DNA of 64,000 bases, taken from Candidatus Omnitrophota bacterium (GTDB taxonomy: Bacteria; Omnitrophota; Gorgyraeia; Zapsychrales; Zapsychraceae). Below, in pieces: positions 1-64,000 of the stretch. Within the stretch, counting starts at the first letter, position 1. Each line of letters opens with the position of its first letter. The translations under genes were made by a program, and so were the position numbers. The notes below the pieces were generated by a model. The model was not told the DNA's origin. It saw nothing but the letters and a program-made list of their open reading frames with translations, and did no database searches. The stretch is taken from assembly GCA_015233115.1 (NCBI GenBank), contig JADFYJ010000009.1, forward strand, positions 12,163-76,162, in the 5' to 3' direction.

Positions 1-357
1 CGTTCTCTAGATAAATCCCGTAAAGTTGAATTTAAAAAGACGTCTTCAATCGATAATGTGTATGGCATTATTTATCGTTTCCGGATGAAGGGCGACGCTA
101 CGCTTGGAGCTCAATTGCATGCTGTTCTTCCGACGAAAGAAGTTAATTTTACGATTGCTAAAGAGGGAAATATAAAAGTTAATCATCAGAATCAAAAAGC
201 CTTATTCATGGCTGGCGAACCAAAAAATTTTGGATTTTGGTTTAGTGCTGATGATCGCAGGATTCCGTTGCGCATTAACGGAGCATTAGGCAGTATGAGC
301 GCGGTTATGGAATTTAAGTCGATATGTGACAAATTGTGTGGGGGAGATGCGAAATGA
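1..357 (+). CDS. Hypothetical protein, 3' portion. The reading frame is open back to window position 1, so the gene starts upstream of the window.
   Basis: ORF 58..357 has no in-frame stop upstream to position 1. Its stop overlaps the ATG of the next gene in an ATGA motif. Confidence 0.45.
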   Translation, partial: RSLDKSRKVEFKKTSSIDNVYGIIYRFRMKGDATLGAQLHAVLPTKEVNFTIAKEGNIKVNHQNQKALFMAGEPKNFGFWFSADDRRIPLRINGALGSMSAVMEFKSICDKLCGGDAK

Positions 358-2318
358 AGCATTGCCCAGTATGCCAAGAAATGGAATTAACGCCTGTTTT
401 GACCCGGCAGGGTGTGGAAGTTGATCTGTGTTCTCAATGTGAAGGTATTGGGCTGGACAAAGATTTGATTTTTTATTTTACAAAATTTCCTGATTATTGG
501 CAGAAAAAAATAACAGAGGCGCAATTAAAACACGCACCGCTCGATTGGGTTGAATTTGGCGTTAAAATTCAATATGATCCTCCAAGCGGCAGGATATGGC
601 TGGATAAAGAATCCATAAAAAAGTTTTCGCTCGATAAGCTAAAGATTAATGTTGATAAACAATTTTATTTTGATGGCGAATTTGAAGGCGTCACCCAAGA
701 TGCGTACATGCCTAACAGCCGGATTGGACTTTTGCCTTTACCAAATTTGCTATTGAGTTCAATGGTGAGTTTAGCTGGATTATATGGTGTGGCTATTTTG
801 TTTTCTTGGCTGCCCGTGGTATTGTTGAGAATGCCGGTTTTGGCGATATTTCCTCTCGGTATCTTGGTTTTGATCCTGCAATTATTGTTCAGCCCTGCTT
901 GGATGGATGTCCTTTTAAAGACATTTTATCAAGTAGACTGGACTGATATTGCCATTTTAGAAAAAAATTATCCGCAATGGATTTTATTCCTTAGAGAAAC
1001 CTGCCAGTCAAAAGGAATTTCTTTGCCCAGAATTGGCGTGATCCCGGATGGTTCACCGCAATCTTTTATTTATGGGAATCATTCGAATAACAGCAGGTTA
1101 ATTGTCTCAGAAGGATTATTAGATCTTTTAAACTCGGACGAAATTAATGCGGTCACTGCTCATGAAATTGGTCATGCGGTTTTGGGCGATATGGTATTGA
1201 TGACTAGTGGACAATTGGTGCCTTTAGTTTTTAATTATTGGTATTTGAATTTAACCCAAGGGCGGCCCGTTCAGGATAAATATGCGGCAGGTCGATATGC
1301 GGCTGCGACCGCAGCGTATGGGGTGTCGGCCCTGAGTTCGTCAGTGATTTTGTGGTCGTCCCGGGTACGGGAATATAGTGCGGATCGTTTTGCCGCAGAG
1401 TTAACTGGTCATCCGGAAAAATTATGTTCAGCTTTGGTTAAGGTTGGTTATGGTCAATCCGGAAGGATTACCGGACATAAAAAAAATTCTAGGTCGGAAA
1501 ACTTTCAAGCGGTCAGTGTTTTAGGAATATTTGACCGGGAACAGGCGTTAAGTTTAACGGCTGTATCCACTTTAAAACATTTGTCGAAATGGGATTTTTG
1601 GAATCCCTGGGCCATGTATTATGAATTATTTTCAACGCACCCGTTATTGGCAAAACGTGTTAGATTGTTGAATAATTTATCGGAATATCTTGGAAAAGAA
1701 CCCTATGTCCGGTTAGATGATAAAAGACCGGAGTCGTTTTGGGTTAATTTTATTTTTGAATTGATGATGAATTTAGCGCCAGTGGTATGCATAGTTTTGG
1801 TAGTTATCTTAGGAATATTAGGGCTGGAACATCAAGGCATTCATGGATTAGGATTGGTTATTGCCGCGCTTGGTTTGGGATATTTTATTAAAATTCTTAT
1901 GGCTTATCCATCGGTCGATTTTCTCTCGATGAATATCCATGCGTTATTAAAGAAAATTAAAGTATCCTATGTCCGGCCTGTGGCCTGCCGGATTCGTGGG
2001 CGGATTGCGGGGCAGGGAGCCAGTACGGCCCTTGATTCTGAAAATTTGTTAATACATGATGAAACTGGTATGATGCTGGTGGATTATGAACCACTTTTAA
2101 CATATTGGGACCGGTTTATTGGTTTGTATAAAGAAAAAAATATTTTCGATAAAGAAGTCGAAATTTTTGGCTGGTACCGCAGGAGTCCGGTGCCGTATAT
2201 TGAAATCAGAGAAGTTAGGGATAATAATGGGCGGTATAAATGCTATATTTATGACGTGAAATTTTATTGCGCGATTTTTTTGATGTTTATTGGATTGTTA
2301 ATTTCGATGATTTTTTAA
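354..2318 (+). CDS. Membrane zinc metalloprotease of the M48 (HtpX-like) family with an N-terminal zinc-ribbon
   Basis: CPVCQ...CSQCEG zinc ribbon at the N-terminus. HEIGHAVLGD (HExxH) motif. Several hydrophobic helices. Start taken as MKHCPVCQ at 354, giving an ATGA overlap with the upstream ORF. Confidence 0.7.
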   Translation: MKHCPVCQEMELTPVLTRQGVEVDLCSQCEGIGLDKDLIFYFTKFPDYWQKKITEAQLKHAPLDWVEFGVKIQYDPPSGRIWLDKESIKKFSLDKLKINVDKQFYFDGEFEGVTQDAYMPNSRIGLLPLPNLLLSSMVSLAGLYGVAILFSWLPVVLLRMPVLAIFPLGILVLILQLLFSPAWMDVLLKTFYQVDWTDIAILEKNYPQWILFLRETCQSKGISLPRIGVIPDGSPQSFIYGNHSNNSRLIVSEGLLDLLNSDEINAVTAHEIGHAVLGDMVLMTSGQLVPLVFNYWYLNLTQGRPVQDKYAAGRYAAATAAYGVSALSSSVILWSSRVREYSADRFAAELTGHPEKLCSALVKVGYGQSGRITGHKKNSRSENFQAVSVLGIFDREQALSLTAVSTLKHLSKWDFWNPWAMYYELFSTHPLLAKRVRLLNNLSEYLGKEPYVRLDDKRPESFWVNFIFELMMNLAPVVCIVLVVILGILGLEHQGIHGLGLVIAALGLGYFIKILMAYPSVDFLSMNIHALLKKIKVSYVRPVACRIRGRIAGQGASTALDSENLLIHDETGMMLVDYEPLLTYWDRFIGLYKEKNIFDKEVEIFGWYRRSPVPYIEIREVRDNNGRYKCYIYDVKFYCAIFLMFIGLLISMIF

Positions 2319-2333
2319 TTTAAAAAGGAATTT

Positions 2334-3602
2334 ATGTACGATAAAGAAATATTAAAAAATGGTTTACGATTGGTTACGCATCATATGGGCCAACGTAATA
2401 GCATCGCTTTAGGAATTCTCATCGGGGCTGGCGGGCGTTATGAGAACACTAAAATTAAGGGTGTCGCGCATTTTATTGAACATATGGCGTTTAAAGGCAG
2501 CCAAAAATACGCATGCGAAGAGATTAAAGAAAAGATTGAAGGCGTAGGGGGAAGTTTGAATGCTTTTACTTCTGAGGAGCAGACTTGTTTTTACGCCAAG
2601 ATTCCTTCGAAACATTTTGAGCAGACCTTTGACATTTTAGCTGACATTGTTTTTTTTCCAAAACTAACCACTAAGGATGCGAATAAAGAAAAAGCTGTCA
2701 TTGCGGAAGAAATTAAAATGTACGCGGATCAGCCTCAGCATCATGTTTATGATGTGTTAGAAAAATTAATGTGGGAGGATCATCCGCTAGGTCAGGGTTT
2801 GGCGGGCACGGTTGAATCTGTGATGGGTATGAGCAGGCAGGATCTTTTGAAATTTCATCAAGAACATTATACGGCGTCGAACACGGTAATCGGGATTGCT
2901 GGCGAGGTCGATAACACAAAAATCATGCGGACAATCAAACAAAAATTGGCAGGATTAGATAAAAAGGAAATTCCGGGTTTTGTTCCTGGCCATTTGGAAC
3001 AAAGTCACTCTCGTTATAAGATCGCGCATAAAAAAACTGAACAAATGCATTTGATTTTAGGTTTGCCTGGATTGCATGAAGAGCATAAAGACCGTTATAA
3101 ATTAAGTCTGTTGACGACAATTTTAGGCGGTAATATGTCTAGCCGTTTGTTTAATGAGGTGCGTGAAAAACGTGGCTTGGCCTATTCGATCGGCTGCAGT
3201 GTCAAATTTTTACATGATACGGGTCTTTTTGCTGTGCGCGCAGGTGTTGATAACCGTAAATTGGTCCAGGCTTTTGATTTGATCGTGAAAGAATTGAATA
3301 AAGTAAAAAAATATGGTGTTACCGAAGACGAATTTACCCGCGCTAAAGATTATTTAGTAGGTCAATTGCTTCTGAGCCTGGAAGATACCATGGACCATAT
3401 GTTATGGATGGCAGAGTGGGTGATGCAGCACAACAAAGTCAAGACTGTCAAAGAAGTCCTTGATGATTTTGCGAAAATTAAGCGTCAAGACATCCAAGCC
3501 ATTGCCCAAGAGATTATTGATGAAAATAAATTTAATTTAGCCATTGTTGGGCCGGTCAACAAGGAACAGGAATCAGAGTTGAAGGGGATTTTACAAATTT
3601 AA
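2334..3602 (+). CDS. M16-family (insulinase/pitrilysin-like) zinc peptidase
   Basis: HFIEHMAFKG inverted zinc motif (HxxEH). Length about 420 aa, typical of M16B. Confidence 0.8.
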   Translation: MYDKEILKNGLRLVTHHMGQRNSIALGILIGAGGRYENTKIKGVAHFIEHMAFKGSQKYACEEIKEKIEGVGGSLNAFTSEEQTCFYAKIPSKHFEQTFDILADIVFFPKLTTKDANKEKAVIAEEIKMYADQPQHHVYDVLEKLMWEDHPLGQGLAGTVESVMGMSRQDLLKFHQEHYTASNTVIGIAGEVDNTKIMRTIKQKLAGLDKKEIPGFVPGHLEQSHSRYKIAHKKTEQMHLILGLPGLHEEHKDRYKLSLLTTILGGNMSSRLFNEVREKRGLAYSIGCSVKFLHDTGLFAVRAGVDNRKLVQAFDLIVKELNKVKKYGVTEDEFTRAKDYLVGQLLLSLEDTMDHMLWMAEWVMQHNKVKTVKEVLDDFAKIKRQDIQAIAQEIIDENKFNLAIVGPVNKEQESELKGILQI

Positions 3603-3626
3603 AGTCAGAAGGTCAGAAGTCAGAAT
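3603..3626 (+). repeat. Heptamer tandem array GTCAGAA x3 after the M16 peptidase gene
   Basis: AGTCAGAAGGTCAGAAGTCAGAA. Confidence 0.6.
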
Positions 3627-3762
3627 ACAGCGATTTTTGTAATCTTTTATGTTTGTTTTATTTTCTGATATTTTTTGTCAATTTTTATGCTTTTCCAAGT
3701 CGCCTTGCCATTTAAATATTCATCGTATATATTTGTATTAATTTATTAATACATATAGAACT

Positions 3763-6700
3763 ATGATGAATAATCGAATACGCCAAAAATTTATTTCTGG
3801 TCTTATGGTGATTTTTTTTACTATAGGATCAATTGTGCCTTCTTACGGTCAGGCATTTATTTCGCAAGCCGGAATCATGCCCTCAACGCCTGTTACGTTA
3901 AGCCCAACATTTAATCTTCCTTTGTTGACCGGTATAAAGGTTTATCCTGATAAACCGTTTCGTTTTGATTTCATTATTTCCCGCGGAGCGGGCAATAATG
4001 ACCCTGAGCGACTAACAGGAGTCGAAGGGTTACAATTGAAAAAAGAATCCGAAACGCTGATCAAATATTTTCTTGCCTCATTAACTGTTCCGGAAAAAGA
4101 TTTATGGGTGAATTTATCTCCGCAAGAAAAAAGCCGCATCATCACTAAAGAATTCGGCGAAACAGAAATGGGTCGCGATTTGCTTGCCCAGGATTACATT
4201 TTAAAACAACTCACGGCTAGTTTAATGAGTCCTGACGGGGAAGTAGGTCGGGAATTTTGGGATGCCGTGTATTTAAAAATTTATGAAAATAGAAGGGAGA
4301 ATATAGAAGATAGACAAGCAACAAAAAACAAAACAACTTTATCAGTCGCTTCTAATCTATCTTCTCCTGTCTATCATCTATCTTCTGGTAATTTAGAGGT
4401 TCCAACAAATATTCTAAGCAAAGTATGGATTATTCCTGAGAAAGCAGTCATTCTTGAAAAACCGCCTAATTCTGATCAGCCGAATGCGACCGCGTATATT
4501 GCGGAAGCCAAATTAAAGGTGATGATGGAAGATGATTATTTTATTGAAAAGAGAAGAGAGAATTTAGAAGATAGACAAACAACAAAAAACAAAACTGCAT
4601 CCGTTGGTTCTAATCTATCTTCTTCCGTCTATCCTCTATCGTCTTTAATCAAGAAAATTATCATTCCTGTCCTTGAAAAAGAAGTCAATGAAGGTAAGAA
4701 TTTTGCTCAACTGCGTCAAGTGTATCATTCGCTCATTTTAGCCGCTTGGTATAAACGTAAAATCAAAGAAAGCCTTTTGTCTTCTATATACGTAGATAAA
4801 AAGAAAATTCAAGGTATTAATATCATTGATCCGGCCATGGCTGAAAAAATCTGGACAGAGTACGTAGAAACCTTTAAAAAAGGTGTGTTTAATTTTATTA
4901 AAGAAGAATACGACCCGGTTAAACAAACTATTGCTCCGCGCAAATATTTTTCCGGCGGGCTGACTATGGCCATGGATGCCGCGCTCTTAGTCCGTCCGCT
5001 TGAAACCAATCAAACCATGCTTCCGTTAGAGAATTTGCGACGCGAAATGGTGATTGAAACCAATTTTGAGTCAGTAAATCAGGCCCAACCCACAACAGAT
5101 CATGCTATGGTTGAAGAGCTGGAGTCACTCAGACAAGTTAAACATGAAATTGACAATTTATTAACTGGATGGGAAGGATATTGGCAGATTTTGGAACAAG
5201 GTAAAATTATCGAACGCGAAGATGGTTTAACTATGGCCATTAATGCGAGGATTGAAAAAATAAATGAATTTTCATTAAATATTAAATATGAAGTTTTTAA
5301 TTTGTCCAAGTCTCCTGACTTAAATTCTGCAGATACTCAGCAATGTTTAACTCACCTTAAAGAATTTTTAAGAGAAACCGATTATTTGTCACAGGAAATC
5401 AGTGTTTTAGTCAAAATTATGGCGCTTAAAAATCCTGCGCTTGAGCAAAATAAATATTTTAATGATTTTTCCCGTTTGCTTGAGTCAATGAATTACGCGA
5501 TTCACAAACTTATAGCTGGGGATTATGATTTTGAGCGGCTTGAACCGGCGCTGGTTGATTTAAATTATGTACTTCATCGTGATGTGAATTTAATTAGGAG
5601 TGATGCTGGTATCAGGGTTATTGAAAATTATGCTCCGGACATTAAATTAATTCCGCTCGATGAAATGAAATTTTTTCATGTGTTCATGAATTTGTTAAAG
5701 AATGCCAAAGAAGCGATGATGAGCAAAGGTGAAATCACGATTAGCACGGAGAAAGAAAGCAATTTCGTGAATATTATTGTGTCGGATGTGGGCCCAGGCA
5801 TTCCTGAAGAAATATTGCCGCAGGTCTTTGATAGTGGCTTTACTTATGAAAAAATTAATGGAAATGGCTTTGGATTGGCGATTTGTAAAAAAATAGTCGA
5901 AGCACATGGAGGAACCATTACGGTGGAAAATATTCCCGGACCGAGCGGCAGCCCTGCAGGAGCGCGGTTTATTATCCGTCTGCCGGCGAATGTTGATGCG
6001 GCAATGATTACTTCCGAGGCTGGTTTGTCACCGGCGCACACAACACAACTCAATATGTATCCAGTTACAGCAGGTTCATTGATTGAAAATAATCCACATA
6101 AATATATTTTTGTCGTTAATCATAACATGGGTTCTGAAAGGCGGGGCCAGGTAATCAGAAATGTATATCGGACAATGTTAAATATATTTGGTAATGATAA
6201 TCGGCTTTTTCCTACGCCTTTTTGGTGGATGGGCTGGGGAGGGAAAAAAAAAGCTTTAGTTATATTTCAAAAGCTTGTAACAGAATTGGTCAGCAACTCA
6301 CACCATGCGAAAGACCGTGATGGTAATTATGAAGATGTATTTTTTCAACTTACCACCCAAAATGTCGCTCATCAAAAATATTTATCGCTTGAAGTTTGGA
6401 ACAATTATATGGGTATTCAAAATATTCCTTGGGCAGTAAAAAGGCAAAACACCACCGGAGACACGCCTGGAATGGGATTGCCGTTTATCATCGATTTTTT
6501 GGTTTATAGTTTTGGGGGTCAAGTATCTATCGAGTCCGAAGGTGTAGGTTATAGATTTTCATCGAAAAGAAAAGTTTGGGGTAAAGATCCTAATGCCATC
6601 AGTAGCAAATTTTCATCTACTGTTAATAGGGGGGCAAAAATTTCTATTCTTATTCCATTTGCATTAATTGATTCGGCCATGATAAATACTGAAAAAGTTT

Positions 6701-8043
6701 TGCAGCCTACAGTTTTTGATTTGAAAAAAATTATTCCAACTGAATTACATGACAAAAAAGTTCGGATTATATTAATGGCGGATAATACCGGTACGCTCAT
6801 GGATAAATACGATCGTCCCATGGATGATAGAATTGCGGAGGGATTGCGCGCCTTAGTTGATAATACGGATAATATAATTGTGGTTAATTCCGGTGACCCT
6901 AAGGCGGCTATCGAACATGCGCATCGCAGTGTTTTGCTAGGGGCCAAGAAAGGCGCTCATCTACAATATCCTCTGACCTGGGAAGGCGGAACTTCAATCG
7001 GAACGTTTAATGATGATTTGAAATTAGAAATAACTGATAAAATTCCTGATTGGAAGGAACCATTACGGCATGAATTAATCTCCAATCTCGCCAAGATTTT
7101 TTATGACCAGGTTGAAAAGTTACTGAATGAAGGGAAGCTGACCGAGAGGATTCCAGGATTGACGCTGGATAAATTGGAAAAGGACCGGGAGCGTGCCAAA
7201 ACGGTTATTGATAATAAATATCTTTCCGGTAAAGGGAGCATTGTTTCTCCGGGTGATGAAAAAAATGTGGCAGTTTATTTATTGCCTGAATTTTTCGGGA
7301 AAGGCGGATATATATACGACTCTGGAGCCAAAGTGGCCCTAGATGTTGTTGATATGCTTGATAAAACCAAATTTTTGACACTGAAACATTTCAAAGATAT
7401 TGAATTGAAGGCCTTTTGCATGGTCGGGAGTTTAAAGAATACAACCGGCCCGATAAAAGTTTACGCGGGAAAAAATTTTTTAGATATCTCCGCCGTGACG
7501 AAAGCAGATTCGGTTAGAAAAATTATATATAATTCTGATATACAGAAAAATAGTAACGAATTCGTTACCCTTTATGTTGTAATGGGTGATTCTGGTAATG
7601 ATATCCCGACGATAAATTCAGAAATGGGATATCAAAAAAGTAATGGTTATAACCTTTCATTCTTTTTGTCCCATAGCCCTGAGTATGCCGGTGATCTTAA
7701 TCAAAATGTTTTTATTACAGAAAGCGAGCATGTTAACGCTGCCATTCAAGTTTTGGAGTGGCTAAATACTTTTAGCGGTAAAACAATTGCTGAAAGTGGG
7801 CCATTCAATGCTCTCACTTGGCAAACGTCTTCATCAGACGCGGCGATGACCGTAAAGGCTGTAAACGGAGGGATTGACTTAAACTCTGTTAATAAAATTC
7901 TCCATACCCAAAATACAGAAGATGCGATTCGGTTTCATGTTGATCCGGCTATGCGGCAATATTGGCATGATTCGTCTGGGTTTGTGCCGGTTATCATAAA
8001 CATTTTTCTCCTGAGTAATCTTAGGAAATTTTTGGAGATATAG
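3763..8043 (+). CDS. Giant secreted multidomain protein (1426 aa). Shared novel N-terminal module, a histidine-kinase core (H-box plus HATPase_c) and a long C-terminal region.
   Basis: Signal-peptide-like N-terminus. N-terminal about 350 aa are paralogous to the next gene (YPDKPFRFDFII, WVNLSP, TEMGRDLLAQDY, EKEVNEG, KEEYDP). VKHEIDNLL H-box. N/G1/F/G2 boxes (LLKNAKEAM, VSDVGPGIP, GNGFGLAI) around nt 5650-5990. Two in-frame repeat-element inserts at 4287-4386 and 4548-4650. Confidence 0.75.
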   Translation: MMNNRIRQKFISGLMVIFFTIGSIVPSYGQAFISQAGIMPSTPVTLSPTFNLPLLTGIKVYPDKPFRFDFIISRGAGNNDPERLTGVEGLQLKKESETLIKYFLASLTVPEKDLWVNLSPQEKSRIITKEFGETEMGRDLLAQDYILKQLTASLMSPDGEVGREFWDAVYLKIYENRRENIEDRQATKNKTTLSVASNLSSPVYHLSSGNLEVPTNILSKVWIIPEKAVILEKPPNSDQPNATAYIAEAKLKVMMEDDYFIEKRRENLEDRQTTKNKTASVGSNLSSSVYPLSSLIKKIIIPVLEKEVNEGKNFAQLRQVYHSLILAAWYKRKIKESLLSSIYVDKKKIQGINIIDPAMAEKIWTEYVETFKKGVFNFIKEEYDPVKQTIAPRKYFSGGLTMAMDAALLVRPLETNQTMLPLENLRREMVIETNFESVNQAQPTTDHAMVEELESLRQVKHEIDNLLTGWEGYWQILEQGKIIEREDGLTMAINARIEKINEFSLNIKYEVFNLSKSPDLNSADTQQCLTHLKEFLRETDYLSQEISVLVKIMALKNPALEQNKYFNDFSRLLESMNYAIHKLIAGDYDFERLEPALVDLNYVLHRDVNLIRSDAGIRVIENYAPDIKLIPLDEMKFFHVFMNLLKNAKEAMMSKGEITISTEKESNFVNIIVSDVGPGIPEEILPQVFDSGFTYEKINGNGFGLAICKKIVEAHGGTITVENIPGPSGSPAGARFIIRLPANVDAAMITSEAGLSPAHTTQLNMYPVTAGSLIENNPHKYIFVVNHNMGSERRGQVIRNVYRTMLNIFGNDNRLFPTPFWWMGWGGKKKALVIFQKLVTELVSNSHHAKDRDGNYEDVFFQLTTQNVAHQKYLSLEVWNNYMGIQNIPWAVKRQNTTGDTPGMGLPFIIDFLVYSFGGQVSIESEGVGYRFSSKRKVWGKDPNAISSKFSSTVNRGAKISILIPFALIDSAMINTEKVLQPTVFDLKKIIPTELHDKKVRIILMADNTGTLMDKYDRPMDDRIAEGLRALVDNTDNIIVVNSGDPKAAIEHAHRSVLLGAKKGAHLQYPLTWEGGTSIGTFNDDLKLEITDKIPDWKEPLRHELISNLAKIFYDQVEKLLNEGKLTERIPGLTLDKLEKDRERAKTVIDNKYLSGKGSIVSPGDEKNVAVYLLPEFFGKGGYIYDSGAKVALDVVDMLDKTKFLTLKHFKDIELKAFCMVGSLKNTTGPIKVYAGKNFLDISAVTKADSVRKIIYNSDIQKNSNEFVTLYVVMGDSGNDIPTINSEMGYQKSNGYNLSFFLSHSPEYAGDLNQNVFITESEHVNAAIQVLEWLNTFSGKTIAESGPFNALTWQTSSSDAAMTVKAVNGGIDLNSVNKILHTQNTEDAIRFHVDPAMRQYWHDSSGFVPVIINIFLLSNLRKFLEI

Positions 8044-11000
8044 ATGTTTCAAACACTTCATAAAAATTTTTGGAGGATGAGAGCTTTTTGCTCCATTTTT
8101 ACAGGTGTTATTTCGCTTGTTTTTTGTGTGCCTTTAGGGTATAGCCAGATGATTTCCGGAACTGCGGCGCTATATTCTAATAACGCATCAGGACTGACAG
8201 CGTCTTATGCTCCAACGATTGTGCGGGGAATTAATGTTTATCCGGATAATCCTTTAAAGTTTGACTTTATAATTGATAAAGGCCAATCTAAATTAGGCCC
8301 AACGGCCTTTGAACAAGAATCGCAGAAATTAATCCGTTATTTTTTAGCCTCTGTAACTATTCCCCAAAAAGACATGTGGGTCAATTTGTCTCCCACCGAA
8401 CCTGACCGGATTATTCCTCAAATATTCGGCCAGACTGAAATGGGGCGTGATCTTTTAACTCAAGATTATTTACTTAAACAGCTCACCGCGGCTTTATTAC
8501 GTCCTGACAGTGAAGTTGGAGCCAAGTTTTGGGATGCTGTGTATTCAAAAATTTATGAAGAAAGAAAAGACCGTTCATCAAACAATTTCGACATTCCTGC
8601 AGATATTCTAAGCAAAATTTGGATAGTGCCTGATACCGCTCAATTATCTGAGCATGACAAAGGTGTCGATATCGTTAACACGCATTTGAAAGTAATGACG
8701 GAAAATGAATATTTTAATGATCAGTCTTCTCCTGTCTACCCGTTATCTTCTTTAATCAAACAAATAATCCTTCCCGCGATTGAAAAAGAAGTGAATGAAG
8801 GTCAAACTTTTTCTAATTTGCGTCAAATTTATAACTCAATGATTTTAGCCAAATGGTATAAAGCACGACTTAAGCAAAGTTTATTGGGACAAGTTTATGC
8901 TAATAAAAATAAAATAAATGGTGTTCGCATTAAAGATCGAATACAGATCAATGATATTTATAATAAATATTTAGAGATATTTAAGCTGAGCGTTAATGAA
9001 ACCATAAAAGAAGAATATGACCCTGAAGCTGGAAAGATCGTAGCGCGGAAATATTTAAGCGGGGGGTATGCTGGACAAAATGCTGACTACGCGATGGTTG
9101 ATGAGACTGACCCTTCGAAGGAACAGCCTGCCATAGATCCTGTAAAAGTAACGGTTGAGTTGTTCGGTCAAATGAATCCGTCGTCGGATAACAGGCAGCT
9201 TCTTAAAGCGGCTGGACATCTATTGGATGCGGAACATGCTAGACTAGATCAGTCCAATTATTGGAAAGCTCGCTTAATGCAAATTTTAGATATATCTTTA
9301 CCTCCGAATTTTGATTGTGAATTGAACCATCCTAATGCGGTCAATATGTCGGATTCGGATATTTATGAAAAAATCAAAAGGTATGGGACATTCATTAAGA
9401 TTTTTATGGAAAAAATTCCATATTATAAATTAGTGGCGGTGATATTTACGAAAGATTGGCAATTGAAATTTATAGAAAAAAGTAATGATAATAATCTTGA
9501 TGAAACAACTTATTATTTTACTGATGACGGAAGATTAGAAACGGAAGTGGCGTCCGTTAAAGATATCGGTATTTTAGATTTTTTGCAATTAGACCCCCGG
9601 ATCTCGCAGTATTTAACTTCTTCGAATGTTAATCCCATGATTCATAATGGAAAAACTGTTTTATTGACTGGAGCAGGATATATCGGCTCTGCGATTATTA
9701 GTACGTATTTGCAATATGGCACTCAAGTTATTATTTACGATCGAAACCCTTATAAAAGTGAGTATTTATCTTTAGTTGCTAATCACAAAAATGTCATTAT
9801 TGTCAGAGGAGATTTAAATGACCCGGATCGGCTAAGATCGGAAGTCATGGATAAGTATCACATTGACCTGGTGGTGCATTTGGCAGGAGTCACTTCTCCT
9901 CGAGAATCTATGAATTATCCTGAAAAGTATTTTCATGAAAACATATTAGGAACAATGAATCTATTGCATGCGATGAGCAAATACCAAATTAAACATTTTA
10001 TTTTTGCTTCTACGGCTGATGTCTATGGCGGAAATGAAGAGATGTTCGATGAGCGGGATGAGACTTATCCGGGAAATCCTTATAGTGAAAGTAAGTGGCT
10101 CTTGGAGATAATGGCAGAATATTTTTCTAAACAATATGGATTTAATTATGTGGCCTTTAGGATTTTTAACGCGGCTGGGGCTTTTTTTGATAACCCTTTA
10201 CATAGCGATGACGGACAATATTTTGGGGAGATTAACCGGACATCATTATTGGCTCGGGCTATTGAGTCGCAGTTAAGGCCGCAGGAGGTGACATTAACTA
10301 TCATGGGAAAACCGGTGAGAGATTTTATTCATATTAAAGATATTGCCAATGCCTGTTTAAAAGCATCAGCATACTTATACGTTGGTGAGGAAAATTTAAC
10401 TTTGAATTTGGGCACAGGAAGAAAAACGAGTGTTCCCGATGTAATAGATATGCTTAAAAAAATTTTTATTGAAAATGGAAGAGTTTGGCATGAAATTACT
10501 CAAGGGCCAGCCGTAGCTGGATCAGTGCAGCAATCAACCGCGGATTTTTCAAAGGCGTTTAATAAAATAGGCTGGTGGCCTGAGTATTCACTGACCAGTA
10601 TTCTGCGCACAGCCGTGTTATTTCATTTTCAGCAATTTATACGGGGAGATCATCCAGTCAACGCGAATGAATCTGTTTCTGATAACATTCTACCCCAGCC
10701 GGAAATTTTTGCGAAAAAAGTTTATGATCAAGTTGGGAAAGACACCGAGATGGTGAATTCCTTTAAATTTGAAATTTTATTCCGTTTGTTGGTTGATGTA
10801 TTAACTGCTTTACCAGATAAAGATAGGCGCCGGAATGCACTTCTTAAAAACGCAAGTGATATTAAAGCTCAAACAGGAAATGCTATTGATGCCATTGCTG
10901 ACAAGAAGGCTGGACAAAGATTTTGGGAAAAGTTCGGAGAGTATATACTTTCCTATTGGGATTTGGATCCTATTTATCAGCAAATATTTCTCGAATTGAA

Positions 11001-11256
11001 TGCTCTTATGAAAAAAGAGAAAGGTTTCAATATTGATACGTTGAAATATTTTCCTAATTCGAAACAAGACGATAATGCTTTGTTAACAAAAGGCGGTATT
11101 GATTTTAATTCTGATCATGTTGTTTTGAGCGTTAATCAAGCTGACGGGAAATTTGATTTTAAAATTGATCCGGTTTTGATGGAACAATATCAGCATGTTG
11201 AAATTTTGCAAATTAAAATTCTCCAAATACTACCTATGAAGAATTTGACTGATTAA
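8044..11256 (+). CDS. Giant secreted multidomain protein (1070 aa). Same N-terminal module fused to an NAD-dependent epimerase/dehydratase (GalE-like) domain.
   Basis: ATG at 8044 directly follows the TAG of the upstream gene. N-terminal paralogy to 3763..8043. Rossmann motif LLTGAGYIGS and YSESK (YxxxK) catalytic motif around nt 9640-10600. Confidence 0.75.
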   Translation: MFQTLHKNFWRMRAFCSIFTGVISLVFCVPLGYSQMISGTAALYSNNASGLTASYAPTIVRGINVYPDNPLKFDFIIDKGQSKLGPTAFEQESQKLIRYFLASVTIPQKDMWVNLSPTEPDRIIPQIFGQTEMGRDLLTQDYLLKQLTAALLRPDSEVGAKFWDAVYSKIYEERKDRSSNNFDIPADILSKIWIVPDTAQLSEHDKGVDIVNTHLKVMTENEYFNDQSSPVYPLSSLIKQIILPAIEKEVNEGQTFSNLRQIYNSMILAKWYKARLKQSLLGQVYANKNKINGVRIKDRIQINDIYNKYLEIFKLSVNETIKEEYDPEAGKIVARKYLSGGYAGQNADYAMVDETDPSKEQPAIDPVKVTVELFGQMNPSSDNRQLLKAAGHLLDAEHARLDQSNYWKARLMQILDISLPPNFDCELNHPNAVNMSDSDIYEKIKRYGTFIKIFMEKIPYYKLVAVIFTKDWQLKFIEKSNDNNLDETTYYFTDDGRLETEVASVKDIGILDFLQLDPRISQYLTSSNVNPMIHNGKTVLLTGAGYIGSAIISTYLQYGTQVIIYDRNPYKSEYLSLVANHKNVIIVRGDLNDPDRLRSEVMDKYHIDLVVHLAGVTSPRESMNYPEKYFHENILGTMNLLHAMSKYQIKHFIFASTADVYGGNEEMFDERDETYPGNPYSESKWLLEIMAEYFSKQYGFNYVAFRIFNAAGAFFDNPLHSDDGQYFGEINRTSLLARAIESQLRPQEVTLTIMGKPVRDFIHIKDIANACLKASAYLYVGEENLTLNLGTGRKTSVPDVIDMLKKIFIENGRVWHEITQGPAVAGSVQQSTADFSKAFNKIGWWPEYSLTSILRTAVLFHFQQFIRGDHPVNANESVSDNILPQPEIFAKKVYDQVGKDTEMVNSFKFEILFRLLVDVLTALPDKDRRRNALLKNASDIKAQTGNAIDAIADKKAGQRFWEKFGEYILSYWDLDPIYQQIFLELNALMKKEKGFNIDTLKYFPNSKQDDNALLTKGGIDFNSDHVVLSVNQADGKFDFKIDPVLMEQYQHVEILQIKILQILPMKNLTD

Positions 11257-11346
11257 AATCATTAAAATCATATCACTTATGTTGACTTTTGTGGATGTAT
11301 CAGTTACAATCAAAAACAATTTTAAACTTATAACTAGGAGGTTGGC

Positions 11347-11517
11347 ATGGAGAAGTTGTCGTTCTATGATGTCAAATTAAAGAAGAAGTTTGATGCTGAT
11401 ACTTATGAAGTCCGTGAAAAGAACGGTCGTTTTTTTGCCGTTACAAAATCACCGGCCGGCGCACATGAATGCTGGAGAGTTTTGAGCAAGGATCAAGCGG
11501 CCAAACTTAAGAAATAA
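11347..11517 (+). CDS. Small hypothetical protein of 56 aa, not in the ORF track (below its length cut-off)
   Basis: Strong RBS AGGAGG 6 nt upstream of ATG 11347. Translation MEKLSFYDVKLKKKFDADTYEVREKNGRFFAVTKSPAGAHECWRVLSKDQAAKLKK. Confidence 0.5.
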   Translation: MEKLSFYDVKLKKKFDADTYEVREKNGRFFAVTKSPAGAHECWRVLSKDQAAKLKK

Positions 11518-11660
11518 ATTTTAATTATTTTGATCATTATTTTTTTAGAGAGGAAATTTGCACTATCGCACGGTCAACACCTTCTAAACCTATTGATTTT
11601 GTTAATAAAATAGCGCAGTTCGCAGCCGATAAAAAAGCGGAGAGCATTACGATCCTGGAA

Positions 11661-11951
11661 ATGAAGGATATCGTTAATTTCTGTGATTATTTTGTGATTT
11701 GCACGGGAAATACCGACCGTCATGTCAAGGCAATTGCTGACAATATTGAGGATGAATTGGCTAAGTCAGGAATGAAGATTTCACCTAAGCAACGTACGGG
11801 AAAGAATGATTGGGTTATCTTTGATATTGGTGATATTGTGGTGCATGTTTTTCAAAAAGATACTCGTGAATTTTATCAATTAGAGTATCTTTGGCGTGAC
11901 GCGAAGAAGATCGACTGGGTTGAAGTTATTCCTCCTAAAAAAACAAATTAA
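11661..11951 (+). CDS. rsfS: Ribosome silencing factor RsfS (Iojap family)
   Basis: DYFVICTGNTDRHVKAIAD...DWVIFDIGDIVVHVF...REFYQLEYLW matches the RsfS core. The frame stays open about 50 codons upstream (..KPIDFVNKIAQFAADKKAESITILE) without an ATG/GTG/TTG, so the true start is uncertain. Confidence 0.8.
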   Translation: MKDIVNFCDYFVICTGNTDRHVKAIADNIEDELAKSGMKISPKQRTGKNDWVIFDIGDIVVHVFQKDTREFYQLEYLWRDAKKIDWVEVIPPKKTN

Positions 11952-11954
11952 TAG

Positions 11955-12005
11955 ACCCATGGAACACCGCGCCGGTGGACTTTATCCACCGACGCGGTGT
12001 TTTTA
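11955..12005 (+). terminator. GC-rich palindrome (REP-B family) plus T-run; likely rsfS terminator
   Basis: GGAACACCGCGCCGGTGGAC-tttat-CCACCGACGCGGTGTTTTT. Confidence 0.55.
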
Positions 12006-12010
12006 ATCTT

Positions 12011-13684
12011 ATGTTCCAAGATATCCAACAAAAATTAGCCAGTATTATCAATGAGGTGTTGAAAAAAACAGCACCTGAAGGTATTGATTTGCCGTTAGTA
12101 GAATGGGAAATCCCGATTGAAAAAGAATTTGGGGATCTATCGACAACTATCGCCTTAAAAGCTGCTAAAATTTTTCGTAAACCTCCTGCCATTATCGCGC
12201 AAGATTTAATCACTAAGATTAATGACGCGTTAGTTCACTCGCCATTTAAAATTAAAATTGAAAAAATTGAAGTCAAGAGTCCTGGTTTTATTAATTTTTT
12301 CTTTAGCGCCCAGTATTTCCGTGATGTTTTGGAAAGTATTTTAACGGCGGGGAATGATTTTGGCCGTTTAGATTTTGGCCGGAATGAAAAACTTATGGTC
12401 GAATTTGTAAGCGCGAATCCGACTGGACCTTTAAGCGTGGCGCACGCGCGTCAGGCTGCTGTCGGCGACGCTTTGGTGAATATTTTATGTTATATTGGGT
12501 TCGACGCAAAAAAAGAATATTATGTGAATGACGGAGGGAACCAGATTCGTATTTTAGGCAATTCAGTCCGTTTACGCGCGTTTGAATTATTGGGCAGGCA
12601 GGTGGATTATCCTGAAGATTATTACCAAGGCGACTATATCCGCGATATGGCACAACTTTTCATGGATCAACGTTCGATAAAAACGCTTGAGGCGTTAGAT
12701 CAACTGAATGAAAAAGATTTTATGGATTTTGCCGGCGGTTATTTATTGGATGTGAACCGTAAAGAATTGGAAGATTTCGGTGTACAATATGATTGTTGGT
12801 CATTTGAATCTAAAGTGGCAGGCAAAGAAAATATTAAAAAAGTTTTGGATGAAATTGCGCAAAAAGGGCTGATTTATGAGAAGGACGGGGCTTTGTGGTT
12901 TAAGACCACAGATTTAGGCGATGATAAAGACCGGGTCGTCCGTAAGAGTGATGGAAGCTTTACTTATTTGGCCCCTGACATTGTTTACCATAAAAATAAA
13001 TTTGATCGCGGGTTTAGCCGCGTATTTGATATTTTAGGCCCGGATCACCATGGATATATTCCGCGTCTTAAGGCGGCAGCGCAGGCTTTGGGCCGTAACC
13101 GTGATGATGTGGAAGTTCTGATTGTCCAGCTGGCGACTATTATCCGCGATGGGCAAATATTATCCATGTCGACCCGCAAAGGGCAATATATTACTTTGCG
13201 CGAAGTTTTGGATGAAGTGGGCAAAGATGCCGCCCGGTATTTCTTTTTAATGCGTCATATTAAGGCGCAGTTGGAATTTGATCTGGAGGTGGCTAAAAAA
13301 CAGACTGCTGAAAACCCGGTTTATTATATTCAATATGGTCATGCCCGGGTTCATAGTATCAATGAAAAAGCAGCGGTTTCCGGAGTAGTCGCGAAGACAG
13401 CCGGTTTTCAATACCTAAACGAGGAAGAAGAGATAAATCTCATAAAGAAGATAAATGGTTTTTCATCCGCTTTGCTGGCTTGTTATAAACAGATGGATCC
13501 GTATCCTTTGGCGAGCTATTTGCTTGAATTGGCTACCGCGTTCCATAGATTTTATGATAAGCACCGCGTCATTACGGAGGATCTTCCTTTATCATCTGAG
13601 CGTCTGGCTTTGGCCAACGCGGCCCGGGTCACGCTGGCAAATGGGCTTAAGCTCATTGGAGTGACTGCGCCATCAAAAATGTGA
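12011..13684 (+). CDS. argS: Arginine--tRNA ligase
   Basis: Class I signature SANPTGPLSVAHAR. Typical ArgS length and C-terminal anticodon-binding region. Start moved to MFQDIQQ (12011), downstream of a palindromic terminator-like element. Confidence 0.9.
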   Translation: MFQDIQQKLASIINEVLKKTAPEGIDLPLVEWEIPIEKEFGDLSTTIALKAAKIFRKPPAIIAQDLITKINDALVHSPFKIKIEKIEVKSPGFINFFFSAQYFRDVLESILTAGNDFGRLDFGRNEKLMVEFVSANPTGPLSVAHARQAAVGDALVNILCYIGFDAKKEYYVNDGGNQIRILGNSVRLRAFELLGRQVDYPEDYYQGDYIRDMAQLFMDQRSIKTLEALDQLNEKDFMDFAGGYLLDVNRKELEDFGVQYDCWSFESKVAGKENIKKVLDEIAQKGLIYEKDGALWFKTTDLGDDKDRVVRKSDGSFTYLAPDIVYHKNKFDRGFSRVFDILGPDHHGYIPRLKAAAQALGRNRDDVEVLIVQLATIIRDGQILSMSTRKGQYITLREVLDEVGKDAARYFFLMRHIKAQLEFDLEVAKKQTAENPVYYIQYGHARVHSINEKAAVSGVVAKTAGFQYLNEEEEINLIKKINGFSSALLACYKQMDPYPLASYLLELATAFHRFYDKHRVITEDLPLSSERLALANAARVTLANGLKLIGVTAPSKM

Positions 13685-13727
13685 GCTCTTGCTTCCGCAA
13701 TTAAATTTTAATGAGCGGAAGGAATTT

Positions 13728-15419
13728 ATGGAAAAAATTTGGCATATTTTGCCTAGCCATCCTAAGCGTCAAGCTGAATTGGTTTCTGCACTTCATATCC
13801 ATCCGATTGTTGCCCAACTTTTAATTAATCGAGACATTCAAGAACCCGAGGCCGCAAAATTGTTTTTATCAGCGGAAATGGAAGGGTTGTTAGACCCGTT
13901 TACGATGAAAGGCATACCTGAAGCTGTAGATCGTCTTAAATTGGCGCGGGACCGCAAAGAAAAAGTGTTAATTTATGGCGATTATGATGTGGATGGTGTC
14001 ACAGCATCGGCCTTGCTCCATGATACGTTTCAGCAGTATGGCTTAAACGTGGATAATCATATTCCGCACCGCATGCTGCATGGTTATGGTCTAAACATGG
14101 AAATTGGGGAGATGGCGAAGAAGGATGGGGTATCCTTGATCGTAACTGTGGATTGCGGGATTAACGCGTGCGAGGCCGTGGACGTGGTCAATAGTTTTGG
14201 AATTGATGTCATTATAATTGATCATCACGAACCAGCCGAACAATTGCCTAAAGCCTTGGTTATTATTAATCCGAAACAAAAGGAATGCTCCTATCCTTTT
14301 AAAGATTTAGCCGGTGTCGGTTTGGCGGCCAAAATATCCCAGGCGCTGATTGGCCAGATCACTGATGAAGCTTTGGATTTTGCCGCGATCGGGACTGTGG
14401 CTGACATTGTACCGCTGTTAGGCGAGAACCGGATTATTGTGAAGAATGGCTTGAAGCGTTTGAATCAGACCAGAAATAAGGGGTTAAAAGCGCTTTTAGA
14501 GATTGCGAAAATTTTGGGGAAAGATATCAGGCCTTTTCATGTTGGTTTTATTTTGGGCCCGCGGATTAACGCGGCAGGGCGCATGGATTCAGCGCATGAT
14601 TCATTAGATTTGTTTTTAGCTCAGGACGATGAGAAAGCCCGCGGTTTTGCGGCTGAGTTGGAAAAACACAATACCATGCGTCAACTGATGCAAAAGGAAG
14701 TCATTGAAGAGGCTTTGGCGATTGTGGAGCAGGAAGTTAATTTTAACGAAGATAAAGTGATTGTGATATGCAAAGAAGGGTGGCACAAAGGCGTTTTGGG
14801 CATTGTTGCGTCCCGTATTACGGATAAATATTTTCGGCCGGCTGTGGTGATTTCAGTTGAGGACGGGGTGGGTACTGCATCAGCACGATCCATTGATGGT
14901 TTCCATTTGCACGATGCGCTGTTAGCATGTTCAGAACTCTTGGTGCGTTTTGGCGGGCATGAAGGGGCAGCTGGCTTAACGATCAAAGAAGAAAATATTG
15001 AATTGTTCCGAAAACAAATTAATCACATTGCGTGTAAAAATCTAGAGCAGAAAAAATTGGTGCCAACGATTCATATAGATTGTGAAGTGGCGCTGGCTGA
15101 CATTAATTTGGAATTAGCACATACCGTTGATACCATGGAACCCTTTGGCGAGGGGAATCCTGAACCAGTTTTTTGCGTTTTAGGCGTGACAGTCAAAAGC
15201 CGGCCTCAAGTAATGGGTAAAGAAACAATTAAGTTTTGGGTCAGTGATGACCATGCCGCGATTTCTGCCGTAGGTTTTGGAATGGGCCGTTTTGCTGAGA
15301 TAATTGATGTGGGTTCCAAAGTTGACCTGGCGTTTAATATTGGTATTGATGATTGGAATAAAGCCCCGGTTGCGCAGTTGAAGCTGAAGGATGTAAGATT
15401 GACATGTCAGAAAATTTAA
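13728..15419 (+). CDS. recJ: Single-stranded-DNA-specific exonuclease RecJ
   Basis: DHH motifs (GDYDVDGVTASALL, IIIDHHEP) and a DHHA1 region. AAGGA RBS before ATG 13728. The ORF-track start at 13689 is a TTG. Confidence 0.85.
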   Translation: MEKIWHILPSHPKRQAELVSALHIHPIVAQLLINRDIQEPEAAKLFLSAEMEGLLDPFTMKGIPEAVDRLKLARDRKEKVLIYGDYDVDGVTASALLHDTFQQYGLNVDNHIPHRMLHGYGLNMEIGEMAKKDGVSLIVTVDCGINACEAVDVVNSFGIDVIIIDHHEPAEQLPKALVIINPKQKECSYPFKDLAGVGLAAKISQALIGQITDEALDFAAIGTVADIVPLLGENRIIVKNGLKRLNQTRNKGLKALLEIAKILGKDIRPFHVGFILGPRINAAGRMDSAHDSLDLFLAQDDEKARGFAAELEKHNTMRQLMQKEVIEEALAIVEQEVNFNEDKVIVICKEGWHKGVLGIVASRITDKYFRPAVVISVEDGVGTASARSIDGFHLHDALLACSELLVRFGGHEGAAGLTIKEENIELFRKQINHIACKNLEQKKLVPTIHIDCEVALADINLELAHTVDTMEPFGEGNPEPVFCVLGVTVKSRPQVMGKETIKFWVSDDHAAISAVGFGMGRFAEIIDVGSKVDLAFNIGIDDWNKAPVAQLKLKDVRLTCQKI

Positions 15420-15421
15420 GA

Positions 15422-15775
15422 GTCACAAGGACACAAAGTCACAAGGTCACAAAGGGTAGTGAAGATTTGAAAAAAGGCGGATGGGATCACAAAAGATATG
15501 AAAATTATGTCATATGTTTGTGAATTATGCTAATAGGGATGATAGGCAATTTATCGTTTTAACTTTGAGTATTCAGATAATTGTTTTGATTTAAATTTAT
15601 TATTTATATTTTTTTTGTAACTTTGTGCTCGTGAGATTTTTTACATGTGTTATTAAATAAAAAAAAGACCATAAAATTTTTATGGTCTTTTTTATATCGT
15701 TTTTAATTTTTATAATATCGCTTTTTTTATCTTTATTACCCTTTGTGACCTTGTGACTTTGTGCCCTTGTGACCT
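15422..15775. repeat. Intergenic module: inverted arrays of GTCACAA heptamers flanking an AT-rich core with the bidirectional terminator
   Basis: Left AGTCACAAGGACACAAAGTCACAAGGTCACAAAGGG (15422-15458). Right CCCTTTGTGACCTTGTGACTTTGTGCCCTTGTGACC (15740-15775), its reverse complement. Confidence 0.7.
15657..15694. terminator. Bidirectional intrinsic terminator between the convergent genes recJ and rpmB
   Basis: AAAAAAAAGACCATAAAATTTTTATGGTCTTTTTTAT: perfect 10-bp stem flanked by A-run and T-run. Confidence 0.75.
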
Positions 15776-15779
15776 TTTA

Positions 15780-16007
15780 TTAGGCTTTCGTAATTTTTCC
15801 TGCCTGGATACAGCTGGTGCAGACATCGGCGCGCTTGATTGTTCCGTCTAAATTGATTTTGATTTTTTGTAAATTGGGTTCAAACGTGCGGAAAGTTTTT
15901 CCGACGACCTTAGAACCGGCGCCGCCTTTATTTTTTGCCATACCGCGTCTTTTATATTTTGCGCCCGGTTGGGTGGTTTTTTGACAAATAATACATTCTT
16001 TAGCCAT
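15780..16007 (-). CDS. rpmB: 50S ribosomal protein L28
   Basis: 75 aa, C-x-x-C...C-x-x-C zinc-ribbon form. PNLQKIKIN motif is typical of bL28. Confidence 0.8.
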   Translation of the reverse strand: MAKECIICQKTTQPGAKYKRRGMAKNKGGAGSKVVGKTFRTFEPNLQKIKINLDGTIKRADVCTSCIQAGKITKA

Positions 16008-16137
16008 GGGTCAATGTTCCTTGTAATATTATTGAAAAATGATTAGACATAATTCTTTCTTGAGAGTAAAAGTATACTAATGTTTTATGATTTGTCAAGG
16101 GCAAACAAGGGGTACAATTTTAATAGAGGGGAGTTTT

Positions 16138-17859
16138 ATGAGTATTGCCGGTGAGCATTTAAAAGGATTTGCGCCATATCAGGAGCGTCATTTTTTGAAC
16201 ATCAATGATAATTTAGGCGATTGGGAAACAATTAAAAAGTATTATGAGCTGTTGCTCAATCGTTTGATCACGACTAGCCTTGATATGGAACAATGGGTTC
16301 TGGATCGTTCGGAAATGGAAGCGGCCATAGACCAGCAAAGTTCCATTCTGTATATTCTCATGACTTGCCAAACGGATAATGAGCAAAGGGCAAAGGATTA
16401 CAGCCGTTTTATCGAAGAGATCACACCGGCCATGAAGCCTTATGAACAAAATCTTGACTTATTCTTGCTTAAAAATGTTCAACAATATCCACTCGAAAAT
16501 ACGCGGTACAAATTGTATATTCAAAAAATCCGACAGGACGTAGAGTTGTTCCGGAAAGAGAATATTTTGTTAGAGACGGAAGTTGATCTATTAAGCCAAG
16601 AGTATCAATCTATATGCGGACAGATGGGCGTTGAATTTGACGGACAGGAACATACTTTACCGCAAATGGAAAAATATCTCCACGAACCGGATCGCGATTT
16701 GCGGGAACGGGCTTGGCGCGCGATCAGTAGAAAAAGACTGAGCGTTAAAGATTCATTAAATAAAATATTTGACCGGATGCTGCAATTGCGTGACCAAATC
16801 GGCCGCAACAGCGGATTCGCTAATTACCGGGATTACAAATTTAAAGCATTGCACCGGTTCGATTACACGCCGGAAGATTGTCGCAATTATCATGCGGCTA
16901 TTGAAAAATTCGTAGTTCCAGTTTGGAAAAAAATTTTGTACCGTCGCAGGTTACAAATGAAATTGGATGCCTTGCGCCCGTGGGATACATCTGTTGATCC
17001 ATTGGGCCGGTCGCCTTTGAAGCCTTTTGTCGAGGATCATCAGCTGACAGAAAAATGTTCGAAAATTTTTGCTCGTGTAGATGACTCATTAGGGTACCAG
17101 TTTAAAGAGATGAGTCAGTGGGGAATGTTAGACTTGGAGAGCCGCAAAGGCAAGGCGCCGGGAGGATATCAATCGACCCTGAATGAGGCAAGGAAGCCGT
17201 TTATTTTTATGAATGCTGTGGGAATTGATTCCGATGTGCGGACTTTGCTGCATGAGGGCGGGCATGCATTTCATGCTTTGGCCTGTAGTCATGACCCCCT
17301 ATTAGACTACCGGCATGCTCCTATGGAATTTTGTGAAGTGGCATCCATGAGTATGGAACTATTAGGAGGCGAATTTTTAACCGAATTTTATAGTTCAGAC
17401 GAATTGTTACGCTCTAAATCAGAGCATTGGGAAGATGTGATTTTTATATTAGTGTGGGTTGCCGTTATTGATAGTTTTCAACATTGGATATATGAAAATC
17501 CTCACCACACCAATGATCAAAGGATTAAAATTTGGAAACAGATTCGCTCAAGGTTCGGCGCAGAGGCCGTTGATTGGTCAGGATTCGACGAGGAGCACGC
17601 GTATTTATGGCATAAGCAACTACACATTTTTGAAGTGCCATTTTATTACATCGAATATGGCATAGCCCAGTTGGGAGCCTTGCAAGTGTGGCTGAACTTC
17701 CGGAAGGATTATAAGCGTGCGGTAGGAGCATATAAGCAGGCTTTGGCATTAGGAGGCAGCCGTCCATTGCCGGAATTATTCCAGGCGGCAGGGATTAAAT
17801 TTGATTTCAGCGAAAAGACTATTAAGCCTCTTCTAGACGCTGTCGAAAAAGAACTCTGA
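16138..17859 (+). CDS. pepF: Oligoendopeptidase F (M3B family)
   Basis: HEGGHAFH zinc motif. Length and layout fit PepF. GAGGGG RBS before ATG 16138. Confidence 0.85.
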   Translation: MSIAGEHLKGFAPYQERHFLNINDNLGDWETIKKYYELLLNRLITTSLDMEQWVLDRSEMEAAIDQQSSILYILMTCQTDNEQRAKDYSRFIEEITPAMKPYEQNLDLFLLKNVQQYPLENTRYKLYIQKIRQDVELFRKENILLETEVDLLSQEYQSICGQMGVEFDGQEHTLPQMEKYLHEPDRDLRERAWRAISRKRLSVKDSLNKIFDRMLQLRDQIGRNSGFANYRDYKFKALHRFDYTPEDCRNYHAAIEKFVVPVWKKILYRRRLQMKLDALRPWDTSVDPLGRSPLKPFVEDHQLTEKCSKIFARVDDSLGYQFKEMSQWGMLDLESRKGKAPGGYQSTLNEARKPFIFMNAVGIDSDVRTLLHEGGHAFHALACSHDPLLDYRHAPMEFCEVASMSMELLGGEFLTEFYSSDELLRSKSEHWEDVIFILVWVAVIDSFQHWIYENPHHTNDQRIKIWKQIRSRFGAEAVDWSGFDEEHAYLWHKQLHIFEVPFYYIEYGIAQLGALQVWLNFRKDYKRAVGAYKQALALGGSRPLPELFQAAGIKFDFSEKTIKPLLDAVEKEL

Positions 17860-17861
17860 TC

Positions 17862-17900
17862 GATGAACCACCGACGCGGTGGTCTATCGGTTTAAAAAAT
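17862..17900 (+). terminator. REP-B hairpin plus T-rich tail after pepF
   Basis: GAACCACCGACGCGGTGGTC then TTTAAAAAATAAATATTTTTTC. Confidence 0.5.
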
Positions 17901-18004
17901 AAATATTTTTTCTTGGGTGTAAATTTTGTTGTGTTAGAATAAAAAAGTTAGCAATAAATTATCAAATTCAAAAGAATTTCAGGCGACTACTTTGAGGGGA
18001 TAAA

Positions 18005-18226
18005 ATGCAGAAGAAAAAAAAGACTAATCTGTCATGGTTTTTACTGACAGCTTTTATAGTTGGTTTATTTGCGCCGGTTTTTTTTGTGAAGACGTTTTTA
18101 AGGGTCGATAAAAATAAAGATGCTGCCAGTAGAAATATTTATGCCGCGCAAACGATCGATCGTCGTCAACAAGCTCAAGATATTGAATTTCTATATGCCG
18201 ATATCAATAAACCGAAAGGTCGGTAA
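18005..18226 (+). CDS. Small membrane protein, hypothetical
   Basis: GAGGGG RBS 7 nt upstream. Single TM helix LSWFLLTAFIVGLFAPVFFV. A -35/-10-like TTGGGT-N16-TAGAAT lies upstream around 17911-17940. Confidence 0.45.
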   Translation: MQKKKKTNLSWFLLTAFIVGLFAPVFFVKTFLRVDKNKDAASRNIYAAQTIDRRQQAQDIEFLYADINKPKGR

Positions 18227-18228
18227 AC

Positions 18229-18819
18229 ATGAAAGTTGTTAAGTTTTTCATTGCGCTTTTTGTGGGAATTTTGGGGGTAACCAGCGCTGCGTTGGCATTT
18301 GAAAAACGCTTAGCTGCTCCGGCGGATATTCTGCGCCTTAAAAGTGATTTAGTTCAGCAAGTTATTAAGGCCGATGTGGTTCGCATGAAAGATATCCGCG
18401 CCGTATATGGGGATCCGGCTACGATTACAGAGACGGGGAGGCGAATTGTTTTTGATTATAATGACCTTTTTTTGGAATTTGAAAAACAAGTTTTATTTAG
18501 AAAATGGGGTCACGATTTTTCTCAGCCTCAGGCCTGGAGCGCGAATGTTAAAAAAGCCAGAACAGCTATTGAAGGCGGACAAATAACGGGAACTGAATAT
18601 ACTTTGGATCGTTTATACAAAGATTATAAAGATCCAACATTTAAAGTTGAAACTTCCGGCGATGGTGAGCTGTCATATTATTATTATGGAGAAATGAAAT
18701 TAACTTTTGAAAATGTCTATGTTTTGAAATCCTGGAAAGGCAAAAAATTAGAAGCTGTTTATAACACTGGCGTGTTGCAAGCCGTTCCAGAACCAATTCC
18801 TGTTCCTGCGCCTAAATAG
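18229..18819 (+). CDS. Secreted hypothetical protein
   Basis: Signal peptide MKVVKFFIALFVGILGVTSAALA. Stop codon abuts MITE copy J. Confidence 0.55.
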   Translation: MKVVKFFIALFVGILGVTSAALAFEKRLAAPADILRLKSDLVQQVIKADVVRMKDIRAVYGDPATITETGRRIVFDYNDLFLEFEKQVLFRKWGHDFSQPQAWSANVKKARTAIEGGQITGTEYTLDRLYKDYKDPTFKVETSGDGELSYYYYGEMKLTFENVYVLKSWKGKKLEAVYNTGVLQAVPEPIPVPAPK

Positions 18820-18911
18820 GTGTCTGCACTCGGCTGAGCATTGTCGCTCGGCATGTGAGCGGCAAAAAGCATTCTTTTTGAACTAATTGTTCTTGGCTGA
18901 GGTCTGACACC
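18819..18911 (+). mobile_element. MITE-family copy J (intergenic, 93 bp)
   Basis: TIRs GGTGTCTGCACTCGGCTGAG / TGGCTGAGGTCTGACACC. Confidence 0.6.
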
Positions 18912-18932
18912 ATTTTTAAAAAACCCAAAATT

Positions 18933-19448
18933 TTGCTTCATAAAGGTCAACATCTGCAGTTTGTCTGCCAGGGGGGGTGGGAATATATCGAACGGACCAA
19001 TTGTTCTGGGGCCGTGATTATTTTGGCTATGACGGATGATAATAAAGTGTTGTTTGTGGAACAATTCCGCCCGCCGGTTCAAAAGCGGGTTATTGAATTT
19101 CCCGCCGGTTTGGTTGATGATAAATTTTCTACCAAAAAAGAATCTATAATTTCAGCTGCCCGTCGGGAGTTATTCGAAGAGACCGGGTATCAGGCCAAGA
19201 AGATTGTTAAGGTTATAGACGGGCCAGCTTCGTGCGGCACCAGTTCGGAAATGTTAACCATGGTACAGGCTATGGGTTTAAAAAAGGCAGGTCAAGGCGG
19301 CGGCGTTGATGGCGAGGCTATAAAACACTATGAAGTGCCGTTAGCTGAAGTGGAACAATGGCTCAACATGAAACGCCGGAGCGGTTGCTTGATTGGCCCT
19401 AGAATTTATGCTGGACTTTACTTTTTAAACAAATATAATGAGGGTTAA
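18933..19448 (+). CDS. NUDIX hydrolase (ADP-ribose pyrophosphatase-like)
   Basis: Nudix box AARRELFEETGY. Confidence 0.8.
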   Translation: MLHKGQHLQFVCQGGWEYIERTNCSGAVIILAMTDDNKVLFVEQFRPPVQKRVIEFPAGLVDDKFSTKKESIISAARRELFEETGYQAKKIVKVIDGPASCGTSSEMLTMVQAMGLKKAGQGGGVDGEAIKHYEVPLAEVEQWLNMKRRSGCLIGPRIYAGLYFLNKYNEG

Positions 19449-19529
19449 TTATTTGGTTGTTGGTTTTTTGTTATTGGTTGCAGGAATAATCTGATTTTGT
19501 TTAAAAACTATCAACTCACAAATTTATTT

Positions 19530-19660
19530 GGTTTTGATAATTTGCTTTTCCCAAAAACTTAAGCCATCATTCATCAATTAAAATTTTTTTGCGATTACTA
19601 ATTTGTTTTTCCAAAAAACAAAAACTATCATCCATCAACTATCAAAATTAATATACTGAA
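19530..19660 (-). repeat. Two degenerate internal fragments of the MITE family (no TIRs) upstream of fba
   Basis: GATAATTTGCTTTTCCCAAAAAC and CTAATTTGTTTTTCCAAAAAACAAAAACTATCATCCATCAACTATC are reverse-complement-similar to the MITE core GATAGTTGATAGTTTATGGTTTTTGGTTTTTGGAAAAAACAAATTATC. Confidence 0.45.
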
Positions 19661-19670
19661 AGGATTACCC

Positions 19671-20678
19671 ATGGTTTCGTACAAACAATTAGGGTTCGTG
19701 AACACCCGTGAAATGTTCAAAAAGGCAATGGCTGGGAAATATGCTGTTCCGGCTTATAATTTTAACAATATGGAACAATTACAGGCGATCATGACGGCGT
19801 GCGTTGAGTCTCAATCGCCGGTTATTATTCAAGTATCGAGCGGGGCGCGTAAATATGCGGATTCGACTATGTTGCAATATATGGCACAAGGTGCTGTTGA
19901 AATGATGAAGCGTATGGCGAAAGAAAAGAATTTAAAAGAAATTGAAATTGCTCTGCATTTGGACCACGGCGATACGTTCGAACTATGTAAATCATGTATC
20001 GAATCTGGATTTTCTTCGGTTATGATCGATGGTTCACACCATTCTTATGAAGACAATGTCGCGTTGACGAAAAAAGTTGTGGAATATGCGCATCAATTTG
20101 ATGTCACGGTTGAGGGAGAGTTAGGTGTTCTAGCGGGCATTGAAGACGAAGTATCCGCGGAACATTCATCATATACTCGTCCGGAAGAAGTAGAAGATTT
20201 TGTCAAAAAAACCGGGGTTGATTCCTTGGCCATTTCCATTGGAACATCCCATGGCGCTAATAAATTTAAGCCTGACCAATGTACCCGCAATGCCGATGGA
20301 GTTTTAATTCCGCCGCCTTTACGTTTTGATATTTTAGAAGGCGTAGAACAACGGATTCCTGGTTTTCCAATTGTTCTTCATGGCTCCTCTTCCGTTTCTG
20401 TTGAAGATGTCAAAACGATTAATAAATACGGTGGAAAAATGAAAGATACTATTGGAATTCCGGAAGATCAACTGCGTAAAGCCGCCGCGTCAGCTGTCTG
20501 TAAAGTGAATATCGATTCCGATGGAAGATTAGCCATGACCGCCGCGATCCGCAAATATTTTGCTGAATTTCCGGCAGAATTCGATCCAAGAAAATATTTA
20601 GGCCCGGCTCGTTCAGCGTTAGTAGAAATGTACAAATCCAAAAACGTAAATGTGTTGGGTTCAGCAGGTAAAGCGTAA
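19671..20678 (+). CDS. fba: Fructose-bisphosphate aldolase, class II
   Basis: LHLDHGDTFE and GSHHSYEDNV class II motifs. Length 335 aa. Confidence 0.9.
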   Translation: MVSYKQLGFVNTREMFKKAMAGKYAVPAYNFNNMEQLQAIMTACVESQSPVIIQVSSGARKYADSTMLQYMAQGAVEMMKRMAKEKNLKEIEIALHLDHGDTFELCKSCIESGFSSVMIDGSHHSYEDNVALTKKVVEYAHQFDVTVEGELGVLAGIEDEVSAEHSSYTRPEEVEDFVKKTGVDSLAISIGTSHGANKFKPDQCTRNADGVLIPPPLRFDILEGVEQRIPGFPIVLHGSSSVSVEDVKTINKYGGKMKDTIGIPEDQLRKAAASAVCKVNIDSDGRLAMTAAIRKYFAEFPAEFDPRKYLGPARSALVEMYKSKNVNVLGSAGKA

Positions 20679-20684
20679 TAAAAA

Positions 20685-22697
20685 ATGTTGTCAAAAATAG
20701 CGTTAAAAATGGTGTCTGCTCTCGGCGCATTGCGTCGGGATCAGACACTTTTTTTAAAAATTTTATTTTTTGTTTTACTTTTTTCTTTACTCGCGGTTTT
20801 TTATTGCCCGCGTATTCAACTGCATACGGCGGATTTGGGCCGCCACATCAAAAATGGAGAAATTTTTTTAGCTCAGCATAAAATTATTTCCACTAATTTT
20901 TATTCATACACAGAGCCGGATTTCTCAGCTGTCAATCATCATTGGGCAGCAGGTGTGGCTTTTTTTTTAGTCTGGAAATACTTTGGATTTACTGGTTTGT
21001 CATTATTTTATATGGGAATTTTATTGGCTGCTTTCTCGATTATTTTTTTCTGTGCCGTTCGCCTGTCGAATTTTTGGATTGCTTTTTTTTATTCTGTATT
21101 GTGCTTGCCGTTATTAGTCAGCCGGCTGGAAATCCGCCCTGAAGGCTTTAGCTATTTATTTTTAGCGTTGATGATATGGTGTTTACTGTGTCTCAACCGG
21201 TATCTGTGCCAAGACCGGTTTCTGAACTCGACTGCGAATTCTCGCTCGACATCATTTTTTCAAACATTTCTTTTTATTTCTATTATTTTAATCCAAATTC
21301 TTTGGGTCAACTTTCATATATATTTTATTTTCGGTCCATTCTTAGTCGGCATGTGGTGCCTGAACCGGTGTCTGAACTCGACTGTAATTTTATCGAATGT
21401 TTATGGTTTGTGGTTTTTGTTTTTTGGAAAAAACAAATTATATCAACAACCAGCAACCAATAACCAACAACCACCAACCAACAATTTTATTTTACGAGAT
21501 CAGACACTAGGTATTTTGTTTATTGCTGTTATTTTGGCTTGCTTTATTAACCCCGCTGGAATCAAAGGGGCGTTAGAACCTTTTAATATTTTTAAAGAAT
21601 ACGGATATATGCTGGCTGAAAATCAATCTCCAATTTTTATGTTTAAAAGATTTCCCCAGGAGGGATCATATTTATATTTCATGATAATTTTTGGAGTGTC
21701 CGTATTAGTGTGGGGGGCATATACTTGGTGTCTGATCTCGGCTGAAAATTTATTTGCTGTTGATAGTTTTTGGTTTTTGGTTTTTGGAAAAAACAAATTA
21801 TTTCAGCAACCAGCAACCAGCAACCAACAACCAACTACCAACAAGTATATTTTACGAGATCTGACACCGTTTATTCTTGATAAGACACCAGATATTTTAT
21901 TTTTTATAATCTATTTTTTATTTTCTATTTTGGTCTGGAAAATGATTCGCGGAATGGTCCTTTGGGCACTAATCTCGATACCAATTTTAAGTTATATAAC
22001 CTGGTGTCTGATCTCGGCTGCGCATAGGCTTTTGCCATGTACTCGGCAGGAAGTTTTCGTTCCGGATCAACAGGTTTCTGGCCGAGATCTGACACCATTT
22101 TTTCAGTTTATTTTAATAATTCTAGGCATGATTGGCCTACTTTTTGGCCTAATCGGAAAAAACAACATTTACTCGCCTTATCAAAAAAATTATTTGTCTG
22201 CTATTGTCCCACAAACTCAACATTCTTTTTGGTGGTTTCCGAATGTTTTGCGCGAATTTAATAAATTACCAGGAACCATGCCCGGCGCAGAATCAGCTGC
22301 GAATTTTTTTAAACAAAATCATTTGCAGGGGCCTATATTTAACAACTATGATATTGGGGGATATTTGATTTTGAGTCTGTTTCCAGAAAAGGTTTTCGTT
22401 GATAACCGGCCTGAAGCGTACAGCGTTGATTTTTTTAAAAATACATATGTCCCGATGCAGGAAAATGACAATGAGTGGTTCGCGCAAGATCAGAAGTACC
22501 ATTTTAATGTCATTTTCTTTTATCGACATGATTTGACACCTTGGGGACAGTCTTTTTTAATCCGTCGTATACGGGATCCGCAATGGGCGCCAGTATTTGT
22601 GGATGCGTATACTTTGATCCTGGTCAAACGTGAAGGAAAAAATAAAGGAGTGATTGAAAAATATGAGTTACCTCAAGAAATTTTTCAAGTGTATTAA
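20685..22697 (+). CDS. Polytopic membrane protein (GT-C/ArnT-like fold suspected) carrying five in-frame MITE-family inserts
   Basis: Continuous 670-aa ORF. Many TM helices and a C-terminal soluble domain. MITE copies A-E are embedded in frame (see mobile_element entries). Confidence 0.6.
   Translation: MLSKIALKMVSALGALRRDQTLFLKILFFVLLFSLLAVFYCPRIQLHTADLGRHIKNGEIFLAQHKIISTNFYSYTEPDFSAVNHHWAAGVAFFLVWKYFGFTGLSLFYMGILLAAFSIIFFCAVRLSNFWIAFFYSVLCLPLLVSRLEIRPEGFSYLFLALMIWCLLCLNRYLCQDRFLNSTANSRSTSFFQTFLFISIILIQILWVNFHIYFIFGPFLVGMWCLNRCLNSTVILSNVYGLWFLFFGKNKLYQQPATNNQQPPTNNFILRDQTLGILFIAVILACFINPAGIKGALEPFNIFKEYGYMLAENQSPIFMFKRFPQEGSYLYFMIIFGVSVLVWGAYTWCLISAENLFAVDSFWFLVFGKNKLFQQPATSNQQPTTNKYILRDLTPFILDKTPDILFFIIYFLFSILVWKMIRGMVLWALISIPILSYITWCLISAAHRLLPCTRQEVFVPDQQVSGRDLTPFFQFILIILGMIGLLFGLIGKNNIYSPYQKNYLSAIVPQTQHSFWWFPNVLREFNKLPGTMPGAESAANFFKQNHLQGPIFNNYDIGGYLILSLFPEKVFVDNRPEAYSVDFFKNTYVPMQENDNEWFAQDQKYHFNVIFFYRHDLTPWGQSFLIRRIRDPQWAPVFVDAYTLILVKREGKNKGVIEKYELPQEIFQVY
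20712..20749 (+). mobile_element. MITE-family copy A (38-bp hairpin form, in-frame inside ORF 20685..22697)
   Basis: GGTGTCTGCTCTCGGCG-cattg-CGTCGGGATCAGACAC. Confidence 0.5.
21187..21260 (+). mobile_element. MITE-family copy B (degenerate fragment, in-frame)
   Basis: Shares ACCGGTTTCTGAACTCGACTG with copies C and G. No intact TIRs. Confidence 0.35.
21355..21507 (+). mobile_element. MITE-family copy C (long form, in-frame)
   Basis: GGTGTCTGAACTCGACTG ... GGTTTTTGTTTTTTGGAAAAAAC ... (CAACCA)n ... TTTTACGAGATCAGACAC. Confidence 0.65.
21727..21868 (+). mobile_element. MITE-family copy D (long form, in-frame)
   Basis: GGTGTCTGATCTCGGCTG ... TTTTACGAGATCTGACACC. Confidence 0.7.
22004..22097 (+). 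mobile_element. MITE-family copy E (94 bp with a different core, in-frame)
   Basis: Perfect 19-bp TIRs GGTGTCTGATCTCGGCTG / GGCCGAGATCTGACACC. Confidence 0.65.
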
Positions 22698-23589
22698 TCA
22701 TATACGGTGTCTGATCTCGACTGTAATTTCATCGAATGTTCATGGTTTGTGGTTTTGGGTTTTTGGAAAAAACCAATTATTTCAAAAACCAGCAACCAAT
22801 CACCAACAACCAACAACTAACAATTTTATTTTACGAGATCTGACACCGTTACTCGCTGCCTTTTTATTATTTGCCACACCATCGTTCGCTGTCGTTGATT
22901 TTACCGGAGATGTGAACGAATTTATTAAAAATAATCCTGATGGTCAAAAATTTGATTTCATGAGTCGTTATATCGAAACTTTGGGGTATTTGGAGTCGAA
23001 TGAAAAACTTTCAAAACAATTTATTGATGTGAATTTATTGACTGCTCCTGCTGATAAAGTTAAAACTTATTTGGACGCTTTAGTCAACGCGAATGTGAAT
23101 TTACGGGTGTCGCGTAATTACTTAAAACGTTACGGGGCAGTGAATAATGGTTTGATCCGAAAGGTTGTCCAGGATTTTCAATTGGCATGTGATGAGTTGA
23201 TAACTAATAATCAGGGGGAAAGATTATTAGTAGAAAAAATTTATAACGCACAAATGAACCATCAAAAAAGATCAGGGATGAATACAAAGGAATTTTCTTC
23301 GCGCATTGAACAATTAACTGAACAACGACGAGGGACATCAACGAAAATACTGCAAACTTCTATGTGGGCCAGTAAAGTGTTGATCAGTAACAAAGTTGAT
23401 AAATTTGGCAGTTTGTACATGCTTGGGATATCCGCTGATCAACGGAAAGAATTGCTAGAACAGTTATCAAAATATAAAGGTAAAGAATATCGGGGAGAAT
23501 TGCGTCCTGGGCAGTCTTTTTTGCAAGCTAGTATAGCCGCTATCGCTGCGATCCTAGAAGATGAAAGCTGGGGAAATTTAACTAATTGA
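22654..23589 (+). CDS. Secreted hypothetical protein. The N-terminus is encoded by MITE copy F.
   Basis: The ORF passes through the MITE, then a signal-peptide-like LLAAFLLFATPSFA. No canonical start codon downstream of the MITE before the signal peptide. Confidence 0.5.
   Translation: MKNMSYLKKFFKCINHIRCLISTVISSNVHGLWFWVFGKNQLFQKPATNHQQPTTNNFILRDLTPLLAAFLLFATPSFAVVDFTGDVNEFIKNNPDGQKFDFMSRYIETLGYLESNEKLSKQFIDVNLLTAPADKVKTYLDALVNANVNLRVSRNYLKRYGAVNNGLIRKVVQDFQLACDELITNNQGERLLVEKIYNAQMNHQKRSGMNTKEFSSRIEQLTEQRRGTSTKILQTSMWASKVLISNKVDKFGSLYMLGISADQRKELLEQLSKYKGKEYRGELRPGQSFLQASIAAIAAILEDESWGNLTN
22707..22847 (+). mobile_element. MITE-family copy F (long form, forms the 5' end of ORF 22654..23589)
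   Basis: GGTGTCTGATCTCGACTG ... TTTTACGAGATCTGACACC. Confidence 0.7.
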
Positions 23590-23617
23590 TTGACATGGTG
23601 TTAAGCCGGTTCTAATA
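23589..23617 (+). promoter_or_regulatory. Near-consensus sigma70-type promoter
   Basis: TTGACA (23589-23594), 17-bp spacer, TAATAT (23612-23617). Followed by AGGAGG and an ATG. Confidence 0.6.
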
Positions 23618-23637
23618 TGTTTCAGGAGGATATAAGA

Positions 23638-23811
23638 ATGCAAATTAAAGATAAGGTTGAGCTGTTAAAAGATCGTCAGGTCGTCGATGAAATTAAGCGG
23701 CATTTATGGATAGAAAGTGAGAAGGCGGGACGCGATATCGGTTTTGATTCAGCTGCCGCAGACTGGCTAGAAAAGTTTTCAAAAACTTGGATGGATTACT
23801 ATTGGAAATAA
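23638..23811 (+). CDS. Small hypothetical protein (57 aa) behind a consensus promoter
   Basis: TTGACA-N17-TAATAT at 23589-23617. AGGAGG RBS 7 nt before ATG 23638. Translation MQIKDKVELLKDRQVVDEIKRHLWIESEKAGRDIGFDSAAADWLEKFSKTWMDYYWK. Confidence 0.6.
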   Translation: MQIKDKVELLKDRQVVDEIKRHLWIESEKAGRDIGFDSAAADWLEKFSKTWMDYYWK

Positions 23812-23909
23812 TAAAAAAGGTGTTTGATTTCGACTAAAATAAATGGTGTATACCCTCGACAAAAATTGACGCCCGCCATCTGACAATTAATTATTTTATA
23901 GGAGAATAT

Positions 23910-25538
23910 ATGGATTTAACTTTAACAAAATTAAAAAATTTTTCAGGTCGCCCCGGTCCTATGGTTCTGGTCGTTATGGATGGGGTGGGAATTGGTAAAC
24001 GAGATGAGAGCGACGGGGTATTTCTCGCCAATACACCTAATCTGAATAAATACATGAAAAGCCCTCTATACGCAGAACTTCAAGCGCATGGCAAAGCCGT
24101 TGGTATGCCTTCGGATGAAGATATGGGAAATAGCGAAGTAGGGCATAACGCGTTGGGAGCCGGCCGGGTTTTTGCCCAGGGAGCTACACTTGTACAGAAT
24201 TCGATCGATGACGGCAGTATTTTTAAAACCGATATTTGGTCTCAGCTCATTTCAGGTGTAAATCAACAAGATAAGACGTTTCATTTTATCGGTTTATTAT
24301 CTGACGGCAATGTTCATTCTCATATCAATCATTTAATGGCCATGCTCCGGCAATGTGCCAAACAAGGGGTAAAAAAAGTCCGGGTGCATGTATTGTTAGA
24401 TGGCCGTGATGTGTATGAAAAAAGCGCGGGTCAGTATATTGATCAAACGGAAGCAGTATTGAAAGAATTAAACGCTCAATCTGGAATAGATTATGCGATC
24501 GCTTCTGGCGGCGGACGCATGGTCACAACTATGGATCGGTATAATGCGGATTGGACGATTGTTAAACGCGGGTGGGACGCGCATGTCCTTGGAAAAGGTC
24601 GTCTGTTTGTTTCCGCTTCCGAGGCAGTCCAAACATTTTATGCCGAGGATCCTAAGATCACGGATCAATATTTATCGTCTTTTGTTATCGCTAAAAATGG
24701 TCAGCCGATCGGGACAATTCAAGACGGGGATTCGGTGGTATTTTTTAATTTCCGCGGTGACCGTGCGATTGAAATCACCCAAGCTTTTGAAGGCGATGCT
24801 TCGTTTGAAAAAATCGACCGGGAACGTGTTCCTAAAGTTTTGTATGCTGGGATGATGCAGTACGATGGCGATATGCATGTGCCTAAGAATTATTTAGTTA
24901 ATCCTCCGGTAATTGAGAAGACGTTAGGAGATTATTTGTGCGCCAACGGGGTGACGTCATTTGCCATATCAGAAACTCAAAAATTTGGCCATGTAACGTA
25001 TTTTTGGAACGGGAATAAGACCGGATATATAAACTCAAAAATGGAATATTATGAGGAAATCCCATCCGATAAAGTTCGTTTTGACCAGGCTCCCAAAATG
25101 AAAGCCTATGAAATTACCAACCGCACAATTGAATTGCTGAAATCCGGGAAATATAAATTTGGGCGTTTGAATTTTGCGAATGGCGATATGGTGGGACATA
25201 CCGGAATCCCTGAAGCTATTATTACCGCGGTTTCGACGGTCGATGAGTGTGTGGGTCGTTTGATACAAGTGGTTAATGAATTAGATGGTATTGTATTGGT
25301 TACCGCTGATCACGGGAACGCGGATGAAATGTTCACGGTTAAAAAGGGCGTTAAAATTGTCAGTACCGCGCATTCATTGAATCCGGTGCCATTTTATATT
25401 GTGGATCAAAATTGTCATGGAGAATATTCCATGGCTAAGCTTCCTCATAAAGGTTTAGCAAATGTCGCGGCGACTGTCATGAATTTATTAGGTTTTGAAA
25501 AACCTGAAGATTATGAATCGTCGCTTATAAAATTTTGA
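23910..25538 (+). CDS. gpmI: 2,3-bisphosphoglycerate-independent phosphoglycerate mutase
   Basis: iPGM-type N-terminus VVMDGVGIG and C-terminal TADHGNADEM metal-binding motif. 542 aa. Confidence 0.9.
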   Translation: MDLTLTKLKNFSGRPGPMVLVVMDGVGIGKRDESDGVFLANTPNLNKYMKSPLYAELQAHGKAVGMPSDEDMGNSEVGHNALGAGRVFAQGATLVQNSIDDGSIFKTDIWSQLISGVNQQDKTFHFIGLLSDGNVHSHINHLMAMLRQCAKQGVKKVRVHVLLDGRDVYEKSAGQYIDQTEAVLKELNAQSGIDYAIASGGGRMVTTMDRYNADWTIVKRGWDAHVLGKGRLFVSASEAVQTFYAEDPKITDQYLSSFVIAKNGQPIGTIQDGDSVVFFNFRGDRAIEITQAFEGDASFEKIDRERVPKVLYAGMMQYDGDMHVPKNYLVNPPVIEKTLGDYLCANGVTSFAISETQKFGHVTYFWNGNKTGYINSKMEYYEEIPSDKVRFDQAPKMKAYEITNRTIELLKSGKYKFGRLNFANGDMVGHTGIPEAIITAVSTVDECVGRLIQVVNELDGIVLVTADHGNADEMFTVKKGVKIVSTAHSLNPVPFYIVDQNCHGEYSMAKLPHKGLANVAATVMNLLGFEKPEDYESSLIKF

Positions 25539-25547
25539 AAGGCTATT

Positions 25548-26546
25548 ATGGAAAAATCACCAGCCATGTATGACAAAGAAAAATTTCAAATGATTTTCGA
25601 ATATTCGCCTATCGCCATCTGGGAAGAAGATTTCTCTGCTGTGGCGGAATTGGGAGAATATCTAAAGAAACGGAAAGTGACAGATATCAAAAAATATCTG
25701 ACCGAACATCCGAAATTGGTTACTGAAACTTTTTGTAAATTGAAGATCCTTGACGTGAATATTGCGGCTTTAGAACTTTATGGCGCGAAAACTAAAAAAC
25801 AATTGATCGATAATTTAGGCAAGGTGGTCCATAAATCCGCCTTAGCGACTTTTGTTGATGAGTTTAGCGCGTTATTAAGCGGGCAGAATACGTTTGAAAC
25901 TGAATTTAAAAGCCGTACTTTGGGCGGACGATTATACGATGTTCATCTGAAAGTTTCAGTACCGGAAATTTATAAAACAACATTTAAGCGGGTCGTTGTG
26001 ACTTTGCAAGATATTTCTGTTCAAAAACGTTATGAACGCCATTTAAAGCAATTGGCTCAAATAGACGGAATGACCAAAGTTTTAAATCATTCTGCCATAG
26101 AATATCGTTTAGAAGAAGAAATAGCTCGGTCGAAACGTTACCGTTTAGAATTGGCTTGCATGATGATCGACATGGACAATTTTAAGCAAGTTAATGATAA
26201 GTATGGCCATCAAAAAGGTGATCAGGTTATTAAAAAAACTGCTGAATTGATCCGTCAACATTTGCGTGAAGTCGATATTGTCGGCCGTTATGGAGGAGAT
26301 GAATTTATAATTATACTTCCAGAAACACCGAAACAAAACGCGATTACGGCCGCAGAACGCCTCCGTAAATTATTTGATGACCGTATGCATGACATGTCTG
26401 TTAAAATACCATTTTGTACAGTTAGCATTGGAGTTGGAGGAATGCCGGATTCTGATGTGAACAGCTCGAAAGATATGATCAAGAAAATCGACCACGGGAT
26501 GTATGAGGCCAAGAAATCCGGAAAAAATTGTGTTATTTTAATTTAA
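25548..26546 (+). CDS. Diguanylate cyclase (PAS-like N-terminus plus GGDEF)
   Basis: RYGGDEFIIILPE active-site motif. RxxD I-site-like region upstream. Confidence 0.85.
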   Translation: MEKSPAMYDKEKFQMIFEYSPIAIWEEDFSAVAELGEYLKKRKVTDIKKYLTEHPKLVTETFCKLKILDVNIAALELYGAKTKKQLIDNLGKVVHKSALATFVDEFSALLSGQNTFETEFKSRTLGGRLYDVHLKVSVPEIYKTTFKRVVVTLQDISVQKRYERHLKQLAQIDGMTKVLNHSAIEYRLEEEIARSKRYRLELACMMIDMDNFKQVNDKYGHQKGDQVIKKTAELIRQHLREVDIVGRYGGDEFIIILPETPKQNAITAAERLRKLFDDRMHDMSVKIPFCTVSIGVGGMPDSDVNSSKDMIKKIDHGMYEAKKSGKNCVILI

Positions 26547-26549
26547 TTA

Positions 26550-27518
26550 ATGTCGAAAACATTACAACTAACTTGGTGTCTGGCTAACAGGTGTCTGAAC
26601 TCGACTTTAAATGTGTCGAATGTTGATGGTTTGTGGTTTTCGGTTTTTGGAAAAAACCAATTATTTCGACAACCAACAACCAACAACCAACAACCAACAA
26701 CCAACAATTTTATTTTACGAGATCTGACACCAATTCTTTTAAATTATATTCTAACCTCGCACTTAAAGATCAATCCGTTTGATATTATTGAACAGACGGA
26801 TAAGCGTCAAACTTCATTTAAATTTTATCCTTCCACCCGTCAACAAGCCCGCCAGTTAATGAGGCAATTTAATCAGTTACATATTCAAAATGTTTCGGTA
26901 AAATTGGAGGTTTTGCAAGATCAGGATTGGCAAAATAAATGGAAAAAAGATTTTAAGCCTTTTGCGTTAACGTCAGATCTGACCATCGTGCCAGCATGGT
27001 TAAAAGAGAATTATATTTTTATCGACAGCCATCTCGCATTTGGAACCGGCCTGCACGAAACAACCCGTTTTATGACTGAGCTGATTAAATCAGTTAAGGG
27101 ACAATTTTCCACTTTTTTAGATATTGGTACTGGAACGGGTATATTGACGTTGGCCGCGCTTAAATATGGGGCCAAAGACGTAACCGCTATGGACATCAGC
27201 GAAGACTGTGTCACAAACGCGAAAGCGAATTTTGCGTTAAACGGGGTCAGTAAATATCGGTTATTTTGTAAAGATTTTGCCAAGATGCCAGCGCATAAAA
27301 CATATGACTTGGTTGCTGCCAATTTGGTTTCTCATGATTTATTGGCTATGTCAGAAAAAATTATTTCACGCGTTAATAAAACCGGATATTTAGCCATTTC
27401 CGGCATATCGTTGGATAATTTTGAAGCTGTAAAAACCAAATTTTCAAAATCGCTTAATTGCGTAAAAATAAAAAAAGGCAAAACCTGGGCAGCTTTATTA
27501 TATAAAAACGGTGTCTGA
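26550..27518 (+). CDS. prmA: Ribosomal protein L11 methyltransferase. The N-terminal about 60 codons run through MITE copy G.
   Basis: FGTGLHETTRFM and LDIGTGTGILTLAALKYGA SAM-binding motifs. The stop codon lies inside the TIR of MITE copy H. Confidence 0.8.
   Translation: MSKTLQLTWCLANRCLNSTLNVSNVDGLWFSVFGKNQLFRQPTTNNQQPTTNNFILRDLTPILLNYILTSHLKINPFDIIEQTDKRQTSFKFYPSTRQQARQLMRQFNQLHIQNVSVKLEVLQDQDWQNKWKKDFKPFALTSDLTIVPAWLKENYIFIDSHLAFGTGLHETTRFMTELIKSVKGQFSTFLDIGTGTGILTLAALKYGAKDVTAMDISEDCVTNAKANFALNGVSKYRLFCKDFAKMPAHKTYDLVAANLVSHDLLAMSEKIISRVNKTGYLAISGISLDNFEAVKTKFSKSLNCVKIKKGKTWAALLYKNGV
26575..26731 (+). mobile_element. MITE-family copy G (long form, at the 5' end of prmA)
   Basis: GGTGTCTGGCTAACAGGTGTCTGAACTCGAC ... 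(CAACCAACAA)n ... TTTTACGAGATCTGACACC. Confidence 0.7.
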
Positions 27519-27652
27519 TCTCGGCTGCCCGTAGATTGATAGTTGATAGTTTATGGTTTTTGGTTTTTGGAAAAAACAAATTATCTCATCAACCAGCAGC
27601 CAACAACCATCAACTCTATTTTACGGGATCTGACACCATTTATTTGACACCA
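27510..27652 (+). mobile_element. MITE-family copy H (contains the prmA stop codon; intergenic)
   Basis: GGTGTCTGATCTCGGCTG ... TTTTACGGGATCTGACACC, then a partial duplicate ATTTATTTGACACCATTTATT. Confidence 0.7.
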
Positions 27653-27660
27653 TTTATTGG

Positions 27661-29244
27661 ATGACTATTATGTTTAAACTTTTTACTAACAAAAAATTTA
27701 TCACCTTTTGCCTTTTGGGCGTTTGTTTAATCGGCGCAACATTTCGTCTTTGGCATATTACGGCTAATAATTTTTTTAATTACGACGAGGCAGTCTGGAT
27801 GGGGAGGATTCGTCCAATTACTGACGTTATTTTTAAATTTCGTCCTTTTAATCATTCGCAATTTTGGGAGAGTTTTAACACATTGGGTTCTGTGGCATTA
27901 AAAACTGATAAAGCATTATGGACTTTTGTTTTAGGTTGTCGGGCGTATTTTACTCTTCCACAAAGTTGGTTTTTTCCAAGAATGGTCTCTGCCATATTTG
28001 GTATTTTAAGCTTCTTTATGGTTTACTGTTTTGCTAACAAATATTTTAGCCAAAATGTCGCGCGATGGAGTGTTTTTATTTTCGCGCTATTGCCGGGTCA
28101 GGTTTATTATTCCCGATTGGGGATACAAGAAAGCATGGTGATATTTTTATTTTTAACGGGAGTTTATTTTTATTTATTTCGCTGTCGCTGGTGGCAGCAA
28201 GCTTTATTTTCCGGATTTTTTTGGGGTTGTGTTTTTTTGGCGGATTACCGCATGATTATTATTCCGGGACTGATTTTGTTCGCGGAAGCATATTGGGGGT
28301 TGGTTGAAAAAAAAGGATTTCAGAGTCGGCGGTATATCTGGAGTATGGTGGTCTTTGGGGTAATTATTTTTGGTGTCGGGAGCCTCAATCACGGGGCCAA
28401 TACATTTGTTACGTTTGCCTGGATGTTTCATCAACAAAATTTATCACACGGCACATTTGAAATTTTTAATTTACTATCTTATCCATATTATTTGTTCCGC
28501 CTGGAAAGCGTTTTTTGGGGATGTTTATTTTTTGCCAATATATATTTTTTGATAAAACGTCAATGGCATATGGCTTTTCCTTTTATGTTTGTTATTTTAG
28601 TGATGTTAATTTTTTCTTTTCCTCAAGAAAAGGGCGTTCGTTATGTGTGTTTTGCCATGCCTTTTATGGTTATAGCCGGCGCGTTGATGGTGGATCAGTT
28701 AATGGCGAATAGATCGCGCACAGTTAAAATTTTATTAGGTATTTTTTTATTATTCATGAGTATTGATCATTTTAAAAAGGATTTGGCCATTGCTGGCGCT
28801 GAAACTGCGTACGAGGAAAGTGTCATCGCGATAAAAAATACAGCAGGCTCTAACGCGAAGTTTATTTCCAGCCAGGATGTGATTCAGGCTTTGTTTATGG
28901 ATGACCCGGAATCTGCCATGCCCGTTTATAACAATGTCAATTATTTTGTGCAGTTGTATCAACACGGTTATCGGTATTTGATTATTGAGCCCCAAGCGTA
29001 TGTGTCATTTACTGAGGACACCAAACGATTTAGTCCTAAATTAATCGGGCCTTTAAATTTCGCGTTAACACAATTGAAACCTGTATGGGTATATCCGCAT
29101 TTTAGTTCCATTATGCTGGAGCGGTTTGTCCTGGAACACAACGAAAACCTCACGCGATCAATTCAATTTTTACATGATGATCAAAATAATCACTATCATT
29201 GTTTACGGGTTTATGAGCTAAAAAATTTTTTTGGTAAATTATGA
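27661..29244 (+). CDS. Polytopic membrane glycosyltransferase-like protein (GT-C / PMT-ArnT family)
   Basis: About 11 predicted TM helices with a periplasmic C-terminal domain. Fold-level call only. Confidence 0.55.
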   Translation: MTIMFKLFTNKKFITFCLLGVCLIGATFRLWHITANNFFNYDEAVWMGRIRPITDVIFKFRPFNHSQFWESFNTLGSVALKTDKALWTFVLGCRAYFTLPQSWFFPRMVSAIFGILSFFMVYCFANKYFSQNVARWSVFIFALLPGQVYYSRLGIQESMVIFLFLTGVYFYLFRCRWWQQALFSGFFWGCVFLADYRMIIIPGLILFAEAYWGLVEKKGFQSRRYIWSMVVFGVIIFGVGSLNHGANTFVTFAWMFHQQNLSHGTFEIFNLLSYPYYLFRLESVFWGCLFFANIYFLIKRQWHMAFPFMFVILVMLIFSFPQEKGVRYVCFAMPFMVIAGALMVDQLMANRSRTVKILLGIFLLFMSIDHFKKDLAIAGAETAYEESVIAIKNTAGSNAKFISSQDVIQALFMDDPESAMPVYNNVNYFVQLYQHGYRYLIIEPQAYVSFTEDTKRFSPKLIGPLNFALTQLKPVWVYPHFSSIMLERFVLEHNENLTRSIQFLHDDQNNHYHCLRVYELKNFFGKL

Positions 29245-30254
29245 AAAAATTTATTTTAATAATTACTATTGTCATTATCGTCCTAGTCGCCTATCTTGTT
29301 TTACCTAAAACATATTCTCAGACTCGTTCGATGATGGGCTCCTATGTCCGCATCGATATATGCTCAAATTGGCCTGCTGCAAAGATTAATCAGATTTATA
29401 GTGAAATCTGGAAAGGGATTAATGAGCGGGTTCAGCGGTTTGATAAATATTCTGCGAATAGTGAGATTTCGATAATTAATAGGTCGTTTCCAGATCCGGT
29501 AAAAATTTCCGATGATCTTTATGAATTACTTAACACTTCGGTTCAATTTTCTCAGTTGACCCAAGGCGGTTTTGATATTACAGTCGAACCATTGATCGGG
29601 ATTTGGAAAAAAGCTGAAGAAAAAAATATCCTACCTTCTGCGGATGATATATCAATAGCAGTGGCGGCGATAGGCAGTAATGCCCTTAATCTTATGGGTA
29701 ATGATATGGTCCGATTACGGAACCCCATTGTAAAATTAGATGTGGGCGGTATTGCGAAAGGCTATATTGTCGATTGGGTGGTTAGTGACTTGCATGAGCA
29801 TGGTCTTAAAAATTTTTTAGTTGATGCCAGTGGAAATATGTACGCATCGGGTATTAATAGTAGTTATAAACCGTGGACCATTGGTATTGAAGATCCTCAT
29901 TCAAATATGGCGGCTCTGGCCGTTATTCGATTATCTGATGAAGCCATTTCAACTTCAGGAGACGAGCATCGATATTATAATATTAATGGGAAGCATTATT
30001 CACACATCATTAACCCGCATACCGGACAACCAGTTTTAAATATGAGCAGTGTGACTGTGTTGGCCCCGACCGCAGGCGCTGCGGATGCGTTGTCGACAGG
30101 GCTAAGCGTGCTGGGTGTGGCTGATGGATTAGCTTTGATCGAGTCATTGGGACCAGGTTATGCTTGTTTTATATTGACCATGAATGGTACAGATCGTCAG
30201 ACATTTTTTTCAAGTCATTATAAAGATTTCAATCAAAAAGGCGAGAGGCTATAG
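29241..30254 (+). CDS. apbE: FAD:protein FMN transferase (ApbE family), membrane-anchored
   Basis: LDVGGIAKGYIVD and DASGN motifs. N-terminal TM anchor. Confidence 0.85.
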   Translation: MKKFILIITIVIIVLVAYLVLPKTYSQTRSMMGSYVRIDICSNWPAAKINQIYSEIWKGINERVQRFDKYSANSEISIINRSFPDPVKISDDLYELLNTSVQFSQLTQGGFDITVEPLIGIWKKAEEKNILPSADDISIAVAAIGSNALNLMGNDMVRLRNPIVKLDVGGIAKGYIVDWVVSDLHEHGLKNFLVDASGNMYASGINSSYKPWTIGIEDPHSNMAALAVIRLSDEAISTSGDEHRYYNINGKHYSHIINPHTGQPVLNMSSVTVLAPTAGAADALSTGLSVLGVADGLALIESLGPGYACFILTMNGTDRQTFFSSHYKDFNQKGERL

Positions 30255-30454
30255 GCGATAGGCAATTAAAATTATTTTATTTATTTGTTATTTAAAATGG
30301 TTTTTTTGAAAAACGATTAATGCGCACGGTTAGGAGATCGTAAATAACATAATTATCGCTTTTTTATCATTTGTCTTTTATAATTTATTTTCAATCATTC
30401 GTTAGGTGCAGTTATACTTTTTTCGTTTTTTTGTAATCGTTTATGTGCTTTTTC

Positions 30455-30495
30455 GTAGGGGCGATCTCCTGATCGCCCGTTACAAAATTATCGCA
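30455..30495 (+). repeat. GC-rich hairpin repeat (REP-A family) upstream of thyA
   Basis: GTAGGGGCGATCTCCTGATCGCCCGTTACAAAATTATCG. 8-bp stem GGGCGATC/GATCGCCC. Confidence 0.7.
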
Positions 30496-30552
30496 TTTTA
30501 AATCAATCATTTTTTCCTATGGCCTATAGCCTATTTTTAAAAAAGGACTTTT

Positions 30553-31368
30553 ATGCGACAATATTTAGATTTAGTCCAACATGTGCTCGATAACGGGGAA
30601 AAGAAAGAAGACCGTACGGGCGTGGGGACGATTTCTGTTTTTGGATATCAAATGCGATTTGATTTGAGACAGGGGTTTCCGATCGTCACCACCAAAAAAG
30701 TTTTATTTTCTGCTGTGGTTCGGGAATTGGTTTGGTTTTTAAAAGGTTCAACCAATATCAACGATGACCTCACCCAATTTACCCCCATCTGGGACGCCTG
30801 GGCCAAAGAAAATGGGGAGTTGGGTCCTGTTTATGGTTATCAATGGCGTAAGTGGGATAAATTTATGCCTGATACGACTGGGCATAACTATCAACCAAGC
30901 CATGTTGATCAAATTTCAAATGTGATTGAAATGATTAAAAAAACACCTGATTCCCGTCGTTTAATTGTGAGCGCGTGGAATGTGGCAGACATTGATCGTA
31001 TGGCTTTGCCGCCGTGTCATGCATTTTTTCAATTTTATGTTGTGAATGGCCGTTTGGATTGTCAACTCTACCAGCGTTCTGCGGATATTGCTTTGGGAGT
31101 ACCATTTAATATTTCCAGCTACGCGCTGTTGTTGGCTATGGTGGCGCAGGAATGTGGTTTGATTGCGGGTTTTTTTGTCCATACTTTAGGGGATGCCCAT
31201 ATTTATTTAAATCATATTGAAGGTTTGAAAGAACAGTTGAAACGGGTTCCTAAAAATTTACCTTTACTTCATGTGGCGAATAAAAAAGTTTTAGATTTGA
31301 AGTTTGAAGATATTGAATTGAGGGGTTACGAACATGCTCCGTTTATAAAATTTCCAATTGCCGTATGA
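30553..31368 (+). CDS. thyA: Thymidylate synthase
   Basis: [11 protein letters not shown] active-site region. 271 aa. Confidence 0.95.
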
Positions 31369-31462
31369 TAAAATGCGGTATATTTTGTGTTTTACTGTTA
31401 AATTTTCTGTTTTGCTACATACGACATGCTACGTACTACATGCTTTTTAGATTAGGAGATTA

Positions 31463-32020
31463 ATGATGAAATCCTTTAGTATTGTTGTCGCTATTGATCA
31501 AAATCGTGGAATTGGTAAGGAAGGAGCTCTTCCTTGGCATATTCCTGAAGATTTGGGATATTTTAAGCAGATTACCTCCTTTACTGTAAAGCCTGATTTG
31601 AAAAATGCGGTTATTATGGGGCGTAAGACTTGGGAATCGATCCCTGAACGTTTCCGACCATTAAAGGGAAGGGTTAATGTCGTAGTATCCAGAAATGATC
31701 AGCTGGTTTTACCAGGAGGTGTTTTTCGTGCTGAAAATGTTGACCATGCTTTGCGAATTTTAGATCAGGAGCAAATCATTGCGGATATTTTTGTCATTGG
31801 CGGTCAACAGATTTATGAACAGACGGTTAAACATCCGCGTTGCGAGAAGCTATATATTACGCGTATTAATAAAATTTTTGATTGTTCAGTATTTTTTCCT
31901 GTTTTTGAAGATAAGTTTTCCTGTTTTTTAATCGCCCCTATGCGTTATTCTGTGGATACTCCCTTTCAATTTACAATATATAAGACTTGGGCTACCCCGT
32001 CGACAAAACTGCAGCAATAA
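31463..32020 (+). CDS. folA: Dihydrofolate reductase
   Basis: MGRKTWESIP and VIGGQQIYEQ motifs. Located immediately downstream of thyA. Confidence 0.9.
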   Translation: MMKSFSIVVAIDQNRGIGKEGALPWHIPEDLGYFKQITSFTVKPDLKNAVIMGRKTWESIPERFRPLKGRVNVVVSRNDQLVLPGGVFRAENVDHALRILDQEQIIADIFVIGGQQIYEQTVKHPRCEKLYITRINKIFDCSVFFPVFEDKFSCFLIAPMRYSVDTPFQFTIYKTWATPSTKLQQ

Positions 32021-32294
32021 GACTTAGGACTTATTAGTTAAATTTTTTTATCTAAAATGTAATCGCTTTCTTTTAAAAAATAATTGTTGTAAGTCTATAT
32101 ATTTCAATGTGTTTTATTTTTGAGTTTGAAATTTTTTCAAAAATATATTGTTTTGGCGCTGTTTTTATTTAAATTTATGTTTTATAATTTTGATAAGCCA
32201 GAACACATTAAAGACGAAAAATTAAATTTTGTACGAGACTATTCTCGTGTTTTATATAATTTTGGATGAGCCAAAATAGTTTTAGAGGAGGCGT

Positions 32295-33479
32295 ATGCTC
32301 CAAAGTAAAACAAAACGGCATATCCTGATCGTCGATGATAATACAGCCGTCGCGGCTATGCTCAAAATGCTGCTTTTTTCCAGGGGTTTTGAGGTTGTCA
32401 TAGCTAAATCTGCCGCGACTATGTTTGAACAGATTTCTCCAGCCAGGACAGATCTTATACTCATGGATATTCTTTTGCCCAATGAAAATGGTTTGGATGT
32501 TCTTCGAGAATTAAAGGCTGATACACATACTCAAAATATTCCAGTTGTCATTTTAAGCGCTAAATCTTCCCAAACGGATATTATTGATGCTTTGTATTCC
32601 GGAGCAGAGGATTATTTAACTAAACCATTTAAATTTGAAGAATTGCTAGCTCGGTTGGAAGCCATTTTGCGGCGTTCCCAGTTTTATAGTGGCAATAATT
32701 CGGCGCGGCATGAAGATTGCGTCATATCTCAGATTCGGGAAATTATTGATAATGAGTTAATGGTTTCTTTTTATCAGCCCATATTTTTATTGGGGAGTTG
32801 CAAAATATATGGATTTGAAGCGTTAGCCCGTCCACAAACGACCGGACTGTTGGCTAATCCGGAAATTCTTTTTAAATGGGCCATGCAATATGGGTTTTAT
32901 TCTGATTTGGAAATGCTATCCTGGCAGATGGCAGTAAAAGCGGCTAGAGAAAAGATTGGTAATAAAAAATTATTTTTAAATTGCAGTCCATTTTGGGTTG
33001 AAGATACCCGGTTTATAGAAGTTAATTCTATTTTTAAAGATACAGGAATTAAGCCGGAAGGCGTAGTATTAGAAATTACGGAACGCTCTGCGATATCAAA
33101 TGACGATCGTTTTTTTGAACATTTGGCCATTTACCGGGATAATGGTTTTAGTTTTGCGGTTGACGATGTGGGAAGCGGATACGCTAGTTTGGAATCAATT
33201 GTCAGAACGCGCCCGGAAGTTTTAAAGATTGATCGGCATATTGTGACCAATATTTTTAAAGATCCTATCAAAATGAGTATCGTCAGATTTATTGTTCGTT
33301 TTTGTCAGGAAAACCATATACTTTCTATTGCGGAAGGGGTAGAAAAAAAAGAAGAGTTGACTGCTGTTAAACAATTAGGTGTTGATGCTGTTCAAGGTTA
33401 TTATCTTGCCAAACCATCCAATCAAATTGATCTGGAAGACATGGAGCGCTCCGTGTTCGACCGGATAGCCATCGCGTAA
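32295..33479 (+). CDS. Response regulator with EAL domain (c-di-GMP phosphodiesterase)
   Basis: REC domain (ILIVDD ... LILMDILLP). EAL motif YGFEALARP plus DDVGSGY. GAGGAGG RBS upstream. Confidence 0.85.
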   Translation: MLQSKTKRHILIVDDNTAVAAMLKMLLFSRGFEVVIAKSAATMFEQISPARTDLILMDILLPNENGLDVLRELKADTHTQNIPVVILSAKSSQTDIIDALYSGAEDYLTKPFKFEELLARLEAILRRSQFYSGNNSARHEDCVISQIREIIDNELMVSFYQPIFLLGSCKIYGFEALARPQTTGLLANPEILFKWAMQYGFYSDLEMLSWQMAVKAAREKIGNKKLFLNCSPFWVEDTRFIEVNSIFKDTGIKPEGVVLEITERSAISNDDRFFEHLAIYRDNGFSFAVDDVGSGYASLESIVRTRPEVLKIDRHIVTNIFKDPIKMSIVRFIVRFCQENHILSIAEGVEKKEELTAVKQLGVDAVQGYYLAKPSNQIDLEDMERSVFDRIAIA

Positions 33480-33702
33480 AACATGTAACAATGCAAAATC
33501 GGATAATCGTAAAGCGATTTGTTCCTAATAATCGGCTGTTACCAAATTAATGCTTTTGTATTTATATTTGAATCAATTCACTATTATTTTGAATTTTTAA
33601 TAATTGTATATAAAATAAAATAAATGGTTTTTTGAGTTAATCAGTTTTTTTGTTTTATCGTTTTTTCATTTTCGCATTGTCAAGTTTTTAAAAGGGGTTC
33701 CC

Positions 33703-34671
33703 ATGGCGAGTGTATTATTTTTATTGTTGATTATCATCGTTGCCGCGGCATTATGTGCTGTTTCCGAAGCGGCGTTGTTAAGTTTATCTTCGATTAAAGT
33801 GAGACTCATGGTCGAAGATAATAAGCCCAATTCTAAAGATTTATTTTTTTTGAAGGAAAATATTTCGCAGTCCATTGCGTCGATTGTTATTCTTAACAAT
33901 ATTATTACTATTGTTGGATCGATTTTTATTGGTGAATTGGTGGTTATTCGATTTGGGAATAAATGGCTGGGATGGACATCTGCCATTGTGACCATGTTGA
34001 TCATTGTATGCGGCGAGATTGTGCCTAAGACTTTTGGAGAGCGGTATAAAGAAACGATTGGTTTAATTATTGCCAAACCATTCCGTTTTATTGTTTGGGT
34101 TTTAAAACCTGTGGTTTTTTTAACCACGCAATTATCTAAGCCTTTTATTGAAGGCAAGACTGCGCCGCGGGTAACGGAAAAAGAAATTCGAGCGATGTTG
34201 TCATTGGCCCGGAAAGAAGGCACAGTTGAGAGGGACGAAGAGATTTTGTGTCATCGGGTGTTTAAATTGAATGATGTGAGGGCTGTTCATATTATGCGGC
34301 CTATTGATAGTATTTTCGCTTTTTCTGCGGATAAGTCACTGGAAAATTTAAAAGATGAGATTATCAACGCGCGCTATAGCCGGATTGCTGTGTATGATAA
34401 AGATCCGGCAGATATTGTGGGAATGGTTCAGCATCGAGTTTTGTTAAGGGAAATAGCTAAAGATAATTATAAAGCAACAGTTAGGGATTTTATGGTGCCT
34501 CCAATTTTTGTGAATTGGTTTATCCGCGCGGATGAACTGTTGGAAAAATTTCAGGCCTATCATCAGCATTTATTTGTAGTACAAGATTCACAAGGGAAAG
34601 ACGTGGGCTTGGTTTCGATGGAAGATGTTTTGGAAGAACTGTTTGGGGAGATTTTTGATGAAAAAGGGTGA
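33703..34671 (+). CDS. CNNM/CorC-family transporter-associated protein (DUF21 plus CBS pair plus CorC_HlyC)
   Basis: Four N-terminal TM helices, tandem CBS motifs and a C-terminal transporter-associated domain. Confidence 0.75.
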   Translation: MASVLFLLLIIIVAAALCAVSEAALLSLSSIKVRLMVEDNKPNSKDLFFLKENISQSIASIVILNNIITIVGSIFIGELVVIRFGNKWLGWTSAIVTMLIIVCGEIVPKTFGERYKETIGLIIAKPFRFIVWVLKPVVFLTTQLSKPFIEGKTAPRVTEKEIRAMLSLARKEGTVERDEEILCHRVFKLNDVRAVHIMRPIDSIFAFSADKSLENLKDEIINARYSRIAVYDKDPADIVGMVQHRVLLREIAKDNYKATVRDFMVPPIFVNWFIRADELLEKFQAYHQHLFVVQDSQGKDVGLVSMEDVLEELFGEIFDEKG

Positions 34672-34701
34672 GAAAAAAAATAATTTGGTGTTTTGGTTTT
34701 T

Positions 34702-34710
34702 TGTGTTATA
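34702..34710 (+). promoter_or_regulatory. Extended -10 element upstream of glgB
   Basis: TGTTATAAT (TGnTATAAT), 67 nt before the glgB ATG. Confidence 0.35.
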
Positions 34711-34776
34711 ATCGAATCTTAACTTATTGTCATTATTTGACTTAATGAATGTTTTATTGACGTTTTTGGGGGAAAA

Positions 34777-36762
34777 ATGGCCAATGTAATTCCGCATAGT
34801 CTCTTAACTGAGCAAGACATTTACCTATTTAAAGAAGGCAGTCATTTCCGCCTCTATGAACACCTTGGTGCCCGATTATTGAATGTTAATGGGCAAGATG
34901 GGGCGTTTTTCGCTGTTTGGGCTCCCAATGCGAAATTTGTTTCTGTAGTTGGCAGTTTTAATGGTTGGAATAGAGCCGAACATCCTTTAAATGTGCGGTG
35001 GGATTGTTCCGGTATTTGGGAAGGTTTTATTCCTGGGGTCAAGCAGGGGGACATATATAAATTTTATATGGAATCTCTGCAACACAATTTTAAGACAGAG
35101 AAAAAAGATCCTTTTGGCTCATTTAGCGAGAAGCCTCCGCAAACTGCGTCTATGGTTTGGGATCTGAGTTATACTTGGGAAGATTCCGCGTGGATGGCTA
35201 ATCGCGGCAAACGCAATGCTTTAAACGCGCCTTTTTCTGTTTATGAAATGCATTTAGGTTCTTGGCGAAAGAAACCTGAAGAGAACAACCGTTATCTTAC
35301 CTATACTGAAATTGCGGAACAATTAATTCCCTACATTAAAGAAATGGGTTTTACGCACGTTGAATTCATGCCTGTTATGGATCACCCGTTTTATCAGTCA
35401 TGGGGCTATCAAGTGCTGGGTTATTTTGGCCCAACTCCTTTTTATGGCACACCGCAGGAATTAATGTCTTTGATAGATCAGCTCCACCAAAATGACATAG
35501 GGGTTATTTTAGATTGGGTGCCGTCGCATTTTCCGTTTGACGCGCACGGATTATATTTTTTTGACGGATCACATGTGTATGAGCATAGTGACCCCAGAAA
35601 AGGCGTGCATCCTGACTGGAATTGCTGTGTATTTAATAATGGACGAAATGAAGTTAAAGAATTTTTGATTTCGAGCGCGTTATTTTGGCTGGATAAATAT
35701 CATGCGGATGGTTTAAGGGTTGATGCGGTCGCGTCCATGTTGTATTTGGATTATTCTCGTCAACATGGCGCATGGTCACCGAATATTTATGGCGGGAACG
35801 AAAATCTGGAATCTATTGTTTTTATTAGGGCGCTCAATGAAAATGTTTATAAATTTTATCCTGACACGCAAATGATCGCTGAAGAGTCAACCGCTTGGGG
35901 TAATGTGTCTCGCCCCACAGTCAATGGAGGGCTTGGATTCGGTATGAAGTGGAACATGGGCTGGATGCATGACACTCTCGAGTATTTTAAAAAAGATCCG
36001 GTTTACCGTAAGTATCATCAAAATGAGCTCACTTTTAGTATGCTTTACGCGTATACTGAAAATTTTTTACTTTCATTGTCGCATGATGAAGTGGTCCATG
36101 GCAAAGGTTCTTTATTAACTAAAATGCCGTGTGATGATTGGCAGAAATTCGCGAATTTACGAGCACTTTTGACTTATATGTACGCCCATCCGGGAAAGAA
36201 ACTTTTATTTATGGGTATTGAATTGGCCCAGCGTAATGAATGGAATAATAATGCGGCTTTGGATTGGCATTTACTTCAGCATGAATCTCATCGGGGCGTG
36301 CAGACATTGATGAAAGATATCAACCGGATATACCGATCTCAACCTGCGCTATATGAAGATGATTTTACGTTTAATGGTTTTGAATGGATCGATGCCGGGG
36401 ATTGGCAGAGGAGTATTGTTAGTTTTCTCCGTAAGGGTAAGCATAAAAAAGATACTGTTTTGGTGGTCTGTAATTTTACCCCATCGCCGCATTCCAATTA
36501 TAGGATAGGAGTTCCGGTTCCCGGTTTTTGGCAGGAAATTCTTAATTCAGATGCTAAAGAATATTGGGGCGCTGGAATGGGGAATATGGGAGGAGTGTTG
36601 TCGAAACCTGTCCCTCAGCATGGACGAAAACATAGTATAGCGCTTACATTACCACCGCTTAGTGTGGTCTATTATAAAAGACGCAGTCCTGTAATTGATC
36701 ATCCGTCATCAGCCGAGGATCCGGCAGATCTGACCTCATCGGACTCTTCGAAACACGCATAG
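34777..36762 (+). CDS. glgB: 1,4-alpha-glucan branching enzyme (GH13)
   Basis: GH13 catalytic regions DWVPSHF, GLRVDAVASM, EESTAW. An extended -10 TGTTATAAT sits at 34702-34710. Confidence 0.9.
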   Translation: MANVIPHSLLTEQDIYLFKEGSHFRLYEHLGARLLNVNGQDGAFFAVWAPNAKFVSVVGSFNGWNRAEHPLNVRWDCSGIWEGFIPGVKQGDIYKFYMESLQHNFKTEKKDPFGSFSEKPPQTASMVWDLSYTWEDSAWMANRGKRNALNAPFSVYEMHLGSWRKKPEENNRYLTYTEIAEQLIPYIKEMGFTHVEFMPVMDHPFYQSWGYQVLGYFGPTPFYGTPQELMSLIDQLHQNDIGVILDWVPSHFPFDAHGLYFFDGSHVYEHSDPRKGVHPDWNCCVFNNGRNEVKEFLISSALFWLDKYHADGLRVDAVASMLYLDYSRQHGAWSPNIYGGNENLESIVFIRALNENVYKFYPDTQMIAEESTAWGNVSRPTVNGGLGFGMKWNMGWMHDTLEYFKKDPVYRKYHQNELTFSMLYAYTENFLLSLSHDEVVHGKGSLLTKMPCDDWQKFANLRALLTYMYAHPGKKLLFMGIELAQRNEWNNNAALDWHLLQHESHRGVQTLMKDINRIYRSQPALYEDDFTFNGFEWIDAGDWQRSIVSFLRKGKHKKDTVLVVCNFTPSPHSNYRIGVPVPGFWQEILNSDAKEYWGAGMGNMGGVLSKPVPQHGRKHSIALTLPPLSVVYYKRRSPVIDHPSSAEDPADLTSSDSSKHA

Positions 36763-36768
36763 GTTTAT

Positions 36769-39201
36769 ATGGATAAATTCATTTGCATACACGGACATTT
36801 TTATCAGCCGCCAAGGGAAAATCCTTGGTTGGAGGCTATTGAGGTCCAGGAATCAGCCTATCCTTACCGCGATTGGAACGAACGGATCATGGCGGAATGT
36901 TATGAGCCTAATACCGCTTCTCGTATTGTGGACGCAGAAGGCCGGATTGTTGATATTGTTAACAATTATTCGAAAATGAGTTTTAATTTTGGGCCAACCT
37001 TACTGTCGTGGATGGAGACGAATGCTCCAAAAGTTTATCAAGCGATTATTGACGCGGATAAAGAGAGCATGAAGAAATTTAATGGACATGGCTCTGCTAT
37101 CGCGCAAGTTTACAATCACATAATTATGCCATTGGCAAATACCAATGATCAATATACTCAAGTGTTATGGGGGATTAAAGATTTTGAATACCGGTTTGGC
37201 CGCAAACCCGAAGGGATGTGGTTGGCAGAAACGGCTGTGGACTTAGCAACGCTGGATATCATGGTTGAACTGGGTATTAAATTTACGATATTAAGTCCGT
37301 ATCAGGCAGCGAGTATCCGTCCCATAGATTCCGAAAGGGATTGGAGCGACGCGTCAGGGGGCAAGATCGATCCAAAAATTCCGTATTTATGCAAGCTGCC
37401 ATCAGGAAAGAGCATGGCGATCTTTTTTTATGATGGGCCTATTTCGCGGGATGTCGCTTTTGGAGAGATGTTAAAAAATGGGGAACTTTTCGCGCACCGT
37501 CTTTTGTCGGTTTTTCCGGCGCAGAGTGATGGGCCTTTGTTGTCGCATATATCGACGGACGGAGAAACATATGGTCATCATCAGAAGTTTGGGAATATGG
37601 CTTTGGCTTATTTGTTGGATTATATTGAACGGAATAATTTAGCTAAGATCACGATTTATGGCGAATTTTTAGAAAAATCCGCGCCGCGGCATGAAGTAAA
37701 AATTGTGGAGAAATCAGCGTGGAGCTGCAGTCATGGCGTGGGACGATGGGAATCGGATTGCGGGTGTTGTATTGCTCATAAAGCCGGTTGGAATCAGAAA
37801 TGGCGGCGTGGTTTGAGAGATGCCATGAATTGGCTGAGAGATGAGCTCAGAATAGTTTTTGAAAAAGAAATGGCAACTTTTACGTCAAATCCATGGTTGA
37901 TCCGGAACAAATATATCGAGGTTGTTTTAGATCGTTCCAAAGATAATGTGGATAAATTTTTTAAAGCAAATTTTAAGGACAATTTAGGCTTAAAAGAACG
38001 CGGTCAAATTTTGAAATTGTTGGAAATGCAACGTTATGCCTTATTCATGTTTACCAGCTGCGGCTGGTTTTTCGACGATATCTCTGGCCTTGAACCGGTG
38101 CAGATTATGCAATATGCGGCGCGGGCCATGCAATTGGCGCATGAATTTTCAGGCATTGATTTAGAACCGGGATATTTAGACCGAATTAAATTGGCAGAAA
38201 GTAATGTGCCGGGTCAATATAACGGAAAAAATATATATTTAAAACACGTCAAGCCGGCGATGATTGATTTATTAAAAGTCGGCGCGCATTACGCGATTTT
38301 TTCTTTATTCAGTAATAAAGCGGAAAAAAATCATTTTTATTCTTTTACGGCAGAACTGCAAAAATCTGAGCGCGAAGAACATGGGAGGCAAACTTTTTTG
38401 ACCGGACAAGCGGTTATTTTTTCCGATATAACCATGGACAAGAAAATGATTGATTTCGCGGTGGTTCATATGGGCGATCATAATATTATCTGTGGTGTCA
38501 GAGAGCATAAAAATGAAGATTTGTTTACGGCCGTACAGCAAAATGTGCGAAAGGCGTTTTTTCAGAATGATGTGGGCGCGTTAAAGGCCACTATCCATGC
38601 CAATTTTGGGCTGCATACATATACCTTGTGGGATTTATTTCATAATGAACAAGGGTTGGTCTTAAATAAAATTTTTGAAGAAACTGTGGGTTTAATTGAA
38701 GATAATTTTCGGCAGATTTATGATCAGTATTATCCGTTGATAAAATTACCTGATCAAATTAAGGTATCTTTGCCCAAGCCGCTAGCTATGACTGTAGAAT
38801 TTATTTTGAATCGTGATTTGATGGACGCTATTGAAAGCGATGAGCTGGATGTCCCTAAATTGGAACGGTTGGTTAATGAGATATTGCGGTGGGGATTTAT
38901 GAGGGATAAAGAAAGCATTGCTTTAAAGGCTGGGCATCGAATTGCGCATTGGATGGAGCGTTTAGCTCAAGATACGGATAATGTTTTGCTGATTGGAAAT
39001 ATTGAATCTATGATGCGGTTGTTGCACAAATTATCATTTAATTTAAATATTTGGCGATCACAAAATATATATTTTCAAATCGCGAAAGCGGTTCATCATG
39101 TAAAATATGAAAAAGCAGTCAAGAACGACACGCAAGCTAAATTTTGGATCGAGTCGTTTGATAAGTTAGGCAAAGTGTTACAGGTAAAATTAAAAAATTA
39201 A
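36769..39201 (+). CDS. Glycoside hydrolase family 57 protein (alpha-glucan processing)
   Basis: N-terminal CIHGHFYQPPREN. GH57 layout, 810 aa. Confidence 0.8.
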   Translation: MDKFICIHGHFYQPPRENPWLEAIEVQESAYPYRDWNERIMAECYEPNTASRIVDAEGRIVDIVNNYSKMSFNFGPTLLSWMETNAPKVYQAIIDADKESMKKFNGHGSAIAQVYNHIIMPLANTNDQYTQVLWGIKDFEYRFGRKPEGMWLAETAVDLATLDIMVELGIKFTILSPYQAASIRPIDSERDWSDASGGKIDPKIPYLCKLPSGKSMAIFFYDGPISRDVAFGEMLKNGELFAHRLLSVFPAQSDGPLLSHISTDGETYGHHQKFGNMALAYLLDYIERNNLAKITIYGEFLEKSAPRHEVKIVEKSAWSCSHGVGRWESDCGCCIAHKAGWNQKWRRGLRDAMNWLRDELRIVFEKEMATFTSNPWLIRNKYIEVVLDRSKDNVDKFFKANFKDNLGLKERGQILKLLEMQRYALFMFTSCGWFFDDISGLEPVQIMQYAARAMQLAHEFSGIDLEPGYLDRIKLAESNVPGQYNGKNIYLKHVKPAMIDLLKVGAHYAIFSLFSNKAEKNHFYSFTAELQKSEREEHGRQTFLTGQAVIFSDITMDKKMIDFAVVHMGDHNIICGVREHKNEDLFTAVQQNVRKAFFQNDVGALKATIHANFGLHTYTLWDLFHNEQGLVLNKIFEETVGLIEDNFRQIYDQYYPLIKLPDQIKVSLPKPLAMTVEFILNRDLMDAIESDELDVPKLERLVNEILRWGFMRDKESIALKAGHRIAHWMERLAQDTDNVLLIGNIESMMRLLHKLSFNLNIWRSQNIYFQIAKAVHHVKYEKAVKNDTQAKFWIESFDKLGKVLQVKLKN

Positions 39202-39202
39202 A

Positions 39203-39330
39203 GAAAATAGAAGAGCGAAAAGAGAAAATAGAAAAACAAAAATCATAAATTGTTACGAAAAAAATATTTTTTATTATCAGTCGTTTTTTTGTTTGTCTAA
39301 CATCTATCGTCTATTTTCTATCTTCTTGTT
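39203..39330. repeat. Intergenic module between the GH57 gene and malQ: inverted AGAAAAT/AGAAGAG-type arrays flanking an AT-rich core
   Basis: AGAAAATAGAAGAGCGAAAAGAGAAAATAGAAAAAC ... TTATCAGTCG ... CATCTATCGTCTATTTTCTATCTTCTTG. Confidence 0.6.
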
Positions 39331-39353
39331 AACTTAATTTTGAAAGGGTTGTT

Positions 39354-40847
39354 ATGAAAAAAGGCAGCGGGGTATTAGAACATATTACATCTCTTCCGTC
39401 AGAGTATGGGATTGGTGACCTGGGACCGCACGCTTATGAATTTGTGGATTTTTTACAGCAAAGCGGGCAAAAATATTGGCAGATATTGCCGCTTAATCCG
39501 ACCAGCGATGTTTTCAGCAATTCCCCTTACAGCAGTTGTTCCGCGTTTGGTTTGAACACGCTGTTGATCAGCCCTGATTCGATGATCGGCCGGGGATGGT
39601 TAAAAAAGAAAGAATTGGAAGAGCCGCGGTTTTCGACAGACCATGTTGATTTTCCATCAGTCCGGGCGTATAAACAAAAAATGTTTAAAATCGCTTATCA
39701 AAGATTTTGCAGTAATAGCGGTGGAACGTCCAAGGATTTTGTGAAATTTTGTCAGGAGAATTCTTATTGGCTGGATGATTTTGCGTTGTTTGTGGTTTTA
39801 AAAGAAATGGTGGGAGATCAGTTATGGAATACGTGGCCGGTGGAAATCCGTGACCGGGATCCTCGTATTATACGGGATCTAACACAAAAATATGCGTCCA
39901 AGATTGAAGAGGTAAAATTTCTGCAATTTGTTTTTTTTCATCAGTGGATGGATTTGAAGAAATATTGCAATCAAAAAGGCATTTCGATTATTGGTGATAT
40001 TCCTATTTATGTCGGCGAGGATAGCGCTGATGTATGGACTTATCCGCAGTATTATAAGCTTGATGAAAATAAGCGGCTTAAGTATGTCGCGGGGGTTCCA
40101 CCGGATTATTTTAGCAAGACTGGTCAGCGTTGGGGTAATCCGGTTTATGATTGGGATCACTTAAAGCAGGATGGGTTTAAATGGTGGCTGGATAGGATTA
40201 AATATAATTTAAAATTATTTGACGTGGTTCGGATCGACCATTTCCGCGGACTCGTGGGTTATTGGCAGATTCCCGCGTCTGAAGAAACGGCTATTAATGG
40301 TCAATGGATTCCAGTGCCAGCGCAAGAATTTTTTACAGCGGTGAAAGAACATTTCCCTCATCTACCGATCATTGCGGAAGATTTGGGTGTGATCACGGAT
40401 GATGTGGTGGCCATGATGGAACAATTTGGTTTTCCCGGTATGAAGATCTTAGTCTTCGCGTTTAATGGCGACATGGAAAATCATCCTTATTTGCCGCATA
40501 ATTACACGCGCCAGTGCGTTGTTTATACGGGCACACATGATAACAATACAGTTTTAGGTTGGTTTCAAAAAGAAGCGTCATTGCAGGAAAAAATGAACGT
40601 ATTTGAATATATTGGCAAACGGGTACCCCGTAAAGAAATTAATTGGGCGCTTATAAAACTTGCTCTTGAGTCATCTGCCCAGATTGCTTTGTTTCCCTTG
40701 CAGGATATTTTAAGTTTAGATCAAAAAGCGCGTATGAATGTTCCGGCTACCATCACTGGCAATTGGATTTGGCGCGCAGAAAAAGGAATGCTGACCCGCC
40801 AAATTGCTGAACGTTTACGCCAGTTGACGGTAAAAGCAAAACGGTAA
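39354..40847 (+). CDS. malQ: 4-alpha-glucanotransferase (amylomaltase, GH77)
   Basis: GIGDLGP, RIDHFRG and TGTHDNNT motifs. 497 aa. Confidence 0.9.
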   Translation: MKKGSGVLEHITSLPSEYGIGDLGPHAYEFVDFLQQSGQKYWQILPLNPTSDVFSNSPYSSCSAFGLNTLLISPDSMIGRGWLKKKELEEPRFSTDHVDFPSVRAYKQKMFKIAYQRFCSNSGGTSKDFVKFCQENSYWLDDFALFVVLKEMVGDQLWNTWPVEIRDRDPRIIRDLTQKYASKIEEVKFLQFVFFHQWMDLKKYCNQKGISIIGDIPIYVGEDSADVWTYPQYYKLDENKRLKYVAGVPPDYFSKTGQRWGNPVYDWDHLKQDGFKWWLDRIKYNLKLFDVVRIDHFRGLVGYWQIPASEETAINGQWIPVPAQEFFTAVKEHFPHLPIIAEDLGVITDDVVAMMEQFGFPGMKILVFAFNGDMENHPYLPHNYTRQCVVYTGTHDNNTVLGWFQKEASLQEKMNVFEYIGKRVPRKEINWALIKLALESSAQIALFPLQDILSLDQKARMNVPATITGNWIWRAEKGMLTRQIAERLRQLTVKAKR

Positions 40848-40902
40848 AAAATACCAAATATATTAGAACAAAATCTGCATTTATGTTAGAATCAACCCAG
40901 TT

Positions 40903-41511
40903 ATGAGACGAGTATTTCTAACATTTATATTATTGTTTTGCTTTTTTGTAACCGGATGTTCTGTTTTTTCTTTTGCAAAGAAAAAACCGTCTACGACCAC
41001 AGTTACTTTTATCCCTTCTTATCTTCAGGATGCCCATCTCATTAACTCGGAATTATTACGTAAAGGCGGAAATTTATTGATCAGTTCGTTTCTTCCGGGC
41101 ACCGAAGTGGCGGCCGGGCCGGAGGCGGATAATGTTTCGGTCATGGTTGTCCGGGGATTTATGGATGTTTATGAGTCACAAACCAAAGAATTTCAAAAAT
41201 CAAAAATCGATTTAATTTTTTCGGATAAAGAACAAAAACCTGATTTTATTTTAGATGGAAGCATATTAGCCATGGATGTTCCGTCTTTTTTCCAAAAATG
41301 GTTTTTGTTTAAGCACAAAATGACTTTAACGATTGAAGGACAACTTAAAGAAAAAGAATCCGGGAGGATTGTATTCGTGTTTAAAGATACACAAGTTGCT
41401 AGGCTTAAAGGTGGAGACTGGACTGAAATGGGACGTAAACTCGGCCAAAATTTAGCTAAATGGATTTTAGCGGAAGAAGAACGACAGAGCAGAACAGAAA
41501 TTATTAAGTAA
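40903..41511 (+). CDS. Lipoprotein, hypothetical
   Basis: Lipobox LLFCFFVTGCS. Stop codon fused to the CCGAGTAA tandem array. Confidence 0.55.
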   Translation: MRRVFLTFILLFCFFVTGCSVFSFAKKKPSTTTVTFIPSYLQDAHLINSELLRKGGNLLISSFLPGTEVAAGPEADNVSVMVVRGFMDVYESQTKEFQKSKIDLIFSDKEQKPDFILDGSILAMDVPSFFQKWFLFKHKMTLTIEGQLKEKESGRIVFVFKDTQVARLKGGDWTEMGRKLGQNLAKWILAEEERQSRTEIIK

Positions 41512-41550
41512 CCGAGTAACCGAGTAACCGAGTAACCGAGTAACAGAGCA
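41511..41550 (+). repeat. Octamer tandem array CCGAGTAA x4 fused to the stop codon of gene 40903..41511
   Basis: ACCGAGTAACCGAGTAACCGAGTAACCGAGTAACAGAGCA, followed by AAAGCGATTGGT..GCGATTGATG. Confidence 0.7.
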
Positions 41551-41730
41551 AAAGCGATTGGTAAAAAAGCGATTGATGTCAAACGATCGGTGCGATTGAT
41601 AAAGTTACAAAGCAAAAATTAATGATAAAAAGTTAAATTTATTTAACAGGGGCAATTAAAGATATCATTCGGTTTAAAAATTCTGGATTTGTTTAATTTA
41701 TGCTTTTTTTTCAAATCGTTTTTAAGTTTT

Positions 41731-41768
41731 TACTTGGTTACTCTGTTACTCGGTCACTTTGTTACTAT
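41731..41768 (-). repeat. Inverted (TTACTCGG-like) array upstream of hldD
   Basis: TTACTTGGTTACTCTGTTACTCGGTCACTTTGTTACTATT. Confidence 0.6.
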
Positions 41769-41783
41769 TAATGAGGTCAAAAT

Positions 41784-42774
41784 TATGAAGATTATCACCG
41801 GCGGGGCTGGATTTATTGGAAGCTGTATTGTGGCGAAACTCAATGAGTTGGGTTATGATGATTTGATTGTGGTTGATCATCTGGAGGATCATTTACTGCC
41901 CGACGTCAGTACAGATCCGAAAGTGCATAATTTGACGGAGAAAAAGTATATTAAGTTTTATGATAAAACGGATTTTCTTGATTTGATTGCTGGAAACAAA
42001 TTGGATGTCAATATCTCGGCGATCATTCATATGGGCGCTTGCAGTTCCACGACAGTGCAGGACGCGAAATATTTTCAGGAAAATAATTTAGAATACACCC
42101 GCACTTTATCCAATTGGGCGTTGAAGAATGAAATCCGGTTTATTTACGCGAGTTCTGCCGCGACTTATGGTGACGGGAGTGTTGGGTATAAAGACGATGA
42201 TGACACAGTTAGGAAATGTAAACCGCTCAATTTGTATGGTCAATCAAAACAGGATTTTGATATTTCGGCATTAGAAAATCATTATCTCGACCGGATGGTG
42301 GGGTTGAAGTTTTTTAACGTATTTGGTCCGAATGAATATCACAAAGCAGATATGCGTAGTGTGGTTAATAAGGCGTATAAACGGGTTGCGGAAGAAGGTA
42401 AAATGAGTTTGTTTAAATCGTATCATCCAGACTTTGGGGATGGAGAACAAAAACGAGATTTTATTTATGTGAAAGATGCGGTAGATGTGGTCATGTATTT
42501 TTTGGATCATCCTGAAGTCAATGGCATTTTCAACGTTGGTACTGGTCAAGCGCGTTCGTGGAATGATTTGGCGCAAGCTTTGTTTAAAGCTGTGGGGAAA
42601 AAGCCACATATCGAATATATTCCCATGCCGGAAATTTTAAAGGACAAGTACCAATATTTTACCCAAGCGGATATGACGAAATTAAAAAAAAGCGGATACA
42701 CCAAACCATTCACGTCTTTAGAAGCAGCCGTCGAAGATTACGTGAGTTATTTAAAAAATCACAGATATTGGTAA
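41784..42774 (+). CDS. hldD: ADP-L-glycero-D-manno-heptose-6-epimerase
   Basis: MKIITGGAGFIGS, YASSAATYG, NVFGPNE..K motifs and overall collinearity with RfaD/HldD. The ORF-track start at 41689 lies inside a repeat array; ATG 41784 follows GAGG. Confidence 0.85.
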
Positions 42775-42840
42775 ATTTTTATGTTTTATTTGTAGCTCTT
42801 GATGAGCTTTAATTTATTAAACCCATCGTTTTTAGTTTTT

Positions 42841-42900
42841 GCTCTGTTACTTTGTTACTCGGTTACTTTGTCACTCGGTTACTCGGTTACTCGGTTACTT
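42841..42900 (-). repeat. Inverted (GTTACTCGG)n array downstream of hldD, upstream of the coiled-coil gene
   Basis: GCTCTGTTACTTTGTTACTCGGTTACTTTGTCACTCGGTTACTCGGTTACTCGGTTACTT. Confidence 0.7.
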
Positions 42901-42914
42901 TTCAAGGAGGTTAT

Positions 42915-44198
42915 ATGATCTGGTTCGTGCTTATAATTATTATCGGGTTTGTTGTCGTTGCTTTGATCCTGATGCTAAATAAGCAAATGGCAGGGAAACA
43001 TCTTCCGCTGGATGCCGTTCCGATTTCTGATATAAACGAGATTAAGGAAATGCGTCAAAATCCCCAGTATAAAAAAGGGAAACCTTTGTCAATTTCGCAG
43101 ACTGTTGACCATTTAGCTTATCATTTGGAAGTGGTTAATAATGAGCGGCTGCCGGAAATCGCCAGAGAGATTGATGGTCTAAAAGGTGAATTCCAGAATA
43201 AACAAGCTGAATCTGAAGAAATGATCCGCCAGTTAAAACTGGATAATCAAAAATTGGAAGACGCGCTTAAACGTGAAATGTCATCTCGGGAAATTAAAAT
43301 TTTGGCAGAAGAGGAAAAACGCCAGCTCAAAGATAAAGACGAGCAGCTGCGCCTCATGCGGGATGCTAATGTTCAACTTAATGATGAAAATAAACGCTTG
43401 CGGGATGACCTGATCCTGCTTCAGAAAGAAAAAACTGAGCTGTTGAAAAAATATGATTCACTGGACCAGGAATTACACGCGAACCGCCTAGAAAAAGAAA
43501 AATGGATGAGCGAAAAACGTGAAACCGAAATGCGGCTGGATATGACCCGCATGGAAATGGAAAAAGATTTTCAATCAAAACTTGCGGAACAGTCTCAAAT
43601 GCTGGGGAACAAACATTTAGAATTAGCGAATAATAAAGCTGGTCTGGAATTAGAGTATCAAAAAATTACGAATATCGCTGAAGAGTTAAAATCACAAAAA
43701 TCCGCGCTGGAAATCCGCTGTACCTCATCAGATATTGAAATTGATTCCTTACGGAAACAAGTTGATTACTTGAGCAAGGCCAATGCCGGGCAAGTGGATA
43801 ATTTAAAGGCTGAAATCATGAAGTTGAATTTCGAATTAGATAATAAAGCCCAAGAATTTACCGGAATTTTGCGGCAAAGGGAAGATATTCACGGCGATAT
43901 TAACCGCGCTGTTGATAAAGTTCGGGATGAGTATCGATTGGTCGTGGATGAGCGGATTAAACAATTAGATACCTTAAACCATCAAATAAAATTTTTACAG
44001 GATGAACATGATGAGTTGAGTAAGGAAAAACGTGCTGTGGAGACAAAGCTGGAAAATGCCGATCAAGTGACGGCGCGAATGCAAGAAAGGGAACGTCAAT
44101 TAAATTATGAGTTGGTAAAAGCTAGGGCTCAAATTTTAGGGTTAGAGCGTATTTGTAGTGATTATCGCTTAAGAGTGGAATCATTATCGAAGGTTTAG
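42915..44198 (+). CDS. Membrane-anchored coiled-coil protein (RmuC-like layout, function unknown)
   Basis: N-terminal TM helix (IWFVLIIIIGFVVVALILML) then about 400 aa of heptad-rich sequence. AAGGAGG RBS before ATG 42915. Confidence 0.5.
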   Translation: MIWFVLIIIIGFVVVALILMLNKQMAGKHLPLDAVPISDINEIKEMRQNPQYKKGKPLSISQTVDHLAYHLEVVNNERLPEIAREIDGLKGEFQNKQAESEEMIRQLKLDNQKLEDALKREMSSREIKILAEEEKRQLKDKDEQLRLMRDANVQLNDENKRLRDDLILLQKEKTELLKKYDSLDQELHANRLEKEKWMSEKRETEMRLDMTRMEMEKDFQSKLAEQSQMLGNKHLELANNKAGLELEYQKITNIAEELKSQKSALEIRCTSSDIEIDSLRKQVDYLSKANAGQVDNLKAEIMKLNFELDNKAQEFTGILRQREDIHGDINRAVDKVRDEYRLVVDERIKQLDTLNHQIKFLQDEHDELSKEKRAVETKLENADQVTARMQERERQLNYELVKARAQILGLERICSDYRLRVESLSKV

Positions 44199-44203
44199 TA
44201 ATT

Positions 44204-44671
44204 ATGCCGGATGAATCATTAAATTTAAATCAAATTTTGGCGGAAGACATTATGTCAGAGGGGGTCGTATCGGTCAAACCGGATATGCTTTTGGGACAAG
44301 TCGCGCATTTGATGTTGCGTGATAGGGTCAGTGGAGTTCCGGTTCTTGATAATGATCAACGTATTGTCGGGATAGTGACGTTGACGGATTTTTTTATATT
44401 ATTGGATAAAATTTCTCAAGATCTTCCGGGTGAAGGTGATGATGCGCGAAGTAAAACGTTGCATTCTGTTTTAGAACAAACCAAGAATCTTCCGGTTTCA
44501 GCGATTATGTCCAAAACTATTGTTTCAATTTCTCCTAAAATGACATTGAAGGAAATTTTGGATATCGTGATCAAATGGCAGACGCATACGTTGCCCGTGA
44601 TGAGTGATGGAAAGGTAGTCGGAGTAATCGGCCGCCATGATATTTTAAATGCCATTTATGTTTATGGTTAA
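44204..44671 (+). CDS. CBS-domain pair protein
   Basis: Two CBS motifs (GVPVLDND..IVGIVT and HTLPVMSDGKVVGVIGRHD). Confidence 0.75.
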   Translation: MPDESLNLNQILAEDIMSEGVVSVKPDMLLGQVAHLMLRDRVSGVPVLDNDQRIVGIVTLTDFFILLDKISQDLPGEGDDARSKTLHSVLEQTKNLPVSAIMSKTIVSISPKMTLKEILDIVIKWQTHTLPVMSDGKVVGVIGRHDILNAIYVYG

Positions 44672-44707
44672 AAAAATAGTGTTTGCGCCATTTTTAACAG
44701 GGTGTTC

Positions 44708-44748
44708 GTAGGGGCGATCACCCGATCGCCCGAAACAAAAGTATCGTT
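44708..44748 (+). repeat. REP-A hairpin upstream of lipoprotein gene 44823
   Basis: GTAGGGGCGATCACCCGATCGCCCGAAACAAAAGTATCG. Confidence 0.7.
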
Positions 44749-44822
44749 TTTTATTTATTTGAAATGACAAAATGATTAAGCAAAGTTTGCAATAGACTTT
44801 TAATCTGATATAATTTAAAACA

Positions 44823-45332
44823 ATGAAAAAATCACTTATCATAATGTTAGCCCTTATCAGCATGGCTTTGTCCGCCTGCTCTTCTATTCAAGAAGCCGGC
44901 CGCAAAGTCTGGGGCACATCGACGACATATTTGGATCCGTCTCGTTGTGAGGCGCTTTCTAAAACATATACGTGCGCTTATGATGATTGTTATGACGCAG
45001 TTTTGAGTTTGAGTAATGTTGTTGTTGAGCAACTTAAAAACGCGCCTAAAGAAACGAATCAAATTTTAAAAGGCATTAAAACAAAACCATCGGTTTTAAT
45101 ACACGCCGGAAATCCTTTTTCAGTTTTTCAAGAAGACCGCTTGCGCGGCATCATTGTCCTGATGGATGTGCCGGGTCAGGTTGATACAACAGAAATAGGA
45201 GTATTTTTTACGAAATATTCCGGGACAAAGGATGTAAAGCTGGAAATAACATCACTTAGCACCATGGCGCGCAACAAAGCCGCCCAAGCGATTTTTAATT
45301 TGTTGGATTCAAAATTCCCGGTTGCAAAGTAA
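44823..45332 (+). CDS. Lipoprotein, hypothetical
   Basis: Lipobox MALSACSS. TTGCAA-N16-TATAAT at 44787-44814 lies directly upstream, which may give a leaderless transcript. Confidence 0.55.
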   Translation: MKKSLIIMLALISMALSACSSIQEAGRKVWGTSTTYLDPSRCEALSKTYTCAYDDCYDAVLSLSNVVVEQLKNAPKETNQILKGIKTKPSVLIHAGNPFSVFQEDRLRGIIVLMDVPGQVDTTEIGVFFTKYSGTKDVKLEITSLSTMARNKAAQAIFNLLDSKFPVAK

Positions 45333-45360
45333 GACCTTCTGGTATTAATTGCCTTTGTTC

Positions 45361-45405
45361 GTAGGGGCGATCTCCCGATCGCCCGTAACAAAATTTTCGC
45401 TTTTT
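45361..45405 (+). repeat. REP-A hairpin upstream of pyk
   Basis: GTAGGGGCGATCTCCCGATCGCCCGTAACAAAATTTTCGC. Confidence 0.7.
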
Positions 45406-45422
45406 ATTGAGATATTAAACAT

Positions 45423-46529
45423 ATGAAACTTAATTATAACCGAGACACTCAAATCATAGCCACGCTTGGCCCCGCGTCTATCCATGAAGATATTTTGACC
45501 CAAATGGCGCGCAAAGGTTTGAATATCGTCCGTCTTAATTTCTCTCATGGATCATATGACCAGCATCAGGGCTCGATTGATCTGGTGCGCAAGATTAACC
45601 GCAAACATAAATTTAATGTCAAAATTCTGCAGGACTTGGAAGGATACCGCATCCGCATTGGCCGCTTGAATCAGCCGATTGAACTTAAACGGGGAGCAAC
45701 GCATTATCTAACAAATAATAAGTCATCAGCCTATGGATCCCCGACTAAAGCACTCGGGGATGACGGCGGTTGTGTCATTCCCGCGAAGGCGGGAATCGGT
45801 GCCGCCGCCATATTTTTTGATTATTCCGGAAATATTAAAGATATACCTAACGGCTCTCAAATTTTTATTGATGACGGACGTATTTGCTTGCGGGTCAAAA
45901 GCAGAGACAATCACGCGTTGGTTGTGACTGTTGTTGACGGCGGCATGCTTCAATCCCGTAAAGGAATTAATATTCCGGGCCTTAAATTAAAGCAGGAAAC
46001 TTTTACTTCTAAAGATAAAAAAGACCTTAAGTTCGGAATTGAAAATAAAGTTGATTTAATCGCGCAATCCTTTGTGCGTGATGCGGATGATATTATGCAC
46101 GTGGTTCGCCGCGTTAAGCCTATTCTGCCTCATTGCCGGGTTATTTCTAAAATTGAAAATCATGAGGGGATTTCTCACGTAGATAGTATCATTGCGGCTT
46201 GCGACGGCATTATGGTCGCGCGGGGAGACCTGGGTGTCAGCTTGCCGATTTTTCAAGTGCCTTTGATGCAGAAATATATTATCCGCCGGTGTAACCGCAA
46301 TAAAAAATTTGTTATTGTGGCGACCCAGATGCTGGAAAGTATGACGGAAAATAACCGGCCGACCAGGGCGGAAGTATCAGATGTGGCCAACGCGATTTTA
46401 GACGGCGCTGACGCAGTTATGCTCTCTGGGGAAACCGCAGTCGGAAAATTTCCGGTTGAGACCATTGACATGATGGCGAAAATTGTAGATTATACCGAAA
46501 AATCACAGCAAATAAATATGGTGCCTTAA
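45423..46529 (+). CDS. pyk: Pyruvate kinase, short form lacking the C-terminal effector domain, with a GC-rich in-frame insert in the B domain
   Basis: N-terminal IIATLGPAS...LNFSHGS and the MVARGDLG catalytic motif. The protein ends after the A domain (368 aa). A 70% GC palindromic stretch at 45738-45812 encodes [26 protein letters not shown]. Confidence 0.8.
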
Positions 46530-46560
46530 TGATGGCAATGCGATTGATGGGAAAACGATT

Positions 46561-46875
46561 GATCCGGGCGATCACCCGATCGTCTTTACGAAATGTATGT
46601 TTTTAAAAAAAGTAATTTGTATTTAATAAGATGAATTTAATTGGTTTGTCGTAGGGGCGATCACCCGATCGTCTTTACGAAATGTATGTTTTTAAAAAAT
46701 GTAATTTGTATTTAATAAGATGAATTTAATTGGTTTGTCGTAGGGGCGATCACTCGATCGTCTTTACGAAATGTATGTTTTTAAAAAATGTAATTTGTAT
46801 TTAATAAGATGAATTTAATTGGTTTGTCGTAGGGGCGATCACCCGATCGTCCGTAACAAAATTGTCGTTGTTGTT
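46561..46875 (+). repeat. Tandem array: three and a half copies of an 89-bp unit, each carrying a REP-A-like hairpin, upstream of the PadR gene
   Basis: GGGCGATCACCCGATCG recurs at 46566, 46655, 46744 and 46833 (period 89). Units are over 97% identical. The last unit switches to the canonical ..GATCGTCCGTAACAAAATTGTCG. Confidence 0.85.
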
Positions 46876-46897
46876 TTACAAAATATGGAATAATTTT

Positions 46898-47419
46898 ATG
46901 ATCGAACATGAATTTTTATTTTTAGGTTTACTTAAAGCTGGCCCCAAACACGGTTATGAAGTCAAGCGCATCATCGAAGAAGAACTTCAGCCATTACTAG
47001 GCCTTAAAATCAAGTCCATTTATTATCCTTTGAAGCAAATGGAAAAATACGGTTTGATTAGTAAAGAAACCGACCGCTCCGGCAATTTTCCTGAGAAATA
47101 CGTCTACACTTTGACTGCGCAGGGAGCAAAAGTTTTTGACCGCCAAGTGACAGAAAGTTTTTTAACTGTCGAACGCCCGTATTTCAATATTGATCTGTCC
47201 TTATATTTTCTGCAGTATGTTGATAAAAAAACCGCCCAGCGGAAATTAAGGGGGCGGACTTTGGTTCTCAAACGTATCCGCACGGAATTGCTTAAGTTAA
47301 GCAACGCTGTATCCTCTTCCCGGAAATACTTGCAAATCATTTTGACCCACGACCTCGACCTGGTGGAAGCAGAAATCAATTTCATTTCCCGCTTGATGAA
47401 ATCGTTGAATAATGCGTAA
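46898..47419 (+). CDS. PadR-family transcriptional regulator
   Basis: Winged-helix LGLLKAGPKHGYEVKRIIEE...YYPLKQMEKYGLI. The ORF-track start at 46862 is a TTG inside the repeat array; ATG 46898 preferred. Confidence 0.7.
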   Translation: MIEHEFLFLGLLKAGPKHGYEVKRIIEEELQPLLGLKIKSIYYPLKQMEKYGLISKETDRSGNFPEKYVYTLTAQGAKVFDRQVTESFLTVERPYFNIDLSLYFLQYVDKKTAQRKLRGRTLVLKRIRTELLKLSNAVSSSRKYLQIILTHDLDLVEAEINFISRLMKSLNNA

Positions 47420-47573
47420 ACTCAACTAACATACTCCGCAAAGACGCTTACCGTAATATCTATTAGTATTAATTATTTTAGAATATTTTTTGATATTTAA
47501 TTGCTTTCTTAATTAGTTCTAATATTATAAGATATGAATTAATTAGAACTATTTTATATTCCTTGACAACAAT

Positions 47574-48746
47574 ATGACTCAGCTCAAAAAAAATAAATGG
47601 TGTCTGCTCTCGGTTAACCTATTTTTCAGCCGAGATCTGACACCATTTATTTTGACACCATTTATTTTTTTTATTTGCTTCGCGCTTTTTCCTGCTAACG
47701 CTTTCGCGTTATATTATTCCGGCGGTCCTGGTTACACCGATACTTTTGGCCGGGTGGTCTCAGCGGATGCCATGGTTTTTTCGTCCGTTGCGGCGCAGTC
47801 TTTTATGCCGTCTGCCGCGTCTACACCTATGGCACAAATGGCTATTGCCCAGGATATCTCCGTGCCTGGCGGCGGAGTGACTGCGGCGAGCGGCATCCGT
47901 ATCCGCATTCCTTCCGGCTTGAATATGACCTGGGACGGATGTCCCACGACCACGGCAACCATTACCGGCAGTGCTGTGACCAAAGTTTCGACTACGGTCA
48001 ATTGCGCGGATTCCAGCAAAACCATGGTGATTAGCGTAAACACCCCTTTCTCCAACGGCGACTCTATTACAGTCAGCGGCCTTTCTTTTGTGAATTTCAA
48101 CGCGCTTGGTTCAGGTTACTTGGGATTGGACATTACCAACAACGGCAGTCTTATCGCGACTGATCCATACTCTAAAGAAATCGGCGGTTTCTCCGGCGGA
48201 ACAGGATATAGTGCCGCCTTTGCCAGGGCGGCTACTGTCAGTCTCATCGGAATGAGCAGCGGCTCCGCGCAATCTTTTCTGCCGTCAGCCGCGTCCACAC
48301 CAGTCAGCACCATGACCATTTATCAGGACACAGCCATAGGCGGCACCAGCATAACAGCAGCCAATGATATCCGGATTAAAATTCCTTCCGGCTTAAATAT
48401 GACCTGGAATACTGGAATTACCTCGGCCGCAATTGGAGGGCCGTCTATGGCCAAAGTCGCGCCAGACGTAACCTATGAGAATAGCGGCAAGACCTTGGTC
48501 ATTAATGTCAGCGCGGATTTTGTAAATGGCGATAGTGTGACAGTCGGTGGTTTGTCCTTGACCAATTTTAACAGCATGGGCCAAGGTTATCTGGGAGTCG
48601 AAATCGACCACGCCGGCAACACGACATCCTCAGACACATACACCAAAGAAATCGGCCCCTATTCCGGCGGAACAGGAGAAAGTCACAGTACAAGTATGAA
48701 CACCCGGGGCGACCCGAATGGAATACAATTCGCGACACCGTTTTAA
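47574..48746 (+). CDS. Secreted protein with two tandem repeats of about 155 aa, function unknown. The N-terminus runs through MITE copy I.
   Basis: Internal duplication (SFMPSAASTP...IPSGLNMTW...GLSFVNFN twice). Signal peptide FIFFICFALFPANAFA. Confidence 0.55.
   Translation: MTQLKKNKWCLLSVNLFFSRDLTPFILTPFIFFICFALFPANAFALYYSGGPGYTDTFGRVVSADAMVFSSVAAQSFMPSAASTPMAQMAIAQDISVPGGGVTAASGIRIRIPSGLNMTWDGCPTTTATITGSAVTKVSTTVNCADSSKTMVISVNTPFSNGDSITVSGLSFVNFNALGSGYLGLDITNNGSLIATDPYSKEIGGFSGGTGYSAAFARAATVSLIGMSSGSAQSFLPSAASTPVSTMTIYQDTAIGGTSITAANDIRIKIPSGLNMTWNTGITSAAIGGPSMAKVAPDVTYENSGKTLVINVSADFVNGDSVTVGGLSLTNFNSMGQGYLGVEIDHAGNTTSSDTYTKEIGPYSGGTGESHSTSMNTRGDPNGIQFATPF
47599..47660 (+). mobile_element. 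MITE-family copy I (46-bp short form plus tail, at the 5' end of ORF 47574..48746)
   Basis: GGTGTCTGCTCTCGG-ttaacctatttttcag-CCGAGATCTGACACC, then ATTTATTTTGACACCATTTATT as in copy H. Confidence 0.6.
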
Positions 48747-48926
48747 TATATAAAACCCCTCAACCTCGCCTTCTCCCCTCAGGGGAGAAGGGACAAAACG
48801 ATATTTCTATCGTCCAAAAGGGGAAGAAAATAAGTGGTATTTTTTTTTCGAAAAAATGGAAGGAACAAAGGATTCCTCTCCCCTTCGGGGAGAGGAAAGG
48901 GTGAGGGGAAAAGAAAGGCATATTTT

Positions 48927-50507
48927 ATGAATATAATTAAGCATCTTATAATTTTAACAATTTTGGCCGGGAGCTTGTTTTTTCTTCCACCTCCTGCCCG
49001 CGCCTCCAACGTCACTGTCACCTCGGTTTCGTTGCTGGCTCAAAACAGTGGGACCCGTCCAATTCAATTTACCGTATCCTGGGACAATTCCTGGTTTGTC
49101 TCCGGCGCGCCTGGGCCTGACGCCAATTGGGACGCGGTTTGGGTGTTTGCCAAATTTCGTAAAAATTCCGGGACTGGCTGGTCAAATTGGGCGCATGCCA
49201 CGCTGGACAAGACAGTCGGCAATCATACTGCTCCGGCAGGGTCACAAATCACACTCGGCTGTTCACCTGGTGTGGACTGTTCCAACGGAGCCAATACTGT
49301 CAAAGGCATATTTTTTTACCGCAGTGCTACCGGCACCCCCGGCACAGTCACTTTTACCAATTCCGCTATCAACTGGCTTTACAGCACAGACGGTGTAGCG
49401 GATGGCGATTGGGTGGATGTCAAAGTTTTTGCTATTGAAATGGTTTATGTTCCGTCCGGCAGTTTTTGGATCGGCGATCCATCTAAGAACGGGACTGATC
49501 CTTTTTATTCTTATGGTTGTACTTCGCCGAATTGCGCTTATCAGATTACCTCTGAAAACGCAATTACTGTCGGCACAACTAACGGCAACCTTTACTACAC
49601 CAACAGCGTCAACGGCGGCGACCGCGGCACACCCATTCCAGCCGCGTTTCCTAAAGGATATAATGCTTTTTATATTATGAAAACCGAGGTCTCGCAAAAG
49701 CAGTACGCGGAATTTTTAAACACGCTCAATCCAGGCCAGCAATCCGCGCGCTGGGTAACCGGGTATTTTAACTCTAATCGTTATTTCATCAAAAAATCCG
49801 TTGACGCCCGATTTGGCGTGGATGGGAATAATAACGCGGGAGCGGATGGTTCAGCGACTTATAACAGCATGAATGAATCCGACGATGGCGGATGGGTGGC
49901 ATGCAATTATCTTTCGTGGATGGATAATGCCGCTTTCGCGGAATGGGCAGCCTTGCGTCCGATGACGGAATTTGAGTTCGAGAAAGCCGCCCGCGGCGAT
50001 CAGCCAGCTGTGGCTGGTGAATATGCTTGGGGTAATACCACTTTAACTCCGCCCAGTTCAGGTACGCCTTCGCTTAACCGTCAGGCTGGGGAAACAACGA
50101 ATGGCGGGAATTGCAATTACAACAGTGTTATCTCAGGTCCAATCCGGGTTGGATCTTATGCTGGTTCTGGTACGTCGCGGACTGCCGCAGGTGCAGGCTA
50201 TTACGGAGCATTAGATCTTTCAGGAAATTTATGGGAATTCTTGGTAACAGTAGGAAATTTAACGGGTAGAGGTTTTACTGGTGTGCATGGCAGTGGAGCA
50301 TTATCAGGGCAAGGATATGCTGTGCAAAGTTTATGGCCTGGATGGGGAGGGGCGCAAAATGACGGGGCAACAGGTTTGGGCTTGCGCGGCGGCACGTGGA
50401 GCCACACGTCGACGAACGAGTCAACCGCTGACCGGTTCGTCGGGGTGGCCTCGGGCACGAATCGTGTCAGCGATGTCGGGTTTCGTGCCTGCAGGACTTC
50501 TCCTTAG
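48927..50507 (+). CDS. DGR target protein: secreted, formylglycine-generating-enzyme-type (FGE-sulfatase / C-type-lectin fold) with a C-terminal variable region
   Basis: Signal peptide. FGE-family motifs (FYIMKTEVSQKQYAEFL, AFAEWAALRPMTEFEFEKAARG, GLRGGTWSH...GFRACR). The C-terminal 117 nt form the VR. Confidence 0.8.
   Translation: MNIIKHLIILTILAGSLFFLPPPARASNVTVTSVSLLAQNSGTRPIQFTVSWDNSWFVSGAPGPDANWDAVWVFAKFRKNSGTGWSNWAHATLDKTVGNHTAPAGSQITLGCSPGVDCSNGANTVKGIFFYRSATGTPGTVTFTNSAINWLYSTDGVADGDWVDVKVFAIEMVYVPSGSFWIGDPSKNGTDPFYSYGCTSPNCAYQITSENAITVGTTNGNLYYTNSVNGGDRGTPIPAAFPKGYNAFYIMKTEVSQKQYAEFLNTLNPGQQSARWVTGYFNSNRYFIKKSVDARFGVDGNNNAGADGSATYNSMNESDDGGWVACNYLSWMDNAAFAEWAALRPMTEFEFEKAARGDQPAVAGEYAWGNTTLTPPSSGTPSLNRQAGETTNGGNCNYNSVISGPIRVGSYAGSGTSRTAAGAGYYGALDLSGNLWEFLVTVGNLTGRGFTGVHGSGALSGQGYAVQSLWPGWGGAQNDGATGLGLRGGTWSHTSTNESTADRFVGVASGTNRVSDVGFRACRTSP
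50379..50495 (+). other. DGR variable region (VR)
   Basis: 117-nt match to TR at 51662-51778 with 22 differences. 21 of them are at TR adenines. Confidence 0.8.
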
Positions 50508-50623
50508 TGTGGGTTTTGTAAATTTGAAAACAAACAGCCCAGGGGCGTAAGCCCCAAGGCTGAATCGATTGTGAAGAGATTGACGCTGCTGTAAATTGAT
50601 TCTTTGTAAATGACGTCGCTGTT

Positions 50624-50752
50624 GTAGGGGCGATCACCCGATCGCCCGTAACAAAATTGTCGTTTTTGTTGTTTGAATTTTTAAAAAAAGGAATGTTAGA
50701 AAAACGATTGATGGTAAAACGTTGATTCGGGCGATCGGGTGATCGCCCCTAC
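50624..50752 (+). repeat. Inverted pair of REP-A hairpins between the DGR target gene and avd
   Basis: GTAGGGGCGATCACCCGATCGCCCGTAACAAAATTGTCG at 50624. Reverse copy CGGGCGATCGGGTGATCGCCCCTAC at 50728. Confidence 0.7.
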
Positions 50753-50763
50753 ATAAAGCATAT

Positions 50764-51537
50764 ATGACTATTAAAGAAATTTTAGAAATTGAAAATAATA
50801 ATAACGATTCCATTGTTCTATTAAAAGAAGGGATGTTTTTTCGGGCGTATAACCAATCCGCCATGCGGCTTTCAACCCAAATAAAGAAATTTAAAATAAA
50901 TGTGAAACTGATCAAGTATTTGCAAAAAACAATTTTTTATTGCGGTTTTCCGCAAAGTATTCTGCCACAAATTAAGGATATGTGTTTAGCCAAAAGTTAC
51001 CAACCGATGGACCACCGCGTCGGTGGTCCATCGGTAGCCGGAGCGGTGATTTTTGCCAGTGACGTGTCACATGGGTTAAATTTTGATTCATGGACCAAAG
51101 AGATTTTAAAAGAAATAGCTGTGACCGGAGGAGTAAAAAAAGCCAAGCAATTGACACCATCGGTGACACCGGTTGTTGAAAAACATTATGATTTGATCAT
51201 GTGGTTTCTGCCGAAATTGGCGAATTTTCCCAAAGATCAACGCTTTTTATTGGCAGACCGTATCGAAGGCATGTTATTGGATATTCTGGGTATGTTGATT
51301 GAAGCCGTTTTCGCGAACGAAAGGGAAGAAATTTTAAAAAAGGCCAACTTAAAAATCGATCAATTGCGTTATCTCGTGAGAATTACCAAAGACATGAAAT
51401 ATATTTCTTTAAGCCAGTATGATTTTTTTTCATTAAAAATAATAGAAATAGGCCGCATGGTGGGCGGATGGAAAAAGGCTGCGATAGAAAAGACCAGAGA
51501 GCCGGCGTTTACGGATGTTGGCAGCGGTAAGGTATAA
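50764..51537 (+). CDS. avd: DGR accessory variability determinant (Avd, four-helix-bundle family). Has an N-terminal extension and an in-frame GC-rich palindrome.
   Basis: C-terminal half (KHYDLIMWFLPKLANFPKDQRF...IEIGRMVGGWKKA) resembles Bordetella phage bAvd (..IAEVGRILGSWI). nt 50998-51036 CCGATGGACCACCGCGTCGGTGGTCCATCGG encodes PMDHRVGGPSVAG in frame. Confidence 0.65.
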   Translation: MTIKEILEIENNNNDSIVLLKEGMFFRAYNQSAMRLSTQIKKFKINVKLIKYLQKTIFYCGFPQSILPQIKDMCLAKSYQPMDHRVGGPSVAGAVIFASDVSHGLNFDSWTKEILKEIAVTGGVKKAKQLTPSVTPVVEKHYDLIMWFLPKLANFPKDQRFLLADRIEGMLLDILGMLIEAVFANEREEILKKANLKIDQLRYLVRITKDMKYISLSQYDFFSLKIIEIGRMVGGWKKAAIEKTREPAFTDVGSGKV

Positions 51538-51661
51538 AAAGAGAAGTCCAGACCAAAGACCGCGCCGATGAAATCGGGAAATATAGCAATAACTGTTTCC
51601 GGCCGCGGCTGGGAACACGATATAACAGTAAAAAGGTTTTTGGTCGTTTAAAATTGGCCCG

Positions 51662-51778
51662 CGGCATGCGCGGCGGCACGTGGAACAACACGTCGACGAA
51701 CGAGACAACCGCTGACCGGAACAACGGGGCGAACACGAACACGAATCGTAACAACAATAACGGGTTTCGTGCCTGAAG
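51662..51778 (+). other. DGR template repeat (TR)
   Basis: Contains AAC/AAT codons (aac aac ggg gcg aac acg aac acg aat cgt aac aac aat aac) where VR has ttc gtc ggg gtg gcc tcg ggc acg aat cgt gtc agc gat gtc. Lies between avd and the RT remnant. Confidence 0.8.
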
Positions 51779-51789
51779 ACAACTTTTAT

Positions 51790-52006
51790 ATGAATCCATC
51801 ATTGTTTGAACAGATTATTGCCAGAGAAAATCTTTTCATCTCCGCTCACCGTGCGGCTCTTGGGAAAAGATTTCGCGAAAATATCGCGGATTGGAAATAT
51901 CGGATGGAAAATGAAGTTGAAATGCGGTTACATCGGAAGGAAAAAAGTGCGGTTTGCCGATTGGCAATTTGACGAGCCAGTTCTTCGCGAATTTATATTT
52001 GCATGA
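51790..52006 (+). pseudogene. DGR reverse transcriptase, N-terminal remnant (frameshifted and truncated)
   Basis: [48 protein letters not shown] matches the DGR RT N-terminus (bRT LIDQITTWENLLDAYRKTSHGKR...). A frameshift leads to ..[29 protein letters not shown], with a stop at 52006 about 75 codons in. The - strand HEPN/MNT genes start 100 nt later. Confidence 0.65.
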
Positions 52007-52103
52007 GCTGGATTGGTTTGTGTGGTGAAACAAAAAGACTAAGGGTTAAAATGTTGCAAAGAATTTTTACAAGCAATGACGGCCTAGGGTGGCCGTATAG
52101 AAA

Positions 52104-52427
52104 TTAGATCAACCGGATGCCGTGTTTTTTGATTTCGTGAATGATAGCAAGGTCAGAGTGAAAATCTTGAGGGTTGAATCCAATTGGTTCAATGGGGTAA
52201 AGAAGATTAAGGCGGCGCTTAGAAAGCAAATATTGAATGGCGCTGACCGGGTCGGAGAATTTAGATGAAACAACACATAAATCGACATCGCTGTATTTAT
52301 TGGTACGGCCATAAGCATATGAGCCAAACAAAAAAGCTTGCTCAATCGGCAGGTGATCTGCCTTAAGCGATTGAAGATAAAGGCGAATTACTGTTTTTAA
52401 TGTTTTGGATAAAATTTTTTGAGACAT
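52104..52427 (-). CDS. Nucleotidyltransferase (MNT-type, toxin-antitoxin-like)
   Basis: GSYAYGRTNKYSDVDLCVV motif (GS-x9-DxD). Confidence 0.75.
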   Translation of the reverse strand: MSQKILSKTLKTVIRLYLQSLKADHLPIEQAFLFGSYAYGRTNKYSDVDLCVVSSKFSDPVSAIQYLLSKRRLNLLYPIEPIGFNPQDFHSDLAIIHEIKKHGIRLI

Positions 52428-52792
52428 AGCATTAGATTTTTGGTTTTTAATACATATTTTTCGGTGTAAATTTTAGTACATTTTTTGTAAAACATAAATT
52501 TATAGTCGCTGTATCGGCCGGCAATGTTAAATGCGGAGATGGCTTTTAGATCATTGATATCATTGGAAGTCAAAGAAAGGTTAGCCATAACAGCAAGCCG
52601 TTCAAGATCATGAATATAAGGCGGATGCTGTTTAGTATGAAGAGTCACAAGACCTTTTAAAAATTTTTCAAGAGTCAAATGACAAAAAAATAGACAAGCA
52701 TCGTAACGTTTAATTTTAAACAGCCCGGAGACGGTTTTCCAGTCTCGTGAAGCTAATTTTTTCCAATGATTGGCATATTGTTGATGAGTCAT
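52397..52792 (-). CDS. HEPN-domain protein (partner of the MNT)
   Basis: Overlaps the MNT gene by 31 nt in operon arrangement. Helical about 130-aa protein of HEPN type. Confidence 0.55.
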   Translation of the reverse strand: MTHQQYANHWKKLASRDWKTVSGLFKIKRYDACLFFCHLTLEKFLKGLVTLHTKQHPPYIHDLERLAVMANLSLTSNDINDLKAISAFNIAGRYSDYKFMFYKKCTKIYTEKYVLKTKNLMLCLKKFYPKH

Positions 52793-53050
52793 GAAAAAAG
52801 TATAGCAGATTCTTGAGGAGAGTCAATAGATGCAGGGTAGAGGTTGATATACCATAAATTTGAAATATTAAGGCTTAATATGACTGTTAAGAATAGGGGA
52901 CAGTGCTCTATTTTTGGATGAACCGGTGCCATTTCGGCGCCGGTTATCGGAAGTAAGGAGATGTGATAATTTTTTTAAGACAGCAAATTGTCGCTTGTAT
53001 TTTTTTAGGTTTATTATTTTTGTTTTAAACAAAATGGATCACTAATTAAC

Positions 53051-54874
53051 ATGAAACGAATGTTGTCCATATTTTTGGGATTGATCAGTTTCTTCACATT
53101 GGCGGTGACGACTGCTTTTGCTGTTCAAGACGGCATGGGTCGCGACATTTTTCTCGGCAATGTGGGAATTGGTATAACTGCGCCGACCCAATCGTTGGAA
53201 GTTACTGGTGTTGGTAAATTTAATGGTGTCATGATAGCCCAGGATTTAACCATGGGCACAAACACAGCCGGATATATGCTGGTCGGGGATGGCAATGGTT
53301 TCGCGCCTGTCGCGATGAGCGGGGATGTAACAATAGACAAATTGGGTGTGACGAAAATAAATGTCTCTGGCGCCTCAACAACTGTCGCCATCACCAATGA
53401 CACATCCACTAACGCCACTATGAATTTGGTCTGGTCAGCAGGGACGAACGGGAATCAGGCGCTGAAGGTTTCGTCGACTGGGTTTATGTATAATCCATCG
53501 CTGGGGAATATCGGTATTGGTACCTCAGCATTAACTACTTCCAGATTGCATGTTCGCGGCGCGGGAACGACTACTGGAGAGGCCTTTGCTGTGCAAGATT
53601 CTACTTTGTCAGATAATTTTGTGGTTTTGGATAATGGGAATGTGGGTATTGGAAATACAACTAACATATTTTCTAAATTGACAGTCAATGCTCCCTATAA
53701 CTCTACAAATAATGTTCCGGACGCGTTATTGGCTTCTGCTTCGACGGGTATTGGCGATGTCGCGACTAATTATAGGTATGTTGGTGAGTTTCAGGCAAGG
53801 GCGGGGAATACTAGCCGCTTGCAAATTGCCGCTTACCGCCGTCTTGCTGGATCAAACTGGACCGGGTTAGGGTGGCGGTTACAATACGCGGTTGATACTT
53901 CATTTTCAGATGGTTCCAAGGCTTACATAGAAATTGGAGGCGATGATCCCAATAATGCCAGCGGAGGGTTTATATCTTTAGGGACTGAAGGCCTTGATCG
54001 TTTAGTGGCTACTTCGGCGGGGAACATTGGCATTGGGACAACGGCTCCTTCCCAAAAATTAGAAGTCGCTGGTGTCGGTAAATTCATTGGTGCCATATTA
54101 TCTCAAGATTTAACCATGTCCACGAACACGGCCGGTTACGTCTTAGCGGCTGACGGAAATGGTTTTGCTCCCATGCAAATGACCGGCGATGTGACGATTG
54201 ATAAAACCGGACACACTTATGTTGGGTCAGTCGCGAATGTCGCCATCACCAATGATGTTTCTACCAATGCCACCATGAATTTGGTCTGGTCAGCTGGTGT
54301 AAGCGGAAATCAGGCGTTGAAAGTTTCTTCGACCGGGCTGATGTATAATCCGTCGTTAGGAAATATTGGAATCGGAACCTCGGATTTAACCGGCGCCAGG
54401 TTGAGGGTTCGCAGCGTAGGCGGAACAACTGGCCAGGCGTTTTCTGTGCAAGACACAACGCTGAATGACAGATTTACGGTTTTGGATAATGGCAATGTGG
54501 GAATAGGGACAAGCGCGCCTGGCGTTAAATTGAATGTATCGGGTGGTTCGGCAGTCGTGAATGAAAAATCTTTAACGACCACAGCTACCATCAATATCGA
54601 TTGGTCTTTAGGTAATCAGCAATATGTCGGTCTTAATCAAGCTGGCCATACTATTACTTTCACAAATGCGTTGGCAGGGGAAGCTGTTCGCCTCATCATG
54701 TGCCAAAGCAACGCGAATAGCACGGTCACTACCTGGGACGCTTCAATAGTCTGGTCCGGAGGCTCAGCCCCAACTTTATCCACCACTGCGGGCAAATGCG
54801 ATGTGTGCTCTTTTATCGCGACCAACGCCAAAGGCTCACTTAAAGTGCTGGGGACGGCTACGACGAATTTTTAA
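53051..54874 (+). CDS. Secreted repeat protein with tail-fibre-like motifs (two repeats of about 290 aa)
   Basis: Signal peptide. Repeated (N/G)NVGIGTTAPSQKLEV.GVGKF and LDNGNVGIG units, duplicated internally. Confidence 0.55.
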   Translation: MKRMLSIFLGLISFFTLAVTTAFAVQDGMGRDIFLGNVGIGITAPTQSLEVTGVGKFNGVMIAQDLTMGTNTAGYMLVGDGNGFAPVAMSGDVTIDKLGVTKINVSGASTTVAITNDTSTNATMNLVWSAGTNGNQALKVSSTGFMYNPSLGNIGIGTSALTTSRLHVRGAGTTTGEAFAVQDSTLSDNFVVLDNGNVGIGNTTNIFSKLTVNAPYNSTNNVPDALLASASTGIGDVATNYRYVGEFQARAGNTSRLQIAAYRRLAGSNWTGLGWRLQYAVDTSFSDGSKAYIEIGGDDPNNASGGFISLGTEGLDRLVATSAGNIGIGTTAPSQKLEVAGVGKFIGAILSQDLTMSTNTAGYVLAADGNGFAPMQMTGDVTIDKTGHTYVGSVANVAITNDVSTNATMNLVWSAGVSGNQALKVSSTGLMYNPSLGNIGIGTSDLTGARLRVRSVGGTTGQAFSVQDTTLNDRFTVLDNGNVGIGTSAPGVKLNVSGGSAVVNEKSLTTTATINIDWSLGNQQYVGLNQAGHTITFTNALAGEAVRLIMCQSNANSTVTTWDASIVWSGGSAPTLSTTAGKCDVCSFIATNAKGSLKVLGTATTNF

Positions 54875-55066
54875 ATTTTATGGAATTTTTTTAATCTTCC
54901 TGGGAATTTAGATCATTTTAAGTTAAATTAAGCTATTTTAAGTCCATTTAAGTTTTTTTCATTTTTGCTGTTGATTATTTATAATTTCTTTGTACAATTA
55001 ATAAATCGATTAAATTTATTATTAATCAGCAGATATTGAAAGGCGCAGTTTTTTCGCTGATATAAC

Positions 55067-56959
55067 ATGCAAAATCACGTTCCTTTTCTCTTATATTCCT
55101 TGATGCTTTTCCCATTAGCCATTGCTGTCTTGTCCTTAATTAATCGCTGGCCTGGCTTATTTAAAAAATTTATTTATCCGGCTGTTATCGTTTTAATTGC
55201 TGGGTCATTGGCTTTACTGGCTATTCCGTTAAAAGGGACGCCTATCTTTGTTGCTGCAGATTTTAGCTGGGTTGAGCAGGCGATGTTGGTTATCGAAGTA
55301 TTGTTAGCCGTGTATCTTTTATGGCTAGCATTGAAACGCAAGGATTTGATTGTCACAGCTTTGTTAGTCGTCCAGACTTCCATTTTATTATTCTTCCATT
55401 TTGGAGCAGGCCATCACGCGCACGCCGAAGCCAATCTTTTCCTGGATCTTTTTTCAGTTATCATGGCTTTAATAATTGGGGTGATCGGCAGTTTAATTGC
55501 CATGTACGCAGTAGGTTATATGGAAGACTTCCATGAACATCATGCGGAAGTCAAAGACCGTAGGCCGTTATTTTTAGGGCTGATTTTTATTTTTCTTTCC
55601 GCCATGTTTGGCGTTTGCTTCTCTAATAATCTTATGTGGTTATTATTCTTCTGGGAGATCACTACAGTTTGTTCTTTCTTACTTATCGGATATAAGGGAG
55701 ATGAACAATCCATCACCAATTCGTTTTTAGCTTTGCGCTGGAATCTTTTAGGCGGGTTGGCCTTTTTATTGGGGATTGTTATCCTGTTTAAGAATTGTCA
55801 CACTATTGAATTAAACCAGATGATGACTTTATCAAAATCTTTGGTCATGTTGCCGGTTGCTTTATTATGTTTTGCCGGTATTACTAAATCCGCTCAATTG
55901 CCCTGCTCCTCATGGTTAGTCGGAGCCATGGTTGCGCCGACACCGGTATCTGCTTTGCTTCATTCCAGCACCATGGTTAAAGCTGGTGTTTATCTGGTTT
56001 TGCGTTTTGCCGGACAATTAGGGGGAACAACATTAGGTTTGTTTGTAGCGATGATCGGTCTCGCAACCTTTTTGATCGGGTCTTTTATTTGTATCAGTCA
56101 AAATGACGGTAAAAAGATTTTGGCTTATTCCACGATCGCGAATTTGGGTTTGATCATTCTTTGCGCTGGTGTCGGAACATACGAAGCTGTATGGGCAGGG
56201 ATACTTTTAATTATTTTCCATGCTATCGCAAAAGGCCTTTTGTTTTTGTGCGTGGGAGCAATTGAACATCAGACCGGAAGCCGTCAGGTAGAAGATATGA
56301 CAGGATTAATTGTGCGGTTGCCGAAAATAGCCGTCATGCTGCAGATTGGTATAGCAGGCATGTTCTTGGCGCCGTTTGGTATGCTGATTAGCAAATGGGC
56401 TGTTTTGAGAGCGATCGTTGATTTTAGCCCGTTCATGGCGGTGTTTTTGATATTCGGTAGTGCGGCGACATTATTTTTCTGGGTCAAGTGGATTGGGAAA
56501 ATTTTGATTGTTGACCGGGTATATGAAAAAATTGAGACCAGATTACCCTCTGGTCAAATGATTGCTATGGGTACACTTTCCGTGTTAACTGTTTTGATCT
56601 GCGGTTGTTTTGCGGTAGTTGCGCATTATATGATTGATCCTTATGTTGCCGCGATTTATGGAAATGTGACAGTATTAAGTCAAGGAAATGTGGTTGTTAT
56701 GGGTATCATGCTTTTGATGGTGTGTTTATTCCCGGTCACATTTTTAGATTATGGGAGCGGGGTTAAAATGGCAGATCCTTATTTAGGCGGAGCTAATGTG
56801 GGCACAGGAAATCAATACCGCGGCGCTTTGGCAGTGAAAGATATGGAAATGAAAAATTATTATTTGGACGATTATTTTAATGAAGGCCGGTTAATGACTT
56901 TGGGTGTGATGCTGGGTGTGATTTTTAGCCTGGGCCTTATTGTATGGGGGGGAATGTGA
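55067..56959 (+). CDS. echA: Energy-converting hydrogenase (Ech) membrane subunit A (antiporter-like, NuoL/HyfB family)
   Basis: 630 aa, about 16 TM helices, proton-pumping antiporter-like motifs. First gene of an A-F order cluster. Confidence 0.8.
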   Translation: MQNHVPFLLYSLMLFPLAIAVLSLINRWPGLFKKFIYPAVIVLIAGSLALLAIPLKGTPIFVAADFSWVEQAMLVIEVLLAVYLLWLALKRKDLIVTALLVVQTSILLFFHFGAGHHAHAEANLFLDLFSVIMALIIGVIGSLIAMYAVGYMEDFHEHHAEVKDRRPLFLGLIFIFLSAMFGVCFSNNLMWLLFFWEITTVCSFLLIGYKGDEQSITNSFLALRWNLLGGLAFLLGIVILFKNCHTIELNQMMTLSKSLVMLPVALLCFAGITKSAQLPCSSWLVGAMVAPTPVSALLHSSTMVKAGVYLVLRFAGQLGGTTLGLFVAMIGLATFLIGSFICISQNDGKKILAYSTIANLGLIILCAGVGTYEAVWAGILLIIFHAIAKGLLFLCVGAIEHQTGSRQVEDMTGLIVRLPKIAVMLQIGIAGMFLAPFGMLISKWAVLRAIVDFSPFMAVFLIFGSAATLFFWVKWIGKILIVDRVYEKIETRLPSGQMIAMGTLSVLTVLICGCFAVVAHYMIDPYVAAIYGNVTVLSQGNVVVMGIMLLMVCLFPVTFLDYGSGVKMADPYLGGANVGTGNQYRGALAVKDMEMKNYYLDDYFNEGRLMTLGVMLGVIFSLGLIVWGGM

Positions 56960-56960
56960 C

Positions 56961-56990
56961 CTAAATTTCGAATTTGAATTCGAAATTTAG
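56961..56990. terminator. Perfect palindrome after echA
   Basis: CTAAATTTCGAATT-tg-AATTCGAAATTTAG. Confidence 0.5.
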
Positions 56991-57009
56991 GAGGAGATAT
57001 AGACGCCGT

Positions 57010-57055
57010 TGTAGGGGCGATCACCCGATCGCCCGTTATAAAATTATCGTTTTTT
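57010..57055 (+). repeat. REP-A hairpin upstream of echB
   Basis: GTAGGGGCGATCACCCGATCGCCCGTTATAAAATTATCG. Confidence 0.7.
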
Positions 57056-57137
57056 TATTTAAAATTGGTAAATATATTAGGACAAGCAGCATTAGAAATT
57101 TTAAAATCGATGGATTTAAATAGGAGTTGGTTATAAT

Positions 57138-57986
57138 ATGAACATATGGATTCTGATTGTATATTTGTTTGGCGCGCCGATTGTAGGTGGATTATTAGCC
57201 GGCTTGGATCGCAAGGTGACAGCCCGCATGCAAAGTCGTATGGGGCCGCCGATATTACAGCCGTTTTATGATGTGTTGAAACTTTTGAAAAAAGAAACGC
57301 TGGTCGTCCGTCCATCTCAAACACTGTACATGGAATTCTTTTTTATCCTGACTATTTTTACCGGCGCTTTGTTTTTTTCCGGCGGGGATTTACTGCTGAT
57401 TATTTTTGCGTTAACCTTGGCCTGTGTGTTTTTTGTCTTGGGAGGTTTTAAAGCCAGCTCGCCGTATAGTTTTATCGGCGCGCACCGCGAAGCTTTGCAG
57501 ATGATGGCATATGAACCTGCCTTACTGATGGTCGCTGTCGGAATGTATATGGTTACCAAGAGTTTTCAGGTGATTGATATTATCAAATATCCGACACCTT
57601 TGATTGTCGTTTTACCCGGCATATTTTTTGCTTTCTTTTTTATTCTACCGATTAAATTCCGTAAATCACCTTTCGATCTTTCCACATCCCATCACGCGCA
57701 TCAGGAATTAGTGAAGGGGATTTTGACGGAATTTTCCGGCAAGACTTTAGCGCTGATCGAAGTGGCGCATTGGTATGAAAATGTTTTTGTATTAGGTTTA
57801 GTGTATTTATTTTTTGCATCCAATGTCTGGCTGGGTTTGAGTATGGCGTTGGTCGTATTTTTGGCCCAGATGTTAATTGACAATGCTTCAGCCAGAGTCA
57901 GATGGCAGGCTATGTTAGGGAGCGCCTGGCTGGTTGCTTTAGTCATCGGCGGTATAAATATTATTTATTTGATGGCGAGAGGCTAA
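57138..57986 (+). CDS. echB: Ech hydrogenase membrane subunit B (NuoH/HycD-like)
   Basis: 282 aa, 8 TM helices, NuoH-like conserved MQSRMGPP region. Confidence 0.8.
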   Translation: MNIWILIVYLFGAPIVGGLLAGLDRKVTARMQSRMGPPILQPFYDVLKLLKKETLVVRPSQTLYMEFFFILTIFTGALFFSGGDLLLIIFALTLACVFFVLGGFKASSPYSFIGAHREALQMMAYEPALLMVAVGMYMVTKSFQVIDIIKYPTPLIVVLPGIFFAFFFILPIKFRKSPFDLSTSHHAHQELVKGILTEFSGKTLALIEVAHWYENVFVLGLVYLFFASNVWLGLSMALVVFLAQMLIDNASARVRWQAMLGSAWLVALVIGGINIIYLMARG

Positions 57987-58008
57987 ATAGGGAAATCCTA
58001 TTTAGCCT

Positions 58009-58047
58009 GTCACAAGACACAAGTCACATGTCACAAGGTCACAAAGG
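58009..58047 (+). repeat. Solo GTCACAA-type heptamer array after echB
   Basis: GTCACAAGACACAAGTCACATGTCACAAGGTCACAAAGGG, followed by AAAGCGATTGGTGA. Preceded by palindrome GGCTAAATAGG-gaaat-CCTATTTAGCC (57981-58007). Confidence 0.65.
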
Positions 58048-58196
58048 GTAGAAAAGATTATATAAAAGCGATTGGTGAATAAATTATTAATGAAAAATCA
58101 ATAATCAATTTTTATGTTAAATTTTTTGTTTTTACATTTCACTTTTCACGTATCACATTTCACTTTTGAAATGTCAAATGGACAGGACAGTTAATA

Positions 58197-58648
58197 TGAG
58201 TATGTTATCAAAATCACCGTGGATTATTCATTATGATGGATCTAGCTGTAATGGTTGTGATATCGAAGTTTTGGCTGCTTTAATGCCAAGATATGATTTG
58301 GAACGTTTTGGTATTTTGAATACCGGAAATCCGAAACATGCGGATATCCTCTTATTGACCGGCTCAATTAATGAGCAAAATAAATCAGTGGTTCTTAATA
58401 TTTATAACCAAATGCCGAATCCAAAAGTGGTGATCGCCGTAGGAATATGCGCGACATCCGGCGGGGTTTTTAGAGAATGTTATAATGTTTTGGGTGGAGC
58501 GGACAAAGTTGTTCCAGTAGACGTTTACGTTCCATCCTGTCCGATTCGTCCGGAAGCATTAATTGACGCGGCCGTTAAAGCGTTAGGAATTTTAGAGAAA
58601 AAAAGAGTGGACTTAAAAACGGGGGACATGATACTTAATTCAAAATAA
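58197..58648 (+). CDS. echC: Ech hydrogenase small subunit (NuoB-like, [4Fe-4S])
   Basis: CNGCDIE...GICATSGG...PSCPIRP cysteine pattern of NuoB / hydrogenase small subunit. Confidence 0.85.
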
Positions 58649-58721
58649 ATTACTGAATTAAGTTTCGTGTCCCCCGATCTTCGAAAACTGAAATAATAAT
58701 GTTTGTTATAAAGGCGAAAAA

Positions 58722-59096
58722 ATGACACAGCAAACGATCACAGAAATTTCTATTGGCGATCTTTTAAATAAGGTCAGAGCATTTAAATATGAAGGCTGGC
58801 GCCTGGTACAGATCTGCTGTACAAAATTGCCGGATGTTTTAGAATTGCAGTATTCTTTTGATAAAGATTATGTTTTCAACAGCTTGAAAATTGTTTTAAA
58901 AGATACTTCGACGGCAGTTCCCAGTGTAAGCGGAATTTATTTAAGCGCTTTTCTTTATGAAAACGAAATCCATGATTTGTTTGGGATCAATGTGCAGGGT
59001 ATTGCGGTGGATTACAAAGGTGAATTTTACCGAACACAGGTGAAACACGGGTTTAACCAAGAAGTTCAGCCAGCAGGAGAGAAGAGTAATGAGTAA
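58722..59096 (+). CDS. echD: Ech hydrogenase subunit D (NuoC-like)
   Basis: 124 aa NuoC/30-kDa-subunit-like. Overlaps the echE start by 8 nt. Confidence 0.75.
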   Translation: MTQQTITEISIGDLLNKVRAFKYEGWRLVQICCTKLPDVLELQYSFDKDYVFNSLKIVLKDTSTAVPSVSGIYLSAFLYENEIHDLFGINVQGIAVDYKGEFYRTQVKHGFNQEVQPAGEKSNE

Positions 59097-60168
59097 GCGG
59101 ACCATTGTTCCTTTTGGCCCCCAGCATCCTGTTTTGCCTGAGCCGATCCATTTGGATCTGGTTTTGGAAGACGAGAAAGTGGTTGAGGCTATTCCTTCGA
59201 TTGGTTTTGTGCATCGCGGTTTGGAAAAATTAGTCGAGAAGCGGGATTTTATTGATTTTACGTATGTGGCAGAACGTATTTGCGGCATTTGTAGTTTTAT
59301 CCACGGCCTTACTTATTGCATGGCTGTTGAAGAACTTATGAAGATAGAAGTACCTGAACGCGCGCAGTATTTACGGACGATCTGGTCGGAATTGTCTCGT
59401 ATTCACAGCCATTTGCTTTGGCTTGGTTTAACCGCTGACGCTTTCGGTTTTGAAAATTTATTTATGCAATCATGGCGTTTACGCGAATATATTTTAGATA
59501 TAATTGAAGAAACAACCGGCGGCCGGGTTATTTTTGGCTCAGCCAAAATCGGCGGTGTCCGCCGGGATATTACTCCTGAAAAATTGGATGAGATTTTAAA
59601 GAAAATACGTTCTTATCAAAAAGAAATGTTAGAGATTGGTTCTTATTTTCTCGAAGATTCTACTGTCAAGCATCGTTTACAGGGAATTGGTATTTTGTCA
59701 AAAGAAGATGCCCAGGCTTTAGGCGCGGTTGGTCCTATGTTACGCGCCAGCGGTGTGTCTATGGATATCCGTATGATGGGTTATGCCGCTTATGGTAAAG
59801 TGGGATTCGCTCCGGTTGTTGAAACGGCCGGTGATTCATATGCCCGCTGTAAAGTGCGTATTCGTGAATTAGACCAATCCGTCGATATTATTGAAAAATG
59901 CGTTCAGCAGATGAAAGAAGGCCCGGTGGAGATTAAGGTAACCGGTTTTCCGAATGGAGAATTTTTTGCCCGGTCTGAACAGCCGCGCGGGGAAGTTATT
60001 TATTACGCGAAAGCCAATGGTACGAAATTTTTACAAAGAATGCGCGTGCGTACTCCGACCTTTGCTAATATCACGCCGTTATTATCAGTATTAAAAGGCT
60101 GTCAATTAGCTGATGTTCCGATCTTAGTATTGACCATTGATCCTTGCATTAGTTGTGCGGAAAGATAA
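59089..60168 (+). CDS. echE: Ech [NiFe]-hydrogenase large subunit (group 4)
   Basis: N-terminal RICGICSFIHG (L1) and C-terminal DPCISCAER (L2) Ni-Fe ligand motifs. No C-terminal extension. Confidence 0.9.
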   Translation: MSKRTIVPFGPQHPVLPEPIHLDLVLEDEKVVEAIPSIGFVHRGLEKLVEKRDFIDFTYVAERICGICSFIHGLTYCMAVEELMKIEVPERAQYLRTIWSELSRIHSHLLWLGLTADAFGFENLFMQSWRLREYILDIIEETTGGRVIFGSAKIGGVRRDITPEKLDEILKKIRSYQKEMLEIGSYFLEDSTVKHRLQGIGILSKEDAQALGAVGPMLRASGVSMDIRMMGYAAYGKVGFAPVVETAGDSYARCKVRIRELDQSVDIIEKCVQQMKEGPVEIKVTGFPNGEFFARSEQPRGEVIYYAKANGTKFLQRMRVRTPTFANITPLLSVLKGCQLADVPILVLTIDPCISCAER

Positions 60169-60184
60169 AAATATAGACTGTAAA

Positions 60185-60211
60185 GGTCACAAAGTCACAA
60201 GGTCACAAAGG
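60185..60211 (+). repeat. Solo GTCACAA-type heptamer array after echE
   Basis: GGTCACAAAGTCACAAGGTCACAAAGGG, followed by AAAGCGATTGGTGA. Confidence 0.65.
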
Positions 60212-60273
60212 GAAGTAAAGATAAGAAAAGCGATTGGTGAGAAAAAAACATTAAATATATTGGATAAGATAAT

Positions 60274-60609
60274 ATGAAATTTTTATTAATGGTGAAGTCA
60301 GTTGTTAAAAATTTGGTTCGTGGCCCAGTCACGGAGCGGTATCCTTTTGTTCCTAAAAAGTTTTTTAAGGGGACGCGTGGACAGGTGCTTATCGAGATAA
60401 AGAAATGTATTTTCTGCGGGCTGTGTCAGCGGAAATGTCCTTCGCAGGCTATTGTGGTAACGAAAGATAAAAAGAATTGGGAAATTGACCGTTTACGCTG
60501 CGTATCTTGTGCCGCTTGCGTGGACGTTTGCCCGGTTAAGTGTTTAGCGATGGATACAAAATACGCGCCATGTTCTGACAAGCGTTACAAGGATGCTTTC
60601 AATGCATGA
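60274..60609 (+). CDS. echF: Ech hydrogenase 2x[4Fe-4S] ferredoxin subunit (NuoI-like)
   Basis: CIFCGLCQRKCP and CVSCAACVDVCP motifs. Confidence 0.85.
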   Translation: MKFLLMVKSVVKNLVRGPVTERYPFVPKKFFKGTRGQVLIEIKKCIFCGLCQRKCPSQAIVVTKDKKNWEIDRLRCVSCAACVDVCPVKCLAMDTKYAPCSDKRYKDAFNA

Positions 60610-60946
60610 GTGTCATCAAGTTCAAAAAGTTGTAACTGAAGCACAGGCTATGCTGAAGGAAAAAGGCATACAAGATCCCAAGAAAGCCAATTTGGTTGTC
60701 GGAGAATTATTAGGGTTTGATGAAGGATGCATCCGTTTGTATTGGGAAGAAATGACTCAGTCAACACCTTTATCAAAAACTGCATTGTCGATTCAATTCG
60801 TTCCAGCCATGCTGGAATGCGCGGCTTGTAAAATTAAATTCGCGAAAAAAGGTTCTAATCTTCTTTGTCCACAGTGCAATAAAATCGGCACGCTTCCTCC
60901 TTCAGGATCGTCAGGAAAAGAATTCTTCATAAATAAAATTGAATAG
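60602..60946 (+). CDS. hypA: Hydrogenase nickel-insertion protein HypA
   Basis: MHECHQVQKV N-terminus. CAACK...CPQCN zinc finger. Confidence 0.85.
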   Translation: MHECHQVQKVVTEAQAMLKEKGIQDPKKANLVVGELLGFDEGCIRLYWEEMTQSTPLSKTALSIQFVPAMLECAACKIKFAKKGSNLLCPQCNKIGTLPPSGSSGKEFFINKIE

Positions 60947-60967
60947 TATGTAGTATGTAGTATGTGG
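60944..60967 (+). repeat. Heptamer array TAGTATG x3 after hypA
   Basis: TAGTATGTAGTATGTAGTATGTGG. Confidence 0.65.
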
Positions 60968-61192
60968 TGAAAAACGATAGATGGGAGATAATATACGAAA
61001 GAATATATAATTTTATAGAGCGAGTGTTATTTTTTAAATTTTTTGGGTTTTATTGACTACATTCTTATAGAAAAAACATGCCTTTTAAAATTATTTTATT
61101 TCGTTCTTTTTCTCGTCGCTGTTTTTGTTAAATAAATACTACATGCTTTTAATGACGTTTTTTCAATTATTCGTTTTTTTGATTTTTGTTAT

Positions 61193-61253
61193 TTACCACA
61201 TACCACATACTACATACTACATACTACATACTACATACTACATACTACATACT
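61193..61253 (-). repeat. Inverted heptamer array (CATACTA)x8 upstream of the HypC-radical SAM gene
   Basis: CCACATACCACATACTACATACTACATACTACATACTACATACTACATACTACATACTC. Confidence 0.75.
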
Positions 61254-61269
61254 CTAATAGGATAAACAT

Positions 61270-62571
61270 ATGTGTTACGCCATTCCTGGACAAGTTAAAT
61301 CCTTTGACGGAAAATTTGTCTTGGTTGATTATTTTGGTGAACAAAAAAAAGCGATCAATGAGTTAAGCGCGTTGAAGGTGGGGGATTATGTGTACGCGCA
61401 AGGCGGCTTTGTCATTACCAAGGTGAGCCAGAGTGAGGCATTGCAGACTTTGGAGACGTGGAAGGACCTTTTCTTCGAATTAAAGGACATTGACGACCGC
61501 AGTGTCAAAGATATGCCTTGGGCCGGAGCTAAATTTGCAAAAGTCCGGGATATGTTTGACTGTGTATCGGCTGACGGCAAGATTTCTTTACAGGATCTGC
61601 AATATTTGTTGTCATCAAAAGATGCTGGCGAACGAGAATTTATCCGCAACGCGGCCAATCAAAGCCGTCATAAATATCACGGCAATTCCTGCTGCGTGCA
61701 CGGTATTATTGAAATCGGTAATGTGTGCGATCAAGTGTGTCATTATTGCGGGATTTCCCGTCTGAATACATCATTGACCCGCTACCGGATGTCAAAAGAA
61801 GAAATCTTAGAGTCAGTACGCGTCGCGGTTGAGGATTATGGTTTTAAAGCATTAGTTTTGCAAAGTGGAGAGGATGCTGATCGTCCGATTATTGAATTAG
61901 TTGACATCGTCACGGAAATCAAAAAACGTTTTGGCGTTTTAATTTTTGTCAGTTTTGGTGAAGTTGGGAGGGAAGGATTAGAACAATTATATACTGCCGG
62001 CGCCCGCGGGCTTTTGTTGCGTTTTGAATCATCCAACCCTAACATTTATCAGGAACTTCATCCTGGATCCAATTTGGATGACCGTTTAAAAGATTTACGT
62101 TATGCGAATGAGTTGGGTTACTTGATCATCACCGGATCTTTGGTTGGATTGCCTGGTCAAACCGCTGAGGATATCAGCCGTGATATTCAGCTGGCTGGTG
62201 AGTTAAATGTCGAAATGCTCAGCATGGGGCCGTTTTTGCCACACCCGCATACCCCCTTAGCCCATAATTTACCTCCGACAAAAGAAGCCGTTGTTCAAGT
62301 ATTAGCTGCTGCAAGATTTTATCTGCCTTCACATGTAAAAATCTTAGTGACGACAGGTTTAGAAACGCTTAATGCGGAAGCCCGCGAACTGGCTTTTCGT
62401 TCCGGCGCTAATTCCATGATGTTAAATGTCACCCCGCAAGAAAAAAAACTGCTGTACGAAATTTACCCGGATCGTGCCCATCAAAATGAATCATTAGCTG
62501 TTCAAATTGATTCTGCCAAAAATTTACTACAAAGTCTAGGCCGAGCGCCTACGGATTTAAGCTTTCGTTAA
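61270..62571 (+). CDS. Fusion protein: HypC/HupF-like N-terminal domain plus a HydE/BioB-like radical SAM domain
   Basis: MCYAIPGQVKSFDGKFVLVDYFG..VGDYVYAQGGFV (HypC signature MC[LIY]AIP) for about 75 aa. Then CDQVCHYC (CX3CX2C), GGE-like and TIM-barrel radical SAM features. Single ORF of 433 aa. Confidence 0.7.
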   Translation: MCYAIPGQVKSFDGKFVLVDYFGEQKKAINELSALKVGDYVYAQGGFVITKVSQSEALQTLETWKDLFFELKDIDDRSVKDMPWAGAKFAKVRDMFDCVSADGKISLQDLQYLLSSKDAGEREFIRNAANQSRHKYHGNSCCVHGIIEIGNVCDQVCHYCGISRLNTSLTRYRMSKEEILESVRVAVEDYGFKALVLQSGEDADRPIIELVDIVTEIKKRFGVLIFVSFGEVGREGLEQLYTAGARGLLLRFESSNPNIYQELHPGSNLDDRLKDLRYANELGYLIITGSLVGLPGQTAEDISRDIQLAGELNVEMLSMGPFLPHPHTPLAHNLPPTKEAVVQVLAAARFYLPSHVKILVTTGLETLNAEARELAFRSGANSMMLNVTPQEKKLLYEIYPDRAHQNESLAVQIDSAKNLLQSLGRAPTDLSFR

Positions 62572-62574
62572 ACC

Positions 62575-62628
62575 GTTGGACCACCGCGTCGGTGAGCCAT
62601 GGTCCACCGACGCGGTGGTCCAACGGTC
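62575..62628 (+). terminator. REP-B long palindrome (22-bp perfect stem) after the HypC-radical SAM gene
   Basis: CCGTTGGACCACCGCGTCGGTG-agccatggt-CACCGACGCGGTGGTCCAACGG. Confidence 0.6.
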
Positions 62629-62710
62629 GTTTGAATTTTCCCTTGACATCTTTATCCTATCCATTAAAATCTAACTATTAAAATTTTACTACTATTCCAG
62701 GACTTTTATT

Positions 62711-64000
62711 ATGATTATTAATGATATTATAGAAAAAACTGCGCAAAAATATGGGGAAAAGACTGGTTTGATTTTTAAGGACCAGACTTTTGCTTTTGAT
62801 TCCATTCGTGAACACTCTTTTAAGTTAGCCAATGCTTTACGTGGTTGCGGCGCGAAAAAAGGGGATCGGATAGGGATATATCTTCCGAATTGTCCCGAAT
62901 ATGTGTTTAGTTATCTGGCGATTTTTTGTTTAGGCGCGGTGGGCGTGCCTTTGGACTTTATGTTGAAAGAAGATGAGCTTGTTTCTTGTTTGGGGCATTC
63001 TGAGACGAAGATTTTGATTGCTCTTAACAAGTCAGATGTGGATTTGGAGGCGGTTTGGAAACAATTACCGCAATTAGAAAAGCTGATTTTACTGGACGGG
63101 AATGACTTTGATGCGGTTTGTTATGGTGATCTGATGGCGCATGTTTCGTCGGAATTTTTGCCAGTGGACATCAAAGATTCTGATCCGGCGTTAATCATGT
63201 ATACGTCAGGGACGACAGGCAAGCCAAAAGGGATTTTGCTGAATTACAAACATTTGGACGGCTCGCCTAAGGCCATGGAATATTTTGTGGATTTGACGGA
63301 TAAGGACATTAAACTGTGTCCATTGCCGTTAAGTCACATCGGCGGGTTTATTTATATCCAGAATATGCTGTTATTCGGGATCACTTTAGTGTTGATGGAT
63401 CGTTTTAATCCCATGCATTTCCTCGAGAATGTCCACAAATACAATGTGACTTGTTTTCATATTGTGCCGCCCATGTATAACGCGATATTGACTCTTAAGC
63501 ATATCGAAAATTTTGATCTTTCGTCTTTGCGTTGGGTCGTGGTTTTCGGGGCGCCTAGCTCGCCGGAAATTTTGGAGAGGTTCCATAAATATTGTCTGAA
63601 TGCGGTTTTGCTTAATGGATGGGGGATGACAGAAACCTGCCCGCCGAATACGGTCACTCCGTTAAAGAATAGCGATAATATTGCCAGTGTTGGTAAGCCT
63701 TCGCCATTTTCGAAAATTAGAATTGTAGGGGATGACGGGAAAGACATGTCTGCATGCGCGATTGGTGAGATTGTGATCTCCGGTGAATACATTATGCAGG
63801 AATATTACAAAGACCCGGAAGCTACTGCGGAAATGAAACGGCCGGATGGTTTATATACTGGTGATTTAGGACGGTTTGATGAAAACGGATTTTTATACAT
63901 TGTAGGACGTAAAAAAGAAATGATCAAAGTCGGCGGCCAGTTGGTTTACGCGCCGGAAGTTGAGGCTGCTTTGTATAAACATCCTGCAGTGGTTGAAGCC
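62711..64000 (+). CDS. AMP-dependent acyl-CoA synthetase/ligase, 5' part (continues past the window end)
   Basis: IMYTSGTTGKPKG AMP-binding motif and adenylate-forming enzyme layout. Confidence 0.8.
   Translation, partial: MIINDIIEKTAQKYGEKTGLIFKDQTFAFDSIREHSFKLANALRGCGAKKGDRIGIYLPNCPEYVFSYLAIFCLGAVGVPLDFMLKEDELVSCLGHSETKILIALNKSDVDLEAVWKQLPQLEKLILLDGNDFDAVCYGDLMAHVSSEFLPVDIKDSDPALIMYTSGTTGKPKGILLNYKHLDGSPKAMEYFVDLTDKDIKLCPLPLSHIGGFIYIQNMLLFGITLVLMDRFNPMHFLENVHKYNVTCFHIVPPMYNAILTLKHIENFDLSSLRWVVVFGAPSSPEILERFHKYCLNAVLLNGWGMTETCPPNTVTPLKNSDNIASVGKPSPFSKIRIVGDDGKDMSACAIGEIVISGEYIMQEYYKDPEATAEMKRPDGLYTGDLGRFDENGFLYIVGRKKEMIKVGGQLVYAPEVEAALYKHPAVVEA

Follow-up and report, generated by a model that had tools for sequence, protein, structure and literature searches.

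A probable palindromic repeat of an Omnitrophota lineage, present between genes and in-frame within a giant gene

Introduction

Two segments inside a giant gene of an Omnitrophota genome look like a module that lies between two other genes of the same stretch of DNA. This raises the question of whether the three are copies of one element and, if so, how an open reading frame came to accommodate two of them. Omnitrophota is a candidate phylum, free-living or episymbiotic, without a cultured model. Protein-coding palindromes have been portrayed as peculiar to Rickettsia, and for other bacteria the reports of in-frame MITE fusions are mostly anecdotal. Rickettsia palindromic elements (RPEs) are described as palindromes of 100–150 bp that occur both between genes and in-frame within intact genes (Ogata et al. 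2000 Science 290:347; 2002 Genome Res 12:808; PMC10969869, PMC1779305). We analysed the three modules, here called A, B and C, in a 64-kb window (the whole stretch of DNA under study), together with the tandem paralogue of the host gene.

Results

A, B and C are built from the same parts in the same order: about five purine-rich heptamers of the GAAGATA type, an A-rich stretch, a core, and a complementary arm of TCTATCN heptamers (Table 1). The core of B has diverged and reads CATCCGTTGG. The arms of all three copies are tandem repeats of period 7, as in heptameric simple repeats (TRF: 4285–4314, 4.3 units; 4614–4644, 4.4 units; 39202–39235, 4.9 units). With A and B coding and C intergenic, the three visible copies have the size (~100–150 bp) and the double setting of an RPE-like element. 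Copy C starts 2 nt past the TAA of a GH57 gene (36769–39201) and ends 27 nt ahead of the malQ start (39354), so that it fills most of the 152-nt spacer between these two glycogen-metabolism genes; the palindrome around it runs out to 39194–39341. The reading of C as a decayed piece of a paralogous coding region was rejected in view of the short spacer and of C being the most complete palindrome. The preliminary description had placed all three modules correctly to within 2–6 nt.

Table 1. Positions of the host gene, its tandem paralogue, the repeat copies and the vestiges in the window
Feature	Position (nt)	Strand	Length	Description
Host gene 1	3763–8043	+	1426 aa	
Copy A	4285–4386	+	102 nt	Coding in gene 1, residues 175–208, peptide ENRRENIEDRQATKNKTTLSVASNLSSPVYHLSS
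Copy A, left heptamer arm	4285–4314	+		Followed by the A-rich stretch
Copy A, core	4339–4348	+		TTATCAGTCG
Copy A, right heptamer arm	4356–4386	+		
Copy B	4546–4644	+	99 nt	Coding in gene 1, residues 262–294, peptide EKRRENLEDRQTTKNKTASVGSNLSSSVYPLSS
Insert junctions of gene 1				Spanning peptides YENRRENIEDR and SSPVYHLSSGNLEVP
Gene 2, tandem paralogue	8044–11256	+	1070 aa	Same N-terminal domain as gene 1, plus NAD-dependent epimerase domain
Possible vestige, gene 2 site homologous to A	8557–8580	+	24 nt	GAAGAAAGAAAAGAC+CGTTCATCA
Vestige, gene 2 site homologous to B	8720–8751	+	32 nt	ATCAGTC+TTCTCCTGTCTACCCGTTATCTTCT
Copy C	39203–39326	+	124 nt	Intergenic
Copy C, core	39274–39283	+		TTATCAGTCG

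The two coding copies are close relatives (blastn, 84% identity, E 1.7e-24). The resemblance to the intergenic module that had been claimed for them is borne out by the common order of parts and by the comparison of A with C (65% over 127 nt, E 2.7e-7; reciprocal C against A, 7.4e-9). A profile of A, B and C run over the 64 kb with nhmmer recovers the three full copies only, plus a partial match at 8718–8752 in gene 2. A two-arm pattern gives three matches in the window and none in 100 shuffles; since the pattern was derived from A, B and C, it finds these by construction, and its informative part is the absence of stray matches. Palindromes of GAAGATA/TCTATCT units are also found in Bacteroidales, Nitrospinota, Patescibacteria, Levyibacteriota and others, and alike arms alone therefore do not prove common descent. 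When the inter-arm cores of A and C are aligned locally without weighting (Smith-Waterman), the result is not significant (p=0.19), and their longest exact match is marginal (p ~0.04–0.055). Because of the former result, a composition-weighted exact-match test was adopted, in which the 10-mer common to A and C just 5' of the right arm gives p = 7e-4; the exact 10-mer occurs in the whole window at 4339 and 39274 only. The likeness is thus more than AG-rich low complexity without a colinear core, by a narrow margin, and the kinship of C with A and B is argued from colinearity and the 10-nt core, with the weighted test significant and the unweighted tests not.

On one hand, these data could be read without any mobile family. 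Heptamer microsatellites would arise by slippage all over this genome, hairpin-templated repair would keep their arms complementary, A and B would be a local duplication or conversion within the tandem paralogues, and the likeness to C would be largely convergent, through use of the same favoured heptamer. The window is rich in suitable material, with 27 tandem arrays of period 7 and 12 of period 8, compared to ~1 of each in shuffles, and inverted arrays of other units surround further intergenic regions (15421/15743, 41507/41730, 58009/58129, 60944/61194). Published work reports that bacteria have an excess of heptamers and that Xanthomonas has heptamer arrays in inverted arrangement (PMC4692102). 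The distribution of GAAGATA palindromes over several phyla, the unweighted core comparison, and the lack of a target-site duplication or a transposase among our finds also fit this reading. However, TTATCAGTCG is placed equally with respect to the right arm in A and in C and nowhere else in the window, and the three copies agree in the order of their parts, in a non-canonical second heptamer and in a single open frame, at loci that are 35 kb apart and in or beside unrelated genes. We consider this explanation unlikely. Rather, the unique core and the colinear copying of A, B and C appear to exceed what a plain heptamer simple repeat would give.

Gene 1 consists of an Omnitrophota-specific N-terminal domain, a GHKL/HATPase_c domain, further regions and a C-terminal GGIDLN motif. 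Its ORF is intact, and all residues that are invariant across 22 aligned sequences are kept. An assembly artefact was rejected in view of the intact ORF and of copies that have diverged and stand in different contexts. Both inserts are multiples of three nucleotides and add ~33 amino acids each to the protein. In each of A, B and C, one of the six frames is open, and it is the same frame (+0) every time; the translation of A and B in gene 1 uses this sole stop-free frame, and the earlier translations of both inserts were correct. The frame is stop-free in intergenic copy C as well, for which the chance of this frame being open in shuffled sequence is 0.03. In all three copies the second heptamer is non-canonical exactly where the canonical GAAGATA|GAA junction would create an in-frame TAG.

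Comparison with the protein family supports the proposal that A and B are insertions. The N-terminal domain has about 1440 homologues. All 20 that were aligned lack insert A, which lies in-frame in an intact 1426-aa ORF, and among 5.8 billion proteins none has as many as three 5-residue words in common with the peptide of site A. The linker that holds site B is hypervariable in this family. In one homologue from another Omnitrophota genome (P0006), this linker holds an unrelated GC-rich palindrome (dG -40), also in-frame.

The paralogue was said to lack both inserts, and here the earlier account needs correcting. At the site homologous to B, gene 2 holds a 32-nt vestige that comprises a fragment of the core and the right arm short of two heptamers (blastn E 2.7e-4 to 0.002; nhmmer E 0.037). 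It is translated as SSPVYPLSS, compared to SSSVYPLSS in gene 1 (8 of 9 residues identical). Its TCTTCTCCTGTCTA is identical to copy A, and its ATCAGTC fits A and C, not B. Where insert A would be expected, gene 2 is five residues (15 nt) longer than the family consensus, and the 24 nt there may be a vestige of the left and right ends of the element, a weak suggestion: by manual count and with no statistical support, 10 of the 15 bases in the left piece agree with the left end of A, and 5 of the 9 in the right piece with its right end. Gene 2 is therefore not a clean empty site.

Gene 1 and gene 2 have diverged to saturation at synonymous sites, apart from two patches flanking the element sites. 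In the segments next to sites A and B, synonymous differences amount to a proportion of 0.50 and 0.52, compared to 0.74–0.84 in the rest of the genes, the segment that separates the sites included. Where both proteins have the same residue, codon identity differs accordingly (Fisher p=0.007, for segments picked after viewing the sliding window). These patches suggest gene conversion between the two genes. A and B differ from each other at 13 positions (dS 0.25, dN 0.115), and their divergence is far younger than the duplication that gave rise to gene 1 and gene 2.

In an AlphaFold2 model of the gene 1 product (mean pLDDT 71), both inserts lie at loops. Insert A lengthens helix 160–191 and then continues as a disordered segment (192–214), and insert B does the same with helix 256–272 and residues 273–290. 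Helix extension followed by low-pLDDT coil makes the positions of the inserts compatible with the predicted fold. The N-domain model has no Foldseek match in the PDB with E <1.

It may be asked whether the inserts are selected as protein, that is, whether they form an exapted linker module (a charged helix and a Ser-rich flexible segment) that tunes the N-domain, with the palindrome as a mere historical vehicle. Both copies keep the open frame and the peptide pattern, gene 2 retains SSPVYPLSS in an otherwise hypervariable linker, the site-B linker holds different inserts in other homologues, and dN/dS between A and B is below 1 (~0.47). However, this ratio comes from the 13 differences and its uncertainty includes 1, which suggests that constraint on the inserted peptide is weak. 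No other protein contains a related peptide, and the right-arm part of the insert is predicted to be disordered (pLDDT <50). In addition, the hairpin is kept in the coding copies, which coding selection alone would not do, and gene 2 appears to function despite the loss of most of both inserts. Selection for the peptide is, in our view, improbable, and we infer instead that the inserts are selectively neutral.

A long imperfect hairpin is predicted for each copy, with z-scores of -2.7 to -4.8 against shuffles and significant folding on both strands. For copy A, the predicted dG is -23.8 (+ strand) and -34.0 (- strand). The inverted repeats have 30-nt arms in A (73% complementary) and 42-nt arms in C (74% complementary), as expected of a palindrome with a stable hairpin, and a consensus stem of 27 pairs is common to A, B and C. 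An intrastrand triplex motif (PMC4666352) was rejected, as the purine and pyrimidine runs of the arms are interrupted and a third segment is absent.

Hairpins of this kind could also act at the RNA or DNA level, in mRNA processing or stability, in transcriptional pausing or attenuation, or as arrays for a single-strand-binding protein that recognises heptamers (cold-shock or S1-like). Under this reading, the role of C would be to keep the GH57 gene insulated from malQ, and that of A and B to tune expression within gene 1. Folding on both strands and the location of C directly behind a stop codon agree with such a role, as do other arrays that start 0–5 nt from stop codons (3602, 15421, 19453, 41507). 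It has been suggested that proteins bind to heptamer repeats, and for CspB the ratio is one heptamer per protein (PMC4679880). However, no terminator-like site came up in a consensus scan of 38900–39500, C has no short G+C-rich stem with a T-run behind it, and the window has no Rfam match at the gathering threshold. A covariation signal is impossible with three copies, and a stable hairpin within an ORF is more likely to be costly than useful. A promoter scan around copy C returned promoter-like matches at chance level. A regulatory function of this kind seems to us highly improbable.

The window also contains a second palindromic family, which is ~150 nt long and has 14-bp terminal inverted repeats (GGTGTCTGATCTCG / CGAGATCTGACACC) and inner heptamer arrays. 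Four of its five copies in the window lie within ORFs, in-frame. Because a different palindromic family is thus found in-frame elsewhere in the window, it was fair to word A and B as a second element family tolerated in-frame, provided that "family" is taken to mean three copies and one vestige in 64 kb.

Signs of transposition were sought around and beyond the copies. By inspection, the flanks of A, B and C have no consistent direct repeat in common, and gene 2, too, has the AATTTA pair that surrounds A. None of the copies has a terminal inverted repeat apart from its heptamer arms and AT-rich flanks, and no GTAG or CGTC tag is visible at their ends. No transposase or RAYT domain occurs among the 41 window ORFs of at least 150 aa, and no Y1/HUH transposase in the 64-kb window. 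Within the window, A, B and C thus have neither the discrete terminal inverted repeats matching an autonomous IS that mark a MITE nor the GTAG/CGTC tag and RAYT gene that mark a REP/REPIN. The two-arm pattern found 29 single matches in GTDB representative genomes, none of them in Omnitrophota, which are generic heptamer palindromes or chance. A core-plus-arm pattern found three matches in JGI metagenome contigs, and one match came from IMG/VR viral contigs, all by chance. At the stringency used, these three collections yielded no further copy of the family.

Discussion

We consider that A, B and C are probably copies of one non-coding, hairpin-forming dispersed repeat of ~100–125 nt, which is specific to this uncultured Omnitrophota lineage, resembles RPEs and is tolerated in-frame. 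The ordinary home of the element would be intergenic, as for copy C, and two copies would have landed in the N-terminal domain of gene 1; mobility of the element is what we infer from this distribution. A and B would have survived there because their lengths are multiples of three, because their translation uses the one frame of the element that is free of stops, because they lie at helix ends or in a linker that is hypervariable in the family, and because the resulting peptide (a charged helix-former, then a Ser-rich coil) would be structurally harmless. After insertion, the palindromes were apparently swapped between the tandem paralogues through short gene-conversion tracts, and at a later step part of the inserted palindromes would have been deleted from gene 2.

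Among known systems, RPEs are the closest in kind. They share with the element described here palindromes that are both coding and intergenic, a peptide read in one frame, intact host genes and insertion sites compatible with the fold (PMC10969869, PMC1779305). The likeness is one of functional class, with no sequence kinship expected, as the host phylum is Omnitrophota and not Rickettsiales. The two also differ in that the arms of A, B and C are heptamer arrays, which is not a feature described for RPEs, and in number, with tens to hundreds of RPE copies per Rickettsia genome compared to three visible here in 64 kb.

Bacterial MITEs with in-frame fusions (Correia, ERIC, BOX, QMITE1 and Anabaena MITEs; PMC10969869) are likewise small, non-autonomous, hairpin-forming, multi-copy, and sometimes intragenic and open. 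The second family of the window, with its terminal inverted repeats, fits this description well, whereas for A, B and C no discrete terminal inverted repeat, target-site duplication or cognate IS was found. REP/REPIN elements, which are mobilised by RAYT (PMC3733652), are similar as ~100-nt hairpins of two inverted halves that lie extragenically at gene ends. Unlike these, A, B and C carry no GTAG/CGTC tag, are rich in AT where REP/REPIN are rich in GC, include intragenic copies and are not accompanied by a RAYT gene in the window. Long heptameric simple repeats are known as cyanobacterial STRR, as TAACTGA of Beggiatoaceae (PMC4679880) and as GGGAATC of Xanthomonas, some of them inverted (PMC4692102). 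As in the window, such period-7 arrays occur in strong excess, chiefly between genes and often beside a start or stop codon, and some form inverted pairs that could fold into stem-loops. However, they are arrays, not colinear modules with a unique core that are copied to unrelated loci and translated, and their units differ from those of A, B and C. PARCELs resemble our copies as coding DNA with dyad symmetry that has spread within and between genomes; they are tandem 25-residue protein repeats that form whole ORFs, whereas A and B are single inserts of an otherwise intergenic element.

The situation known from Rickettsia palindromic elements is met here in a new phylum, Omnitrophota. Two unrelated families of in-frame elements are present in one 64-kb Omnitrophota window, and a third occurs in the site-B linker of the P0006 homologue. 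A bolder reading, about which we are doubtful, is that this lineage is a second genome of the Rickettsia type. Unrelated palindrome families built from heptamers would be dense in its coding DNA (at least six in-frame copies in four ORFs within 64 kb), would trigger conversion and deletion between paralogues, and would drive the evolution of linkers. Under that reading, the N-domain linker may have taken up different palindromes independently in different Omnitrophota. If such insertion proves general, some of the hypervariable linkers and lineage-specific inserts of Omnitrophota would be selfish DNA and not adaptations, and gene callers and domain annotators should allow for in-frame palindromes. 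In that case, metagenomic population data could also be used to test whether the proliferation of heptamer microsatellites, hairpins and local gene conversion are linked.

Architecture and relatedness of the palindromic copies

The two in-frame inserts of the first giant gene (gene 1), copies A and B, are spaced 261 nt apart and share an identical order of parts with the intergenic palindrome, copy C. In all three, a purine-rich left arm of ~5 heptamers (GAAAATA GAAGGGA GAATATA GAAGATA ...) leads into an A-rich stretch (ACAAAAAAC); a unique core comes next, and a pyrimidine-rich right arm of ~5 complementary heptamers (TCTATCN) completes the element. Copy C occupies most of the 152-nt spacer between the GH57-family gene (36769-39201) and malQ (39354-40847). 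Blastn aligns A with B at 84% identity (E 1.7e-24) and A with C at 65% over 127 nt (E 2.7e-7; reciprocal search, E 7.4e-9). An nhmmer profile built from the three found no further full copy in the 64-kb window. Each is predicted to form a long imperfect hairpin (-22 to -34 kcal/mol; z-scores relative to dinucleotide shuffles, -2.7 to -4.8), with a consensus stem of 27 pairs common to all.

The arms must be read with care. A two-arm pattern scanned against 596 Gb of representative genomes gave 29 matches in unrelated phyla, most of them intergenic, and about one third were GAAGATA/TCTATCT palindromes with clear 7-nt periodicity in both arms (see table). The groups with such inverted TAGAAGA / TCTATCT palindromes include Bacteroidales, Nitrospinota, Patescibacteria and Levyibacteriota. 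These were picked by the search pattern itself and so give no estimate of their frequency. Because heptamer palindromes of this unit occur in unrelated phyla, the arm similarity may be convergent, and the arms alone cannot settle whether the resemblance of A and B to C exceeds low complexity. When the inter-arm cores of A and C were compared, unweighted local alignment was not significant (p=0.19) and the longest exact match was marginal (p about 0.04-0.055), A-runs dominating the nulls of both tests. With matches weighted by base composition, the exact TTATCAGTCG common to both cores scores 21.4 bits (p=7e-4); it lies immediately 5' of the right arm in each, and this 10-mer occurs in the 64 kb only at 4339 and 39274. 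Beyond this core, the three copies agree in part order, in their non-canonical second heptamer and in their only open frame; we therefore take A, B, and C to share a common ancestor, on the basis of one short core and colinearity. By a narrow margin, the resemblance noted in the preliminary description goes beyond low-complexity AG-rich sequence. The main rival, in which heptamer-microsatellite palindromes were generated locally and their arms converged, draws on the outside palindromes and has the shared core against it; we consider it unlikely.

Coordinates of palindromic copies, low-divergence patches, and arrays (window positions unless a locus is named)
Feature	Position	Strand	Remark
Copy A	4285-4386	+	102 nt, in-frame in ORF 3763-8043
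Copy B	4546-4644	+	99 nt, in-frame in ORF 3763-8043
Copy C	39203-39326	+	intergenic, GH57-family gene / malQ spacer
Low-pS patches, gene 1	4240-4440 and 4520-4745
Low-pS patches, gene 2	8510-8640 and 8690-8850
Second-family copy	21345-21521	+
Second-family copy	21703-21888	+
Second-family copy	22684-22865	+
Second-family copy	26568-26750	+
Second-family copy	27504-27649	+
Short-period arrays	15421-15454/15743-15776
Short-period arrays	41507-41548/41730-41766/42842-42913
Short-period arrays	58009-58044/58129-58167
Short-period arrays	60944-60965/61194-61253
Short-period array	3602-3625
Short-period array	19453-19480
GAAGATA/TCTATCT palindrome	L023 940-1045		Bacteroidales
GAAGATA/TCTATCT palindrome	L021 543-648		Nitrospinota
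GAAGATA/TCTATCT palindromes	L001 7408-7518 and 2685-2788		Patescibacteria, two within 8 kb
GAAGATA/TCTATCT palindrome	L013 7620-7741
GAAGATA/TCTATCT palindrome	L009 4643-4766
GAAGATA/TCTATCT palindrome	L022 2056-2157

Insertion and probable tolerance in the reading frame

Copies A and B lie in the N-terminal domain (N-domain) common to gene 1 and its tandem paralogue, gene 2. A search with residues 1-420 of gene 1 gave 1440 homologues at E <=1e-5, and the N-domain family counts at least 1440 members; each either has no name or bears the label Candidatus Omnitrophica/Omnitrophota, and identity to the best is 51%. The host organism of gene 1 is a member of the Omnitrophota. At the position of insert A (site A), the family sequence is VYxEAxxxFGTTDIP, gene 1 has ~31 extra residues, and 20 of 20 aligned homologues are empty. 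The position of insert B (site B) is, in the same alignment, the domain's one hypervariable linker, differing in both length and sequence among family members. Of 5.8 billion proteins, none has as many as three 5-residue words in common with the site-A peptide and its flanks. Because homologues go without the site-A insert, the site-B linker is hypervariable, and the peptide has no relatives, we regard both copies as lineage-specific insertions; the preliminary description likewise read them as insertions.

The N-domain itself (~380 aa; 3763-4900 and 8044-9100) matches neither a Pfam family nor a PDB fold. Its fusion partners are varied enzymatic domains (HATPase_c, epimerase, HAD, methyltransferases), and a conserved C-terminal GGID(L/F)N...PVI motif (C-termini near 7900-8040 and 11100-11250) frequently accompanies it; together these look like a phylum-specific targeting or sorting architecture.

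Both A and B are read in the sole stop-free frame of six, which is also C's only open frame. In shuffled C this frame is open with a probability of 0.03, although in real intergenic windows 14% of frames are open. A canonical second heptamer would give an in-frame TAG. Since the variant heptamer avoids this stop in all three copies (3/3), it suggests, and does not prove, that the element family is 'pre-adapted' to being read through.

An AlphaFold2 model of gene 1 residues 1-420 (22-sequence alignment, mean pLDDT 71, pTM 0.67) shows both inserts alike, as a helix extension and then coil. The charged left-arm peptide of insert A (ENRRENIEDRQATKNK) prolongs the preceding helix (160-191), and its Ser/Leu/Tyr-rich right-arm peptide is a low-confidence coil (192-214); for insert B, the left-arm peptide prolongs helix 256-272, followed by coil 273-290. 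All residues invariant across the 22 sequences are kept in gene 1, and the downstream HATPase_c domain is intact. The dN/dS of A versus B is ~0.47, from only 13 differences, which is compatible with weak or no constraint on the insert peptide.

Proposed history after insertion

The preliminary description, whose observation is real and whose interpretation is largely right, erred in taking the paralogue to lack both inserts. At the site-B equivalent, gene 2 retains ATCAGTC-TTCTCCTGTCTACCCGTTATCTTCT (8720-8751), a core fragment and then a right arm shortened by two heptamers. This fragment has the form of A and C, not of B, and TCTTCTCCTGTCTA matches copy A exactly (blastn E 2.7e-4 to 0.002; nhmmer E 0.037). 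At site A, gene 2 has five residues above the family consensus inside a 24-nt stretch (8557-8580), which might possibly be a left-end plus right-end remnant of the element.

Synonymous divergence between the two N-domains is saturated (pS 0.74-0.84) except in two segments, residues 159-226 (pS 0.50) directly flanking site A and residues 252-327 (pS 0.52) directly flanking site B, and is saturated again between them. The boundaries of these segments were picked after inspecting the data; a codon-identity test gives p=0.007. Between A and B, dS is only 0.25. On the simplest reading, the elements would be much younger than the gene duplication, and short gene-conversion tracts would have passed them, or their flanks, between the two tandem genes. 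The fall of pS to ~0.5 in two patches, each flanking one element site, suggests that such tracts were centred on the palindromes. Alternatively, both paralogues would have taken up elements independently at the same two sites. After an exchange, gene 2 would have lost most of both palindromes through internal deletion, the usual fate of long hairpins.

Mechanism and known systems

No transposase, RAYT, or integrase domain was found among the 41 ORFs >=150 aa in the window, and no consistent target-site duplication flanks A, B, and C. Copy C does not resemble an intrinsic terminator, and the window has no Rfam match. The element may be copied by transposition in trans, by way of hairpins or recombination, or by gene conversion. 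The closest known system is that of the Rickettsia palindromic elements (RPEs), which are 100-150 bp, intergenic and coding, in-frame, and fold-compatible (PMC1779305, PMC10969869); A, B, and C have all the RPE-class functional features checked here. MITEs making in-frame fusions (PMC10969869) are a looser likeness, and in the 64-kb view our copies fall outside MITEs and REPINs on terminal repeats or tags and cognate enzyme. The arms resemble long simple-sequence repeats of heptamers, among which inverted arrays are known (PMC4692102, PMC4679880). We think it probable, with some reserve, that A, B, and C are a dispersed selfish palindrome, RPE-like and tolerated in-frame. In-frame palindromes are a known phenomenon; no description of RPE-type in-frame elements in Omnitrophota was found in the searchable literature, and to our knowledge this phylum is new for them. 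The significance would rise if whole-genome data confirmed dense coding palindromes with conversion tracts centred on them.

Other palindromes and arrays

A second family, unrelated to A, B, and C, is ~150 nt long and bounded by clear 14-bp terminal inverted repeats (GGTGTCTGATCTCG / CGAGATCTGACACC), which enclose (TGGTTTT)n/(CAACCAA)n arrays. Its five copies are all on the + strand and four lie inside ORFs, translated as ...GLWF.VFGKN.LFQQPATNNQQPTTNNFILRDLTP: two in-frame inside a 670-aa membrane-protein ORF (20685-22697), and one each at the N-termini of ORF 22654-23589 and the PrmA ORF 26550-27518. Related end fragments (TGACACCATTTATT) lie at 20681-20716 and 47586-47672. In another Omnitrophota MAG, copy B's linker in N-domain homologue P0006 contains a third palindrome, GC-rich and in-frame (L033 2646-2765; GTCGTTGCGAG...CTCGCAATGAC, dG -40 kcal/mol, translated VVASEAKQSFKEIAASPSAALRSTSRND), with a half-copy in-frame in the adjacent queA-like (queuosine-synthesis) gene (L033 1546-1575). 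Given the second in-ORF family and the P0006 palindrome at the same linker, in-frame palindromes are recurrent in Omnitrophota and in the site-B linker. Homologues P0024 and P0027 have VIARSEATKQS / VIASEAKQS at another loop.

Short-period arrays are in strong excess throughout the window. TRF returned 27 period-7 rows versus 1.0 in composition-matched shuffles, and 12 period-8 rows versus 1.3; other periods are at background, the exception being period 14 (twice 7), with 9 rows versus 0.6. Because contigs from two other Omnitrophota show essentially no short-period arrays, the habit is lineage-specific. Many arrays are pairs of roughly complementary units bracketing an intergenic region, and several start 0-5 nt from the upstream stop codon.

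At 46566-46851, an 89-nt unit containing GGGCGATCACCCGATCG is repeated in tandem (x3.2, 98% identity); 4 kb away, a palindrome (50623-50753; 32-nt arms, 94% complementary) includes the same sequence. An FGE-sulfatase-domain ORF (48834-51537) lies in a locally G+C-rich stretch (0.49 versus about 0.39); after it come a bAvd-like accessory protein gene and 1.5 kb lacking a long + strand ORF (51538-53050); the region 48834-53050 resembles a diversity-generating retroelement cassette, possibly one that has no intact reverse transcriptase. The + strand holds 40 of the 41 ORFs >=150 aa, the exception (33666-34223) overlapping a + strand ORF. Of the 32 2-kb windows, 31 have a positive GC skew.

Follow-up and report, generated by a model that had tools for sequence, protein, structure and literature searches.

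Tandem heptamer arrays and in-frame palindromic repeat elements in a Candidatus Omnitrophota genome

The recJ-rpmB spacer and the family A modules

We analyzed a 64-kb stretch (the window) of a metagenome-assembled Candidatus Omnitrophota genome. In this window, recJ (13689..15419, plus strand; stop codon 15417-15419) converges with rpmB, the gene for ribosomal protein L28 (15780..16004, minus strand). The recJ product has the Pfam domains DHH, DHHA1 and RecJ_OB and is 100% identical to the NCBI protein MBF0479046.1 of Ca. Omnitrophica; the rpmB product matched Pfam Ribosomal_L28. The spacer contains two copies of a module, family A, in which an AAAGGGTAG..AAAGCGAT tail comes after a (GTCACAA)n array. 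Both lie in sense orientation, each 1-3 nt past the stop codon of its own gene. Copy 1 (15421..15479, plus strand) begins 1 nt past the recJ stop, with about four GTCACAA(G/A) units at 15421-15454 and then the tail AAAGGGTAGTGAAGAT..AAAAAAGGCG. Copy 2 (15717..15776, minus strand) is sense for rpmB and begins 3 nt past its stop, with its array at 15743-15776 and a tail of the form ..AAAGGGTAATAAAGATAAAAAAAGCGAT. Copy 1 is 88% identical over 58 nt to this inverted copy and 82-89% identical to two further copies at 58015 and 60183; with the latter, copy 2 shares 92% identity over 52 nt.

The first-pass annotation had described the arrays at 15422 and 15740 as an inverted pair flanking a bidirectional terminator. 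The copies are indeed inverted, but 15422-15775 holds two separate family A copies of about 60 nt, not one hairpin or palindrome. The terminator was confirmed. A hairpin at 15661..15693 (AAAAAAGACCAT..ATGGTCTTTTTT) was positive in the terminator scan on both strands, and its stem lies between A and T runs and between convergent genes, as in an intrinsic terminator. Its GACCAT/ATGGTC stem occurs identically between recJ and rpmB in the closest relative, JADFYE (GCA_015233195.1, locus L001), and judged by this comparison the terminator is ancestral. The two flagged arms belong to the 3' ends of convergent genes and are split by this terminator, so they would not normally be found on one RNA. Copy 1 alone was unstructured (fold z = -0.6). 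The rest of the spacer, an AT-rich segment at 15480..15660, had no self-BLAST match in the window and no Rfam match, and it has no counterpart in the relative. There the recJ-rpmB spacer is only 73 nt, compared with 360 nt here, and contains the same terminator and no arrays; RecJ is 82% and the rpmB product 86% identical. We also considered the arrays as promoters and rejected this on inspection, since their hexamers are poor against the sigma-70 consensus. The conserved rpmB-pepF spacer holds a good promoter, TTGACA-16-TATACT.

Family A copy 3 (58009..58078, plus strand) lies past the stop of an ech hydrogenase membrane-subunit gene (57138-57986), its array (58009-58044) being followed by AAAGGGTAG..AAAGCGATTGGTGA. 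Copy 4 (60182..60240, plus strand; array 60182-60211) lies in the spacer between echE and a ferredoxin gene. The tail that the first-pass annotation had regarded as shared by many arrays was exact, as AAAGCGATTGGTGA, at 58065 and 60227. It was a variant at 41551 (AAAGCGATTGGTAA) and in the rpmB copy (AAAGCGATATTAT), and degenerate in the recJ copy (AAAAAAGGCGGATGGGA). The orthologous module at this echE site in the relative is built of another unit, (AGGTTAA)x4, in place of GGTCACAA, and each unit matches the other copies of its own genome. In JADFYE, TACTAAG/TACTAAC-type units were also seen just before a ribosome-binding site. All six family A-type copies (four here and two in JADFYE) are sense-oriented directly past a stop codon, including the minus-strand rpmB copy. 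A pattern scan with the family A core GTCACAAGGTCACAAAGGGWAR gave no match in 241 million metagenome records.

Heptamer arrays at gene borders and fold-back spacers

Across the window we found 37 merged tandem arrays with a period of 7 or 8 nt. Comparatively, 30 second-order Markov simulations gave a mean of 5.2 and a maximum of 9. The period histogram has sharp maxima at 7 (27 rows) and 8 (12 rows). The arrays listed in the first-pass annotation were all recovered within 1-3 nt, and at least eight different, unrelated units occur within the 64 kb. We found that the arrays crowd gene ends, at the borders of intergenic regions. For 19 intergenic arrays (families B and C left out), the summed normalised distance to the nearest gene was 2.83, compared with 9.5 +/- 1.26 for random placement; none of the 200,000 simulations was as low. 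An array of (GTCAGAA)x3.3 (3602..3625, plus strand) overlaps the stop of an M16 peptidase gene. A pyrimidine-rich (TTTTCAC)n array (58129..58167, plus strand) extends to where the next ech gene starts, and it is not complementary to family A copy 3 (duplex z = +2.4). The edge placement would arise because the ancestral gaps were near zero.

The comparison with relatives, which the first-pass annotation had proposed as a check for presence or absence, showed modules missing at orthologous sites. The ech operon has spacers of 178, 179, 73, 105 and 323 nt here, and in four relatives (EchE 81-84% identical) the ech genes overlap or are separated by about 3 nt at most. The whole 323-nt hypA-hypC spacer is missing in the relatives, in which these genes are 17-18 nt apart (41 nt in one gene-call set) or overlap. 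Gene order is conserved for argS-recJ-rpmB-pepF and for the ech operon, which are core genes. Array density follows lineage: 5.8 arrays per 10 kb here, 2.3 (L001) and 7.5 (L114) at two JADFYE loci, and 0-0.9 in more distant Omnitrophota.

Self-comparison of the window revealed at least seven dispersed repeat families, several of which are fold-back hairpins with stems of inverted 7-8-mer arrays. By self-BLAST the modules grouped at 75-92% identity, and the similarity covers the non-repetitive tails, terminal repeats and loops. The window holds four copies of family A, five of B plus fragments, about nine of C, three of D, one arm pair of E and three of G. Complementary arms of 20-70 nt were found in families D, E and G and in a pair at 30239, and in none of the solo family A modules.

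The forward arm of family D (41507..41591, plus strand), about five copies of AGTAACCG, holds the stop codon of the upstream ORF. Its array (41507-41548, 5.2 units) is followed by three to four tail units, AAAGCGATTGGT / AAAGCGATTGAT / AAACGATCGGT. The reverse arm (41715..41766, minus strand; array 41730-41766) lies 18 nt upstream of the hldD start. The two arms pair (duplex z = -7.7), and the whole spacer folds at -86.2 kcal/mol (z = -8.35). A second, solo reverse copy (42825..42899, minus strand; array 42842-42899), 86.5% identical to 41715-41766, precedes the start of the gene that follows hldD by 15 nt. Inverted arrays at 41731 and 42841 do bracket hldD as first annotated, the gene being confirmed by TIGR02197 (379 bits, cut-off 274.6). 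In family E, the forward arm (60944..60982, plus strand; array 60944-60965) is (TAGTATG)x3 holding the hypA stop codon, then GGTGAAAAACGATAGATGG. The reverse arm (61170..61253, minus strand; array 61194-61253) runs through ..CGTTTTTTTGATTTTTG.. into (CATACTA)x8.6 and ends 16 nt before the hypC start. The duplex z was -7.7 and the spacer fold z was -6.4. AATAG flanks this fold-back at 60942 and 61256, possibly by chance. Between apbE and thyA, an (AGGCKAT)n arm (30239..30263, plus strand) overlapping the apbE stop pairs with a (CCTATRG)n arm (30516..30534, minus strand) 18 nt upstream of the thyA start (z = -4.6).

Family C is a REP-like hairpin with a GC-rich 8-bp stem (GGGCGATC..GATCGCCC), found 20-110 nt past stop codons. 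The copy at 50617..50680 (plus strand) reads GGGGCGATCACCCGATCGCCC then TAACAAAATTRTCGYTTTT and forms the only inverted pair (50617/50752) with a minus-strand copy at 50716-50752. Other copies are at 30440-30500, 44693-44765, 45345-45409 and 57004-57066, and a cluster at 46566-46881 comprises three tandem 89-nt units and one more copy.

These positions could suggest cis-acting RNA elements in untranslated regions, used by the host. Post-stop and pre-start arrays would serve as binding sites for the ribosome or for a single-strand RNA-binding protein (cold-shock/S1-type, for example) whose footprint is 7 nt. Arms pairing within one spacer would bring the upstream stop beside the downstream ribosome-binding site and restore translational coupling, or would form an RNase III site. 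For Beggiatoaceae (PMC4679880) and Nostoc (bioRxiv 10.1101/2022.06.06.494920), a role in regulating translation has been proposed for heptamer arrays that lie immediately before start codons. In favor of such a role, arrays here adjoin stop codons and ribosome-binding sites, family A orientation tracks the gene in all six copies, and the echE 3' module is kept in two species. In the transcript sense, 9 of the 11 post-stop arrays are purine-rich, and all eight pre-start arrays are pyrimidine-rich and G-poor. The ech modules lie inside the operon and must therefore be transcribed. Stems were predicted thermodynamically in four co-directional spacers (z from -3.4 to -8.4), with terminal stems of 30-70 bp that leave the ribosome-binding site free. 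To this extent the predictions agree with the long RNA stems suggested in the first-pass annotation, but not for its flagged pair, which the terminator splits.

However, close relatives run the same operons without any such element, and the same elements also occur within coding regions. The units vary between loci, which makes a single sequence-specific reader unlikely, and no Rfam family reached its gathering score. The arm mismatches comprised 19 G.U, 16 A.C and 90 transversions, so that G.U was not in excess over A.C and no bias toward RNA pairing was found. By these counts, the pattern is the one expected of a decaying DNA palindrome, with no sign of RNA-level selection. We consider an RNA element used by the host unlikely. 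Another reading, in which the modules are more than passengers and are read by a trans-acting factor with a 7-8-nt footprint (an RNA-binding protein, the ribosome or a copying enzyme that recognises structure and not sequence) and the unit co-evolves genome-wide, seems distinctly unlikely. Such co-evolution would account for echE-site units that match their own genome, for sense-oriented post-stop copies and for fold-backs from stop codon to ribosome-binding site. If true, it would represent a previously undescribed upkeep of translational coupling or mRNA processing in operons split by insertions.

The tails raise a different explanation, that arrays or AAARCGAT(TGG) tails are iteron-like double-stranded DNA sites. 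A nucleoid or regulatory protein would bind there and loop or insulate transcription units. The AAARCGAT core occurs 28 times against 12.5 expected (none of 100 shuffles reached 28). AARCGATTGRT, a longer form of the motif, was counted 24 times against 8.7 when one mismatch was permitted. The tail is present in families A, D and E and, arranged differently, in C, and it is itself repeated at 12-15 nt spacing at 41551-41591 and 46530-46563. It may be that the tail includes a common protein site. For the arrays, on the other hand, the iteron-like protein-binding sites offered in the first-pass annotation are disfavored by the variety of units, which is too great for one protein. No rep, par or other candidate binding-protein gene was linked to the arrays in the window, and elements also sit within genes and are missing in relatives. 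We regard this explanation as very improbable. Plasmid or origin iterons proper, which are identical 17-22-bp repeats near a rep gene or origin, were rejected: the units here are 7-8 nt and locus-specific, with no rep gene.

Palindromic elements within genes

Family B (21367-27637), the largest family, was absent from the list of the first-pass annotation. It consists of hairpin elements of 141 nt with a 14-bp terminal inverted repeat (GGTGTCTGAnCTCG / CGAGATCnGACACC). Copy 1 (21367..21507, plus strand), with inner arms of (GGTTTTT)n / (CAACCAA)n, and copy 2 (21727..21868, plus strand; z = -5.2) are both in frame inside one gene, 20685-22697. Copy 3 (22706..22847, plus strand) separates two genes that are just 2 nt apart in JADFYE. 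Copy 4 (26590..26731, plus strand) lies about 8-13 codons past the prmA start and is open in the same frame, and copy 5 (27510..27637, plus strand; z = -5.0) is intergenic. At these five places the 141-nt copies have terminal repeat, loop and spacer sequence in common, at 85-91% identity. A shorter hairpin at 18819..18911 (plus strand) folds with the family B terminal repeat around a different interior, and further short terminal-repeat hairpins are at 20711-20755, 22003-22096 and 47599-47644. Those at 18819, 22003 and 47599 had z from -4.0 to -5.7. Gene 20685-22697, which encodes a membrane protein of 670 residues, carries at least three insertions that are missing from both orthologs, and a fourth element-derived segment lengthens its N-terminus. 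In prmA and ORF 47574, the B-type copies lie 8-13 codons in and are always open in one and the same frame (WCL..RDLTP).

Two family G hairpins (4278-4390 and 4538-4648, plus strand) are in frame inside gene 3763-8043. Its paralog, 8044-11256, lacks 22 residues at each of these sites. A third family G element (39189..39335, plus strand) fills a spacer with an AGAAAAT-type arm, a loop and an ATCTTCT-type arm (z = -2.6) and is 78% identical to 4271-4333. The AGAAAAT-type arrays listed in the first-pass annotation lie here, at 39202-39242 and about 39300-39322. Together, families B and G and the short terminal-repeat hairpins had fold z from -2.6 to -5.7.

In nine family B and short-hairpin copies, the sequences on either side shared no direct repeat that could be a target-site duplication, and no transposase or RAYT gene was found among the proteins of the window. 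A metagenome pattern scan with the invariant family B loop gave 39 matches, all by chance, in unrelated AT-rich DNA without flanking arrays or terminal repeat. The terminal-repeat pattern was found in none of the 116 loci scanned, and a profile search with the family B-encoded peptide gave just two weak matches, both translated heptamer arrays in other organisms.

It is conceivable that arrays and inverted arms originate on the spot as mutational by-products, without any mobile element. Error-prone replication or repair would produce slippage duplications of 7-8 nt at gene ends, and intrastrand template switching would copy them across the spacer. The lack of target-site duplications, and of a transposase in the window, fits this, as do units that differ from locus to locus. 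The ends of the terminal repeats are tandemly duplicated (GGTGCCTGAACC before copy 1, and GACACCATTTATT twice at 27631 and 47638). The 3' arm of one G element resembles native coding sequence kept in the paralog, which hints that some inverted arms arise in place and not by insertion. An unrelated Bacteroidota-type contig (L074) has the same kind of 7-8-mer arrays, together with array-stem hairpins. However, local mutation fails to explain five highly similar 141-nt family B copies or four family A copies with a common non-repetitive tail. Slippage probably remodels arrays but does not create families. We rate this origin as improbable.

Artefacts of assembly or binning are hardly credible. 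Repeats are prone to mis-assembly in a metagenome-assembled genome, and the copy number of the three 89-nt tandem units (46566-46851) could be wrong. However, the arrays, at 20-60 nt, are below sequencing-read length, the gene contexts are intact and syntenic, the in-frame copies keep long ORFs open, and an independently assembled relative has homologous modules.

Relation to known repeats and biological meaning

The best reading, which we hold with moderate confidence, is that these are non-autonomous palindromic repeat elements, MITE- or Rickettsia-palindromic-element-like, whose arrays were remodelled by slippage. On this reading the genome carries short repeats of several families, each about 45-320 nt long, non-coding and non-autonomous. 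Their typical building block is 3-9 copies of a 7-8-nt unit, then an A-rich tail with AAARCGAT(TGG), and two block ends in inverted orientation give a fold-back hairpin element. We infer from the sequences that the elements multiplied by copying and insertion into a genome whose genes were originally packed nearly end to end. An insertion would then fill the whole gap, so that array ends abut the stop codon and the ribosome-binding site, and insertions within genes would survive solely when in frame. Replication slippage after insertion would expand, contract and homogenise the arrays and thereby give each family or locus its own unit. Host effects, such as stems in operon mRNAs, would be a by-product.

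Some observations run against mobility. That all six family A-type copies are sense-oriented past a stop would not be expected from random insertion. The persistence of the echE 3' module in two species could mean usefulness. Target-site duplications (family B and the short hairpins) and a transposase or RAYT gene in the window are missing, and no family was found outside the host genome in the metagenome pattern scans (families A and B).

Among the proposals of the first-pass annotation, an unusual class of MITE found the best support: the families are dispersed, relatives lack them at the corresponding sites, and one has clean 14-bp terminal inverted repeats. Like MITEs, the elements are short (45-320 nt, below about 600 bp), many-copy within the 64 kb (A x4, B x5 and C about x9), mostly intergenic, hairpin-forming and without a Pfam-recognisable ORF. 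Their terminal inverted repeats measure 14 bp in B and 30-70 nt in the fold-backs, and their presence varies between related genomes. Unlike MITEs, they show no target-site duplication and no parent insertion sequence within the window, their stems are tandem 7-8-mers, and half-elements (array and tail) occur alone, in one fixed orientation past stops.

The Rickettsia palindromic elements are reportedly 100-150 nt long and lie in frame in protein-coding genes, which they do not destroy, as well as between genes. Families B and G and the short terminal-repeat hairpins resemble them, with palindromic insertions in frame in gene 20685-22697, gene 3763-8043, prmA and ORF 47574. The likeness is one of anatomy. 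The phylum is different, the stems are heptamer arrays and many copies lie just past starts. The foldback transposons of Drosophila and other eukaryotes have long inverted terminal arms of short tandem repeats around a variable middle. The arm architecture is alike, although those elements are eukaryotic and kilobase-sized with 10-31-bp units, and no relationship is implied.

The short tandemly repeated repetitive (STRR) heptamers of cyanobacteria and the TAACTGA repeats of Beggiatoaceae, Cyanobacteria and Bacteroidetes are intergenic tandem heptamers of 2-9 units that often end a few nt before a start codon or overlap the upstream stop (PMC4679880; bioRxiv 10.1101/2022.06.06.494920). The arrays here are also head-to-tail heptamers between genes, near start and stop codons, and the TACTAAG/TACTAAC-type units of JADFYE are a further likeness. 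However, one unit dominates genome-wide in 'Maribeggiatoa', where 1/170 sets is inverted (PMC4679880). In our window the units are many and unrelated, and many arrays are paired as inverted arms, with a conserved tail, in longer dispersed elements. Family C resembles the REP/BIME and REPIN elements of gamma-proteobacteria (PMC3116915) in its palindrome, its post-stop position and its one inverted pair, as in a REPIN. The window encodes no RAYT gene, and compared with REPs the heptamer-array families are far longer and rich in AT. An integron attC or gene cassette array was rejected because core genes in an order shared with relatives flank the elements and no integrase is in the window. A CRISPR was ruled out by anatomy.

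In the literature searched, neither heptamer arrays nor small palindromic repeats were described for Omnitrophota. The elements may be a new form of small selfish bacterial repeat, with a possible regulatory role in untranslated regions. Gene callers extend ORFs through them and misplace start codons. This Omnitrophota genome shows tandem heptamers and in-frame palindromic elements together, which suggests a link between the tandem heptamers of cyanobacteria and giant sulfur bacteria and the in-frame palindromic elements of Rickettsia. Relatives without spacers, one with few modules and a genome with many form a natural before-and-after series for repeat invasion. The series also shows operons coping with hairpin spacers of 100-300 nt and proteins absorbing repeat-encoded peptides.

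Array modules past stop codons and empty sites in relatives

The plus-strand gene recJ (Pfam DHH, DHHA1 and RecJ_OB domains), which ends at 15419, is convergent with rpmB (ribosomal protein L28; 15780-16004, minus strand). An array of GTCACAAG GACACAAA GTCACAAG GTCACAAA, followed by GGGTAGTGAAGAT..AAAAAAGGCG, begins 1 nt past the recJ stop, and a near-identical module, GGTCACAAGGGCACAAAGTCACAAGGTCACAAAGGGTAATAAAGATAAAAAAAGCGAT, lies on the minus strand 3 nt past the rpmB stop. By self-BLAST, the two arms (58 nt each) were 88% identical in inverted orientation. They are separated by AT-rich sequence (180 nt) and by a hairpin at 15661-15693 that pattern matching scored as terminator-type on both strands. 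The first-pass annotation had interpreted the arms as an inverted pair around a bidirectional terminator. The terminator was confirmed, but nearly the same sequence lies past both stops, so the pair is one module placed after each stop, sense to each gene. Two further copies of this family (family A, a (GTCACAA)n array plus a tail, with four copies in the window) were found at 58009 and 60182, each past the stop of an ech hydrogenase gene. The shared tail that had been claimed is exact in these two (AAAGCGATTGGTGA), whereas the tails beside recJ and rpmB read GGGTAGTGAAGAT..AAAAAAGGCG and a segment within GGTCACAAGGGCACAAAGTCACAAGGTCACAAAGGGTAATAAAGATAAAAAAAGCGAT.

The RecJ protein matches NCBI MBF0479046.1 at 100% identity; that record belongs to a 94-kb contig in a metagenome-assembled genome of Candidatus Omnitrophica. 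The closest genome compared was JADFYE (GCA_015233195.1, isolate nDJH6bin14; loci L001 and L114), in which RecJ is 82% and EchE 87% identical to the window. Among the other relatives, RecJ identity was 62% (locus L002) and EchE identity 81-84% (L115, L116 and L117). The window and the relatives have a common gene order. When the same sites were compared, the recJ-rpmB arrays and copy B3 of the hairpin family B (22706-22847) were absent from JADFYE, and the elements of the ech spacers from four other relatives. The recJ-rpmB spacer of JADFYE is 73 nt long and keeps the same GACCAT..ATGGTC terminator without the arrays. Therefore, the terminator is ancestral, and a family A module was added on each of its flanks. 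The two genes flanking B3 are only 2 nt apart in JADFYE. In the ech operon, the gaps from echA through hypA are within about 3 nt or are overlaps in L115, L116, L117 and a fourth relative known from gene calls alone. Between hypA and hypC, these four have a gap of 18 nt or 41 nt or an overlap, and JADFYE has a gap of 17 nt. The corresponding spacers of the window measure 178, 179, 73, 105 and 323 nt, and four of the five carry elements: family C, family A with a TTTTCAC array, family A, and the family E fold-back. On a relative's contig, ENA ERZ1426829 (gene calls only; EchE identity 82%), a gene for a MamF/MmsF-family protein lies about 7 kb away from the ech operon, a hint that magnetotactic Omnitrophota belong to this lineage.

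JADFYE has modules of its own. At its echE-to-ferredoxin site, (AGGTTAA)x4 precedes a tail, AGTAAAAGATATT..AAATTGATTTGAG, that can be aligned with the tail of the window, but the unit differs. Past another gene lies a further AGGTTAA array with AGCGAAAT behind it. Both consist of four units and an A-rich tail just past a stop (L114 1912-1941; L001 15422-15451), and one of them shares the site of the fourth family A copy of the window. The units are thus uniform within a genome and different between genomes, a pattern compatible with copy turnover, with gene conversion or with a favoured site that received insertions repeatedly. Per 10 kb, array density was 5.8 in the window, 2.3 and 7.5 in the JADFYE loci and 0-0.9 in the other relatives. 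An unrelated Bacteroidota-type contig (L074; JGI 3300032989, Ga0364859_10269, 289-13031) had 12 period-7/8 arrays per 10 kb, including ATGGAATG x36, ACCAGCA x14 and AGTTGGTG x12, which again abut gene ends, and hairpins with stems (CTTTGCGN)3 / (NCGCAAAG)3. The architecture is thus not unique to the window genome.

Repeat families and their in-frame copies

Families were defined from window self-BLAST, alignments and direct reading of the sequence. Family B is a 141-nt hairpin with a 14-nt terminal inverted repeat (GGTGTCTGAnCTCG / CGAGATCnGACACC), inner arms of (GGTTTTT)n and (CAACCAA)n and an invariant loop. Its five full copies (B1, 21367-21507; B2, 21727-21868; B3; B4, 26590-26731; B5, 27510-27637) are 85-91% identical; two partial inverted fragments lie at 19450-19650, and four short hairpins carry the same terminal repeat. 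Family C, a GC-rich hairpin GGGGCGATCACCCGATCGCCC followed by TAACAAAATTRTCGYTTTT, has about nine copies, among them an inverted pair and a tandem run of three 89-nt units. Family D, (CCGAGTAA)n followed by AGAGCAAAAGCGATTGG, occurs once forward and twice in reverse; the gene between the two reverse arrays is indeed hldD, as first annotated. Family E is a single pair of TAGTATG and CATACTA arms, and family G comprises three hairpins of AGAAAAT-type and ATCTTCT-type arms. An unnamed pair has an AGGCTAT arm at 30239 and a CCTATAG arm at 30516. The folds of families B and G and of the short terminal-repeat hairpins had z values of -2.6 to -5.7, and a lone family A module had no structure (z about 0).

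Within the family C hairpin GGGCGATC-ACCC-GATCGCCC, which has copies across 30440-57066, are sequences close to the HIP1 octamer of cyanobacteria, GCGATCGC. At 46566-46851, between the pyruvate kinase and PadR-family regulator genes, an 89-nt unit of this hairpin and an AT-rich stretch is repeated 3.2 times at 98% identity, a copy number that could be an assembly estimate. The motif CGAT is present in every tail.

Some copies lie inside genes. The gene at 20685-22697 encodes a 670-residue membrane protein, and its two orthologs have 539 and 541 residues. Alignment revealed at least three insertions, matching B1, B2 and a hairpin at 22003; an N-terminal extension coincides with a hairpin at 20711, and one more insertion is possible. 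The frame is open across all of the inserted elements. Every family B and short-hairpin copy is open in one frame, WCL(I/N)S...RDLTP, which is also read in prmA and ORF 47574, where the copies lie 8-13 codons past the start. Gene 3763-8043 has two family G hairpins in frame, and its neighboring paralog lacks 22 residues at each site. Each in-frame element adds 15-60 residues (genes 20685-22697, 26550-27518, 47574-48746 and 3763-8043). In-frame palindromic insertion in coding genes is the hallmark of Rickettsia palindromic elements, which the window elements resemble in this respect.

The two paralogs at 3763-11256, of 1426 and 1070 residues, share a segment of about 47% identity; a histidine-kinase-type ATPase domain occurs in one and an epimerase domain in the other. 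As the flanking genes are adjacent, or one small gene apart, in both relatives, the segment has the look of a roughly 7.5-kb insertion, with a GTCAGAA array at its left edge. Elsewhere, a diversity-generating retroelement occupies 48834-51778, where GC is higher (0.47). It comprises a target gene with an FGE-sulfatase / C-type-lectin fold (48834-50507; variable region about 50379-50494), a bAvd-like gene (50764-51537) and a template repeat (about 51663-51778). Template adenines account for nearly all positions at which the variable region and the template repeat differ. A reverse-transcriptase gene was not recognised beside the element. Strand bias is extreme (about 47 of 51 called genes on the plus strand), with positive GC skew in each 4-kb bin. 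A HEPN / nucleotidyltransferase pair of toxin-antitoxin type (52104-52792) is among the few minus-strand units.

Array placement and RNA pairing

All of the arrays first listed were present. In the 64 kb, Tandem Repeats Finder gave 37 arrays of period 7 or 8 after merging; 30 second-order Markov simulations averaged 5.2 and never exceeded 9. The period histogram had a sharp maximum at 7 and 8. The tail core AAARCGAT occurred 28 times, against 12.5 expected. The 19 intergenic arrays, a set that left out families B and C, lie at spacer edges (statistic 2.83 vs 9.5 +/- 1.26 for random placement).

It had also been proposed that inverted arrays could pair into long RNA stems. We paired the two 70-nt ends of each spacer of at least 90 nt and scored the duplex against shuffled sequence. 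Six spacers had strong end complementarity: 15420-15779 (z = -14.4), 41512-41784 and 60947-61269 (both z = -7.7), 30255-30552 (z = -4.6), 50508-50763 (z = -3.4) and 46530-46861 (z = -3.3). Spacers around solo copies had none in this test. In predicted whole-spacer folds, the 5′ arm sits at the stop codon and the 3′ arm ends 15-40 nt ahead of the start codon, leaving the ribosome-binding site free; in the three spacers folded in this way, the paired arms span arrays and tails, 30-70 nt each. Long stems are possible for co-directional spacers but not for the recJ-rpmB pair, and no covariation-type evidence speaks for them.

There is room for the modules to serve in untranslated regions. Family A-type copies were sense-oriented in six of six cases, arrays past stops are rich in purines and those ahead of starts in pyrimidines, and two species have kept a module at the echE site. 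A role through RNA pairing, however, is not favored by the mismatches of the fold-back arms, which were mostly transversions (90): sense-RNA G.U mismatches (19) were no commoner than A.C (16), so the test of RNA-level selection was negative. Iteron-like protein-binding sites, another early suggestion, are unlikely.

Origin of the elements

The dispersed families and the sites empty in relatives make the suggested unusual MITE class the best-supported reading, although, unlike in MITEs, no target-site duplications were found at the nine family B and short-hairpin copies compared. No transposase gene was present in the 64-kb window, and families A and B, the two tested, were not found in the other data searched. 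That the elements were mobile is our inference. As ancestral intergenic gaps were close to zero, an inserted element would become the entire spacer, with its ends touching the genes, which explains the edge placement without any function. Replication slippage probably then alters the unit number and homogenises the units; copy B5, for example, is two units short.

Arrays and arms might instead arise on the spot, by slippage and template switching alone. This cannot explain the non-repetitive parts that the copies of family A, and likewise those of family B, have in common, but it may contribute, as one family G arm resembles native coding sequence and local duplications occur at terminal-repeat ends. 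At 27631-27658 and 47638-47668, a tandem duplication covers the right end of the terminal-repeat hairpin together with its flank, GACACCATTTATT(T), and GGTGCCTGAACC is likewise duplicated upstream of B1. It seems that the ends of the elements readily undergo local tandem duplication.

Heptamer arrays of unknown function are known near start codons in Beggiatoaceae, Cyanobacteria and some Bacteroidetes (PMC4679880) and in Nostoc (bioRxiv 10.1101/2022.06.06.494920). TAACTGA is the sole unit of the sets in 'Maribeggiatoa', with inversion in only one of 170 (PMC4679880). The window, in contrast, has many units, its arrays make up the arms of hairpin elements that have a tail in common, and its elements enter genes in frame. 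Among the papers searched, none reported such repeats for Omnitrophota. We file them as akin to known small bacterial repeats but outside every named family. The data are best fitted by several non-autonomous palindromic repeat families having multiplied in this lineage.

What the first reader, a model, noticed from the sequence alone, without database searches (positions are those of the whole stretch)
18819..27652. RPE-like MITE family embedded in-frame in coding sequences and always followed by a hydrophobic segment
At least ten copies (18819, 20712, 21187, 21355, 21727, 22004, 22707, 26575, 27510, 47599) share the TIRs GGTGTCTGATCTCGGCTG / CGAGATCTGACACC. The long form has a core GGTTTTTGGTTTTTGGAAAAAACAAATTATTTC plus a (CAACCA)n microsatellite.

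Five copies lie inside one 670-aa membrane-protein ORF (20685..22697). Others form the 5' ends of prmA, ORF 22654 and ORF 47574. Every genic copy is read in the same frame: WCLIS..FGKNKLFQQPATNNQQPTTNNFILRDLTP, with no stop codon. Each is followed at once by a TM helix or signal-peptide h-region, for example ..RDLTPFILDKTPDILFFIIYFLF, ..RDLTPLLAAFLLFATPSFA, ..RDLTPFILTPFIFFICFALFPANAFA.

This is the hallmark described for Rickettsia palindromic elements. Here it sits in a metabolically different, Ech-hydrogenase-bearing anaerobe-like genome. Either the element preferentially inserts, or is retained, at loop/TM boundaries, or it donates an N-terminal module.
Basis: partly seen in the sequence, partly recalled or inferred. 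Interest (0 to 1): 0.85.

Follow-up and report, generated by a model that had tools for sequence, protein, structure and literature searches.

The report
Palindromic mini-transposons read through inside genes
An uncultured Omnitrophica bacterium carries a family of small hairpin-forming mobile DNA repeats, several of which sit inside intact genes and are read as extra peptide loops or N-terminal extensions; this is a new example of a phenomenon already known from Rickettsia.

Summary
The repeat family is real: ten copies share the ends GGTGTCTGATCTCG / CGAGATCTGACACC (0 expected by chance). They come in 40-46, 93-94 and 128-142 bp forms, and all can fold as hairpins. The source is a Candidatus Omnitrophica MAG (locus tags HQL26_). 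A syntenic 21.6-kb locus of a sister MAG has no copy, and 11 orthologues of the 670-aa protein lack all five inserts, so these are insertions. The host genes stay intact.

The long form is stop-free in only one of six frames, and all four genic long copies use it. Variation among copies shows no third-codon-position excess. Read-through therefore looks like a survival filter, not a selected peptide.

The "always followed by a hydrophobic segment" claim is overstated: prmA is an exception, and copy 20711 uses another frame. It has ordinary causes. The host is a GT-C-fold polytopic membrane protein, six of ten copies lie at gene starts, and the element's right flank is T-rich (Phe/Ile/Leu codons).

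No target-site duplication, parent transposase or copy outside this genome was found. The "microsatellite" is a heptamer, not a hexamer. Verdict: a lineage-specific MITE/RPE-like element, a new member of a known kind, of moderate interest.

The parts
18819..18911 (+). Medium-form copy (93 bp), intergenic. Its first G completes the TAG stop of ORF 18229-18819. Its right end replaces the region where the sister has a terminator, RBS and the ATG of the NUDIX gene; here NUDIX starts at TTG 18933.
   Evidence: hairpin z=-3.5; about 65-70% alignable with copy 22003 by eye.
19453..19645 (-). Three TIR-less partial copies of the long-form core in reverse orientation. They fill a 222-bp spacer that is only 44 bp in the sister genome.
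   Evidence: nhmmer hits at 19598-19645, 19453-19521 and 19536-19576; sequence; sister spacer.
20711..20750 (+). Short-form copy (40 bp hairpin) in codons 9-22 of the 670-aa GT-C membrane protein. It is read in frame +1 (VSALGALRRDQTL), just before TM1.
   Evidence: hairpin z=-5.8; 16 extra residues compared with the sister.
21187..21262 (+). Degenerate copy: about four tandem left-end-like units (GGTGTTTACT / GTGTCTCAACC / GGTATCTG.. / GGTTTCTGAACTCGACTG) with a decayed right end. Read as LCLNRYLCQDRFLNSTANSRSTSFFQ; absent from all orthologues.
21355..21508 (+). Long-form copy (142 bp from 21367) with a 12-nt tandem duplication of the left end. It makes a 52-aa insert in an inter-helix segment.
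   Evidence: (E=3e-45); pLDDT about 50.
21727..21889 (+). Long-form copy (142 bp to 21868) plus a degenerate second right end (GACACC at 21884). It makes a 48-aa insert, followed by FILDKTPD.
   Evidence: pLDDT 41-47.
22003..22096 (+). Medium-form copy (94 bp). It makes a 32-aa insert, WCLISAAHRLLPCTRQEVFVPDQQVSGRDLTP.
   Evidence: hairpin z=-5.0.
22706..22847 (+). Long-form copy at the junction between the GT-C gene and the next gene. It replaces the native start and n-region (MKKFFS in the sister) of a secreted 254-aa-type protein. The ORF is now open back to ATG 22663, which overlaps the upstream gene.
   Evidence: NCBI calls the 308-aa product from ATG 22663 (P0185).
26575..26731 (+). Long-form copy (142 bp from 26590) with a duplicated left end, inserted after codon 8 of prmA. 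It carries 5.6 perfect ACAACCA units.
27510..27658 (+). Long-form copy shortened by 14 bp (two heptamer units; 128 bp to 27637) plus a perfect duplication of the right end, TGACACCATTTATT. The TGA in the left TIR is the stop codon of prmA, and the element ends 3 nt before ATG 27661.
47599..47666 (+). Short-form copy (46-bp hairpin) plus a duplicated right end. It makes a 21-aa insert (WCLLSVNLFFSRDLTPFILTP) between the n-region (MTQLKKNK) and the h-region of the signal peptide of ORF 47574-48746.
   Evidence: homologue P0220 has a 22-aa signal peptide before LYYFGG, against 45 aa before LYYSGG here.
20685..22697 (+). Host gene: a 670-aa polytopic GT-C-fold glycosyltransferase-like membrane protein carrying five inserts. 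Orthologues are 485-578 aa.

Best explanation
This is a lineage-specific family of small, non-autonomous, fully palindromic mobile elements. It is MITE-like in anatomy and RPE-like in behaviour.

Anatomy: all copies share 14-18-bp terminal inverted repeats around at least three different cores.
- Short form: a 40-46 bp bare hairpin.
- Medium form: 93-94 bp.
- Long form: 142 bp, with arms made of inverted heptamer repeats, (GTTTTTG)n and (ACAACCA)n, around a GGAAAAAACMAATTAT loop.

History (inferred): after the split from the sister lineage, copies spread locally into a 9-kb stretch, probably by short-range hopping driven by a transposase encoded elsewhere. They landed in or next to A-rich|T-rich sequence.

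Survival filter (inferred from what is shown): in this tightly packed genome, a copy survived only in one of two situations. Either it fell between genes, or it fell inside a gene in the one orientation and frame without stops, with a net length that keeps the frame, at a permissive position. Permissive positions here are the first ~10-15 codons, the n/h boundary of signal peptides, and short Lys/Arg-rich inter-helix segments of a membrane protein.

Outcome: the encoded peptide (WCLIS..FGKNKLFQQPATNNQQPTTNNFILRDLTP) is passenger sequence tolerated as a flexible loop or N-terminal extension. The apparent coupling to a following hydrophobic segment comes from those positions plus the element's T-rich right flank.

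Shown: the repeats, the empty sites, the intact hosts, the single open frame and the flank bias. Inferred: transposase-mediated mobility, local hopping and the selective filter.
For: - TIR hits far exceed chance.
- The five long copies are 80-91% identical.
- Every form folds as a hairpin, z from -2.5 to -5.8.
- The sister MAG locus L016 has the same gene order and zero copies.
- All five inserts in the 670-aa protein are absent from 11 orthologues, which keep all invariant residues.
- The prmA, ORF 22663 and NUDIX junctions were resolved against the sister.
- The long form is open only in frame +2, and all four genic long copies use it.
- All six genic copies with both TIRs intact (the 20711 right end is degenerate) are 1 mod 3 in length, while the two intergenic copies are 0 and 2 mod 3.
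- Variable columns among the genic copies fall 12/13/8 on codon positions 1/2/3, so there is no sign of selection on the peptide.
- Left flanks are A-rich (p=0.0016) and right flanks T-rich (p<5e-5).
- Nine of ten copies lie within 8.7 kb (p~5e-6). Six of ten lie at gene starts against 0.62 expected (p~1e-4).
- In the AF2 model (pTM 0.81) the inserts have pLDDT of about 41-60 and the core is confident. The fold is GT-C.
- In-frame MITE/RPE insertions are an established phenomenon (PMC10969869, PMC5896051).
Against: - No target-site duplication of 3-10 bp could be found at any copy, even allowing offsets. At 18819 the flanks AAATA|ATTTT are contiguous in the sister.
- No transposase or full-length IS with these TIRs is in the window.
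- No second genome carries the family, so mobility is inferred only from empty sites.
- The rest of this MAG could not be retrieved, so genome-wide frame and location statistics are missing.
- All copies that have TIRs are in the + orientation, including the two intergenic ones, which selection for an open frame does not explain.
- Tandemly iterated termini and TIR-less core copies are not typical of simple cut-and-paste MITEs.
Confidence: 0.75

Rival explanations
1. The elements are REP/REPIN-like palindromes, or PATE-like elements, moved as single-stranded hairpins by a HUH (RAYT or IS200/IS605-type) enzyme, or by an IS110/IS1111-type recombinase. They would not be DDE-transposase MITEs.
For: - No TSD is detectable, as expected for HUH- or IS110-type mobility.
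- Every form is an end-to-end hairpin.
- All TIR-bearing copies share one orientation, which matches the direction of almost all genes here. This would fit strand-specific ssDNA integration.
- The same genome holds a separate classical REP-like family with a 5' GTAG.
Against: - The termini are true inverted repeats starting at the very ends, not subterminal hairpins with a conserved 5' GTAG or a fixed target tetranucleotide. The left flanks share no 4-5-mer.
- REPs are extragenic, whereas 8 of 10 copies here are genic.
- No RAYT or TnpA gene is in the window (only some of the ORFs were scanned).
Confidence: 0.12
2. The inserts have been exapted. Either the element supplies a functional N-terminal or loop module for envelope proteins, or its heptanucleotide tract (7 is not a multiple of 3) acts as a slipped-strand ON/OFF switch at the 5' end of envelope-protein genes.
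For: - Six of ten copies sit at gene starts.
- ORF 22663 has lost its native start and can only be made with an element-encoded N-terminus.
- Copy 26590 has 5.6 perfect heptamers.
- Intergenic copy 27510 differs by exactly two units, while all four genic copies keep 142 bp.
- The hosts include a GT-C glycosyltransferase and two secreted proteins.
Against: - Variation among copies shows no excess at the third codon position (12/13/8).
- The peptide is found in no other protein among 1.84 billion representatives.
- The inserts are modelled as low-confidence loops.
- Most tracts are imperfect and short (3-6 units).
- One host, prmA, is a cytoplasmic housekeeping gene.
- No population data are available.
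Confidence: 0.1
3. This is not mobile DNA. The peptides are ancestral low-complexity loops, or the copies arose only by local duplication or gene conversion, or by misassembly of a MAG.
For: - Extreme clustering: 9 of 10 copies within 8.7 kb.
- No TSD.
- A single MAG is the only source.
Against: - Sites are empty in the syntenic sister and in all 11 orthologues.
- A tenth copy lies 20 kb away in an unrelated gene.
- Copies sit in five unrelated genes and two spacers.
- Divergence of 9-20% between copies, together with ORFs that stay intact, argues against assembly chimeras.
Confidence: 0.03

Closest known systems
Rickettsia palindromic elements (RPE-1 to RPE-10; Ogata et al. 2000, 2002, as summarised in PMC10969869)
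   Same: - Palindromic repeats of about 100-150 bp.
- Many copies are inserted in frame into unrelated, still functional genes.
- One conserved stop-free reading frame.
- Inserts sit at positions compatible with the fold. Here they are low-pLDDT loops in a confident model.
   Different: - Unrelated host phylum (Omnitrophica MAG); no sequence relationship was tested or is expected.
- Sharp 14-18-bp TIRs are shared by three size classes.
- The core is built of inverted heptamer repeats.
- Up to five copies sit in one gene.
- Strong bias to gene starts and to a 9-kb neighbourhood.
Prokaryotic MITEs with intragenic, in-frame copies (Coxiella QMITE1/2, intragenic ERIC, Neisseria Correia/NEMIS; PMC5896051, PMC10969869)
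   Same: - Small, non-coding, TIR-bounded and hairpin-forming.
- Several size variants.
- They overlap gene ends and sometimes extend or fuse ORFs.
   Different: - No TSD (Correia elements have TA; most MITEs have 2-10 bp).
- No identified parent IS.
- The fraction of copies that are genic and read through (8 of 10) is far higher than described for those families.
REP/REPIN elements mobilised by RAYTs
   Same: - Short palindromes, or doublets of them, that form hairpins.
- No TSD.
- Clustered, with iterated units.
   Different: - No 5' GTAG motif.
- Intragenic, not extragenic.
- A separate bona fide GTAG-type REP family coexists in the same window and is strictly intergenic.
Cyanobacterial STRR heptanucleotide repeats and simple-sequence contingency loci (own knowledge)
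   Same: - Tandem heptamers.
- When translated they give QQPTTNN-type low-complexity ORFs, like the spurious hits from cyanobacteria and Haemophilus.
- A 7-nt unit would shift the frame on slippage.
   Different: Here the heptamers are short inverted arms packaged inside a TIR-bounded element. No length polymorphism has been shown.

Membership tests
MITE (prokaryotic miniature inverted-repeat transposable element) | Small size (under about 300-500 bp) with no transposase ORF | tested here: met
   Copies are 40-142 bp. The only open frame encodes a low-complexity peptide.
MITE (prokaryotic miniature inverted-repeat transposable element) | Terminal inverted repeats shared by all copies | tested here: met
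   GGTGTCWGATCTCG is at both ends of 9 copies, against 0 expected.
MITE (prokaryotic miniature inverted-repeat transposable element) | Target-site duplication flanking each copy | tested here: not met
   No consistent 3-10 bp direct repeat, even allowing +/-3 nt offsets, and no TA. The flanks of 18819 are contiguous in the sister. A 2-nt TSD or erosion cannot be excluded. Genic copies are 1 mod 3 in length, which would fit a TSD of 2, 5 or 8 bp.
MITE (prokaryotic miniature inverted-repeat transposable element) | Multiple dispersed copies with empty sites in relatives | tested here: met
   Ten copies lie in five genes and two spacers. The syntenic sister locus has none, and 11 orthologues lack the inserts.
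MITE (prokaryotic miniature inverted-repeat transposable element) | A cognate autonomous IS with the same TIRs | not testable with these tools
   None was found in the 64-kb window. The rest of the MAG could not be fetched. Scans of species-representative genomes and JGI metagenomes gave only single-end chance hits.
Rickettsia palindromic elements (RPE) | Palindromic repeat of about 100-150 bp inserted in frame into functional ORFs | tested here: met
Rickettsia palindromic elements (RPE) | Sequence membership in RPE-1 to RPE-10 and a Rickettsiales host | not tested
   No RPE consensus library was available and Rfam gave no hit. The host is Candidatus Omnitrophica, so it is filed as analogous, not as a member.
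REP/REPIN-RAYT | Conserved 5' GTAG, extragenic location and an associated RAYT gene | tested here: not met
   The termini have no GTAG and 8 of 10 copies are genic. No RAYT was seen among the ORFs scanned. A different family in the window does have GTAG.
Simple-sequence contingency (phase-variation) locus | A perfect tandem tract, unit length not a multiple of 3, inside the 5' coding region | tested here: inconclusive
   5.6 perfect heptamers in prmA copy 26590. The other tracts are 76-90% matches over 5.4-5.9 units.
Simple-sequence contingency (phase-variation) locus | Unit-number polymorphism within the population that switches the frame | not testable with these tools
   Only a consensus MAG sequence is available. 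The one hint is that intergenic copy 27510 is shorter by exactly two units.

The most novel reading that the evidence does not exclude
The element is more than tolerated junk. It would be targeted to Lys-codon (A-rich) to Phe/Ile/Leu-codon (T-rich) junctions, that is, the boundary between a cytoplasmic loop or n-region and a TM helix or h-region.

It would deliver a heptanucleotide tract there. That would give this Omnitrophica lineage one of two things:
- a mobile, slippage-driven ON/OFF switch for envelope-protein genes; or
- a general route for growing loops and N-terminal extensions in them.
Probability: 0.1. Interest if true: 0.7.

Novelty: new member of a known kind. Interest (0 to 1): 0.4.

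Why it matters
It extends the 'selfish DNA read through inside protein-coding genes' phenomenon to a free-living candidate phylum. That phenomenon is best known from Rickettsia. The example is unusually dense: five inserts in one intact GT-C membrane protein, plus inserts inside two signal peptides and at the N-terminus of PrmA.

It gives a clean natural experiment on which positions of a polytopic membrane protein and of a signal peptide tolerate 13-52 extra residues.

It also offers a simple nucleotide-level explanation (an A-rich|T-rich flank bias) for why such inserts end up at loop/TM boundaries in an AT-rich genome.

For annotation, it warns that extra loops and long N-termini in Omnitrophica proteins can be repeat-derived.

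Tried and rejected
- Peptide profile against the 5.8-billion-protein word-indexed database. It returned only short QQPTTNN low-complexity ORFs and not even the window's own proteins, so it was uninformative.
- The same profile against 1.84 billion cluster representatives with full HMMER. The only real hit was the window's own ORF 22663 (P0185); the rest were low-complexity.
- Exact TIR 18-mer in species-representative genomes and JGI metagenomes. It gave 15 and 33 singletons in unrelated, mostly GC-rich taxa. None has a partner TIR or element similarity, so these are chance hits.
- TIR-pair pattern for the long form in metagenomes: 0 hits.
- BLASTN against plasmids and phages: no match.
- Rfam at gathering threshold and tRNA scan: nothing.
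- Retrieving more of the source contig by exact-protein look-up: not on record.
- Microhomology between the elements and the sister's empty sites. An intriguing ATTTTACGGGAT in the sister's prmA matches the element's right subterminus. However, local-alignment scores are at chance level after nine tests (best p=0.04-0.05). Rejected as evidence for homology-guided insertion.
- Element-borne promoters. The best sigma-70-like site in the region (TTGACA-16-TATTAT, 27644-27671) is made by the duplicated right end, but its -10 box overlaps the next start codon. The total count is only about 2 sd above shuffles. Not pursued.
- Membrane side of the five inserts. No coordinates or topology predictor were available. 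The positive-inside argument (the sister's loops are DYKKKLPSG, SKFFKKY, CQKMKIIR) suggests the cytoplasmic side but stays an inference.
- Literature searches for MITEs in Omnitrophica/Omnitrophota found nothing.

Full report

Yes. The left-end pattern GGTGTCTGATCTCGGCTG (up to 3 mismatches) occurs 12 times, against 0.00 expected. The right-end pattern CGAGATCTGACACC (up to 2 mismatches) occurs 16 times, against 0.14 expected.

Pairing the ends gives nine bounded copies:

| Copy (TIR to TIR) | Length |
|---|---|
| 18819-18911 | 93 bp |
| 20711-20750 | 40 bp |
| 21367-21508 | 142 bp |
| 21727-21868 | 142 bp |
| 22003-22096 | 94 bp |
| 22706-22847 | 142 bp |
| 26590-26731 | 142 bp |
| 27510-27637 | 128 bp |
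| 47599-47644 | 46 bp |

There is also a degenerate array of left ends at 21187-21262.

- A profile of the five long copies finds each of them at E=1e-37 to 1e-46. It also finds three TIR-less core fragments in reverse orientation in the 19449-19670 spacer.
- The long copies are 80-91% identical to each other.
- Every form folds end to end as a hairpin, with z from -2.5 to -5.8 against shuffles.
- TRF shows that both arms of the long core have period 7: (GTTTTTG) about 3-4 times and (ACAACCA) about 5.4-5.9 times.
- The termini are often iterated in tandem. There is a 12-15-nt left-end unit at 21355 and 26575. The right end TGACACCATTTATT is repeated perfectly at 27631-27658, again at 47638-47666, and degenerately at 21862-21889.

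**2. Source and empty sites**

The 670-aa ORF is identical to NCBI protein HQL26_06185 of a 'Candidatus Omnitrophica bacterium' MAG, on a 94-kb contig. Its nearest relative in 5.8 billion proteins is only 51-59% identical (HQL25_03195).

That relative's contig (GCA_015233195.1, JADFYE010000005.1) is syntenic over the whole region. The shared order is PepF, two small ORFs, NUDIX, aldolase, the membrane protein, a 254-aa ORF, iPGM, GGDEF, PrmA, ThyA and DHFR. It contains no copy of the element.

In an alignment with 11 orthologues (485-578 aa), all five element segments of the 670-aa protein are insertions absent from every other sequence. All invariant residues are retained. Codon-level comparison with the sister resolves the other junctions:

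- **prmA.** The insert follows codon 8 (MSKTLQLT|W...).
- **ORF 22663.** The sister starts MKKFFSLIVIFFLSVSIGGA|VVDF. Here the start and n-region are replaced by the element, and the frame is open back to an ATG that overlaps the upstream gene.
- **NUDIX gene.** The right end of copy 18819 sits where the sister has a terminator, RBS and ATG. The gene now begins at TTG 18933.
- **prmA stop codon.** It is the TGA inside the left TIR of copy 27510.
- **Stop of ORF 18229.** The TAG is completed by the first G of copy 18819.
- **ORF 47574.** A homologue (P0220) has a 22-aa signal peptide before LYYFGG. Here 45 residues precede LYYSGG. The excess is the 46-bp element plus its duplicated end, placed between MTQLKKNK and the h-region.

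All three fail, so the core interpretation stands.

**3. Why one frame, and is the peptide selected?**

Six-frame translation shows that the long form is stop-free only in frame +2 of the + orientation (CLIS...RDLT). The other five frames carry 1-4 stops in nearly every copy, with one exception: frame -0 of copy 26590 is also open. All four genic long copies use frame +2.

Short and medium forms are open in 2-5 frames, and copy 20711 is in fact read in frame +1. So 'every genic copy in the same frame' is not strictly true.

All six genic copies with both TIRs intact are 1 mod 3 long. The two intergenic copies are 0 and 2 mod 3. Intergenic copy 27510 differs from the rest by exactly 14 nt, which is two heptamer units.

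Among the four genic long copies, variable columns fall 12/13/8 on codon positions 1/2/3. There is no third-position excess, so there is no sign of purifying selection on the peptide.

The peptide profile matches nothing but the window's own ORF among 1.84 billion representatives.

The simplest reading is that the open frame is a filter on which insertions survive.

**4. The 'hydrophobic segment' pattern**

The host of five copies has a confident AF2 model (pTM 0.81), in which the inserts have pLDDT of about 41-60. Its fold matches GT-C glycosyltransferases: DPY19, ArnT, AglB and AftA.

The inserts fall at the N-terminus and in four short inter-helix segments. In the sister these segments are Lys/Arg-rich: DYKKKLPSG, NKFIDRDWRG, SKFFKKY and CQKMKIIR. 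In such a protein, any tolerated insert is flanked by TM helices.

Across the window, six of ten copies lie within 60 nt after, or 30 nt before, a start codon. The expectation is 0.62 (p~1e-4). For exported proteins the next segment is then the h-region. For prmA it is not, which is the counter-example to 'always'.

The 8 nt left of the elements are A-rich (p=0.0016) and the 8 nt to the right are T-rich (p<5e-5, consensus RTTTWTT). In the read frame..GAC ACC|ATT TAT TT.. gives T-P-F-I-L. Part of the 'hydrophobic segment' is therefore encoded by the element's own terminal extension or by its preferred target.

In a 40% GC genome, A-rich to T-rich junctions are exactly Lys-run to Phe/Ile/Leu-run junctions. 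These are n/h boundaries and cytoplasmic-loop/TM boundaries. I cannot separate target preference from a longer, AT-rich TIR. One empty site (sister AAATA|ATTTT at 18819) favours a pre-existing target.

**5. Mechanism**

What is shown:
- The sequences are inserted.
- They share termini.
- They are strongly clustered: nine of ten within 8.7 kb (p~5e-6).

What is inferred:
- Mobilisation in trans by an enzyme encoded elsewhere.
- Short-range hopping.

No TSD was found, and no parent IS is in the window. A HUH- or IS110-type mechanism therefore remains a live rival to a DDE-type MITE. The uniform + orientation of all TIR-bearing copies would fit strand-specific ssDNA integration, but the number of copies is small.

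A suggestive 12-nt match between the sister's prmA (ATTTTACGGGAT, coding ILRD) and the element's right subterminus is not significant after multiple testing.

**6. Distribution and novelty**

- Exact-TIR scans of 185,579 species-representative genomes and of the JGI metagenome contigs returned only single-end chance matches.
- Plasmid and phage BLAST and Rfam found nothing.
- Literature searches found no report of MITEs in Omnitrophica/Omnitrophota.

In-frame insertion of palindromic elements or MITEs is well documented. Examples are RPEs in Rickettsia, intragenic ERIC, Coxiella QMITEs and Anabaena MITEs (PMC10969869 and PMC5896051).

This is therefore a new, lineage-specific member of a known kind. 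It stands out for its density (five in one gene), its bias to gene starts, its heptamer-repeat core and its iterated termini.

**7. Limits**

- Only 64 kb of one MAG could be examined, and the source assembly is not in the look-up index.
- The membrane side of the inserts, actual translation of the inserts, the start codon used for ORF 22663, and any heptamer length polymorphism are all untested.

Noticed in passing
window 48834-51778: Diversity-generating-retroelement-like cassette. ORF 48834-50507 (FGE-sulfatase/C-type-lectin fold, Pfam 9e-16) has a variable repeat at its 3' end (50379-50494). ORF 50764-51537 has a bAvd-like domain (2e-19) plus a weak N-terminal MutS_I hit. A template repeat lies at 51663-51778. 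Most TR/VR mismatches are an A in the TR against G, T or C in the VR (13, 11 and 5 of 50 over the 151-nt stretch compared, which includes unaligned flanks). No reverse transcriptase ORF is adjacent.
   Followed up: partly
window 30449, 44702, 45355, 46645, 46734, 46823, 50618, 57005: A second, strictly intergenic repeat family with the classical REP signature: 5' GTAG followed by a GC-rich palindrome (CGTAGGGGCGATCNCCCGATCGCCCGTAACAAAAT). Three copies form an 89-bp tandem array at 46566-46860. No RAYT gene was looked for beyond the ORFs scanned.
   Followed up: no
window 52104-52792 (- strand): A nucleotidyltransferase (MNT, 52104-52427) and HEPN (52397-52792) pair. These are among the very few minus-strand genes in the window and look like a toxin-antitoxin module. 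It sits where the DGR reverse transcriptase would be expected.
   Followed up: no
window 17857-17891, 51001-51048, 62571-62640: A repeated GC-rich perfect hairpin, AACCGATGGACCACCGCGTCGGTGGTCCATCGGT, lying at or just after the 3' ends of genes at 17857 and 62571 (the 51001 copy lies within ORF 50764-51537). It is terminator-like but is a conserved repeat family.
   Followed up: no
window 41704-41774 and 42821-42907; 15411-15476, 58030-58068, 60167-60232; 61194-61249: More short tandem repeats.
- An 8-nt unit (TTGTTACT/CGGTTACT) lies at the 5' ends of ORFs 41689 and 42852.
- GTCACAAGGTCACAAAGGGTAG-type repeats lie at three intergenic sites.
- A (TACTACA)n heptamer tract is also present.
The genome is unusually rich in period-7 and period-8 repeats.
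   Followed up: no
L016 12544-14460 (sister MAG) versus window 27661-30254: There are two synteny breaks between the two Omnitrophica MAGs. The sister carries an NgoPII-type restriction enzyme plus a DNA methylase between the 254-aa ORF and iPGM. The window carries a PMT_2/GT39-like membrane protein and ApbE between prmA and thyA.
   Followed up: no
L016 18005-18017 versus window 26710-26722 / 27616-27627: The sister's uninterrupted prmA contains TATTTTACGGGAT (coding ILRD). This matches 12 of 13 nt of the right subterminal sequence of the element that is inserted in the window's prmA. Local-alignment p is about 0.05 before correction for nine tests, so it is probably chance, but it is unexplained.
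   Followed up: partly
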